Made by a program: the position numbers and the translations under genes
Part shown: in pieces, positions 1 through 64,000 of the stretch
Layout: every line of letters begins with the position of its first letter
Numbering within the stretch: position 1 is the stretch's first letter
Assembly (NCBI GenBank): GCA_951406725.2
Contig: OX597840.1
Span: forward strand, 22,878,001 to 22,942,000
DNA: 64,000 bases
Direction: 5' to 3'
Origin: Octopus vulgaris
Lineage: Eukaryota
Notes under the pieces: model-generated
The model's database searches: none
The model's input: the letters and a program-made list of their open reading frames with translations, nothing else
What the model was told of the DNA's origin: nothing

Positions 1-471
1 TTAAAAGTAAAAGATACATTTTAGCCAATTTCATGTGATTTTTCTGAAAGAATAGAAAAAATAATATAAGACATCAAGTAAGTTTAAAAGGCAGATATTC
101 AAAAGTGCAAATTTACGACATTTCTGTTTTCATAAATTGTAGAATTAATTCTTTATCTGAACTATTAAATTTATCCCATCTCTCTATTTTCAAGAGGTTT
201 ATATCACAGACATATCTATCGTAATAACACCTCCTGGACATTGTGTCTGTCCTAGACACACACCAATATACATGTCAATGACAGTAGATATTTGATGGTT
301 TCATCTCAGTCATGTGTCGTATCAACACAGCTTTGTTTGGTAACACAGACATCACTCCTCCTCTGCCTCATTCTGTACATTCGTAAATACACAAATACAT
401 AGATACGGGCAGCTTGATGTCAAAATTCTGTGGAGCTTGAAACATGGAGAAAAGTCAGTAAAGAATCAACA

Positions 472-648
472 TTCTTTTCTACTCTAAGGCACAAAGCTCG
501 AAGTTTTTGAGGAAGGGCCAGTCAATTAGATTGATCCCAGTACACAACTCGTACTTAACTTATCGACCCCGAAAGGATGAAGGGCAAAATCGACCTTGGC
601 GGAATTTGAACTGAGAACGTAAAGACAGACAAAATACTGCTAAGCACG
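472..648 (-). mobile_element. tRNA-derived SINE, same core, different tail (copies at ~24505-24682 +, ~52768-52936 -, degenerate at ~8150-8338 and ~48255-48460)
   Basis: AGTTCAAATTCCGCCAAGGTCGATTTTGCCCTTCATCCTTTCGGGGTCGATAA core; tail GTGCCTTAGAGTAGAAAAGAAT. Confidence 0.8.
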
Positions 649-2569
649 TTATTTTGTATTTTTATCCGTGCTATCTTTATTGTTTTTACGTATTTTCGAA
701 ATTTTTTTTCGAGTGACATCGTCCGTTTTTCCGTCACCGTGTTGTATACTTTCGAGGTTTTCTTCCAAGGAATCTAATGCAATTGGCTTAGATTTTCCTT
801 GGCGGGCTGCCCAGATTGGAGCAATCTCAAGATTAATCAGCCGAAATTGTGAAGATGATCTGGTTCTTGACTGATGACTGAGAGCTTCGAAAGTCCCGTC
901 TGTGTGTTTTTTTGTCGTCTTCAAAATGTTTCACGTTCTTGTCCCAGTTTGTGTTTTTTTAACGTTTACCTATATATGTATATATATATATATATATATA
1001 CATATATAAACACGGTAGAAGTAAAGACCTGAACCCTTCGAAGGGATGTTTAGCATCGAAGTTCCTGAGGAAAATCCTAATTTGTAATTTCAAAAGGATT
1101 ATATTTTCCTCAAAGTTACGAGGGAAAAACTCGGATCTTGTGAATTATCCGACGTCCTCTCCCCACCCCCTTGGAAAAGGTTTTCCCCACAAATTTCTAT
1201 ATAATCTTAATCTATACCGTCTGAATGGTATTTATATAAAATTTCATTTTTAAAAACTCATTTTGAAGGTATGAGGGAAAAGCATTGGATCTTGTGAATT
1301 TTCCGAAGGCCTCACCCCACCCCCGTTGCTTTCTGGGCCTTTTTGTTCTCATATTCGTTCCCTACCCTCTTTTTTTTTACACCGGTTCCCCTTTTTTCTT
1401 TCCATTTCGTTCCCGGGTAATAATGTCAACATACAAGGATGTATATAAAGCTAATTCCGTAAAAATCTATGTGTATATGTTTATATATATATATTGTATG
1501 TATTTATACATGCATAAGTTTCGAAAGATATTAGAATAACGAAATAAAAGTCAGTCATAATAACAGATCTCCCCCAAATCTATTTCCTTAATTTTTAACG
1601 GCGATAGTAAAGAATATGTACACCCGGTCTTTAGGGTTGGTTTTAGTTAGGCCGAAAACGGGTGGTGGACTCGTTCTTTACCTCCGACATTTTTAAACCG
1701 TTTCTAGCACGCATAAAAATTTCGGCCCATATTTTGGCAATTTGGATTTTGAAGTATTTAAAACAAGGTAAAAAAGAAATGAATTCAACTCCTTCGTTTG
1801 CAAATTTTGGGGCGCTGTGGAACCCCACCAAAGACTATTGAGGCACAGCAGCAAGGTTACAGCGTTATAACGGGTGGTGCGCTGAAACAAACCAAGCACC
1901 CTCATGAGGTTCACCAGTTAAAACTACGAATTAAAAAAGAAAAACAGTGGAAAGTTTTGGAATTAAGATGGAGGGAGTTGGTTAAAAAATTTTCTGTTAT
2001 TCTTTCTTTTGCATGATCGTATTAATTCCATTACGCAGAAGACAAACGAAAAAATTTTAAACTTCGTATCCTGGTAGAATCTGTTTATAAAACATCTTTT
2101 TCTCTTGGCTTTATTGAGAAAATTCTACAGTTTGTAAGATATTTGTTGTCTTTTCTTCAATTTCTGCAATTTCAACCAATCAATGAAATCTATTGAGTTA
2201 AAAAAACATTCTGTGCCGTATGAATATGTCCCTCGTTTAAGAAACAGATTGGGGTTATTTACATTTGTGAAGAAAAAAAGATACCCTTCCCACCACCCCT
2301 AAAACAGATTGAAATGCAATAGATCGATACTAGGGTCATAATTATGGGTGACAATTTCATATGACACCACTAGAAAAAACTGCCGTTCAAACCGAAAAGA
2401 TCCAATATTTGTTCTTACAAGCTTCATGTGTGCATGTGAAATCTCGTTTTCTTCTTTTACAGATTTTACCTACACATATGAACAGTGGCCCAGCAACAAA
2501 ATTTGCTAAGGGAGTGCAAACCCAGGTCCTAATTTTTTTAATGAAAAATGTGGATTTTTCCAATGTTAT

Positions 2570-2895
2570 CATATGTCATACACAACACTGCATTTGCCAT
2601 TACCCTCCTCCCACAGACACCACATGGATCCACCTTACTCACCAACACTTCTCCTTCCACCCCACTCACTATCACCTTTGTTTTCCCAAGGTTTACCTTC
2701 AAACCCTTGCTTTCAAATGCCTCCTTCCATTTCCAAAACTTCTCTCTCATCAGAACAAGGTCATCTGCATACAGTATCTCTATTTACAGTCTCTTTCTTG
2801 CATTCTCCTTCTCCACATCAACCACTATTGCAAACAACAATGGTGACAACACAGATCCCTGATGCACACCAACTTTCACCACAAACAAGCTGGTT
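2570..2895 (-). mobile_element. RTE-clade reverse transcriptase fragment (duplicated at ~19462-19785 and ~45520-45795)
   Basis: GVHQGSVLSPLLF, LYADDL, GLKVNLGKTK, CGVCG motifs. Confidence 0.8.
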
Positions 2896-2913
2896 ACTAT
2901 ATATATATATATA

Positions 2914-3326
2914 CCGTAAATCCTCGAGTATAGTCCGCCCTTGAGTATAACACCTAAACCTAAACCTTGTGTATAATACACACCCCTTCTCTAACTTGAG
3001 TCGTACGTAATTAAGCCAGCAGCACCTAGTCAAACAAACACTTCCACGCATGCGTAATAAAATAATGGTGATGTTTTTAACTGTTATATGGGAATGTAAA
3101 TATTGGATGATTATTTTATGACTTCATTGCTTTCAGGCTTAGCTTAAGGTATTTTCGCGCCCGACATCACAAAATGTGTCTGAATAAGCATTGCCTGACA
3201 GCAAATAGAGACTCGGACATTGCTTAGAAAATATTTTTCATTTTTAACCTCATATATAGTACGCACTAGGGATTTTGACCGATAAATTTTGGGAAAACAA
3301 TGCGGATTATACTCAAGGATTTACGG
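2914..3326. mobile_element. Tc1/mariner-superfamily (Tc2/pogo-like) MITE
   Basis: TIR CCGTAAATCCTCGAGTATA flanked by TA. Confidence 0.75.
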
Positions 3327-4113
3327 TATACATATATATTATTTTTGTGGGCGGTTTGGATGATGTTTTTTGCAGAGTAATTACATAACACATAAGGACA
3401 GTGGAGAAAAGTTTGATATTATTTATTCAGCATTACATGTGTTTCATTTCCTAATAGGAATTACAAACTTATAGATGTGTAGAAAACATGTAAGATATTT
3501 CTTATAAGAAAATCTTCAGACATACATAAGTGTGTGTGTGTGCACCCTTGTCCAGATATTATGTGGTGTTCATAAATGGCCATCATGACCGTCATACTTG
3601 TGCAGTTGTTCATTTCCAGTCTTGTGTGTAAAATATGTCTCACCAGGGAAAATATTTCCTTGCTTGGAAACAGGGAAGGTATCAATGAATTCAATCCGAT
3701 CCATACAAGAATGTAAAAGTGAATGTTAAATGATGAGGATCATCATCATCGTAGTGATATGGTTCCTCTTCTGTTTGAATTCATTTATGTTATAATTGAT
3801 CATTATCAGATATCTTAGGGTATGGCATATTCTTCATATTAACAGGACTGTCTACAAACAATTCACCATTTTGAAAGAATGATTCAGGTTTAACATCACA
3901 GTGATATGTTTTCCTTCCTCTGTCAATGCTCTTTTGATTCAATAATGGATGATTTCATGTCAAAGATTTACTATAGATGTCACATTCATATAGTTTCTAT
4001 ATTCTGTGGTTGTCTTTATAAGATACGTCCTTTGTCCTTCTGAGGAAATGTTATACAACAAATATCACTGTGTTGTGGACCCACTGCATAAGGAAAGACT
4101 TCTGTTTAAATCA

Positions 4114-4248
<135 letters not shown>

Positions 4249-5193
4249 CTACCCTGTATGAAAACGTTTGTGTTGAGTTAAGCCACTGTTCTGAGAGAAT
4301 GATTTACCACAGATATCACAGTGATATGGTTTCTCCCCACTATGGATACGTGTGTGTTCAGTTAAGCCACTGTTTTGAGAGAATGATTTACTACAAATAT
4401 CACAGTGATATGGTTTCTCCCCTGTATGAATACGTTTGTGTCTAGCTAAGTTACTGTCACTAGATAATGATTTACCAGAGATATCACAGCGAAATGGTTT
4501 CTTTTCTGTATGAATATGTTTGTGAGTAGTTAAGCTACCAATATGAGAGAATGATTTACCACAGATATCACAGGAATATGGTTTCTCACCTGTATGGATA
4601 CGTGTGTGTTTAGTTAAGCTGCTGCTTTCTGAGAATGATTTACCACAGATATCACAGGAATATGGTTTCTCACCTGTATGAATACGCTTGTGATTAGTTA
4701 AGCTACTGCCAACAGAGAATGATTTACCACAGATATCACAGGGATATGGTTTCTCCCCTGTATGAATACGTTTATGTTTAGTTAAGCAGCTGCTTTCTGA
4801 GAATGATCTTCCACAGATATCACAGGAATATGGTTTCTCACCTGTATGAATACGCTTGTGTTTAGTTAAGCTGCTGCTTACTGAGAATGATTCACCACAG
4901 ATATCACAGGAATATGGTTTCTCACCTGTATGGATACGTGTGTGTTTAGTTAAGCTGCTGCTTTCAGAGAATGATTCACCACAGATATCACAGGAATATG
5001 GTTTCTCCCCTGTATGAACCCGTTTGTGAGTTGTCAAGTTACTGCAAACAGAGAATGATTTACCACAGATATCACAGTGATATGGTGCTTGCTCTGTATG
5101 AATACGTTTGTGTTGATTGAATTTACTTTCTTCTAAGAATGATTCTTCACAGATGTCACAGTCATATGATGATTTTCCTAATTCTTTCGACAT
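4249..5193 (-). CDS. Tandem C2H2 zinc-finger protein, ~11 fingers (one broken, CDISG), no effector domain
   Basis: 314-aa ORF of CxxC-x12-HxxxH repeats with TGEKPY linkers; starts [10 protein letters not shown] like its paralogues; ends HTG-TAG. Confidence 0.9.
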
Positions 5194-5794
5194 CTCTTCA
5201 AGAAAAATATAATCAATCCTTCAAGTTGTACAGATCAACAACTTTTCAATACTATTTCTCCTCTCACCAAAATTTATGGATATTTTTCTTCTTTTTGCTT
5301 TTATAGTTTATTCCAAACAAATATCACTTCTCTTATATTTCTCCTAAATGTGATCAATGCCAATATTTAAAAATGTCGCAAATACTCTTTGGAAATCTAT
5401 CAAAGTATATTTAAAAGAGAAAATTATCTCTTGCACATTTCAGACACAGAAGTAAAGAAATGCTTTCTCTCTCGGAGGAAATATTTTACTGTAATTCAGC
5501 AATGTTTTATAGAAGCAGGATTATACGTTTGTAGAATATCTTTGCAGAGTCTTTCAAACATGATACATATTGATGATTCTTTAAAAGTAAAAAGTACTTT
5601 TTAGCCAATTTCATGTGATTTTCTGAAAGAATACAAAAATAATATAAGACAAGTTTGTTTAAAAGGCAGATATTCAAAAGTGCAAATTTACGACATTTCT
5701 GTTTTCATAAACTGTACAAGTAATTCTTTATCTGAACTATTATATTTATCCCATCTCTCTGTTTTCAAGAAGTTTATATCAGGGAGTAGACCAC

Positions 5795-6055
5795 ACTGTT
5801 GTTCCTTCTCGAGCCATGCCAGGCTCATAAGAGCCGGTTTCCTTGATGTGTAGGTTCTCCACCTGGATGGGACGCTAGTCCGTCACAGGTAAGTTGCAAG
5901 ATGCAGGAGGATAGAGTGAGGAAGTTGCAGCGAAAGAGTCAGCAGAAGTTTCACCATTACCTTCTGCCGGAGCCGCATGGTGCTTAGGTGTTTCGCTCGG
6001 TCTGAGATTCGAACCCGCGAGTCCACTGCTCTAACCACTAGACCATATGCCTACA
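5795..6055 (-). mobile_element. tRNA-derived SINE, different family
   Basis: A-box TGGTCTAGTGGTT and B-box GGTTCGAATCT on the minus strand; absent at the paralogous position ~11860. Confidence 0.7.
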
Positions 6056-6427
6056 CCAGACTACACTGTTATAAACCCAAACTCGAATACCAAAGTTTAA
6101 AAGGCTTCAATCGACTGAAAAATACAGCAATATACAATACAAAGATTGCTAAATTGTAAGCAAAACGAAACTTCAACGCAATAATATTTTTATGCAGCAA
6201 GTTGCTACATTCCAGACTCCCTAAAACCAAAGTTGAACATGATGTCTGCAAAACAGAACAGAACTCCGTGCAGTCGTCGTGCAGCCATATAACAGCAGCA
6301 ACCAAAATCACGTGATGAAAACCCAAATCCCAATACACACTTAAAACCATTCTCAAAGACTTTTGATTATTATTATTATTTTAATGGACATAAAAATGTT
6401 TATAATGCTTCAAGCACAAAAATCGAG

Positions 6428-6837
6428 GGATCTTTTCGGTTTGAACGGCAGTTTTTAAAAATAATTTCCTCGTAACTAAACACTTTTAAATTTCGTATAC
6501 TGGTATAAAGTGTTTATAAAACATCTTTTTCTCTTGGCTTTATTGAGAAAATTCTATAGTTTGTATGATATTTGTTGTTGTTTTTCTTCAATTTCTGCAA
6601 TTTCAACCAATCACTGACGTCTATTGAGGTAAAAAATCATTCTGTGCCATATGAATATGTCCCTCGTTTAAGAAACAGATTGGGTTTATTTTCATTTCTG
6701 AAGAAAAAAAGATACCCTTCCCCCCACCCCTAACCCTAAAAGAGATTGAACTGCAATAGATCGATACTAGGGTCATAATTATGGGTGACAATTTCGTATG
6801 ACACCGCTAGAAAAAAACTGCCGTTCAAACCGAAAAG
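6428..6837. mobile_element. Merlin-like MITE (~410 bp)
   Basis: TIR GGATCTTTTCGGTTTGAACGGCAGTTTTT at both ends, right end clipped. Confidence 0.75.
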
Positions 6838-7500
6838 TTATTAGTGACTGATTTGAGTAAACTAAATTTCACACCGCGATAAATTTTAAACAATGGCTAA
6901 TCAGCCTTTATTTTATATGTCGTGTCGATTTTTTTTCTATATCTTCACAACAAATGTTCGAGTAAAAGATTATATAAACGGGTTTTTATATTTATTTTTG
7001 GTCAAATTAGGTACTTTCTGCTGTTTCAATTCAAAGCCCTTTCATTTCGTCTGTATACGATATTGCCTTTTCGTTTCAGTATTTCAAGTGCACAATCGTA
7101 CTTTTATACATTCCCTATCTTTTCTTACAAATTACATCGTAATTTACCTGCATTTAACTAAATTGTCTAAAAGAGTAATTTTATCTGAACGAGGTATTAA
7201 TCTGACATTAAGAAATATAGGAAATAACGGCGATCCGGAAGGCGTAGACACAAGTGCGATGAAATATCTAAAAGAGAAGGGATAACACAATGATACTTAC
7301 TCTTTACAACGAACGTTACTTCATATTTTGCAGATCGACATAATAAAAATGCTGAAATTGTTTCTTTAGACATTTAATTACCAATCATTTGTATAGTTTT
7401 GATTGGGTTTCCTCTTAAATATCAGTTTGAAAGTGAAAGTGATCAAACAATCAAGGTGCGCGAGAAACAGGAGGAGGAAATGAAATTAGGAAGAGTTAAC

Positions 7501-7516
7501 AAGGGGAACTAACTCC
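7501..7516 (-). promoter_or_regulatory. Empty GGAGTTAGTTCCCCTT motif heading the putative non-coding exon 1 of the 4249..5193 gene
   Basis: Followed on the minus strand by a conserved ~130-nt block ending in ATGATTG|GTAATT; promoter role is inferred. Confidence 0.55.
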
Positions 7517-7574
7517 ATTCTTTAAATAATTGCGGCTTTTCCTTTTTTGTTGCTCTGCATCTTTTCAAAACTTA

Positions 7575-7870
7575 TAATAATAATAATAATGAAATTATTG
7601 TATACAGTTCTCAGGTGCACCACAACTTGTCAAAAGTGCGTATAAAGTATATGCAGTAATGTACAAATGCCTGGGATGTGAACAATGTATGAGTCAGATA
7701 CATGCTTGCGTGTGTATGGAGGGGAGAAAATCAGGTGTAGTGTTGGCGAATCTCAGGAAGTTCTGAAGGATGCAGTGCTCTGACAACTAACAACTGATGT
7801 CAGCAGTTTGTTCCATGCCTCAGCAACTCTCAGCGTGAAAAAATGTTTCCTAAAGTCATGGGAGCTGTGC
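7575..7870 (-). mobile_element. CR1-type LINE 3' fragment
   Basis: HDFRKHFFTLRVAEAWNKL C-terminal motif and (ATT)n tail. Confidence 0.68.
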
Positions 7871-10146
7871 TTTATGTCTTTACTAATTCTATAAATACAT
7901 ATTTATATAATCTTTCAGTTTATCCAAAATCCAAAACTGAAAATGAGAAATCAGGAAGAAAGAAAAAAATAGAAAAGGAAAAATAAAACATCAAAACAAA
8001 CACCCATTCAACAAGTTCCTCAATTGGTCGCACAGTACAACGTTCCATGGGACCTCAAGGAACATGCCAACATGGTCGTGGCATTTCCACGGGTGAGAGT
8101 GAAGATAAGAGACTGGAATTAATGGTTTTGAGATATTGGAACAAGGCCGGAAATTCCACAGGAAGCATTGAATTGATTATCTCAACTCCAGTGCTCAAAA
8201 GGGGCTTCTTTTCATCAAACCCATCTCTGGATGTAGGACTAAGTCCACCTTGGCAGAATTTAAATGCAAATGTCATGTCAGAAGAACCACAGCTAAGTAT
8301 TTTCCCCAATGTGCTAACGACCCTGCCAGTTCGCCACCTTAGTTTATTATTAATTACTAGTGGGACCCATGTAAATTCTACAGAATGAAAAAAATTAAGA
8401 GGACCTATTTAAGAAAGAGAGGATGATTTGCATTTTTATAGCATTCATAGTTTTAGCTTTCTTTGAATATACTTGGCATCTGTCTACATCCAATTCCTCA
8501 CAACACCATCGGTGCCATCTTTTTTATTATATCTTCTTAGTGTTCCATGCTCTAGATCTGTGCATCTTTTCTCAAGCAGCTTGCAACTGTGTCTCTTGTG
8601 AATCCATAGTTTAGGCTAAATTAATCCTTAGAAACAAATATCAATCTCTTAAGTGAGAAGGCGATAAATAATTGCACAGAAGTGCAAGTGTTGAGTGATG
8701 GTCTCTATAAAAAAAAGAAATTCCTTTTCGCAATCAACCCACCACTATCATCATAACATTCATACCTTCAGCTTTGTTAAATATACTTGGCATCCGTAAT
8801 AATTGCACCAAAGTGCAAGTGTTGAGTGATGGTCTCTATAAAAAAAAGAAATTCCTTTTCACTATCAACACACCACCACCATCATCTCTCTCTCTCTCTG
8901 CCTTTCTTTAATATCACCATCAGAACATCACCCCTCTGCTAAGATTATATTTCTAACTCTTCTCTATATCACAACCTTCAGCTAGCTTTTTTAACCATAA
9001 AATAACTATTACATTCCCCCTCATCACATGTCATGCTTGCTTCTTTCTTAGTCTTTTTGTCTCTCCTTTTTTTTTTCTTTCTCTATTTGCCTCACTCTTT
9101 GTCTTATCATCTTTTCTCTCTCTACCCCCTTTTCTCTAATAACATGAAAGTGTTACTGACGAGCTAAGTAACAGAATGAGAAGCAGAATTATTATAAGAT
9201 CACCTTACTCTATTTCTCCCTCCCTTTTCTCCACTTCTGTCCCCACCCCTCATTTATTCCACTAATCTAATGAAAGCATAACAGCTGTACAAACAAGCTG
9301 GTTATTATATATGTACATAAATATTATTTTTGTCTGAGGTTTGGATAATATTTTTTGCAGAGTAATTACATATCACATAAGAAGACTGGAAAACAGTTTG
9401 ATAGTATTTATTCAGCATTACATGTGTTTCATTACCTAATAGGAATTACAAACTTTTAGACAAAGAGAAAACATGTAAAATATCTCCTATAAGAAATTCT
9501 TCATATATACATATATACACGTGTGTGAGTGTGTGTGTGTGTGTGTATGCACAAGTGAGTGTATCCTTGTCCAGATATTATGTGATGTCCGTAAATGGCC
9601 ATCACGACCATCATACTTGTGCAGTTCTTCATTTCCAGTCCTCTGTGTAAAATATGTCTCACCAGGGAAAATATTTCCTTGCTCGGAAACAGGTGAGGAT
9701 TGGTGACAAGAAAGGGTACCCAGCCCAGGAAAATCCCCATCAATGAATTCCATCTGATCCATTGGAGCATGGAAAAGCGAATTTTAAATGATGATGATTA
9801 TCATCATTGTAGTGATATGGTTCCTCTTCTGTATGAATGCAGTTATGTTTTAATAATTGATCATTTTCATAGATTGACTTAGCACAAATGTCTTAGGGTA
9901 TGGTTTTATCTTTCATATTAATATGACTGTGTATAATTCTCCATTTTCATAGAATGATTAAGCACTGCTATCACAGTGATATGTTTTCCTTCCTCTGTCA
10001 ATGCTCTTTTGATTCGTTAATGGATCATTTCAAATGAAAGGCTTACCATTGATATCACATTCATATAGTTTCTTTCTTGTGTAGAGGGTTTTATGAGATA
10101 CAAACTTGTCCTTCTGAAGGAATGTTATACAACCAATGTCACTGTG

Positions 10147-11268
10147 TTATGGATCAACTTCACAACGATTACACTTGTGTTTAATTGAGAGATGTTTTTG
10201 TGAGAATGATTTACCACAGATGTCACAGCGATATGGTTCCTCACCTGTATGAATACGCTTGTGTTTGGTTAAGCTACTGCTAACAGAGAATGATTTACCA
10301 CAGATATCACAGTGGTATGGTTTCTCCCCTGTATGAATACGTGTATGTTGAGTTAAGTGACTGCTAACAGTGAATGATTTACCACAGATATTACAGTGAT
10401 ATGGTTTCTCTCCTGTATGAATACGTTTATGTTTAGTTAAGCTACTGCCATCAGAGCATGACTCACCACAGATATCACAGTGGTATGGTTTGTCCCCTGT
10501 ATGAATACGCTTGTGAATAGCTAAGCTATGAGCACGAGAGAATGATCTACCGCAGATATCACAGTGATATGGTTTGTCTCCTGTATGAATACGCTTGTGA
10601 ATAGTTAAGCTATGAGCATAAGAGAATGATTTACCGCAGATATCACAGTGATATGGTTTGTCTCCCGTATGAATACGCTTGTGAATAGTTAAGCTATGAG
10701 CACAAGAGAATGATTTACCGCAGATATCACAGTGATATGGTTTGTCTCCCGTATGAATACGTTTGTGTTTAATTAAGGTAGTGCTATCAGAGAATGATTT
10801 ACCACAGATTTCACAGTGATATGGTTTGTCCCCTGTATGAATACGCTTGTGTTTGGTTAAGCTACTGCCATCAGAGAATGATTTACCGCAGATATCACAG
10901 TGATATGGTTTCTCCCCTGTATGAATACGTGTATGTCGAATTAAGTGACTGTGATGTGAGAATGATGTACCACAGATGCTACAGCTATATGGTTTCTCCC
11001 CTGTATGAATACGTTTGTGGTTGGGTAAGCTACTGCCATCAGAGAATGATTTACCACAGATATCACAGTGATATGGTTTCTCACCTGTATGAATACGCTT
11101 GTGTTTGGTTAAGCTACTGCGAACAGAGAATGATTTACCACAGATATCACAGTGATATGGTGCTTCCCCTTTATGAATTTGTTTGTGTTGATTGAATTTA
11201 CTTTCTTCTAAGAATGACTCTTTGCAGATGTCACAGTCATATGATGATTTTCCTAATTCTTCAGACAT
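10147..11268 (-). CDS. Tandem C2H2 zinc-finger protein, ~13 fingers
   Basis: 373-aa ORF of C2H2 repeats; C-terminus (..EVDP*) shared with 50131..51336. Confidence 0.92.
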
Positions 11269-11969
11269 CTCTTCAAGAAAAATAAACCTGAACCTTCTTC
11301 AAGTTGTACAGATCAACAACTTTTCAATAATTTCTCTCCTCTCACCAAAATATATGGATATTTTTCTTCTCTTTGCTTTTATAGTTTATTCCAAACAAAT
11401 ATCACTTCTTTTATATTTCTTCTAAATGTGATCAATGCCAATATTTAAAAATGCTGCAAATACTTTTTCGAAATCTATCAAAGTATATTTAAAAGAGAAA
11501 ATTATCTCTTGCACATTTCAGAAGTAAAGAAATGTTTTCTCTCTCAGAGGAAATATTTTACTGTAATTCAGCAATGTTTTATAGAAGCAGGAGTATACGT
11601 TTATAGAATATCTTTGCAGAGTCTTTCAAACATGATACATATTGATGATTCTTTAAAAGTAAAAAATACTTTTTAGCCAATTTCATGTGATTTTCTGAAA
11701 GAATAGAAAAAATAATATAAGACATCAAGTATGTTTAAAAGGCAGATATTCAAAAGTGCAAATTTATGACATTTCTGTTTTCATAAATTGTAGAAGCAAT
11801 TCTTTATCTGAACTACTAAACTTATCCCATCTCTCTATTTTCAAGAAGTTTATATCAGGGAGTAGACACATGTATTATAATAACATCTCCTGGACATTAA
11901 TTCTGTCCTAGACACACACACACATACCAATATACATGTCAATGGCACTAGATATCGGATGTTTTCATC

Positions 11970-12190
11970 TGAAGGGGTTTTCTCCAGTGTCTGAGTATGC
12001 TTGGGTCTAGTTAGGCAAATACTAACAGAGAATGATTCACCAATGATGTCACAGTGATATGGCTTCTTCCCTCAATGAACTCTTGTGTGAGTAGTGAAGT
12101 TACCTCTTTGATAGAATTACTTGCCACAGATATTACAGTGATCTGGTTTCTTCTCTAAATTAATACGTTTGTGTTGCGTTAAGCTGATGC
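11970..12190 (-). pseudogene. Degenerate C2H2 finger fragment upstream of the 10147..11268 gene
   Basis: Minus-strand translation KPDHCNICGK*FYQRGNFTTHTRVH*GKKPYHCDIIGESFS, resembling 25920-26070. Confidence 0.7.
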
Positions 12191-13382
12191 CACTGTAGCA
12201 GATTCCAAACTACCTTTCATTTGGTGACGCTAAATTGCCCTTATATCAAACACTTTCTCCTCTGAAAAGGTAAAATTGTTTTTCTTAACCGAAAGGGTTT
12301 CTCCCCTGTTTTTTGAGTGCCAGAATCAGTCTGGAGAAAAGAAGGGCCAAAATCGGTCTAGAGTGTGTTTGTGGAGGGGAGTTTGTTGAAAAGAGGGAAC
12401 AAACTCAAAGGTAACCCATGCTGTATGCAGTCACTTTGCATGCTAGAAATAGCAGGGATTTATTATGTTCTTTTTTTAAACGACATATGACTCAATTAAG
12501 ATAATGTTTCCTCTTAATTCGGTTTTGTATTTCCTAATTATAAAAATGTGAAACCACACTTAAAACCATTCTCAGTGACTTTTGATCATTATTATTATTA
12601 TAATGTCTATATATTTTAATGGACATAAAAATGTTTATAATGCTTCAAGCATGAAAATTAAATTATTGCTGACTGATTTGAGTAAACTAAATTTCACAAG
12701 GCGCTAGTTTTTAAACAATAGTGATCAGCCTTCATTTTATATGTCGTGTAGATTTTTTTTTTTATCTTATCTACAAATTTTTGAGTAAAATATTATATAA
12801 ACGGATTTTTATATTTATTTTTGGTCAAATTAGGTACTTTCTGCTGTTTCAATTCAAAGACCTTTCATTTCGTCTGTATACCATATTGCCTTTTCGTTTC
12901 AGTAATTCAAGTGCACAATCGTACTTTTATACATTCCCCATCTTTTCTTACAAATTACATCGTAATTATTAAAAGAACAGCCTTACTTTCATATAATTTC
13001 TTCTTTGTTTGGTGAGATTCTTTCTTTTAACTTATTCAACACATGGAAACAAACAGATGTACGTAATATGATACTTAATACAATAGAAATGTCTTTAAAA
13101 TACTTACATAGTAATTGATATAAAGAGAGAGTCAACGAGTCAGAGCGGACTCTGACAGCTTCAAGAGAATTTCTTCCTTTTTCCAAAGAACGTTACTTCG
13201 TATTTTTCAGGTCCACATAATCGTAAATGCTGTATCTGTTTGTTTAGACAGTTAATTACCAATCATTTGTATATATTTGATTGGATTTTCTCTTAAATAT
13301 CAGTCGTAAAGTGGAACTGATCAAACAATGAAGGTGCGTGAGAAACAAGAACAAGAAATACACTTAATGAGGAAGACTCAAC

Positions 13383-13397
13383 AAGGGGAACTAACTC
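13383..13397 (-). promoter_or_regulatory. Empty GAGTTAGTTCCCCTT motif heading the putative exon 1 of the 10147..11268 gene
   Basis: Same downstream exon-like block as at 33888 and 53914. Confidence 0.55.
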
Positions 13398-16220
13398 TAG
13401 TCTTTAAATACTTTCGGCTCTACTTTATATTTTATTTATTTTTTTATTTTATTTAGTTTCAGCTCACAAGCTGTGGCCATGCTGGGGCACCGCCATTTAT
13501 ATATATTTCATATTTTTTGAAAGCGTTTCTTTGAAAATTCTTCCTCATAAACCACAATTATTGTCGGTATCACTTACACAAAGATGGCATCGACATTTTA
13601 TGCACAATTTTATACACTCAGCTCTCATAAAATAAATATTCACTCTTATTTTTCCATTTTGACCATAAACAGATAAAATTACATTTTGAAATTGAAATGG
13701 TCAAATTTTTCTTCTAGAAAACAAAAATAGTATAGTAAAATATAGGAGTCACAATTTCATGTGAGTAAAAAACGTATCATTGGTAACTTATAAGCCAAGG
13801 TGATGGGTCAGAGCCAATAAACATTTCAATTTGTAGGTGATACAAAAATTTATTTCAATGAAAAGACAAAGCCGTTTTCACTATGCACTCACCACCACAT
13901 CTGTCTGTGTGTATTATTTTTGTGGGAGGTTTGGATAATATTTTTTGCAGAGTAATAACATAACACATAAGGACAATAGAGAAAAGTTTGATATTATTTA
14001 TTCAGCATTACATGTGTTTCATTTCCTAATAGGAATCACAAACTTTTACATGTAGAGAAAACATGTAACAGATTTCCTATAAGAAATTCTTCAGACATAC
14101 ACATGTATCTGTGCGTGTTCCTTTGCCTAGATATTATGTGATGTTCGTAAAGGGCCATCATGACCGTCATACTTGTGCAGTTGTTCACTTCTAGCCTTCT
14201 GCATAAAATATGTCTCACCAGGGAAAATATTTCCTTGCTTGGAAACAGGTGAGGATTGGTCACAAGGGACCCAGATGTAGAAAATCTCCATCAATGAATT
14301 CCATCTGATCCACAGAAGCAAGAATAGGAGAATTTTAAATGATGAGGATCATCATCATCGTGGTTCCTCTTCTGTATCAATGCATTTACATTTCAATAAT
14401 TGATCACTTTCATAGATTGATTTAGCACGAATAGCTTAGGTTACAGTTATATCTTTCATATTAATAGGACTGTGTACAAACAATTCACCATTTTGATAGA
14501 ATGATTCAGGTTTAACATCACAATGATAGGTTTTCCTTCCTCTGTCAATGCTCTTTTGATTCAATAATGGATGATTTCAAATTCTCGTACGCAAAAATTT
14601 CTGAAAATTCCCACAAATAAAAATATGTGACGAGGGATTATATTAGGTGCTTAAAGCAGCACTCCACACACACAAAAATTAAATAAATTAGAAAAACATA
14701 TTAATTCTAACTTTTAATGATGTAGAAGAACCACCAGAAATAAAGACTTCCCATCTCTCAAATAAAAGCCGTTCCATTTCCTCTCGTTACGATATTTGCT
14801 TTTCGTTTCAGTATTTCAAGTGCACACTCGTATTTTTATACATTCCCCATTTCTTATAAAGGCAAGACACTTGTTCAGAGTTAGTTCTTCCTAATTTTGT
14901 TGCTCCGTATGCATGTGTATTGCTTGCTCAGTTCAACTTTACAACTGATATTTAAGAGAAAATCTAATTAAATAGACACGTGATTGGTAATTAAGTGTCT
15001 AAAGAAACAGATGCAGCATTTTTTTTATTATGTTGACCTGTTAAATATTAATATTCGTCGTAAAAATTCTCTTGAAGCTGTCACTGTCCACTCTAACTTT
15101 TCACTCATTCAACATATTCTCATATTTTCATCGTTGACTCTCTCTGAATATATATTACTATGTAAGTATATTTCTATTGTATATGTATCATATTACGTAC
15201 GTCTGTTTGTTTCGATGTGTTGAGTAAGTTACAAGAAAGAATCTCACTAAACAAAGACGAAATAGCGGAGGTAAAGGGCATGGACCGCACCTACCTTTCC
15301 CTAATTTTTTTGCAATGGAAACCCACTTTTTCAACTTCGGAGAGGCTGTTCTTTCAATACTTTCGTTGTGTTCTCCTTTACATTCAGATATTTCATTGCA
15401 TCTTTCCTTATTTCCTATATTATTTGTTAACGTCCGATGGATACCTTGTGTAGATAACTTTTCTCTTTCTTCCTCACATGTAAATTCCGCGGGAAAATTA
15501 CGATGTAATTTCTAAGACATGTGGAATGTATAAAAATACGAGTGTGCACTTGAAATACTGAAACGAAAAATAAATATTGTATATAGAAGAAATGGAACTG
15601 ATTTTATTTAAAACCTAGGAAGTCTTTATTTCCGAAGGTTCTTCTCCATCATTACAACTTACAATTAATATCTATTTTCAAAGGAATCTTTCTTTAAGCA
15701 CCCAATGTAACCGCTTATCACATTTTTATTTTGGGGGAATTTTCAGAAAATTTCTGTGTATTTCTGCTGTACATGCAAGGATTGAAACGGTTATGAAACC
15801 AACAAAGAAGGGAAAAAACCGATTGAAGAGCAATTTAGCTGTTATTTATCGCGCACCCCACGACCACCTGATGCCTTCCGAGTTTCTTTCTCACTCTTAC
15901 ATGCTAATGTTTTTCGATATCTTTATTCACATAAACACATTCAATAGTCCGTTGTTGGGATTTAAGGCATTATATATGAATTGCACTCTGTATTTTAATG
16001 TTATTTTCAATTAATTACCTAAGTTATCCTTTTCTCTCTTCGTAATACATATATATTTAAATTCAAATTACGATGAACGTAAACAAACAAACGAAGTTTG
16101 CTTTAGAAGCTTTGAGATGTCTTAGGAAGTTTAAGAAGTGATTTTAAATTCTCAAAGGCAGGATATTGCTAATAATATAGCCTGAACAGGATAAGCTACC
16201 CCTATTTTGCAGAAAAGTGT

Positions 16221-16290
16221 TGGCGGCCGGCTATGAGATTCGAACTCACACCTCCGTGATTACGCATCGCTGCATTTTTCACTCACCACG
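16221..16290 (-). other. Degenerate tRNA-like or SINE-head remnant (copy at ~42098-42165)
   Basis: GAGTTCGAATCTC T-arm/B-box and a 3' CCA-like end, but no complete cloverleaf. Confidence 0.35.
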
Positions 16291-17384
16291 ATAAACAATA
16301 TTTCATTGCGAAGTAAAAAGGAAGAGAAACATTAATTGTAAGGTGTAAGAATTTAAAAATAAAGAAAAAAAAACGAGAATAATTTAATGTTAAAACTACA
16401 TCATTGAGAAGGATTGTCACCAATTTCCTTCTCCACCTCAACCAATAATTTTTCCTACATCAAAAATTACCCACAAAAGATTTTGATGCTGTTAGTCATC
16501 CATACTGATTATTTACTGACTGTTATTCATGTTTCATATTCAACAGAATATTGACATTAAGCTGCCTGTATGTGTGTATTTATAAATGTACGGAAAGAGG
16601 CAGGGGAGGTGTGATATCTCTTTTACGACACATGACTGAGATGAAAACATCAGATATCTAGTGTTATTGACATGTATATTGGTGTGTGTCTATGATAGAC
16701 TTAATGTCCAATAGATGTTATTATACTACATGTGTCTACACCCTGATATAAACTTCTTGAAAACAGAGAGATGGGATAAGTTTAATAGTTCAGATAAAGA
16801 ATTACTTCTACAATTTATGAAAACAGAAATGTCGTAAATTTGCACTTTTGAATATCTGCCTTTTAAACATACTTAATGTCTTATCTTATTTTTCTATTCT
16901 TTCAGAAAAATCACATGAAATTGGCTAAAAAGTATTTTTTGCTATTAAAGAATCATCAATATGTATCATGTTTGAAAGACTCTGCAAAGATATTCTACAA
17001 ACGTATAATCCTGCTTCTAGAAAACATTGCTGAGTTACAGTAAAATATTTCCTCAGAGAGAGAAAGCATTTCTTTACTTCTGTGTCTGAAATGTGCAAGA
17101 GATAATTTTCTCTTTTAAATATACTTTGATAGATTTCCAAAGAGTATTTGCGACATTTTTAAATATTGGCATTGATCACATTTAGAAGAAATATAAGAGA
17201 AGTGATATTTGTTTAGAATAAACTATAAAAGCAAAAAGAAGCAAAATATCCATATATTTTGGTGAGAGAAGAAATATTATTGAAAAGTTGTTGATCTGTA
17301 CAACTTGAAGGATCGATTTTATTTTTTCTTGAAGAAATATCGGAGGCATAAGGAAAATCATCATATGACTGTGACACGTACAAA

Positions 17385-17945
17385 ATGTCATTTTTAGAAA
17401 AACGTAAATCCAGTAAACACCAAGAAATTCATACAAGTCAAGAAACATATCGCTGTGATATCTGTGGTAAATCATTCTCTGTTGGCAGTAGCTTAACCCG
17501 ACACAAACGGGTTCATACAGGAGAGAAACCATATCGCTGTGATATCTGTGGTAAATCATTCTCTGTTGGCAGTAGCTTAACCCGACACAAACGGATTCAT
17601 ACAGGAGAGAAACCATATCACTGTAATATCTGTGGTAAATCATTCTCTGATGGAAGTAGCTTAATTATACACAAATGTATTCATACAGGGGAGAAACCAT
17701 ATTCCTGTAATATCTGTGGTAAATCATTCTCTGATGGAAGTAGCTTAACAAAACACAAACGTATTCATACAGGGGAGAAACCATATTCCTGTGATATCTG
17801 TGGTAAATCATTCTATGAAAGCGGTCACTTAACTGCTCACAAACGGGTTCATACAGGAGAGAAGCCATATTCCTGTGATATCTGTGGAAAATCATTCTCA
17901 GAAAGCCATAGCCTAAATGAACACAGACGTATTCATACAGGGTAG
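17385..17945 (+). CDS. C2H2 zinc-finger protein, 6 fingers (possibly decaying)
   Basis: 186-aa ORF; paralogous start ATG is ATA here, first finger degenerate, downstream in-frame ATG used; further fingers follow the TAG. Confidence 0.75.
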
Positions 17946-18029
17946 AAACCATATTCCTGTGATAGCTGTGGTAAATCATTCTCTCAGAACAGTGGCTTAA
18001 CTCAACACAACCGTATTCATACAGGGTAG

Positions 18030-18164
<135 letters not shown>

Positions 18165-18948
18165 TGATTTAAACAGAAGTCTTTCCTTATGACGTGGGTC
18201 CATAACACAGTGATATTTGTTGTACAACATTTCCTCAGAAGGACAAAGGACGTATCTTATAAAGACAACCACAGAATATAGAAACTATATGAATGTGACA
18301 TCTATGGTAAATCTTTGACATGAAATCATCCATTATTGAATCAAAAGAGCATTGACAGAGGAAGGAAAACATATCACTGTGATGTTAAACCTGAATCATA
18401 CTTTCAAAATGATGAATTAATTATACACAGTCCTGTTAATATGAAGAATATGCCATACCCTAAGATATCTGTTAATGATCAATTATAACATAAATGAATT
18501 CAAACAGAAGAGGAACCATATCACTACGATGATGATCCTCATCATTTAACATTCACTTTTACATTCTTCTATGGATCAGATTGAATTCATTGATACCTTC
18601 CCTGTTTCCAAGCAAGGAAATATTTTCCCTGGTGAGACATATTTTACACACAAGACTGGAAATGAACAACTGCACAAGTATGACGGTCATGATGGCCATT
18701 TATGAACACCACATAATATCTGGACAAGGGTGCACACACACACACTTATGTATGTCTGAAGATTTTCTTATAGGAAATATCTTATAGCTTCTCTACACAT
18801 CTAATAGTTTATAATTCCCATTAGGAAATGAAACACATGTAATGCTGAATAAATAATATCAAACTTTTCTCCACTGTCCTTATGTGTTATGTAATTACTC
18901 TGCAGAAAATATCATCCAAACCGCCCACAAAAATAATATATAAGTATA

Positions 18949-19437
18949 CCGTAAATCCTTGAGTATAATCCGCATTTTCCCAAAATTTATTGGTCAAAAT
19001 CCCTAGTGCGTACTATATATGAGGTTAAAAATGAAAAATATTTTCTAAGCAATGTCCGAGTCTCTATTTGCTGTCAGGCAATGTTTATTCAGACACATTT
19101 TGTGATGTCGGGCGCGAAAATGCCTTACGCTAAGCCTGAAAGCAATGAAGTCATAAAATAATCATCCATAACTTGCAATAAGCAACATTTATTAAAATAA
19201 AAGTATTCAGAACACAGAATAACATGTAACAAAAACAATTTGCAAACATATTTACATTCCCATATAACAGTTAAAAACATCACCATTATTGTATTACGCA
19301 TGCGTGGAAGTGTTTGTTTGACTAGGTGCTGCTGGCTTAATTATGCACGGCTCAAGTTAGAGAAGGGATGTGTATTATACACAAGGTTTAGGTTTAGGTG
19401 TTATACTCAAGGGCGGACTATACTTGAGGATTTACGG
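18949..19437. mobile_element. Tc1/mariner-superfamily MITE (duplicated with its segment)
   Basis: Same TIRs and same flanks as 2914..3326. Confidence 0.75.
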
Positions 19438-19954
19438 TATATATATATATATATATATATAGTAACCAGCTTGTTTGTGGTGAAAGTTGGTGTGCATCAG
19501 GGATCTGTGTTGTCACCATTGTTGTTTGCAATAGTGGTTGAAGTGGAGAAGGAGAATGCAAGAAAGAGACTGTAAATAGAGATACTGTATGCAGATGACC
19601 TTGTTCTGATGAGAGAGAAGTTTTGGAAATGGTAGGAGGCATTTGAAAGCAAGGGTTTGAAGGTAAACCTTGGGAGAGAAAGGTGATAGTGAGTGGGGTG
19701 GAAGGAGAAGTGTTGGTGAGTAAGGTGGATCCATGTGGTGTCTGTGGGAGGAGGGTAATGGCAAATGCAGTGTTGTGTATGACATGTGATAACATTGGAA
19801 AAATCCACATTTTTCATTAAAAAAATGAGGACCTGGGTTTGCACCCCCTTAGCAAATTTTGTTGCTGGGCCATTGTTCATATGTGTAGGTAAAATCTGTA
19901 AAAGAAGAAAACGAGATTTCACATGCACACATGAAGCTTGTAAGAACAAATATT

Positions 19955-21232
19955 GGATCTTTTCGGTTTGAACGGCAGATTTTCTAGTGGTGTCATATGA
20001 AATTGTCACCCATAATTATGACCCTAGTATCGATCTATTGCATTTCAATCTGTTTTAGGGTTAGGGGTGGTGGGAAAGGTATCTTTTTTTCTTCACAAAT
20101 GTAAATAAACCCAATCTGTTTCCGGATCTTTTCAATTCTGAAGCCAGGACCACAGATCTTTCTACTTAACTAAATAATCTGAAACTTCGTATGCTGATAG
20201 AGTCTAGCAAAACAAGACACAGGTTGGAACTAGTTTATTTGAGAAAAATCGTAGATTAAAACTGCGAATTTTAACCAATCAGATTGTTTGTTTTCATGTG
20301 TAAAACTTGACTGCATTCTATTAGTGTGACGTAGAAAGCGCTTTTGTGCCGTACTAACGTTCGTTTGAAAACTGTAAACAAACACAGAACGTAACGGCAG
20401 ACGAAATACGGCTACGCATTTCGCCTGGCGTGCTAACGTTTCTGCCAGCTATTTGCTTTTTTAATATTAAATTTCTTGCCTTTTGCACAAATAAATACAA
20501 TAAGTGAAATGAAACGCATTAGCTTAGAAATGAAATCTTGTTAGAAGCCTCGTCACTGAGATGCCACTTCTTAATAGCAAACGAAAGCAAGTACTAACAG
20601 AATGGAAACATTTTCAATTTAATACATGTGGCTTATTAACTAGTTTTAAATATTGTTATTAGGTGGCTGACTATAGGATCCTGGAAACATGAGTACGTTA
20701 AATAATTAGAAGGAGATTTCAGGGAGACATGCGGTTTATTTACATTTAAGATGTTTAATACGTCACCAAATTGGTGGTCGAGACGGAGTAAATAAAATAA
20801 AGCCGAATGACGGAATATCATTGGTTAAAATTCTAATTATTAAACAACGTTAAACTTAGAAGTTACAATTCCGTTTTCATTCTGGTTTACTTTTGACACA
20901 TTCTACCAGTATACGAAGTTTCAAATTGTTTGGTTCAGTAGGAAAAATTTGAAAAAATTGGCTTCAGAATTGAAAAGATCCCTGTTTCTTAAACGAGGGA
21001 CATATTCATACGGCGCACAATGTTTTTTACCTCAATAGATGTCATTGATTTGTTGAAATTGCAGAAATTGAAGAAAAAAAAACAATAAATATCTTACAAA
21101 CTATGGAATTTTCTCAATAAAGCCAAGAGAAAAAGATGTTTTATAAACAGATTCTACCAGTATCCGAAGTTTAAAAGTGTTTAGTTGCGTGGAAATTATT
21201 TTTAAAAACTGCCGTTCAAACCGAAAAGATCC
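19955..21232. mobile_element. Merlin-like MITE carrying a nested related MITE
   Basis: Same TIRs; perfect 8-bp TSD CAAATATT. Confidence 0.88.
20124..20981. mobile_element. Second Merlin-like MITE family, nested
   Basis: TIR GGATCTTTTCAATTCTGAAGCCA; 8-bp TSD CTGTTTCC/CTGTTTCT. Confidence 0.85.
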
Positions 21233-21587
21233 CAAATATTTAAGGCTTTTTTCACCAAGTTTAAAATGCAAAACACACACACAAGAAGAAGCATGCAGTT
21301 GACAAGACAACACGTGCTCACGGAAACTAACGGAAAGTTGGTTTTATTGTCTACTCAAAACGAATGATTATACATTTTTTATGTTCACCCGAAAAATACG
21401 AATTAATGTTTGTTGTAAAGAGGAAGAAATCCTCTTGAAGCTATCATTGTCCACTCTGACTTTAGTTCTAACCACTTCAACATATTCTCACATCTTCGTT
21501 GACTCTCTCTCTCTCTTTTCGCATATGCATTACTATGTAAGTATTAGATTTATATAAACATTTCTATTGTATATGTGTCAAATATAT

Positions 21588-21811
21588 ATTTCTTTACTAC
21601 CCACAAGGGGCTAAACGCAGAGGGGACAAACAAGGACAGACAAACGGATTAAGTCGATTACACCGACCCGAGTGCGTAATTGGTACTTATTTAATTGACC
21701 CCGAAAGGATGAAAGGCAAAGTCGACTACGGCGGAATTTGAACCCAGAACATACCGGCATACGAAATACCGCTGAGCATTTTGCCCGGCGTGCTAACGTT
21801 TCTACCAGCTC
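21588..21811 (-). mobile_element. tRNA-derived SINE with Tx1-like tail
   Basis: B-box GGTTCAAATTCC, core GACTTTGCCTTTCATCCTTTCGGGGTC, tail CCCCTTGTGGGTAGTAAAGAAAT. Confidence 0.85.
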
Positions 21812-23382
21812 AATATACATCTGTTTGTTTGGATGTGGTGAGTAAGTTAATAGAAAGAATCTCCCCAAACAAACACGAAATTATATGAAAGTAAGGCTAT
21901 TATTTTAATACTTTCATTGTGTTTTCGCTTTCCTTTAGACATCTCACTGCATTTTTGGTTATTTTTCTATATTTGTTAACGTCAGATCATTATCGTGTTT
22001 AGATAACATTTTCTCTGTGTTTCTGACATGTAAATTTGACAATAATTAAGTTAAATGCGAGAAAATTCCGATGTAATTTGTAACAAAAAAATGGGGAACG
22101 TGTAAAAGTACGAGTGTGCACTTGAAATACTGAAACGAAAAGGCACTATCGTCTACAGAAGAAATTAAACTGCTCTGTATTGAAACACTACAAAGTACCC
22201 AATTTGACCAACTATAAAAATCCGTTTATATGATCTTTTAATTAAAAACTAGTCGTTAGTACATTAAAACGTGGCAGAATTATGATGTAAGTACGTGCAA
22301 ACCCCGCTTCTAACTTTTTTTTCTAATTTTTACAAATTTTTTCGTTTGTCTTCTGCGTAATGGAATTAATACGATTATGCAAAAGAAAGAATAAAAGAAA
22401 AATTTTTAACCAACTCCCTCCATCCTAATTCCAAAACTTTCCACTGTTTTTCTTTTTTAATTCCTAGTTTTAACTGGTGAACCTCATGAGGGTGCTTGGT
22501 TTGTTCCAGCGCACCACCCGTTATAATGCTGTAACCTTGCTGCCGTGCCTCAATAGTTTTTGGTGGGGTTCCACAGCGCCCCAAAATTTGCAAACGAAGG
22601 AGTTGAATTTGTTTCTTTTTTTACCTTGTTTTAAATACTTCAAAATCCAAATTGCCAAAATATGGGCCGAAATTTTTATGCGTGCTAGAAACGGTTTAAA
22701 ATGTCGGAGGTAAAGAAGGGGTACACCACCCGTTTTCGGCCTAACTAGAACCAACCCTGAAGACCGGGTGTACGTATTCTTTACTGTCGCCGTTAAAAAT
22801 TAAGGAAATAGATTTTGGGGAGATCTCTTATTGTGACTGACTTTTATTTCGTTATTCTAATATCTTTCGAAACTTATGCATATATAAATACATACAAAAT
22901 ATATATATAAACATATACACATAGATTTTTACATAATTAGCTTTATATTCATCCTTGTATGTTGACATTATTACCCGGGAACGAAATCGAAAAAAAAAAT
23001 AGTGGAACTGGTGTAAAAAAAAAAAGAGGGTAGGGAACGAATATGGGAACAAAAAGGCCCGGAAAGCAACGGGGGTGGGGAGAGGGTTTCGGAAATTCAC
23101 AAGATCCGAAGTTTTTCCCTCATAGCTTTAAAATGGGTTTTTAAAAATGAAATTTTATATAAATACCTTTCAGACGGTATAGATTACGATTATATAGAAA
23201 TTTGTGGGGAAAACCTTTTCCAAGGGGTGGGGAGAGGACTTCGGACGATTCACAAGATCCGAGTTTTTCGCTCGTAACTTTGAGGAAAATATAATCCTTT
23301 TGAAATTACAAATTAGGCTTTTCCTAGGGAACTTCGATGCTAAACATCCCTTTGAAGGGTTCAGGTCTTTACTTCTACCGTG

Positions 23383-23419
<37 letters not shown>

Positions 23420-23423
<4 letters not shown>

Positions 23424-24478
23424 TCATCATCATCATCATCATCGTTTAGCGTCCGCTTTCCATGCTAGCATGGGTTGGACGGGTCAACTGGGGTCTGTGA
23501 AGCTGGAAGGCTTCGTCAGGCCCAGTCAGATCTGGCAGTGTTTCTACGGCTGGATGCCCTTCCTAACGCCAACCACTCCGCGAGTGTAGTGGGTGTTTTT
23601 TACGTGCCACCTGCACAGGTGCCAGACAGAGCTGGCGAACGGCCACGAACGGATGGTGCTTTTACGTGCCACCGACACGGGGCCAGACAGAGCTGGCAAA
23701 CGGCCACGAACGGATGGTGCTTTTACGTGCCACCGACATGGGGCCAGACAGAGCTGGCAAACGGCCACGAACGGACGGTGCTTTTACGTGTCACCGGCAC
23801 GGGGCCAGGCGAGGCTGGCAACGAACATGAACGGATGGTGCTTTTACGTGCCACCGACACGGAGCCAGACAGAGCTGGCAAACGGCCACGAACGGACGGT
23901 GCTTTTACGTGTCACCGGCACGGGGGCCAGCCGAGGCTGGCAACGGACGCGAACGGATGGTGCTTTTACGTGCCACCGACACGGTAGCCAGACAGAGCTG
24001 GCAAACGGCCACGAGCGGACGGTGCTTTTACGTGTCACCGGCACGGGGGCCAGCCGAGGCTGGCAACGGACATGAACGGATGGTGCTTTTACGTGCCACC
24101 GACACGGGGCCAGACAGAGCTGGCAAACGGCCACGAACGGATGGTGCTTTTACGTGCCACCGACATGGGGCCAGACAGAGCTGGCAAACGGCCACGAACG
24201 GACGGTGCTTTTACGTGTCACCGGCACGGGGCCAGGCGAGGCTGGCAACGAACATGAACGGATGGTGCTTTTACGTGCCACCGACACGGGGCCAGGCAGA
24301 GCTGGCAAACGGCCACGAGCGAATGGTGCTTTTTACGTATCACCGGCACGGGTGCCAGATGAGGCTGACAGCGGACACGAACGGATGGGTCACTTAACCC
24401 CTGCTTTCTGATATATGATTTGATTTTGATTGTTCTCACTGGTCTTGCCGGGTCTTCTCACGCACAGCATACTTCCAT
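23420..24478 (-). mobile_element. 5'-truncated RTE-like LINE 3' end with (ATG)n tail and an expanded internal minisatellite
   Basis: (CAT)n at 23420-23443; a related, less expanded copy lies at ~35225-35523 (+). Confidence 0.6.
23600..24390. repeat. GC-rich minisatellite, ~58-60-bp unit, ~13 copies
   Basis: Unit GCCAGACAGAGCTGGCAAACGGCCACGAACGGATGGTGCTTTTACGTGCCACCGACACGGG plus a variant unit. Confidence 0.95.
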
Positions 24479-25422
24479 ATATATACTTATATATATATAT
24501 ATGAAATGCTTAGCAGTATTTTGTCTGTCTTTACGTTCTCAGTTCAAATTCCGCCAAGGTTGATTTTGCCCTTCATCCTTTCGGGGTCGATAAGTTAAGT
24601 ACGAGTTGTGTACTGGGATCAATCTAATTGACTGGCCCTTCCTCAAAAACTTCGAGCTTTGTGCCTTAGAGTAGAAAAGAATGTTGATACTTTACTGACT
24701 TTTCTCCCTGTTTCATGCTTATCAAAATATTGACATTAAGCTGCCCGTATCTATGTATTTGTGTATTTACGAATGTACAGAATGAGGCAGAGGAGGAGTG
24801 ATGTCTGTGTTACCAAACAAAGCTGTGTTGATACGACACATGACTGAGATGAAACCATCAGATATCTAGTGTCATTGACATGTATATTGGTGTGTGTCTA
24901 GGACAGATGCAATGTCCAGGAGGTGTTATTACGATAGATATGTCTGTGATATAAACCTCTTGAAAATAGAGAGATGGGATAAATTTAATAGTTCAGATAA
25001 AGAATTCTTCTACAATTTATGAAAACAGAAATGTCGTAAATTTGCACTTTTGAATATCTGCCTTTTAAACATACTTGATGTCTTATATTATTTTTTCTAT
25101 TCTTTCAGAAAAATCACATGAAATTGGCTAAAAAGTATTTTTTTACTTTTAAAGAATCATCAATATGTATCATGTTTGAAAGACTCTGCAAAGATATTCT
25201 ACAAACGTATAATCCTGCTTCTAGAAAACATTGCTGAATTACAGTAAAATATTTCCTCTGAGAGAGAGAAAGCATTTCTTTACTTCTGTGTCTGAAATGT
25301 GCAAGAGATAATTTTCTCTTTTAAATATACTTTGATGGATTTACAAAAGTATTTGCAGCATTTCTATATATTAAGATCACATTTAAAAGAAATATAAGAG
25401 AAGTGATATTTGTTTGGAATAA

Positions 25423-26570
<1,148 letters not shown>

Positions 26571-27108
26571 CCTTTAAAATTCAGTTATTCATGCTTCTGT
26601 CTATCACACGGACTTCATTGATGGAGATTCTCTTCACCCGGGTACCTTTCCTGTTGCCAATCCCCAAATGTTTCCAAGCAAGGAAACGTTTTCCATGGTG
26701 AGACGTATTCGACACAGAAGACTGGAAATGACCAACTGCATTTGTGTGACGGTCATTTACAAACATCACATCTGGACAAGGGTACACACACACATATGAA
26801 TGTCTAGAGAATTTCTTATAGGAAATATTTTACATGTTTTCTCTTTAACTAAAAGTTTGTGATTCCTATTAGGAAATGAAACACATGTAATGCTGAATAA
26901 ATAATATCAAACTTTTATCTGGTCTCCTTATGTGATATTTAATTACTCTGCAAAAAATAACCAAACTTAATGCAAAAATAATATGTGTATATATTCTCGT
27001 TTTTTCTGTGTACCTTTCTGTAGAAGAGCAAAGGCTCGAAACGTAAAAGACTTTTTCAATTCCTGAGCGTTATACTAATACAACTGTTTGTTTTTTTTCG
27101 TAAACTCT

Positions 27109-27152
<44 letters not shown>

Positions 27153-27369
27153 AACCAGCTTCTCTCTCTCCAACTTGTATACTTTTGTTATGTAGTGGAG
27201 TAGGCATGAGAGGGATGGAGGAGTGAAGAAGAAGTAGAGAAAGGTGATCTTATAATAATTCTGCATGTCGTTACGGTACTTAGCCTGTCAATAACACTCT
27301 CAGCTATTAGAGAAAAAGGGGGAGAAAGAAAAGAGGATAAGGTTAGGAGTGAGGTGGGAAGAGGAAGAA

Positions 27370-28533
27370 AAGACTCAGAAAGAAGTGTGCAAATCCTTCC
27401 TGTCTTTCCTAAAGGGAGCTGGGCTGATGAAGTGCACGCATGCCTTAAGTCATCCATGTTGTGGCCCCAGGTTAAGACCTTAAGCATAATCACAAACATG
27501 TATGCGCACTTACTTGGTGATAGAATGTCTGCAGCATTTGTTGAAGAAATTTTAGCCCTTGGAGAAGACAAGGTCCCTAGGAATGATAGGGGCAACATAT
27601 CAGTCTATGAACTGTGCAACTCCGTGAACAACTCTTCCGGTCTTTTGGAAACAGTGTTCCCCAATCTGGAAAGTAATTATGCAGACATCAATTGGCTCGG
27701 TGAAAGAACCATCCTGGCCCCACAAAACGTAGGTGTCAGTGCTATCAATGACCAGCTCATATGACGAATTCCGGAATCAATTGACCGGACGTCTGACACC
27801 CAAGGCATTGTCATTTACCCTAACGAGTTTCTCAACTCATTGGAGCTAGCAGGGCTTCCACCTCACATTGTTAGGCTAAGGGTTGGATGCCCAATTAGGC
27901 TAATCAGAAACTTACTTCCGCCTAAACAGTGCAACAGGACCAACTTAGTAATCAAGTCCCTTACGCCCCACTTGACTGAGGCCACCATTGTTACAGGGTG
28001 CAGGAGGGGTGAAAATGTTTTCATTTCAAGGATGCAGCTTTATCCCCCCACGGTCAGACATGCCGGTCAAGTTCTGCAGATTGCAATGTCCGGTGAGACC
28101 ATGCTTCACCATGTCCATCAACAAATCCCAAGGCCAAACACCATCGATTTGGGGTTTTCCATTCAATGAGGATAAATAATTGATAAACTAATTCCTTATA
28201 GGATTTCTGCTAAAATTGGCTACACCCAATTTTCAACCATAACTTTTACCAATTTTGACATATTTTGCTCAAACTCGATACCAGCACTACTTAGGACTCA
28301 TGGGATCTTTGAATGCTTTAAGTTCTTAAAAAAAAAAAAAAAAAAACCATTAGTAGAAGTAATCGATAAACTGATTCCTTATGGTATTTCCCAATCAAAT
28401 TGCCTGCGATCCCACTTTCAGCAGATTTCGCACGAATGTGATGTCCTTGTCACTTATTTTGGTTTGAAATAAATCACTTCATCACTTAATGATCCGAATT
28501 TAATACCGAGCAACGCCGGGTTATACTGCTACT
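27370..28533 (+). mobile_element. Helitron 3' remnant (PIF1-like helicase fragments)
   Basis: WLGERTILAP, LPPHIVRLRVGCPIRLIRNL, QCPVRPCFTMSINKSQGQ; terminal CCGAGCAACGCCGGG hairpin followed by CTAC (degenerate CTAG). Confidence 0.85.
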
Positions 28534-28782
28534 CAAATATATATCAGTAAAGCCGTTGATATTTCAAGACAACAGTTAGTTCCCCTTGAACTTTCATCTG
28601 CATTTTGAGAAATTTGCTGCCTTTTGTTGAGAGAGTTCGACTTTTTGCTCATCGTTGTTTGTTGTTAATTGTTAATTGAACAGTGCCCGTTGTGTAACGG
28701 TAATTTTCGCCCTACGGGGCAGAAAATTCTCTGTTTAAAATTGTTATTACCTTCGAGGTAATTTTTGAAACATTTTTGAGAA

Positions 28783-30217
28783 ATGGATTTCGACTTGGCG
28801 TCGAAGAATGATTTTCCCGCGATGGGAACAAGTGAATTAGAGGACACTGAAGTAACAAAACAGTCTTTTTCGGCCGCGGTAGGCGGAACCACGATGGACG
28901 TTGAATTCAAGATCGAACAACTATTCGAATTTCGGAACTTTATAAAAATGGAAGGAAACGAAATCAAACTTGTACCGCCGCAAGCGAAGGTACAGGAAAT
29001 AAAGGAAAAGACAGTTATATACAAAGTGTATAGCTACAAAGAAAAAAAAATCATGGACGTCAGAAACGAGATAGTCGAAAAGTGCTTGTCCCCGGTGTGG
29101 GACAAAATTCGCCATGTCGTTCGAGGTGCTCGCAGCGCTACCGTTGAAGCTCATTTTGACTCGGCTGAGGTAGCAAGAGAGGTGTCATCAATGACCCTGA
29201 AAAATGATGATATCATGTTGCTACCCTCGTATATGGGAAAAAGAACAGCTAAACTGCTGGTAGAGGACATACCGAGAGGGTATGACATAATGTGGGTAGC
29301 AGCGGCGGTCCTGCACAATGTAGAGCGGGAAGTTTCGATTCTGCAGATGAGAAGGAAAGAGGAGGTACGCTGGAAGGGACAGACGCTGGAATTCCTCGTT
29401 CAGGCAGAAAACAAGATATTGGAGAACCTGCCCAATAGGATATTTAACGAAGATGGAACGTCCATGAGAGTGTCAGTGGAGGGACGCAGACCTACGTGCT
29501 TTAAATGTGGCGAGAAGGGTCACGTCCGCTTGAACTGCTTAAAAAAAAAGAAAACCAACGAAGCCCCTCCTCAAAGTGCTTCAAACACTGAAGGGGAGAA
29601 GGCGGAAAAAGAAAACAAGACGACGACAAGCAAAGAAACAGAAATGGAGGATTGTATCGTACAAATGGATTACACACAGGTGACACACAAAAGAAAAAAA
29701 GATAACACCCTGGACTCCCCTCCCCAAACAAGGAAAAAATCAGCAAGCACCGCAGACATACATACAAAGCAAATTCCCCAGCCCTACCCCCACGGCACTG
29801 TATTCATTGGAAAACAGTTCGCCAAGCCCCTCCCCATAAAACAAGATGTGAAAAAGTCTTTAAAAAAATGATAAGATCATTGCTTTTGATGAAAAAAACG
29901 AAAGGGTATATAAATACTATAAATTTTCAAAATTTAAACTATTTAGCAAGGCTACAGACATAAAAGCAACCACTCGCTTCGCAAAAATAAAGGAAGACGA
30001 GTGGAAGGAGGAAATACTACAAGAACATCTAAAGAATAGACTGATAAGAGACGTAACAAAGGAAGTACTGGAGGGTAAACTTGTTATAACCCCGGCAACC
30101 ACACCTACCCAGAGCCCGGTGGCAACGCCGGTTAAGAGCCCTGCAGCTACGACCACAAGGGAGGAAGAAGGGGAAGCGGGCAGATTTAAACTGTCATGCT
30201 CCCTTTCTCAACCGTAA
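28783..30217 (+). pseudogene. LINE A1 ORF1 (gag-like, zinc knuckle), frameshifted at an A-run near 29865
   Basis: CFKCGEKGHVRLNC knuckle; comparison with copy A2 shows the reading frame originally continued to ..SLSQP*. Confidence 0.85.
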
Positions 30218-30243
30218 GTTCATTTATTTTTCTTTCACCGACA

Positions 30244-33200
30244 ATGGCTAAGCTGGGTTGTGTGAATGTACGTGGAATGGGGATGAAATGGAAACAAATT
30301 TGTTTCCTGAACGACCTCACGACACATGGAGTGGACATAGCTATTGCAACCGAGTCCAAGATGAACGAGGCCCAAGCGTTCTCGCCTCTTCTAAATGGGT
30401 TCGAGAAATTTATTTCTCCTAGCCGAGGAAGAGGCAGAGGCGTGGCAGTCCTTATCAGGAAGAGCTTGGACTTGCAGGTAAGTACTGTCTTTCTGGACCC
30501 AGAAGGCAGGCTGGTTGTTCTGGATGTGACCCACGTAAGTAAACAGTCCTTCAGGTTGGTAGCTGTCTTCGCTCCGAACGAGGGTAGACAGACGGGTTTT
30601 TTCGGAACCTGGAGCCCTTTTTAGCGACGTCGAAAACGGTAATCCTAGTAGGGGACTTTAACACTGTCCTTGAAGCGCGGGTCGACAGTGTTGGCTCAAC
30701 CAATAGGAAGGGGAACCCTAGCCTCAAGGGTCTACTAGAGAGCTTTGATCTAGTGGACCGTTACCGACTGGATGAGCCGAGCGTTCCACAGTGGACGTGG
30801 AGTAACAACGACGGCTCACACAGATCGTATTTAGATAGGATATTTATTAAGAAAAGAGATAAGGATACGTTTAGTTGTCCACAGTTTCACATTGTGCCTT
30901 ACACGGATCACAAATTTGTGACGTGTAGGATGCAATTAGATAAGTGTCATAGACAGGGACCCGGGTACTGGAAGCTGAACAAGGCTATTTTGAATTGTGA
31001 AGACTTCCGTACCCGGATTAAGGTGTTAGTACAGAGGGCATTGTGTGGCACCATCATTAACAATAGATGGTGGCACTCCCTCAAAAGAGCCATTCGTTCA
31101 GAGTCCATTAGATTTAGCAATCAGCTAAGGTTACATAGGTCTAGGATAGAGGACGATTTAATTAAGAATCTAAACGAGGCAATGGAAGCTGGCTCTGCAT
31201 CCGGAGTGATGGCGGCAAGGACGGTATTGTACCGTCACCTTAACTCCAAACACGAAGGTTGCAGAGTCAGAGCTAAGCTACGCACTGGGAAACGAGAAGG
31301 TATTAACGTTGCCGGATGGGCCCGTCGAGTGGAGAGTCAGAGAGGTAACAAAGCCTCAATCAAGTCTTTAACTGACGAACAGGGACAAAAGATCTATGGA
31401 CAGGAGGAGATGCAAAAGTTTCTTCACCAGCATTTCGCCCGCGTGTTCGGGGGTGGTGTGGCGCCGGAGCGGGGAGGACCTTAAAGGACTTCCTGGCCGG
31501 CGGGCCGCGGCTCTCGGGGCGTGAGGTGGAGTGCTGTGAAGAAGCGATCACTCCCGCGGAGATAGAGGGGATACTGGCCGGATGCGCCGGGGAGAAGTCG
31601 CCGGGGTTGGATGGTCTGCCCTACGAGTTTTACCAAAGTATGCCGGACTTGTTCGGGGGAATATTGGCAGGCGTCTACACGAACTGGCAGCAGAATGGGA
31701 GAATTCCCAGTTCTGTAAGCCGGGGAGTGGTGACGCTAATCCAGAAAGACCCGAGCAAGGGGGATAACATTAGTAACTACAGGCCCATAACTCTACTTAA
31801 TGTAGAGTTAAAGATTTTGGCCAAGGTGTTGGCAAAAAGGTTGACGGTTGTCGTGGAGAAACTTGTAGGGAGAGCACAGACATGTGCAATTCCAGGCAGG
31901 TCGATCCAGGACAATCTTCACCTTATACGCTACACCTTAGATAGGGTGGGTAAATTAACCGGCAAGGGCGGGGTAATGGTCCATTTAGACCAAAGTAAAG
32001 CGTTCGATAGGGTAGACCATGAGTACCTGGCGACGGTCCTCGAAGCGGCTGGACTGGGCCCTGAATTTCGCGGGTGGATCTCCGCTATGTATAGCGGCAT
32101 CAAGTCCACCGTCCAGATAAACGGTTACCTAACGGAACCGTTTTCGATCGAATGTTCAGTTCGTCAAGGGTGCCCCTTGTCACCACTTTTGTACGTGTTG
32201 GCTCTTGAGCCATTGCTGCGAAAGTTGGAGAGGCTGGGAAGTAACTCGGATGAGATCGGAGGTGGGAGGACGGTTACTGCTTATGCGGATGACGTCACCC
32301 TCATCGTGTCCAATGAGGCCCAGCTACCTTGTGTGGAAGAGGCTATCAGAGGATACGAGGCGGTGGCAGGAGCAAAGGTTAACAAGGACAAGTCGGTTGG
32401 CTTGCGCCTCGGCACCTGGAGGAGCAAGTCGATATCGTCCAGTGTCGTGGGACACTGGACGGATGGCCCTGTTAAGTTGCTAGGAGTTTGGTTTGGGCCA
32501 GACTCCCAAACGGAGAGGAACTGGAGTGAGGTGACGAGCAAGGTGGAGGCCATAGTACGGACCTGGTCCGGAAGGTTTCTGTCCTTGAAAGGAAGGGTGG
32601 AGGTGGTACAGATGTTCATTGCATCTGTAATCACTTACCGCCTGACCGTTGTCCCTTGCCCCGATTCGTGGCTTAGCAAGTTGGAGCGAATCCTTTTCCG
32701 CTTTTTGTGGAAGGGAGGAAAGCCACTTGTGAGGCGCTCCGTTTGCTGCCAGGAACCGTTAAAGGGTGGGTTAGGAATGCCTTGGCTGATGATGCGCAGA
32801 CATGCGTTGAGGCTGAAGCATCTCTGGCACCACCTGGAGGGTGATAAGGTGTGGAGTCCGCTGGCAGGGTAATTTTTCCCGAGACTGGCCTCCTTAGTGA
32901 ATTTTAAACCCGGTCGCATCAAAAGATGGAAACTGACTTTATGGCAAAAGGAGTGCCGACAGGCACCCACGCTGATCCACAAGGCGGGCAAGGCCGGCTG
33001 CGGAAATACCACCTCGGTATTTTATAGAAGTCTGGTAGAGGCAAAGAACGACGACGTCCTAGGAGGGGCTCTGGGGTTTGACGAAGACCAGCTTACCAAC
33101 CTGTTTAAAAAGACTTTCAGGACGGGGTATTTGGATAATTTCCAAAGATCCCTGGCCTGGCAATGCTATAGGAATGCTTTACCTGTTCGCGAGAAGTTAT

Positions 33201-33631
33201 CGCGGCACGGAATTTCAGTGCCACCGACGTGTCCAAGGTGCGAGTTGGACGATGAAACCGTCCAGCACGCTTTTGTACACTGTCGGAAGTTGTCCGACTT
33301 GATAAGTTACGCAGAACACCTGTTATCGCATCTGGGACGAGTACAGCTGTCGGCTGAGTCTATGATTAAGATGATACCGCCAACTGGACTCTCGAAGGAA
33401 GGTGAGGCATGTTTTCACTGCACGGTTGCAGTAGTAAAAGAATGCATGTGGCGTACAAGAATGGAAGGAGTCGCGATAGGATCCTTTGTCTCGGGCCCCG
33501 GCTTGCTCACTTACTTCAGATATCATCTGAAGAGCAAAATGGGGCTGGAAAAGAGGATCTTACCACGGGGTGTGTATGAGAAAAGATGGAAGGAAGTGGA
33601 AAAAAAGGTGGGTGTCAGAAACCCAGCTTAA
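30244..33631 (+). pseudogene. LINE A1 ORF2 (APE endonuclease-reverse transcriptase) with two frameshifts and one stop
   Basis: NVRG, GDFN, YLDRIF, TDHK endonuclease motifs; PGLDG, YRPITLLN, DQSKAFD, QGCPLSP, YADD RT motifs; CPRC..ETVQHAFVHC; lesions near 30600, 31480 and 32870. Confidence 0.92.
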
Positions 33632-33887
33632 CTATGGAGGGAGGAGAGGAAACAAAAGCTGCGGGGCCTTATAAATTGCCGGGGTTTAAAACTTCGGTAA
33701 GATCGAAAGTTTATGAAATGTTATAATATTCTATTGGTCATGTAAAGGACAATTTACAGACGAATTTTTATAATGAATAATCCAAATGTTATGGAAAATT
33801 TTTAATCGAACCTCTTAACTGTTTTTTGCATGTATGTCCTGTATTTGTCCTTCTATGTAACGATTGTATAATCATAATAAAGAAATT

Positions 33888-35851
33888 GGAGTTAGTTCCC
33901 TTTGTTCATTGTCAAAACTCTTCCTCATTAAGTGTATTTCTTGTTCTTGTTTCTCACGCACCTTCATTGTTTGATCAGTTCCACTTGACAACTGATATTT
34001 AAGAGGAGAACCCAATCAAATATATACAAATGATTGGTAATTAACTGTCTAAACAAACAGATACAGCATTTACGATTATGTGGACGTGAAAAATATTAAT
34101 TAACGTTTGTTGTAGAAACCTAGAAATTCTCTTGAAGCTGTCGTTGTCCACTCTGACTCCAGTTCTCACATCTTCCTCCTTCACTCTTTCTCTCCATATC
34201 TATTACTATGTAAGTATTTATTTAAACATTTCTATTATATATGTGTCGTATTATGTACATTTATTTGTTTCGATGTGTTGAGAAAGTTAAAAGAAAAAAA
34301 TCTCACAAAGACGAAATTATACGAAAGGCTGTAATTTTAATACTTTCATTGTGTTGTCGTTTTCTTTTAGACATTTCATTGCACTTTTGGTTATTTTCTA
34401 AATTATTTGTAAAAACGTCGGATCAATCCCTTGTTTAGATAACATTTATCTTTCTTTCTGACGTGTAAATTCGACAATTTCGTTAAATATGGGAAAATTA
34501 CGATGTAATTAGTAAGAAATGGGGAATGTATAAAAATACGAGTGTGCACTTGAAATACTGAAACGAAAAGCAAATATCGTATCGAGAGGAAATGGCTTTT
34601 ATTTGAGACGTAGGAAGTCTTTATTTCTGGTGGTTCTTCTGAATCATTAAATGTTAGAATTAATATGTTTTTCTAATTTATTTAATTTTTGTGTGTGTGG
34701 AGTGCTGCTTTAAGCACCTAATATAATCCCTCGTCACATATTTTTATTTGGGGGAATTTTCAGAAATTTTTCCGTACGAGAAATCGTTCGGTCATGCAAC
34801 CAAAAAAAGAAAAAAATCAACTGCGATTTATGAGCTATTTAGCTGTTATTTTTCGCACATCTCACGACCAGTATGGTAATAATTCTCTGCTTAAGTTCCT
34901 CTGGGCTTGCAGGAAGAGGGGAGACATAGACTAGGCCCTCCCTGAGAAAGAAATGGCAAGGTGTCAGCTCAGGTGAACGTGGCGGCCATTTCAACAGCAC
35001 ATTGCCTTCTTCAAGACGCGCCAAACTCTTTGGAGGAATCTGGCTTTCATTCTCCACATCAACCAATAATTTTTCCTACATTAAAATTTCCCCACTAAGG
35101 ATTTTGATGCTGTAAGTGAGACATCAATATTATTTACTGACATTTATTCATCTTTTATGCTCACCAAAATATTAACGTTGAGCTAACCGCATATATATGT
35201 ATATATATATGTATTTGTATATATGGCTCCCATGCAGGTGGCATGTAAAAAGTACCATTCGAGCATGATTGATGCTAGTGATGCCTGACTTGCACCCATG
35301 CCGGTGGCACATACGAAGCTCCTTTCAAGCATGGTCGATGCCAATGCTACCTGACTGGCTCCGTGGCACATAAAAGGCAACCACTACACGCTCAAACAGC
35401 ATCCAGCTGTAGAAATCTTGCCTGATAAGATTGAAACCTTGTTCAGCCTCATGGCTTGCCAGTCCTCAGTCAAACCTCACAACCCATGCCAGTGTGAAAA
35501 GCAGATGTTAAACGATGATGATGAAGGTAGAGAAAGAGCGATGTCTGTTTTAGCAAACAAAGATACAAGACTGCAATGAAAACATCAGAAATCTAGTGTC
35601 ATTTATATGTATATTGGTGTGTGTGGAAGTGTGTCTATGACAGACTTTATATTCTAGGAGTTGGTATTATAATAGATGTGTCTACTCTATGATATAAACA
35701 TTTTGGTAATGCAGAAATGGGATAAATTTAATAGTTCAGATAAAGAATTACATCTAAAATTTTTGAAACAAGAAATGTCGTAAATTTGCACTTTTGAATA
35801 TCTGCCTTTTAAACATACTTGATATCTTGTATTATTTTCGTATTCTTTCAG
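33888..35851 (+). other. Putative spliced non-coding 5' leader of the 36319 ZNF gene (exons ~33890-34036, 34138-34209, 34371-~34505; last acceptor at 35851)
   Basis: Donors GTAATT and GTAAGT and acceptors CTCTTGAAG, TTTCTTTTAG, TTCTTTCAG, conserved at equivalent positions in the paralogous units. Confidence 0.55.
34868..35055 (-). mobile_element. Tc1/mariner transposase C-terminal fragment
   Basis: WPPRSPELTPCHFFL..EELKQRI motif. Confidence 0.72.
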
Positions 35852-36318
35852 AAAATCACATGAAATTGGCTAAAAAGTACTTTTTACTTTTAAAGAATCA
35901 TCAATATGTATCATGTTTGAAAGACTCTGCAAAGATATTCTACAAATGTATAATCCTGCTTCTAGAAAACATCGCTGAGTTACAGTAAAATATTTCCTCT
36001 GAGAGAGAAAGCATTTCTTTACTTCTGTGTTTGAAATGTGCAAGAGATAATTTTCTCTTTTAAATATACTTTGATAGATTTACAAAGAATATTTGCGGCA
36101 TTTTTAAATATTGGCATTGATCACATTTAGAAGAAATATATATTTCTTTATTAGTTTGGAATAAACTATAAAAACAAAAAGAAGAAAAATATCCATAAAT
36201 TTTGGTGAGAGAAGAAATATTATTAAAAAGTTGTTGATCTGTACAACTTGAAGGTTAGATTTTATTTGTTCTTGAAGAAATATCGGAGGAATACGGAACA
36301 TCATCATATGACTGTGGC

Positions 36319-38136
36319 ATGTACAAAATGTCATTTTTAGAAAAACGTAAATCCAGTAAACACCAAGAAATTCATGCAGGGGAAGCACCATATCACTGTG
36401 ATATCTGTGGTAAATCATTCTATCAAAGTGGTAACTTGACTAGACACAAGCGTATTCATACAGGGGAGAAACCATATACCTGTGATACCTGTGGTAAATC
36501 ATTCTCTAATGGCAGTCACTTAACTCGACACAAACGGGTTCATACAGGAGAGAAACCATATACCTGTGATATCTGTGGTAAATCATTCTCTAATGGCAGT
36601 CACTTAACTCGACACAAACGGGTTCATACAGGAGAGAAACCTTATCATTGTGATATCTGTGGTAAATCCTTCACTTCAGGAAGTACCTTGACAACTCACA
36701 AACACATTCATACAGGGGAGAAACCATATCACTGTTATATCTGTAGTAAATCTTTCTCTCAAAGCAGCAGCTTAACTAAGCACAATCGTATTCATACAGG
36801 CGAGAAACCATATCACTGTGATATCTGTGGTAAATCATTCTCTACTAGCAGTCACTTAACTAAACACACACGTATCCATACAGGAGAGAAACCATATCAC
36901 TGTGATATCTGTGGTAAATCATTCACTACTGGCTGTCACTTAACTAAACACACATGTATCCATACAGGAGAGAAACTATATTCTTGTGATATCTGTGGTA
37001 AATCATTCTCTGATGGCAACTTAACGAAACACAAACGTATTCATACAGGAGACAAACCATATACCTGTGATATCTGTGGTAAATCATTCTCTCAGAACAG
37101 TGTCTTAACTCAACACAAAAATATTCATACAGGGGAGAAACCATATTCTTGTGATATCTGTGGTAAATCATTCTCTGAGAACAGTAGCTTAGCTAAACAC
37201 AAACGTATTCATACAGGGGAGAAACCATATCACTGTGATATCTGTGGTAAATCATTCTCTGTTGGCGGTAGCTTAACGAAACACAAACGTATTCATACTG
37301 GAGAGAAACAATACCACTGTGATATCTGTGGTAAATCTTTCTCTGATGGAAGTAGCTTAACGAAGCACATACGTATCCATACAGGAGAGAAACCATATCA
37401 CTGTGATATCTGTGGTAAATCATTCTCTCATAGCGGTGGCTTCACTCAACACAAACGTATCCATACAGGAGAGAAACCATATACCTGTGATATCTGTGGT
37501 AAATCATTCTCTGATAGTAGTCACTTGACAGACCACAAACGTATTCATACAGGGGACAAACCATATTACTGTGATATCTGTGGTAAATCATTCTCTGTTG
37601 GCGGTAGCTTAACGAAACACAAACGTATTCATACTGGAGAGAAACCATATTGCTGTGATATCTGTGGTAAATCTTTCTCTGATGGAAGTAGCTTAACGAA
37701 GCACAAACGTATTCATTCAGGGGAGGAACCATATCACTGTGATATCTGTGGTAAATCATTCTCTGTTGACAGTCACTTAACTCGACATATACGTGTTCAT
37801 ACAGGCGAGAAACCATATCACTGTGATATCTGTGGTATATCATTTTCTCAAAACACTACCCTAACTACGCACATACGTATTCATACAGGGGAGAAACCAT
37901 ATGACTGTAGTATCTGTGGTAAATCATTCTCTGTTCAAAGTAGCTTAACGAAACACAAACGGGTTCATGGAGGGGACAAACCTTATCCCTGTGGTAAATC
38001 ACTCTCTGCTGGCAATAGCTTAACTCGGCACAAACGTATTCATACAGGGGAGAAACCTTATCACTGTGATATCTGTGGTAAATCTTTCTCTCAACACAGT
38101 AGCTTAACTAAACACAAGCGTATTCATACGGGGTAG
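36319..38136 (+). CDS. Tandem C2H2 zinc-finger protein, ~21 fingers
   Basis: 605-aa ORF of C2H2 repeats; same derived N-terminus (MSFLEKRK) as 17385; ends HTG-TAG. Confidence 0.92.
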
Positions 38137-40021
38137 GAACCATAACCTTGTAATATCTCTGGTAAACCTTTCTCTAGGAACAGTGGCTTATCTCAACACA
38201 AACGTATTCATACAGGGTGGAAACCATATACCTGTGATAACTGTGGTAAGACATTCTCTGGAAACAGTCACTTAACTATCCACAAATGCATTCACACTCA
38301 AGAAAAATCAATTCACAGTGGTATCTGTGGCAAATCATTTACACAAAATCATTTCTGATTTAAAGAGAAGTCTTTCCTTATGAAGTGGGTCCATAACACA
38401 GTGATATTTGTTGTATAACATTTCTTCAGAAGGACAAAGGACGTATCTCATAAAGACATCCACAGAATATAGAAACTATATGAATGTGACATCTATAGTA
38501 AATCTTTGACATGAAATCATCCATTTTTTAATCAAAAGAGCATTGACAGAGGAAGGAAAACATCACTGTGATGTTAAACCTCAATCATTCTTTCAAAATG
38601 GTGAATTGTTTGTACAGTCCTATTAATATGACAGATATAACTGTAACCTAAGCTATTTGTGCTAAATCAATCTATGAAAATGATCAATTATTGAAATGTA
38701 AATGCATTGATACAGTAGAGGAACCACGATGATGATGATCCTCATCATTTAATATTCTCCTATTCATGCTTCTGTGGATCAGATGGAATTCATTGATGGA
38801 GATTTTCTACATCTGGGTACCTTTCTCATGACCAATCCTCACCTGTTTCCAAGCAAGGAAATATTTTACGCAGAGGACTGGAAGTGAACAACTGCACAAG
38901 TATGACGGTCATGATGGCCCTTTACGAACATCACATAATATCTGGACAAGGGTACATACACAGACACATACACACACACATGTTTGTTCAAAGAGTTTCT
39001 TAAAGGAAATCTTTTACATTTTTTCTCTACATGTAAATGTTTGTAATTCCTATTAGTAAATGAAACACATGTAATGCTGAATAAATAATATCAAACTCTT
39101 CTCCATTGTCCTTATGTGTTTTTTTCTTAGGTAAAAAAAAATGTCTTCCACCTCACCCCACCCCGTCTTTTGGACCCATAAAAGGGTTTTGTAGCATATC
39201 ATGAGGTCAGGGTAGTTGATTCCACGCAAAAATCTAACATTTTGATTTTTTTCTTAGTGAAAATCATGCGGGAGTTAATATAGAAATTTACCATAATGTT
39301 ATTTAGCCTCAAATCAAACCTGATACAGCAAACGTATCATCAAAGACATTCCAGCCTTCAGCAAACTGTCTTTTGAGGGATAATCTAGGACATTACGTAC
39401 AATGGGCATATGATTTAGATAGGGGTATACTTTGGCTGCAATTTTTAGCATATCGAGCGACCAGGCAGAGGCTCTCTCATTGGTTCGATTGCGTGATGAG
39501 ATTTTTTAACACATATAGGACCTATTTGGTTTGAACGGCAGTTTTTTTAACATAATTTCTAGGTAACTAAAAAATTTTCAACTTTGTATACTGGTAGAAT
39601 GTGTTTATAAAACATCTTTCCCTCTTGGCTCTATTGAGAAAATTCTATGGTTTGTAAGATATTTGTTGTTTTTTCTGGAATTTCAACCAATCAATGACGT
39701 CCATTGAGGTAAGAAAATAATTCCTGTGCCGTATGAATATGTCCCTCGTTTAAGAAACAGATTGGGTTTATTTACATTTGTGAAGAAAAAAAGATTATCC
39801 TTCCCCCCAACCCTAACCCTAAAACAGATTGAAATGCAATAGATCGATACTAGGGTCATAATTATGGGTGACAATTTCATATGACACCGCTAGAGTAGAA
39901 ATACAATGCATGTGTATTGCTTGCTCAATTCCACTTTACAACTGATATTTAAGAGAAAATCTAATTAAATAGACACATGATTGGTAATTAAGTGTCTAAA
40001 GAAACAGATGCAGCATTTTTT

Positions 40022-40890
40022 GGTAAAATTACAGATTATCACCCCCACGATTTTCACTAAGAAAAAAAAAAAAAAACTCGGATTTTTTGCGTGGAATCAA
40101 ATACCCTGACCTCCTAATATGCTGCAAATCCCATATTTTGGTCCGGAATTCCTCCGGAAAGGGGGGGGGTAACAATACCCCCCCCCCGGAATTTTCACAA
40201 GGAAAAAAAAAATCAGATTTCTAGCGTGGAATCAAGTACCCTGACCTCCTAATATGCTGCAAATCCCATATTTTGGTCCGGAAAGGGGGGGGTAACACCC
40301 CCCTCTGGAATTTTCACAAGAAAAAAAAAAATCAGATTTTTTGCGTGGAATCAAGTACCCTGACCTCCTAATATGCTGCAAATCCCATATTTTGGTCCGG
40401 AATTGCTCCGGAAATTTTACTATTTTCTAGAAATGTTTCTTTTCTAAATTATTGATATGTTATTTTTTTTTCCTTGTGAAAATTCCGGGGGAGGGGGTTA
40501 CCCCCCCTTTCCGGAGCAATTCCGGACCAAAATATGGGATTTGCAGCATATTAGGAGGTCAGGGTACTTGATTCCACGCAAAAAATCTGATTTTTTTTTT
40601 TTCTTGTGAAAATTCCAGCGGGGGGTGTTACCCCCCTTTCCGGACCAAAATATGGGATTTGCAGCATATTAGGAGGTCAGGGTACTTGATTCCACGCTAG
40701 AAATCTGATTTTTTTTTTTTCCTTGTGAAAATTCCGGGGGTGGTGGTAATACCCCCCCCCCCTTTCCGGACCAAAATATGGAATTTGCAGCATATTAGGA
40801 GGTCAGGGTATTTGATTCCACGCAAAAAATCCGAGTTTTTTTTTTTTTTTCTTAGTGAAAATCGTGGGGGTGATAATCTGTAATTTTACC
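40022..40890. mobile_element. Foldback (near-palindromic) Merlin-like non-autonomous element
   Basis: Termini GGTAAAATTACAG...CTGTAATTTTACC; ~400-bp inverted arms each made of three ~120-bp subrepeats; 8-bp TSD CATTTTTT; empty site at ~15017. Confidence 0.88.
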
Positions 40891-43201
40891 CATTTTTTTT
40901 ATTATGTTGACCTGTTAAATATTAATATTCGTCGTAAAAATTCTCTTGAAGCTGTCACTGTCCACTCTAACTTTTCACTCATTCAACATATTCTCATATT
41001 TTCATCGTTGACTCTCTCTGAATATATATTACTATGTAAGTATATTTCTATTGTATATGTATCATATTACGTACGTCTGTTTGTTTCGATGTGTTGAGTA
41101 AGTTACAAGAAAGAATCTCACTAAACAAAGACGAAATAGCGGAGGTAAAGGGCATGGACCGCACCTACCTTTCCCTAATTTTTTTGCGATGGAAACCCAC
41201 TTTTTCAACTTCGGTGAGGCTGTTCTTTCAATACTTTCGTTGTGTTCTCCTTTACATTCAGATATTTCATTGCATCTTTCCTTATTTCCTATATTATTTG
41301 TTAACGTCAGCTGGATACCTTGTGTAGATAACTTTTCTCTTTCTTCCTCACACGTAAATTCCGCGGGAAAATTACGATGTAATTTGTAAGACATGTGGAA
41401 TGTATAAAAATACGAGTGTGCACTTGAAATACTGAAACGAAAAGTAAATTTTGTATATACAAGAAATGGAACGGATTTTATTTAAAACCTAGGAAGTCTT
41501 TATTTCCGAAGGTTCTTCTCCATCATTACAACTTACAATTAATATCTATTTTTCAAAGGAATCTTTCTTTAAGCACCCAATATAACCGCTTATCACATAT
41601 TTTTATTTTGGGGAAATTTTCAAAAAATTTCTGCGTATTTCTGCTGTACATGCAAGGATTCAAACGGTTATGAAACCAACAAAGAAGGGAAAAAACCGAT
41701 TGAAGAGCAGTTTAGCTGTTAATTATCGCGCACCCCACGACCACCTGATACCTTCCGAGTTTCTTTCTCACTCTTACGTGCTAATGTTTTTCAATATCTT
41801 TATTCACATAAACACATTCAATGGTCCGTTGTTGGGATTTAAGGCATTATATATGAATTGCACTCTGTGTTTTTATGTTATTTTCAATTAATTACCTAAG
41901 TTATCCTTTTCTCTCTTCGTAATACATATATATTTAAATTCAAATTACGATGAACGGAAACAAACAAACGAAGTTTGCTTTAGAAGCTTTGAGATGTCTT
42001 AGGAAGTTTAAGAAATGATTTTAAATTCTCAAAGGCAGGATATTGCTAATAATATAGCCTGAACAGGATAAGCTACCCCTATTTTGCAGAAAAGTGTTGG
42101 CGGCCGGCTATGAGACTCGAACTCACACCTCCGTGATTACGCGTCTCTGTGTTTTTCACTCACCACAATAAACAATATTTCGTTGCAAAGTAAGAAGGAA
42201 GAGAAACATTAATTGTAACTTGTAAGAATTTAAAAGTAAAGAAAAAAAAACGAGAATAATTTAATGTTATAACTACATCATTTGCCCCCATTGAGAAGGA
42301 TTGTCACCAATTTCCTTCTCCACCTCAACCAATAAATTTTCCTACATGAAAAATTCCCCACAAAAGATTTTGATGCTGTTAGTCATCCATACTGATTATT
42401 TCCTGACTTTTATTCATGTTTCATGTAACACAGAATATTGACATTAAGCTGCCTGTATGTGTATTTATATATTTATAAATGTACGGAAAGAGGCAGATGA
42501 GGTGTGATATCTCTTTTACGACACATGACTGAGATGAAAGCATCAGATATCTAGTGTTATTGACATGTATATTGGTGTGTGTCTATGACAGACTTAATGT
42601 CCAATAGATGTTATTATACTACATGTGTCTACACCCTGATATAAACTTCTTGAAAACAGAGAGATGGGATAAATTTGATAGTTCAGATAAAGAATTACTT
42701 CTACAATTTATGAAAACAGAAATGTCGTAAATTTGCACTTTTGAATATCTGCCTTTTAAACATACTTGATGTCTTATATTATTTTTTCTATTCTTTCAGA
42801 AAATCACATGAAATTGGCTAAAGAGTATTTTTTGCTTTTAAAGAATCATCAATATGTATCATGTTTGAAAGACTCTGCAAAGATATTCTACAAACGTATA
42901 ATCCTGCTTCTATAAAACATTGCTGAATTACAGTAAAATATTTCCTCTGAGAGAGATAGCATTTCTTTACTTCTGTGTCTGAAATGTGCAAGAGATAATT
43001 TTCTCTTTTAAATATACTTTGATGGATTTACAAAGAGTATTTGCGACATTTTTAAATATTGGCATTGATCACATTTAGAAGAAATATAAGAGAAGTGATA
43101 TTTATTTGGAATAAACTATAAAAGAAAAAAGAAGCAAAATATCCATATATTTTGGTGAGAGGAGAAATATTTTTGAAAAGTTGTTGATCTGTACAACTTG
43201 A

Positions 43202-44089
<888 letters not shown>

Positions 44090-45007
44090 AAACCATACCC
44101 CTGTGAAAGCTGTGGTAAGACATTCTCTGGAAACAGTCACTTAACTATCCACAAATGCATTCACACTCAAGAAAAATAAATTCACAGTGATATCTGTGGC
44201 AAATCATTTACACAAAATCATTTCTGATTTAAACAGAAGTCTTTCCTTATGAAGTGGGTCCATAACACAGTGATATTTGTTGTACAACATTTCCTCAGAA
44301 GGACAAAGGACGTATCTCATAAAGACATCCACAGAATACAGAAACTATATGAATGTGACATCTATAGTAAATCTTTGACATGAAATCATCCATTATTGAA
44401 TCAAAAGAGCATTGACAGAGGAAGGAAAACATATCACTGTGATGTTAAACCTGAATCATACTTTCAAAATGGTGAATTAATTATACACAGTCCTGTTAAT
44501 ATGAAGAATAGCCATACCCTAAGATATCTGATAATGATCAATTATAACATAAATGAATTCAAACAGAAGAGGAACCATATCACTACGATGATGATCCTCA
44601 TCATTTAACATTCACTTTTACATTCTTCTATGGATCAGATTGAATTCATTGATACCTTCCCTGTTTCCAAGCAAGGAAATATTTTCCCTGGTGAGACATA
44701 TTTTACACAGAAGACTGCAAATGAACAACTACAGAAGTATGACGGTCATGATGGCCATTTATGAACACCACATAATATCTGGACGAGGGAACACACACAC
44801 ACACTTATGTATGTCTGAAGATTTTCTTATAGGAAATATCTTACATGTTCTCTACACATCTAATAGTTTGTAATTCCTATTAGGAAATGAAACACATGTA
44901 ATGCTGAATAAATAATACCAAACTTTTCTCCACTGTCCTTATGTGTTATGTGATTACTCTGCAAAAAATATCATCCAAACCGCCCACAAAAATAATATAT
45001 ATGTATA

Positions 45008-45499
45008 CCGTAAATCCTCGAGTATAATCCGCATTTTTTTCCTAAAATTAACGGTCAAAATCCCTAGTGCGTACTATATACAAGGTTAAAAATGAAAAAT
45101 ATCTTCTAAGCAATGTCCGAGTCTCTATTTTGCTGTCAGGCAATGTTTGTTCAGACGCATTTTGTGCTGTCAGGCGCGAAAATACCTTAAGCTAAGCCTG
45201 AAAGCAATGAAGTCATAAAATAATCATCCATAACTTGCAATAAGCAACATTTATTAAAATAAAAGTATTCAGAACACAGAATAACATGTAACAAAAACAA
45301 TTTGCAAACCTATTTACATTCCCATATAACAGTTAAAAACATCACCATTATTGTATTACGCATGCGTGGAAGTGTTTGTTTGACTAGGTGCTGCTGGCTT
45401 AATTACGCACGATTCAAGTTAGAGAAGGGATGTGTATTATACACAAGGTTTAGGTTTAGGTGTTATACTCAAGTGTGGACTATACTCGAGGATTTACAG
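45008..45499. mobile_element. Tc1/mariner-superfamily MITE (duplicated with its segment)
   Basis: Same TIRs and flanks. Confidence 0.72.
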
Positions 45500-45987
45500 T
45501 ATATATATATATATATATAGTAACCAGCTTGTTTGTGGTGAAAGTTGGTGTGCATCAGGGATCTGTGTTGTCACCATTGTTGTTTGCAATAGTGGTTGAT
45601 GTGGAGAAGGAGAGTGCAAGAAATAGACTGTAAATGGAGATACTGTATGCAGATGACCTTGTTCTGATGAGAGAGAAGTTTTGGAAATGGAAAGAGGCAT
45701 TTGAAAGCAAGGGTTTGAAGGTAAACCTTGGGGAGAGAAAGGTGATAGTGAGTGGGGTGGAAGTAGAAGTGTTGGTGAGTAAGGTGGATCCATGTAGAAA
45801 GAGAAAATGATGTTTTATAAACGCATTCTACCAGTATACGAAGTTTAAAATTTTTTATTTACCTAGAAATTATGTTAAAAAACAGCCATTCAAACCAAAA
45901 CGATCTGATAATTTTAATATTTGAGGGATTCATATAATTTTCCATGCAGAATTTCATCAGTTAATTTGCTTCTTCCACAGAAAGTTG

Positions 45988-46397
45988 GGATCTTTTCGGT
46001 TTGAATGGCAGTTTTTTAAAATAATTTCTAGGTAACTAAACACTTTTAAACTTCGTATACTGGTAGAATGTGTTTATAAAACATCTTTTTCTCTTGGCTT
46101 TATTGAGAAAATTCTATAGTTTGTAAGATATTTGTTGTTTTTTTCCTTCAATTTCTGCAATTTCAACCAATCAATGACGTCTATTGAGGTGAAAACATTC
46201 TCTGCCGTATGAATATGTCCCTCGCTTAAGAAACAGATTGGGTTTATTTACATTTGTGAAGAAAAAAGATACCCTTTCCCCTAACCCCAACCCTAAAACA
46301 GATTGGAATGCAATAGATCGATACTAGGGTCATAATTATGGGTGACAATTTCATATGACACTGCTAGAAAAAACTGCCGTTCAAACCGAAAAGATCC
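45988..46397. mobile_element. Merlin-like MITE, complete
   Basis: TIRs intact; 8-bp TSD GAAAGTTG/AAAAGTTG; partial copies also at ~2055-2403, 39525-39893, 45800-45905, 62823-62915 and 62996-63230. Confidence 0.85.
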
Positions 46398-48364
46398 AAA
46401 AGTTGTTTTTAAGTTACAATGGCTTAAAGTTCGATTATGTTTACTCATTCACAAAACAGGGTTTGGAAGCTATCATTTTGAGCATGGCAACACGTGTTGT
46501 CAGATATTTGTGAATCTGTATTCTTCACACGGTAATTCATAGGGTACTTTTACTTTTGTTTCAGTCATTCGACTGCGGCCATGCTGGAGCACCACTTGTA
46601 GTCGAACAAACCTACAACTCTCTCTCTTCTCTCTCCCCTCCTTAATTCTTTTGTTCCTCTTTTTCTCTCTCTTCTGTTCCCACGTAACCGATAGCCCAGA
46701 CAGCTAACCCTCTTTTTGCGTCTGACCACGGTCAGTGCAACATCGATATTCTTCCCTGTGTTTGTGAAAGCTCTGTATCTCTGCCGTAAGGCTTCATTTC
46801 CACACACACCAGCTGAATTCAATTCGTCCCCAGTCGAAAGACACCTGTTGTTATGTCCTGTTATTATTATTAATATTTTTATTGTATTTTTGTATTTATA
46901 TTTGTGTAACATTGTCTGTTTTTCCGTCCTTATTTTCGTATACATTCCATGCTTTCTTCCAAGGAATCTGATGCTCTTAGCTTACTTTTTCCTTGGGGCT
47001 GGCCAGATTGGAGCAATCTCAAGATTAATCAGCCGAAATTGCGAGGACGACCTGGTTCTTTACAGGGGACAGAAAGCTTCGAATGACCCGTCCTTTCTTT
47101 TTCATAAAGGACCCGTTTGTACTTTGGTGTGAAATAATTTTTCCACACGTTTTTTTTAGTGCATTCAACGATGCTCAGTCCAAACCCAAGACCCGCCACA
47201 TTCTTCCAGAAAAGAAAGGGGGAGGGGTGGAGGGGGACCTTGGAGTTTCCCACCAACAGAGTTTTGTTTTGGTTTTTTTTCTGGGTTATTTTACATGCTT
47301 TCAATGTAAGACATTGAAATTATACGTAAACGGCTCCTTTCCTTAGAAAAAGAAAGATTCGGCCACTATTTCTTGCATGCCCTACTACCACGTAACAGCG
47401 ATTTTGAGTCCTTTATCGTAAATAGCTGTTGTATGGTAACAGGGCATGCTAGAAATAGCAACCAAGTCTTTGGAAATGAGATACATTGAATGCACTTGAA
47501 AAAAACCTATGGAAAGAATTTATTTCACAGTGAGGTTATGAACAGGTCTTTTACGAAATATTTACGGTATTTCTAAAGCCATCTTCACTTTAAAATATTT
47601 TTAAAATATGCCAAAACAATTTTCGTAATGGTATTCAATTGAAAATAATAAAAAAATTAATAAAATTGTCTGTTTAAAGAAAGCTAAAATATAAATACAA
47701 AAAAGCAAAAATAGAAACATTTCCTGTAAAAACAACTTTTTTTGTTGGCAGTTAGTCATAATGTGTCTAACCGAAAGGCTAGAAATTCTTCCTTTTTAGT
47801 GTTAAGTTATTTTTGGTGTATTTTCCCAATATGCACTGTTCTGGGTATTTATACCCACCAAAACTCCTAATATCTCAAGAACCAGTTGTCCAATTCACGC
47901 GAAACTTGTTTTATTCCGTTTGTATTCACATTTCAGGAAAGTCTTAATTCTTAGTATTTTCCCCATTATGTGCCATTTTGGCTATGTAACATTTGAAGCA
48001 AGATTGAAGTTCATTTTTAATGTAATATATGTGTGTGTGTGTATAGGTCTGCCTACTTACAACTGCAATACAAGTATTTAGTTGTGAATAAACCATTATA
48101 CTTGGCACTTGTTGCCCTGGAGAAAGGCTTTGATAGAATTTCTCAGTTGGCCACACACAAAGGTTCAACAGAACCTACTGAAGCAAGCCGACGTGCTTCT
48201 GGCATTATCACAGGCAAGAGCAAGAAGTCGACATTAAAGTTCATACTGTTTTCAAATTTTGGCACAAGGCCAGCAATTCCACGTGTGTGTGTGTTAAGTT
48301 GAATATGTCGATTCCAGTGCTCAACTGTTGATTACTTCCACCAACCCCCAAAAGGACGAAAGAC

Positions 48365-51300
48365 AAAGTCCACCTTGGCAGAATTTAAATGCAAATGTCA
48401 TGTCAGAAGAACCACAGCTAAGCATTTTCCCCAATGTGCTAACGACCCTGCCAGTTCGCCACTTTAGTTTATTATTAATTACTAGTGGGACCCATGTAAA
48501 TTCTACGGAATGAAAAAAATTAAGAGGACCTATTTAAGAAAGAGAGGATGATTTGCATTTTTATAGCATTCATAGTTTTAGCTTTCTTTGAATATACTTG
48601 GCATCTGTCTACATCCAATTCCTCACAACACCATCGGTGCCATTTTTTTCCACTTTTTTATTATATCTTCTTAGTGTTCTATGCTCTAGATCTGTGCATC
48701 TTTTCTCAGGCAGCTTGCAACTGTGTCTCTTGTGAATCCATAGTTTAGGCTAAATTAATCCTTAGAAACAAATATCAATCTCTTAAGTGAGAAGACGATA
48801 AATAATTGCACAGAAGTGCAAGTGTTGAGTGATGGTCTCTATAAAAAAAAGAAATTCCTTTTCACTATCAACACACCACCACCATCATCTCTCTCTCTCT
48901 GCCTTTCTTTAATCTCACCATCAGAACATCACCCCTCTGCTAAGATTATATTTTTAACTCTTCTCTATATCACAACCTTCAGCTAGCTTTTTTAACCATA
49001 AAATAACTATTACATTCCCCCTATCACATGTCATACTTGCTTCTTTCTTAGTCTTTTGTCTCTCCTTTTTCTTCCTTTCTCTATTTGCCTCACTCTTTGT
49101 CTTATCATCTTTTCTCTCTCTACCCCCTTTTCTCTAATAACATGAAAGTGTTACTGATGAGCTAAGTAACAGAATGAGAAGCAGAATTATTATAAGATCA
49201 CCTTACTCTATTTCTCCCTCCCTTTTCTCCAATTCTATCCCCACCCCTTATTTATTCCACTAATCTAATGAAAGCATAACAGCTGTACAAACAAGCTGGT
49301 TATTATATATATACATAAATATCATTTTTGTCTGAGGTTTGGATAATATTTTTTGCAGAGTAATTACATATCACATAAGGAGACTGGAAAACAGTTTGAT
49401 AGTATTTATTCAGCATTACATATGTTTCATTACCTAATAGGAATTACAAACTTTTAGACTAAGAGAAAACATGTAAAATATCTCCTATAAGAAATTCTTC
49501 ATATATACATATATACACGTGTGTGTGTGTATGCACAAGTGAGTGTATCCTTGTACAGACATTATGTGATGTCCGTAAATGGCCATCATGACCGTCATAC
49601 TTCTGCAGTTCTTCATTTCCAGTCCTCTGCGTAAATTATGTCTCACCAGGGAAAATATTTCCTTGCTTGGAAACAGGTGAGGATTGGTGACAAGAAAGGC
49701 TACCCAGCTCAGGAAAAGCTCCATCAATGAATTCCATCTGATCCATTGAAGCATGGAAAAGCGAATTTTAAATGATGATGATTATCATCATTGTAGTGAT
49801 ATGGTTCCTCTTCTGTATGAATGCAGTTATGTTTTAATAATTGATCATTTCCATAGATTGATTTAGCACAAATGTCTTAGGGTATGGCTTTATCTTTCAT
49901 ATTAATATGACTGTGTAGAATTCTCCATTTTGATAGAATGATTAAGCACTGCTATCACAGTGATATGTTCTCCTTCCTCTGTCAATGCTCTTTTGATTCG
50001 TTAATGGATCATTTTAAATGAAAGGCTTACCATTGATATCACTTTGATATAGTTTCTTTCTTGTGTAGAGGGTTTTATGAGATACAAACTCGTCCTTCTC
50101 AAGGAATGTTATACAACCAATGTTGCTGTGTTATGGATCAACTTCATAACGAATACACTTGTGTTTAATTGAGTGATGTTTCTGTGAGAATGATTTACCA
50201 CAGATGTCACAGTGGTATGGTTTCTCACCTGTATGAATACGCTTGTGTGGGGTTAAGCTACCGCTTTCAGAGAATGATTTACCACAGATATCACAGGAAT
50301 ATGGTTTGTCTCCTGTATGAATACGTTTGTGTTTAATTAAGGTACTGCAATCAGAGTATGATTTATCACAAATATCACAGTGGTATGGTTTCTCCCCTGT
50401 ATGAATACGCTTGTGGTTGGTTAGGGTACTGCCACCAGAGAATGATTTACCACAGATATCACAGTGATATGGCTTGTCTCCTGTATGAATACGTTTATGT
50501 TTAGTTAAGCTACTGCCATCAGAGAATGATTTACCGCAGATATCACAGTGATATGGTTTATCCCCTGTATGAATACGTTTGTGAGTGGTTAGGTCACTAT
50601 TTCTAGAGAATGATTTACCACAGATATCACAGGGATATGGCTTGTCTCCTGTATGAATACGTTTGTGTGCAGTTAAGTTACTGCCACCAGAGAATGATTT
50701 ACCGCAGATATCACAGTGATATGGTTTGTCCCCTATATGAATACGCTTGTGAATATCTAAGCTATGAGCATGAGAGAATGATTTACCACAGATATCACAG
50801 TGATATGGTTTCTCACCTGTATGAATACGTTTGTGGTTAGCTAAGTCACTCCTTTGATAGAATGATTTACCACAGATATCACAGTGGTGTGGTTTCTCAC
50901 CTGTATGAACACGTTTGTGTTGAGTTAAGCTACTGCTTTGAGAGAATGATTTACCACAGATATTACAGGTATATGGTTTTTCTCCTGTATGAATACGTTT
51001 ATGTTTAGTTAAGCTACTGCCAACAGAGAATGATTTACCACAGATATCACACTGATATGGTTTCTCCCCTGTATGAATACGTTTGTGTGTAGCTAGGCTA
51101 CTGCCAGCAGAGAGTGATTTACCACAGATATCACAGGGATATGGTTTCTCTCCTGTATGAATATGTATGTGTCGTGTTAAGTGACTGCTACTTAAGAATG
51201 ATTTACCACAGATACTACAGTGATATGGTGCTTCCTCTGTATGAATTTGTTTGTGTTGATTGAATTTACTTTCTTCTAAGAATGACTCTTTGCAGATGTC

Positions 51301-52040
51301 ACAGTCATACGATGATTTTCCTAATTCTTCCGACATCTCTTCAAGAAAAATAAAACTGAACCTTCAAGTTGTACAGATCAACAACTTTTCAAAAATATTT
51401 ATCCTCTCACCAAAATATATGGATATTTTGCTTCTTTTTGCTTTTATAGTTTATTCCAAACAAATATCACTTCTCTTATATTTCTTCTGAACGTAATCAA
51501 TGCTAATATTTAAAAATGTTGCAAATACTCTTTGGAAATCTACCAAAGTATATTTAAAAGAGAAGATTATCTTTTGCACATTTCAGACACAGAAGTAAAG
51601 AAATGCTTTCTCTCTCTGAGGAAATATTTTACTGTAATTCAGCAATGTTTTATAGAAGCAGGATTATACGTTTGTAGAATATCTTTGCAGAGTCTTTCAA
51701 ACATGATACATATTGATGATTCTTTAAAAGTAAAAAATACTTTTTAGCCAATTTCATGTGATTTTTCTGAAAGAATAGAAAAAATAATATAAGACATAAA
51801 GCATGTTTAAAAGGCAGATATTCAAAAGTGAAAATTTACGACATTTCTGTTTTCATAAATTGTAGAATTGATCCTTTATCTGAACTATTATATTCATCCC
51901 ATCTCTCTATTTTCAAGAGGTTTATATCACAGACACATCCATCGTAATAACACCTCCTGGACATTGCGTCTGTCCTAGACACACACACACACACACCAAT
52001 ATACATGTCAATGACAGTAGATATCTGATGTTTTCCCCTC
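48365..52040. repeat. Segmental duplication, direct copy of ~8240-11970
   Basis: Shared 3' flank, ZNF and upstream sequence. Confidence 0.9.
50131..51336 (-). CDS. Tandem C2H2 zinc-finger protein, ~14 fingers
   Basis: 401-aa ORF; paralogue of 10147..11268. Confidence 0.92.
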
Positions 52041-53927
52041 AGTGTTCTATTGTATCAACACAGGTTTGCTTTATAACATAGATATCACTCCTCCTCTGCC
52101 TCTTTCTGTATATGCGTAAATATACAAATATATATATGTGGTTAGCTTAATGTTAACCTTTTGTTGAGCATAAAAGATGCATAAAAGTCAGTAAATAATA
52201 TTGATGTCTGACTTGCAGCATCAAAATCTTTTGTGGGGAATTTTTGATGTTAAGAAAAATTGTTGGTTGATGAAATTGGTGACAATCCTTCTCCATGGGG
52301 CAAATGGAAGAGGCTTCAATGAAGTCTATCCTTATTTTACGGAAAAACTATAATTTCTTTTCATTGTTATGCACATAGTTTTAAAATTTAACCATTCTTG
52401 TTATTTCCTTTTAATTATAAATTCTTACACATTATAATTAATGTTTCTCTTCCTTGTTGCTTCAAAACGAAATATTGTTTATCTGGATGAGTGAAAAATA
52501 TATTCATATTAAATATATACGCATTACGAAGAAAGAAAAGGATAACTTGCATAATTAATTGAAAATAACATTAAAAAAAGGGTGCAATTCTGCTTTAAAC
52601 ATTATATAGTTCCTTAAAATTTTTTCCCCATTTTTCTGTGGAATTTTCGGAAAATTCTCCAAATTTGTGACCTACATTATCAAAAAAATTGTTTCCCATT
52701 TTTTAAAAAATTGCCACTGTAGAACTTTGCTTAAATCCCAACAATGTGTTTATGTGGAGAAGGATATCTTTTCTACTCTAGGCACAAGGCCAGAAATTTT
52801 GGGAGAGGGAGGCCCAGTGGATTAGATAGACCCCAGTACGCAACTGGTACTAAATTTATCGACCTCGAAAGGATGAAAGGCAAAGTCGACCTCGGCGGAA
52901 TTTGAACTCACGTGCTAACGATTCTACCAGCTCGCCGGTTTTATATGGAGAAAAATACTGAAAAACGTCAGCACATCAGAGTGACAAAGAAACTAGGGAG
53001 GTATCAGGTGGTAGTGAGATGTGCGAAAAATAACAGCCAAATAGCTCTTAAAGCACACAGTTTTTGCTTTTTTGTTGAATTCTCGTGTGTAGAATATGTA
53101 TTTGCAAAAATTTTCTGAAAATTCCGGAAAAAACAAAACAAACCCCAGATATTAATTGTAAGTTGTAATGATGCAGAAGAAACGCCAGAAATAAAGACTT
53201 CCTATGTCTCAAATAAAAGCCATTTCCTCTCGATACGATATTTGCTTTCGTTTTAGTATTTCAAGTGCACACTCGTATTTTTATACATTCCCCATTTCTT
53301 ACTAATTACATCGTAATTTTCCCGCTTTTAACGAAATCGTCGAATTTACACGTCAGAAAGAAAGATAAATGTTATCTAAACAAGGGATTGATCCGACGTT
53401 TTTACAAATAATTTAGAAAATAACCAAAAGTGCAATGAAATGTCTAAAAGAAAACGACAACACAATGAAAGTATTAAAATTACAGCCTTTCGTATAATTT
53501 CGTCTTAGTGAGATTTTTTTTCCTTTTAACTTTCTCAACACATCGAAACAAATAAATGTACATAATACGACACATATATAATAGAAATGTTTAAATAAAT
53601 ACTTACATAGTAATAGATATGGAGAGAAAGAGTGAAGGAGGAAGATGTGAGAACTGGAGTCAGAGTGGACAACGACAGCTTCAAGAGAATTTCTAGGTTT
53701 CTACAACAAACGTTAATTAATATTTTTCAGGTCCACATAATCGTAAATGCTGTATCTGTTTCTTTAGACAGTTAATTACCAACCATTTGTATATATTTTA
53801 TTGGGTTTTCTCTTAAATATCAGTCGTCAAGTGGAACTGATCAAACAATGAAGGTGCGTGAGAAACAAGAACAAGAAATACACTTAATGAGGAAGAGTTT
53901 TGACAATGAACAAAGGGAACTAACTCC

Positions 53928-55618
53928 AATTTCTTTATTACCCACCAGGGGCGACGAAGGGGGGACATTACAAAACATTGGGGACATAGAACATTAACAT
54001 TAAATTTATGAACAATGAATTAATAAATGAAAAAATGATAATATGAAAGCGACGCTAACGGCCCCATCCGCCAGCATCACTTACCTGTCCTTTATCACCC
54101 ATTTCCAATTACAATTCCTAGTTTTTCTCACACTCTTCGTTTTCCTTTCATACATCTCTATCATTTCACCCTGCATCGGCACTGTCATCCATTTTATACG
54201 CTCTTCCTCACACCTCCTCGCCAATGTCTCCATAAATTCATATTTCACAACCGCGTAACTACCATCTTCATGTTCGCGCCATAAGTCTTTATGTACCATC
54301 CTTTTCGAGTTCTGGGTGTCCCTTCTCCTCGCAACACACAAAAAATAGGTCCTGGGACTTTGTTCGTTCTGTGTGTCTGCATTTGTTTTTGTTTTTCTTG
54401 TAGGCGGGGAGTGGGTGGTATCGCTGTTTGCAGGGGAGGGATGGGACTCAGATGGTACGGGTGGTGTTGGGGTGGGTTAGGGTTTCGTACTGTTTTCTTT
54501 TTTCTTTCTTTTCCTTTTTTTTTCTCCCTTCTTCCCACTCTTGCTGGATCTCCTCCCCTTCAGTTGCTTCCCTTTCTGTTTGGTTCTCCTTTTCTTTAGT
54601 GTCTTCCTTCTTTTGGGGTTCCGTAACGATTTCCTTTTCCTTTGGTGGGGGAGGGCAGTAGGCTCTTATGTGACCCCTCAGGCCACACTTATAGCACCTG
54701 GGTGCCCTGCCCTCCACCCACACTCTCATAATAATGTTCCCCGTTCCTACAGTATCTGTCAGCCCTTCCACTGCTTCCGCCTCCGTCTGTATATTCATGT
54801 CCAAGGTAGCACCTCTCACGCCTTCGTATTTCATCGTGGCGTGGAGGATGTCCACCTTTTCCTCGTTTCCCTTAATCACCGCTGCCGTTATGTATTCACC
54901 CTCTAGGTGTGGAGGTATTCCCCCCACCCTAATTCTTGTGGTCCTTCTATTTAGATACGAGGGCAGTAAGTATATTTTCTCGGTCTTCACCACCTTGGCT
55001 GCTATTTTTTTGGCGACGTTCTCACTTCTATACTGCACCGTTACCGTTCCACACTCCATTCCTCCAGTCAGGTAAACAATTTCCTCTCCAGTCTGTTTCA
55101 ATGCCTCTTCAATAACTTCCATATTGACTATTTCCATCTTTCTTCCTCCATTCTCGTACACTCTATATTTTATGGTTCTACGGTTGAACCACTCGCCCCG
55201 CTTTGCTGGAGGTGACACCTCGACTTCGCCGTTCTCCTCCTCCTTCATAAAATTCTGGAAGCCTGGTAGTTCAGCCAGGTCCACCTCTTTTTCTATCGAC
55301 TTCCTCATTATTCCTGCGTAGGTACTTTCCAGCTTCCTGTCCATTTTTGCCACTGCTTCTTCCAACTCCTCCTCAGATGTTGACAATTCCGGCAAACTTT
55401 CAAATAAATACCTCCCGGCCATCTCACCAGTTAGGGAGAGGCGGCTCATAATCTCCTCAGACCGAAAACGGCCGCCCAAACAGAAACAGTGCAACGCGCA
55501 GAACCAGTGCGACGCGAAACCGCATCAACCGAAGTTCAAAACTCCACAACAACAACACTTTTTGTTCTTTTTCACCGAATTCTACGAGCCGAGAATAACA
55601 CAACCGACGTCAAACGTT
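53928..55618 (-). mobile_element. ORF1-only non-autonomous Tx1-like element (HAL1-like, element B), ~1.7 kb
   Basis: ORF 54448..55494 is homologous to A ORF1 (LLPSY, VEGRAPRCYKCGLRGHIRAYC); no RT; 3' end TAATAAAGAAAT; perfect 14-bp flanking repeat GGAGTTAGTTCCCT. Confidence 0.85.
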
Positions 55619-55889
55619 AGGGAACTAACTCCATATTTCTTTATTATGATTATACAATCGTTACATAGAAGGACAAATACAGGACATACATGCAAAAAAC
55701 AGTTAAGAGGTTCGATTAAAAATTTTCCATAACATTTGGATTATTCATTATAAAAATTCGTCTGTAAATTGTCCTTTACATGACCAATAGAATATTATAA
55801 CATTACATAAACTTTCGATCTTACCGAAGTTTTAAACCCCGGCAATTTATAAGGCCCCGCAGCTTTTGTTTCCTCTCCTCCCTCCATAG

Positions 55890-58800
55890 TTAAGCTGGGT
55901 TTCTGACACCCACCTTTTTTTCCACTTCCTTCCATCTTTTCTCATACACACCCCGTGGTAAGATCCTCTTTTCCAGCCCCATTTTGCTCTTCAGATGATA
56001 TCTGAAGTAAGTGAGCAAGCCGGGGCCCGAGACAAAGGATCCTATCGCGACTCCTTCCATTCTTGTACGCCACATGCATTCTTTTACTACTGCAACCGTG
56101 CAGTGAAAACATGCCTCACCTTCCTTCGAGAGTCCAGTTGGCGGTATCATCTTAATCATAGACTCAGCCGACAGCTGTACTCGTCCCAGATGCGATAACA
56201 TGTGTTCTGCGTAACTTATCAAGTCGGACAACTTCCGACAGTGTACAAAAGCGTGCTGGACGGTTTCATCGTCCAACTCGCACCTTGGACACGTCGGTGG
56301 CACTGAAATTCCGTGCCGCGATAACTTCTCGCGAACAGGTAAAGCATTCCTATAGCACTGCCAGGTCAGGGATCTTTGGAAATTATCCAAATACCCCGTC
56401 CTGAAAGTCTTTTTAAACAGGTTGATAAGCTGGTCTTCGTCAAACCCCAGAGCCCCTCCTAGGACGTCGTCGTTCTTTGCCTCTACCAGCCTTCTATAAA
56501 ATACCGAGGTGGTATTTCCGCAGCCGGCCTTGCCCGTCTTGTGGATCAGCGTGAGTGCCTGTCGGCACTCCTTTTGCCATAAAGTCAGTTTCCATCTTTT
56601 GATGCGACCGGGTTTAAAATTCACTAAGGAGGCCGGTCTCGGGAAAAATTCCCCTGCCAGCGGACTCCACACCTTATCACCCTCCAGGTGGTGCCAGAGA
56701 TGCTTCAGCCTCAACGCATGTCTGCGCATCATCAACCAAGGCATTCCTAACCCACCCTTTAACGGTTCCTGGCAGCAAACGGAGCGCCTCACAAGTGGCT
56801 TTCCTCCCTTCCACAAAAAGCGGAAAAGGATTCGCTCCAACTTGCTAAGCCATGAATCGGGGCAAGGGACAACGGTCAGGCCTTAAGTGATTACAGATGC
56901 AATGAACATCTGTAACACCTCCGCCCTTCCTTTCAAGGACAGAAACCTTCCGGACCAGGTCCGTACTATGGCCTCCACCTTGCTCGTCACCTCACTCCAG
57001 TTCCTCTCCGTTTGGGAGTCTGGCCCAAACCAAACTCCTAGCAACTTAACAGGGCCATCCGTCCAGTGTCCCACGACACTGGACGATATCGACTTGCTCC
57101 TCCAGGTGCCGAGGCGCAATTCAACCGACTTGTCCTTGTTAACCTTTGCTCCTGCCACCGCCTCGTCTCTTCTGATAGCCTCTTCCACACAAGGTAGCTG
57201 GGCCTCATTGGACACGAATAGGGTGACGTCATCCGCATAAGCAGTAACCGTCCTCCCACCTCCGATCTCATCCGAGATACTTCCCAGCCTCTCCAACTTT
57301 CGCAGCAATGGCTCAAGAGCCAACACGTACAAAAGTGGTGACAAGGGGCACCCTTGACGAACTGAACATTCGATCGAAAACGGTTCCGTTAGGTAACCGT
57401 TTATCTGGACGGTGGACTTGATGCCGCTATACATAGCGGAGATCCACCCGCGAAATTCAGGGCCCAGTCCAGCCGCTTCGAGGACCGTCGCCAGGTACTC
57501 ATGGTCTACCCTATAGAACGCTTTACTTTGGTCTAAATGGACCATTACCCCGCCCTTGCCGGTTAATTTACCCACCCTATCTAAGGTGTAGCGTATAAGG
57601 TGAAGATTGTCCTGGATCGACCTGCCTGGAATTGCACGTCTGTGCTCTCCCTACAAGTTTCTCCACGACAACCGTCAACCTTTTTGCCAACACCTTGGCC
57701 AAAATCTTTAACTCTACATTAAGTAGAGTTATGGGCCTGTAGTTACTAATGTTATCCCCCTTGCTCGGGTCTTTCTGGATTAGCGTCACCACTCCCCGGC
57801 TTACAGAACTGGGAATTCTCCCATTCTGCTGCCAGTTCGTGTAGACGCCTGCCAATATTCTCCCGAACAAGTCCGGCATACTTTGGTAAAACTCGTAGGG
57901 CAGACCATCCAACCCCGGCGACTTCTCCCCGGCGCATCCGGCCAGTATCCCCTCTATCTCCGCGGGAGTGATCGCTTCTTCACAGCACTCCACCTCACGC
58001 CCCGAGAGCCGCGGCCCGCCGGCCAGGAAGTCCTTTAAGGTCCTCCCCCGCTCCGGCGCCACACCACCCCCGAACACGCGGGCGAAATGCTGGTGAAGAA
58101 ACTTTTGCATCTCCTCCTGTCCATAGATCTTTTGTCCCTGTTCGTCAGTTAAAGACTTGATTGAGGCTTTGTTACCTCTCTGACTCTCCACTCGACGGGC
58201 CCATCCGGCAACGTTAATACCTTCTCGTTTCCCAGCGCGTAGCTTAGCTCTGACTCTGCAACCTTCGTGTTTGGAGTTAAGGTGACGGTACAATACCGTC
58301 CTTGCCGCCATCACTCCGGATGCAGAGCCAGCTTCCATTGCCTCGTTTAGATTCTTAACTAAATCGTCCTCTATCCTAGACCTATCTAACCTTAGCTGAT
58401 TGCTAAATCTAATGGACTCTGAACGAATGGCTCTTTTGAGGGAGTGCCACCATCTATTGTTAATGATGGTGCCACACAATGCCCTCTGTACTAACACCTT
58501 AATCCGGGTACGGAAGTCTTCACAATTCAAAATAGCCTTGTTCAGCTTCCAGTACCCGGGTCCCTGTCTATGACACTTGTCTAATTGCATCCTACACGTC
58601 ACAAATTTGTGATCCGTGTAAGGCACAATGTGAAACTGTGGACAACTAAACGTATCCTTATCTCTTTTCTTAATAAATATCCTATCTAAATACGATCTGT
58701 GTGAGCCGTCGTTGTTACTCCACGTCCACTGTGGAACGCTCGGCTCATCCAGTCGGTAACGGTCCACTAGATCAAAGCTCTCTAGTAGACCCTTGAGGCT

Positions 58801-59278
58801 AGGGTTCCCCCTTCCTATTGGTTGAGCCAACACTGTCGACCCGCGCTTCAAGGACAGTGTTAAAGTCCCCTACTAAGACTACCGTTTTCGACGTCGCTAA
58901 AAAGGGCTCCAGGTTCCGAAAAAAACCCGTCTGTCTACCCTCGTTCGGAGCGTAGACAGCTACCAACCTGAAGGACTGTTTACTTACGTGGGTCACATCC
59001 AGAACAACCAGCCTGCCTTCTGGGTCCAGAAAGACAGTACTTACCTGCAAGTCCAAGCTCTTCCTGATAAGGACTGCCACGCCTCTGCCTCTTCCTCGGC
59101 TAGGAGAAATAAATTTCTCGAACCCATTTAGAAGAGGCGAGAACGCTTGGGCCTCGTTCATCTTGGATTCGGTTGCAATAGCTATGTCCACTCCATGTGT
59201 CGTGAGGTCGTTCAGGAAACAAATTTGTTTCCATTTCGTCCCCATTCCACGTACATTCACACAACCCAGCTTAGCCAT
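55890..59278 (-). pseudogene. LINE A2 ORF2 (APE-RT) with frameshifts near 58810 and 57635 and a stop at 56883
   Basis: Same motifs as A1 ORF2, split across four ORF fragments. Confidence 0.92.
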
Positions 59279-59305
59279 TGTCGGTGAGAGAAAAAATAAA
59301 TGAAC

Positions 59306-60742
59306 TTACGGTTGAGAAAGAGAGCATGACAGTTTAAATCTGCCCGCTTCCCCTTCTTCCTCCCTTGTGGTCGTAGCTGCAGGGCTCTTAACCGGCGTTG
59401 CCACCGGGCTCTGGGTAGGTGTGGTTGCCGGGGTTATAACAAGTTTACCCTCCAGTACTTCTTTTGTTACGTCTCTTATCAGTCTATTCTTTAGATGTTC
59501 TTGTAGTATTTCCTCCTTCCACTCGTCTTCCTTTATTTTTGCGAAGCGAGTGGTTGCTTTTATGTCTGTAGCCTTGCTAAATAGTTTAAATTTTGAAAAT
59601 TTAAAGTATTTATATACCCTCTCGTTTTTTTCATCAAATGCAATGATCTTATCATTTTTTTTTAAAGACTTTTTCACATCTTGTTTTATGGGGAGGGGCT
59701 TGGCGAACTGTTTTCCAATGAATACAGTGCCGTGGGGGTAGGGCTGGGGAATTTGCTTTGTATGTATGTCTGCGGTGCTTGCTGATTTTTTCCTTGTTTA
59801 GGGAGGGGAGTCCAGGGTGTTATCTTTTTTTCTTTTGTGTGTCACCTGTGAGTAATCCATTTGTTCGATACAATCCTCCGTTTCTGTTTCTTTGCTTGTC
59901 GTCGTCTTGTTTTCTTTTTCCGCCTTCTCCCCTTCAGTGTTTGAAGCACTTTGAGGAGGGGCTTCGTTGGTTTTCTTTTTTTTTAAGCAGTTCGAGCGGA
60001 CGTGACCCTTCTCGCCACATTTAAAGCACCTAGGTCTGCGCCCCTCCACTGACAATCTCATGGACGTTCCATCCTCATTAAATATCCTATCGGGCAGGTT
60101 CTCCAATATCTTGTTTTCTGCCTGAACGAGGAGTTCCAGCGTCTGTCCCTTCCAGCGTACCTCCTCTTTCCTTCTCATCTGCAGAATCGAAACTTCCCGC
60201 TCTACATTGTGCAGGACCGCCGCTGCTACCCACATTATATCATACCCTCTCGGTATGTCCTCTACCAGCAGTTTAGCTGTTCTTTTTCCCATATACGAGG
60301 GTAGCAACATGATATCATCATTTTTCAGGGTCATTGATGACACCTCTCTTGCTACCTCAGCCGAGTCAAAATGTGCTTCAACAGTAGCGCTGCGAGCACC
60401 TCGAACGACATGGCGAATTTTGTCCCACACCGGGGACAAGCACTTTTCGACTATCTCGTTTCTAACGTCCATAATTTTTTTTTCTTTGTAGCTATACACT
60501 TTGTATATAACTGTCTTTTCCTTTATTTCTTGTACCTTCGCTTGCGGCGGTACAAGTTTGATTTCGTTTCCTTCCATTTTCACCAAGTTCCTAAATTCGA
60601 ACAGTTGTTCGATCTTGAATTCAACGTCCATCATGGTTCCGCCTACCGCGGCCGAAAAAGACTGTTTTTTTACTTCAGTGTCCTTTAATTCACTTGTTCC
60701 CATCGCGGGAAAATCATTCTTCGACGCCAAGTCGAAATCCAT
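59306..60742 (-). pseudogene. LINE A2 ORF1, 478 codons interrupted by one in-frame TAA at 59798
   Basis: ORFs 59798..60742 and 59306..59677 are in the same frame; CCHC knuckle CFKCGEKGHVRSNC. Confidence 0.87.
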
Positions 60743-60978
60743 TTCTCAAAAATGTTTCAAAAATTACCTCGAAGGTAATAACAATTTTAAACAGAATTTT
60801 CTGCCCCGTAGGGCGAAAATTACCGTTACACAACGGGCACTGTTAACACAAACAACGATGAGCAAAAAATCGAACTCTCTCAAAAAAAGGCAGCATATTT
60901 CTCAAAACGCAGATGAAAGTCAACAAGGGGAACTAACTCTTGTCTTGAAATTTTAACGGCTTTACTGATATATATTTG

Positions 60979-62150
60979 AGTAGCAGTATAACCCGGCGTT
61001 GCTCGGTATTAAATTCGGATCATTAAGAGATGAAGTGAGTTATTTCAAACTAAAATAAGTGACAAGGACATCACATTCGTGCGAAATCTGCTGAAATTGG
61101 GATCGCAGGGAATTTGATTGGGAAATACCATAAGGAATCAGTTTATCGATTATTTCTACTCATCGCTTTTTTGGAGAACTTAAAGCATTCAAAGATCCCA
61201 TGAGTCCTAAGTAATGCTGGCATCGAGTTTGAGCAAAATATGTCAAAATTGGTAAAAGTTATGGCTGAAAATGGGGTGTAGCCAATTTTAGCAGAAACCC
61301 TATAAGGAAATAGTTTATCAATTATTTATCCTCATTGAATTGAAAACCCCAAATCGATGGTTTTTGGCCTTGGGATTTATTGATGGAGATGGTGAAGCAT
61401 GGTCTCACCGGACATTGCAATCTGCAGAACTTCACCGGCATGTATGACCGTGGGGGATAAAGCTGCATCGTTGAAATGAAAACATTTTCACCCCTCCTGC
61501 ACCCTGTTACAATGGTGGCCTCAATCAAGTGGGGCGTCAGGGACTTGATTACTAAGCGGGTCCTGTGGCACTGTTTAGGTGGAATTAAGTTTCTGATTAG
61601 CCTAATTGGGCATCCAACCCTTAGCCTAACGATGTGAGGTGGAAGCTCTTCTGGCTCCAATGAGTTGAGAAACTTGTTAGGGTAAATGACAATGCCTTGG
61701 GGGTCAGACGTCAGGTCAATTGATTTGTAGATGTACTCCTCACCCGGAATTCGTCATATGAGCTGGTCATTGATAGCACTGACACCTACGTTTTGTGGGG
61801 CCAGGATGGTTCTTTCACCGAGCCAATTGATGTCTGCATAATTACTTTCCAGATTGGGGAACACTGTTTCCAAAAAAACCAGAAGGGTTGTTCACGGAGT
61901 TGCACAGATCATAGATTGATATGTCGCCCCTATCATTCCTAGGGACCTTGTCTTCTCCAAGGGCTAAAATTTCTTCAGCAAATGCAGCAGACATTCTATC
62001 ACCAAGCAAGTGCGCATGCATGTTTGTGCTTAGGCTTAAGGTCTTAGCCTGGGGCCACAACATGGATGACTTAAGGCATTCGTGCACTTCATCAGCCCTG
62101 CTCCCTTTAGGAATGACAGGAAGGATTTGCACACTTTTTTCTGAGTCTTT
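60979..62150 (-). mobile_element. Helitron 3' remnant, duplicate of 27370..28533
   Basis: Same helicase motifs and terminal hairpin in reverse orientation. Confidence 0.85.
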
Positions 62151-63230
62151 TCTTCCTCTTCCCACCTCACTCCTAACCTTATCGTCTTTTCTTTCTTTTT
62201 AGCCAATTTCATGTGATTTTTCTGAAAGAATAGAAAAAATAATATAAGACATAGAATATGTTTAAAAGGTAGATATTCAAAAGTGCAAATTTATAACACT
62301 TCTATTTTGCTAAATTGTAGAAGTATTAAACTTATCCAATCTCATCATTTTTGAGAAGTTTCTATCATAGAGTGGACACATGTATTATAATAACAACTCC
62401 TAGACACACCAATGAAGCAGGAAAATCTGTGACAATGTATTAATGTGAACACAAAGAGTGGTAGAACCAACTGCAGTACAGAAAAGGACATTATATGAAT
62501 TTCATTGTGAACCCCCGGGGATGTCATGACTGTAAGCTTTGATGGGGAGTCATGTGTATTGGCCAGCAATGGACCGGGACATTCAAAATTTGGTAAAAAT
62601 CATGTAGAGATTGTGCATTAGCAGCCAAGGCACCACCAGAGAAATACCAATTGTGGTCTGAGACTATGAGTTTGTGGTCCTGGGTACATATAGACTATGC
62701 TTGAGCTACTTGATCATGATTGATAGCCTTACAAAGTGGTTGGAAGGATGTAGGTGCAGTCAACCTACCTTGAAGGCAACTATAACGTTCCTGCACAAAT
62801 TCTTTTGCTCAGTACGGTGTTTGGATCTTTTCCTTTTGAACGGTAGACAATTTCTAGTTAACTAAACACTTTCAAACTTCATATACTGGTAGAATGTGTC
62901 AAAATAAAACATTTTTAGGAAATAGGAAATAACCAAAAGTGCAATGAAATGTCTAAAAGAAAACAAACAGAATGAAAGTATTAAAATAACAGCCTGGATC
63001 TTTTCGGTTTGAACGGCAGTTTTTAACATAATTTCTAGGTAACTAAAAAATTTTAAACTTCGTATACTGGTAAAATATGTTTATAGAATATTTTTTTCTC
63101 TTGGCTTTGTTGAGAAAATTCTGTACTTTGAAAGATATTTGTTGTTGTATTTTTCTGCAATTTCAGCCAATCATTGACGTCTATTGAGGTAGAAAACATT
63201 CTGTGCCGTATGAATGTGTCCCTCGTTTAA

Positions 63231-64000
63231 CCCTTTCGTTACCAAACCGCCCAAAGCCGCCCGAATTTACCTATTCATATTTAAATGAGAATATCAGAGC
63301 AAATCTCTTCAGTACATTCGTGAAAACACGTATTATACTTCGTAAACAGTTCAACTGCAGTTTTGTACAATAATCGAAGTGTAATTTTAATTCCGTGAAT
63401 TTTGGGAGATTTTTTTCCGAAATTTGTTCCTATTGTGTTTTCAAAATTTGTAATTCTGACAAAAAATGGATACGAATTTCATTATATCAAGCAGCGAGTC
63501 AGAATTCGAAGGATTTTCTACTGAAGACCTTCATAAATCTAACTCTATGACTGAAAAAAAAAGCACATGGTATTTGATAATGAATTTGATGTTTCATTTT
63601 CCGAAAGTGAAAACAGTGAATCTGAGATCTCCGATAGCGATAAAGAAAACGAATTGGCACCTGAATGGAGTGAAAATTTAAAAACTGTTTCTTTCGGTGA
63701 TTTTTCTGCAGAAACTGGACCAAGCCACAGACTTTCCCAGAAGGGTAAAAAAAGCCTTAGGCTATTTCTATTTACTTTTTCGAATGAGCCTATTTGAAAT
63801 CATTACAGCGAAAACGAACCGTTACGCTAAACGTAAACAAAACGAAAGAAAGGATAGTTTGTTATTTCCCACAACCTTAAATGAAATTAAGACTATTTTG
63901 CCATAAATATTATTATGGGTATCAGAAAGTTACCCAGAATAACAAATTCTATCGTAAAATTTTGTTGTATACCCAATTGAATATTAGCTAATATTTTCTA
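63231..64000 (+). mobile_element. piggyBac-like element, 5' part with degenerate transposase
   Basis: TTAA|CCCTT terminus inside a MITE; acidic N-terminus, then FEIITAKTNRYA..PTTLNEIK..IIMGI fragments typical of piggyBac transposases. Confidence 0.78.

Follow-up and report, generated by a model that had tools for sequence, protein, structure and literature searches.

An ORF1-only, HAL1-like element stacked behind an L1/Tx1-group LINE in a zinc-finger gene cluster of Octopus vulgaris: a candidate for mobilisation in trans

The HAL1 (half-L1) elements of mammals are non-autonomous retrotransposons that derive from L1, encode only ORF1p and have several origins (PMC5753468). TRE5-A.2 of Dictyostelium is also ORF1-only; it is mobilised in trans, uses the same target as its autonomous element and forms tandems at that target (PMC5391098). 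HeT-A and the other ORF1-only telomeric elements of Drosophila depend on the ORF2 of other families and lie in head-to-tail arrays; at these telomeres ORF2 has been lost repeatedly, and the arrays are mixed (bioRxiv 10.1101/2025.06.09.658640). For LINEs of the Tx1 clade (Tx1L and its relatives), target-specific insertion is a known trait, and the targets listed are rRNA, tRNA, snRNA and spliced-leader genes, microsatellites, telomeric repeats and other transposons (PMC3747384, PMC5203782, PMC8869645).

An element that invites comparison with these systems, here called H, lies in a 64,000-nt stretch of the Octopus vulgaris genome (the window: contig OX597840.1, positions 22,878,001 to 22,942,000), which is a cluster of C2H2 zinc-finger genes recognised by their 84-bp repeats and by Pfam. 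H is 1,690 bp long (53929-55618 of the window, minus strand) and is enclosed by two identical 15-mers, TGGAGTTAGTTCCCT. It stands head-to-tail behind a LINE copy, A2 (55634..60926, minus strand), with the 3' end of A2 upstream and the leader of a zinc-finger gene downstream. An earlier reading of this DNA (the sequence-only reading) had placed a 1.7-kb element between A2 and the zinc-finger leader in this orientation, which is confirmed; the repeat that it gave as 14 bp is indeed perfect but measures 15 bp. H is best explained as a HAL1-like, ORF1-only, non-autonomous retrotransposon mobilised in trans by an ORF2 of the L1/Tx1 group, a reading to which we assign a probability of roughly 0.6; either H moved with an ORF2 from elsewhere, or it lost its own ORF2 afterwards.

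Each of the known systems resembles H in part. H shares with HAL1 the coding of ORF1 only, but its ORF1 is of type I (two RRMs and a CCHC knuckle), whereas mammalian HAL1 has the Transposase_22 type; H is also an octopod element, its tail is structured-looking rather than poly(A), and a single copy of it has been seen. TRE5-A.2 is the closest match to the whole model put forward in the sequence-only reading; it differs in that it derives directly from its partner, while H and its neighbour are only 30% alike, and in that it targets a position near tRNA genes, while the candidate target of H is a sequence motif. HeT-A belongs to the Jockey clade and is found at chromosome ends, in contrast to H, which is internal and has a 15-bp duplication; a target-site duplication is not expected for telomeric elements of the HeT-A type. 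By analogy H would work like HAL1, TRE5-A.2 and the Drosophila telomeric ORF1-only elements, and mobilisation in trans is already known. In the literature covered (largely open-access articles, and without Repbase), neither an octopus ORF1-only LINE nor the motif as a target is described.

H is bounded by a clean target-site duplication and has a complete 5' UTR and a regular tail. The 5' copy of the target-site duplication TGGAGTTAGTTCCCT (55619..55633, minus strand) abuts the 3' tail of LINE A2, and the 3' copy (53914..53928, minus strand) is followed by the zinc-finger gene leader. TAATAAAGAAAT precedes the 15-bp repeat at both ends of H; at the LINE end there is an additional A. As the sequence-only reading had proposed, H has its own UTRs: a 5' UTR of 169 nt (55450..55618, minus strand) and a 3' UTR of 152 nt (53929..54080, minus strand) that ends TAATAAAGAAAT. 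The 5' UTR is unrelated to that of LINE A (alignment score reached by 1261 of 2000 shuffles). Rfam has no matches in the 5' region of H, its 3' region or the SINE-like repeat discussed below, and no ribozyme was found there.

The main frame of the H ORF1 encodes 333 aa (54448..55449, minus strand; ATG at 55449, stop at 54448) and carries an LLPSY motif and a CX2CX4HX4C knuckle. It is 30% identical to the ORF1s of the two LINE A copies, A1 and A2, over ~310 residues (E about 1e-44). The predicted layout is an N-terminal helix, RRM-like domains at residues ~82-168 and 166-248, a CCHC knuckle at 251-266 and a charged linker. An AlphaFold model built with 71 sequences is confident (mean pLDDT 83.7), and in Foldseek it matches tandem-RRM proteins best (E 9e-6). 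In wide structure searches, residues 81-168 match RRMs best (Z 9.1-9.2, rmsd 2.4-2.5, 81 aligned), and residues 166-248 match RRM/ACT-like folds (Z up to 8.2); these Z values are middling, and a common fold proves no function. In the ESM Atlas the best clusters (0.90-0.93) consist of RNA-binding proteins of eukaryotes, CCHC and ZCCHC3-like, which is no more than a lead. One or more RRMs immediately 5' of a CCHC knuckle define the type I LINE ORF1 (PMC4120745, PMC5203782), and the H protein, with two predicted RRM folds and a CCHC knuckle, is by its modelled structure assigned to this type.

A second open frame continues ORF1 towards the C-terminus (54081..54476, minus strand; 131 aa open). The first part of this frame is 48% identical over 48 aa (E 4e-8) to P0002 (XP_036368115, O. 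sinensis), a protein that runs unbroken across the region equal to both H frames; the two frames are therefore one ORF1 with a single frameshift. The sequence-only reading had proposed just such a C-terminal continuation, at 54081..54341; the continuation exists, but it is open from 54476, where its start matches P0002. The frameshift is either real or born of the assembly, so that the H copy is either dead or mis-assembled. A profile of the C-terminal domain built from eight longer ORF1 relatives leaves the C-termini of H and LINE A unmatched (best E 0.058).

The relatives of this protein set H apart from its neighbour. A HMMER scan with the first 300 residues of the H ORF1 finds 217 proteins at E <= 0.001; among the 150 of these that are listed, some, such as P0001 in the top row, match through repeated knuckles alone. 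Word-index protein searches with the same ORF1 gave 0 of 3257 (near lengths) and 0 of 115 (shorter), which is uninformative given the 217 HMMER matches. Organism names are attached to nine of the 18 ORF1 matches looked up, and all nine are octopod (Octopus, Argonauta). The closest relative of H is P0002, with 69 of 119 core positions identical. In an ORF1 tree of the 53 rows, among 71 aligned, that have at least 120 core residues, H joins P0002 at 100/99, and A1 and A2 join P0014 (O. bimaculoides) at 100/100; with 17 rows picked after this tree, constraining H, A1 and A2 to form a clade is rejected (p-AU 2e-12). Sequence comparison thus places the H ORF1 in a lineage distinct from that of LINE A.

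This position disposes of two origins of H from its neighbour. Deletion from LINE A is ruled out by the 30% ORF1 identity together with the rejected clade, and so is a non-autonomous LINE A derivative of the TRE5-A.2 kind, for which, besides the rejected clade, the 5' UTRs are unrelated and the tails are alike over 12 nt only. A spliced LINE transcript using the GTAAGT at the ORF1 stop is also ruled out, as the donor-like site is retained in H.

H was said to encode only a divergent ORF1 homologue, and this holds: the ORF has LLPSY and the CCHC knuckle, and there is no ORF2 trace. Pfam gives no APE or RT match in H, and six-frame translation of 53929-54480, compared with 287 proteins and six LINE A fragments, reveals no ORF2 remnant, the sole match being the ORF1 relative P0002 (E 0.3). 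H thus shows three out of five features of a HAL1-like element, in that a LINE ORF1 homologue occurs without ORF2 and with retrotransposition hallmarks of its own (a target-site duplication and a LINE-type 3' tail).

These features would also be seen if a single full-length LINE of the H/P0002 lineage had lost its ORF2 by internal deletion, during or after insertion, with no ORF1-only family behind it. There is one H copy in view; its ORF1 is frameshifted; and octopods are rich in divergent ORF1 lineages, as the 217 matches attest, such that 30% identity needs no special history. In a HAL1-like element the ORF1 would be expected to stay under selection in the ORF1-only state and to evolve faster than in its autonomous relative. 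The branch of H measures 0.47 and that of P0002 0.21, but relative-rate tests of H against this sister reach p < 0.05 with none of 13 outgroups, so that no faster ORF1 rate is significant. The single copy, the frameshift and the lack of significant acceleration count against the main reading as well. A one-off loss is nevertheless unlikely in our judgement: it must remove all of ORF2 without a remnant and yet leave untouched the ORF1 stop, the tail and both target repeats. With no more than 152 nt after the ORF1 stop, a chance deletion would have to begin and end in short non-coding stretches. The structural argument, namely the complete disappearance of ORF2 beside an intact stop codon, tail, 5' UTR and duplication, favours an ORF1-only family as far as the sequence can be read.

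Copies elsewhere were sought in sequencing runs. Among 24 listed runs, 20 contain part of H (11 studies, 4 organisms), and four contain near-identical H DNA, with half of the words or more (3 organisms, 3 studies; counted without a flank control); the 16 runs with under half of the H words are not counted as evidence. No RNA runs with H are among the 24 listed. The run matches could stem from the orthologous locus in close species rather than from many copies. Metagenome scans gave 165 pattern matches, none of them confirmed, and no match to the tail pattern.

The tail of H bears on the enzyme that would have mobilised it. The last ~45 nt of H match the 3' tail of a 225-bp repeat (21588..21812, minus strand) inserted away from the motif, the body of which also occurs at five other places in the window; from this recurrence and its size we take it to be SINE-like. 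The alignment score of the last 80 nt of H with this tail is reached by 0 of 2000 shuffles, and by 1 of 2000 when the last 12 nt are left out. For the tail of LINE A the figures are 37 and 460 of 2000, and the two tails are identical over the last 12 nt only; the claim that H ends like the LINE thus stands for these 12 nt and fails for the rest of the tail. SINE tails usually derive from the partner LINE (PMC3747384), and H and the SINE-like repeat, sharing a tail, therefore likely answer to an ORF2 of the same type. That ORF2 probably comes from a sister lineage of LINE A. The cognate autonomous partner of H would probably be a sister LINE of the H/P0002 lineage, not LINE A itself. The proposal of a distinct non-autonomous family that borrows a site-specific ORF2 thus survives in part, with H as an ORF1-only element of a separate lineage and as the candidate for such a family. 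It finds no support where it makes LINE A the partner, since the ORF1 tree rejects a clade of H, A1 and A2 and the H tail fits the SINE-like repeat far better.

LINE A is known in the window from two copies, A2 and its paralogue A1 (28586..33887, plus strand), which has the same flanks and lacks H. The A2 copy retains ORF1 with a CCHC knuckle, an APE endonuclease, an RT and a zf-RVT, with stops and frameshifts; the Pfam domains of LINE A are APE, RVT_1 and zf-RVT. Its best solved relative is human L1 ORF2p (E 3e-50, against 7e-26 for R2), and it shows the combination described for Tx1-type elements, namely two ORFs, an RRM/CCHC ORF1 and an ORF2 with APE and RT of the L1 group. By these sequence similarities LINE A is assigned to the L1/Tx1 group; the 120 matches listed include no Tx1 reference by name.

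A1 and A2 have flanks in common, 1.2 kb at the 5' end and 0.8 kb at the 3' end; they align over 27323-34666, which takes in a Helitron fragment in the 5' flank and, in the 3' flank, 0.8 kb of leader. They are therefore not independent insertions but one insertion copied with its flanks, and counting them as two independent target hits is ruled out. The two motif copies of LINE A itself show 3 differences in 21 positions, a higher divergence than the 1-5% of the surroundings, and are therefore not a clean duplication.

The sequence-only reading had H absent from the paralogous A1 site, which is correct. Such an absence may record a gain in A2 or a loss from A1. On the view of a loss, the tandem of A and H existed before the locus was copied, and recombination between the 12+15-nt repeats then removed H from A1; the tandem may even have arrived as one co-inserted unit. 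The junction letters agree with excision without any extra change, in that the A1 junction GAAAT-TGGAG equals the 3' junction of H, whereas the LINE junction of A2, GAAATATGGAG, has an extra A. A gain of H in A2 needs one 1-nt indel, however, and A1 and A2 already differ by several small indels, so that loss accounts for the junction letters as well as gain does, and equally so. Divergence speaks against a loss: A1 and A2 differ by about 1% across the junction (ORF2 32/3339, 3' UTR 1/255, first 400 nt of flank 6/402) and by more further out (5' flank 4.8%, 57/1196; distal 3' side 4%, 15/376). Such a pattern, with divergence of only ~1% to either side of the junction, agrees with conversion of this tract and a subsequent, recent insertion that left a perfect duplication, and is no proof of it. 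Loss of H from A1 is, on balance, doubtful.

The site shared by the two elements is a motif in the leaders of the zinc-finger genes. The exact 14-mer occurs three times in the window, once on each side of H and once where LINE A1 ends 3'; with up to three mismatches it occurs ten times against 4.0 expected, and one of 100 shuffles reaches ten. Near-matches lie at the 5' ends of A1 and A2 and in two empty leaders of paralogous zinc-finger genes, at 7503..7517 (TTTAAAGAATGGAGTTAGTTCCCC, minus strand) and 13385..13398 (minus strand). A further leader, near 14880, when read by eye has an apparently decayed motif with a short deletion. The candidate target is thus the motif, which precedes zinc-finger ORFs by about 2.1-2.6 kb; at the H locus the C2H2 zinc-finger ORF (50131..51363, minus strand) lies 2.55 kb downstream of it. 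The targets listed for the Tx1 clade do not include the leaders of a protein-coding gene family.

Whether this reflects a preference for the motif or simple reuse of a favourable site stands at about even odds. The arrangement at H had been called the strongest independent evidence of target specificity, which overstates it. As A1 and A2 are one insertion, specificity rests on two independent insertions at the motif, one of A and one of H, and the one SINE-like copy with an H-type tail (1/1) sits off-motif at an unrelated site, which speaks against strict specificity of an enzyme reading that tail. Reuse would require no sequence-specific enzyme: a relaxed L1-type endonuclease could return to a TT/AAAG-like site, helped by a 12-nt match to the LINE A tail, and the stack would be local reuse, for which tandem Alu insertion is a precedent; either origin of H is compatible with it. 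Empty sites read TTTAAAGA immediately 5' of the motif, and the last 12 nt of H equal those of LINE A, a ready primer match; both agree with reuse, as do the low number of events and the off-motif copy. Against it, the 3' ends of A and H lie no more than 1 nt apart, at a motif conserved in empty paralogues, a coincidence that is suggestive because the two lineages are only 30% alike, and the Tx group is known for target-specific insertion (PMC3747384). Reuse falls just short of an even chance.

A more ambitious reading sees an octopus guild, in which Tx1-like LINEs and an old ORF1-only lineage with a separate evolution of its own would home to GAGTTAGTTCCC in the leaders of the expanded C2H2 zinc-finger genes. 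The motif would be regenerated at each insertion, elements would pile up in tandem, and a half-LINE and an abundant SINE would share one tail signal. We hold this reading to be improbable.

For the HAL1-like reading of H, a sequence of steps can be proposed. H RNA would be made from its own 5' UTR and coated in cis by H ORF1p. An octopus ORF2p of the L1/Tx1 group would recognise the tail ending AAUAAAGAAAU, which is common to H, LINE A and the SINE-like repeat. The enzyme would nick just 5' of TGGAGTTAGTTCCC and prime there, the nick possibly being aided by pairing of the tail with a look-alike AAAGAA(A)T beside the motif. A second nick 15 bp away would yield the 15-bp duplication, which would restore the site and make stacking possible.

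What H means depends on which of these readings holds. If neither the family nor the motif preference is true, H is an ordinary deleted LINE that reused the site of its neighbour. If H is a family, ORF1-only 'half-LINEs' extend to molluscs and to lineages with a type I ORF1, and H becomes a natural case for asking why a LINE parasite keeps its own ORF1 and how a common tail allows the use of a foreign ORF2. The tail that H shares with the SINE-like repeat suggests, in addition, that this common octopus repeat is served by an L1/Tx1-type partner. Were the motif preference also true, the leaders of a protein-coding gene family would join the known targets of the L1/Tx1 group, and the motif would offer a short, testable endonuclease substrate. 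Should the guild reading be true, it would mean that retrotransposons target a protein-coding multigene family in a sequence-specific way and that their homing is tied to the turnover of octopus zinc-finger clusters.

The two copies of LINE A (L1/Tx1 group), A1 and A2, lie within a duplicated 7.3-kb unit consisting of a Helitron fragment, LINE A itself, and 0.8 kb of leader, at 27323-34666 and 62196-53149 in two inverted zinc-finger paralogues. The copies of this unit are 95-99% alike, whereas the coding parts of the host paralogues are only ~84-87% alike; from the sequences compared, the likeness of the unit looks like the result of ectopic conversion between the zinc-finger paralogues.

The substitution pattern differs along the element. 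ORF1, compared between A1 (28783-30214, +) and A2 (60742-59306, -), has synonymous differences at 14/293 sites and non-synonymous differences at 16/1087 (Fisher p 0.002), which shows purifying selection, a puzzling result after a local duplication; its divergence is as deep as that of the 5' flank. ORF2 is ~1% diverged (synonymous 7/773, non-synonymous 25/2566) and is neutral. The A1/A2 pair is a mosaic.

Copies of the motif, the short candidate target sequence at the element ends, flank LINE A at 28572-28592, 60920-60940, 33888-33925, and 53890-53927. The 5' and 3' copies are not identical, and the 3' flank carries 9 additional nt (CATTGTCAA) compared with empty sites; these differences possibly reflect flanks of different paralogues or the remnant of an earlier insertion. 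The motif at the LINE A 5' end is preceded in both copies, at a distance of ~40 nt, by the 3' end of the Helitron (Pif1 helicase) fragment (27210-28530, +, and 61322-62198, -); this 3' end was placed by general Helitron features.

In both LINE A (about 30214-30219, +) and H, the ORF1-only element behind A2 (54079-54084, -), the ORF1 stop codon is contained in GTAAGT, a splice-donor-like hexamer. Eight longer ORF1 relatives (P0005, P0010, P0016, P0021, P0026, P0041, P0078, and P0083), several of which bear host annotation as 'uncharacterized' or CCHC proteins, have in common a C-terminal motif, roughly YxxLKxxFPxDVG; a profile search of H and LINE A did not detect it.

Other repeats in the window include a GC-rich unit of 61 bp, present in 13 tandem copies (23598-24388). 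A SINE-like repeat at 21588-21812 (-) has a tail resembling that of H, while three other copies (at 520, 24504, and 52816) have the same body with a different tail. Differing tails on one SINE-like body suggest that tails are swapped between partner LINEs.
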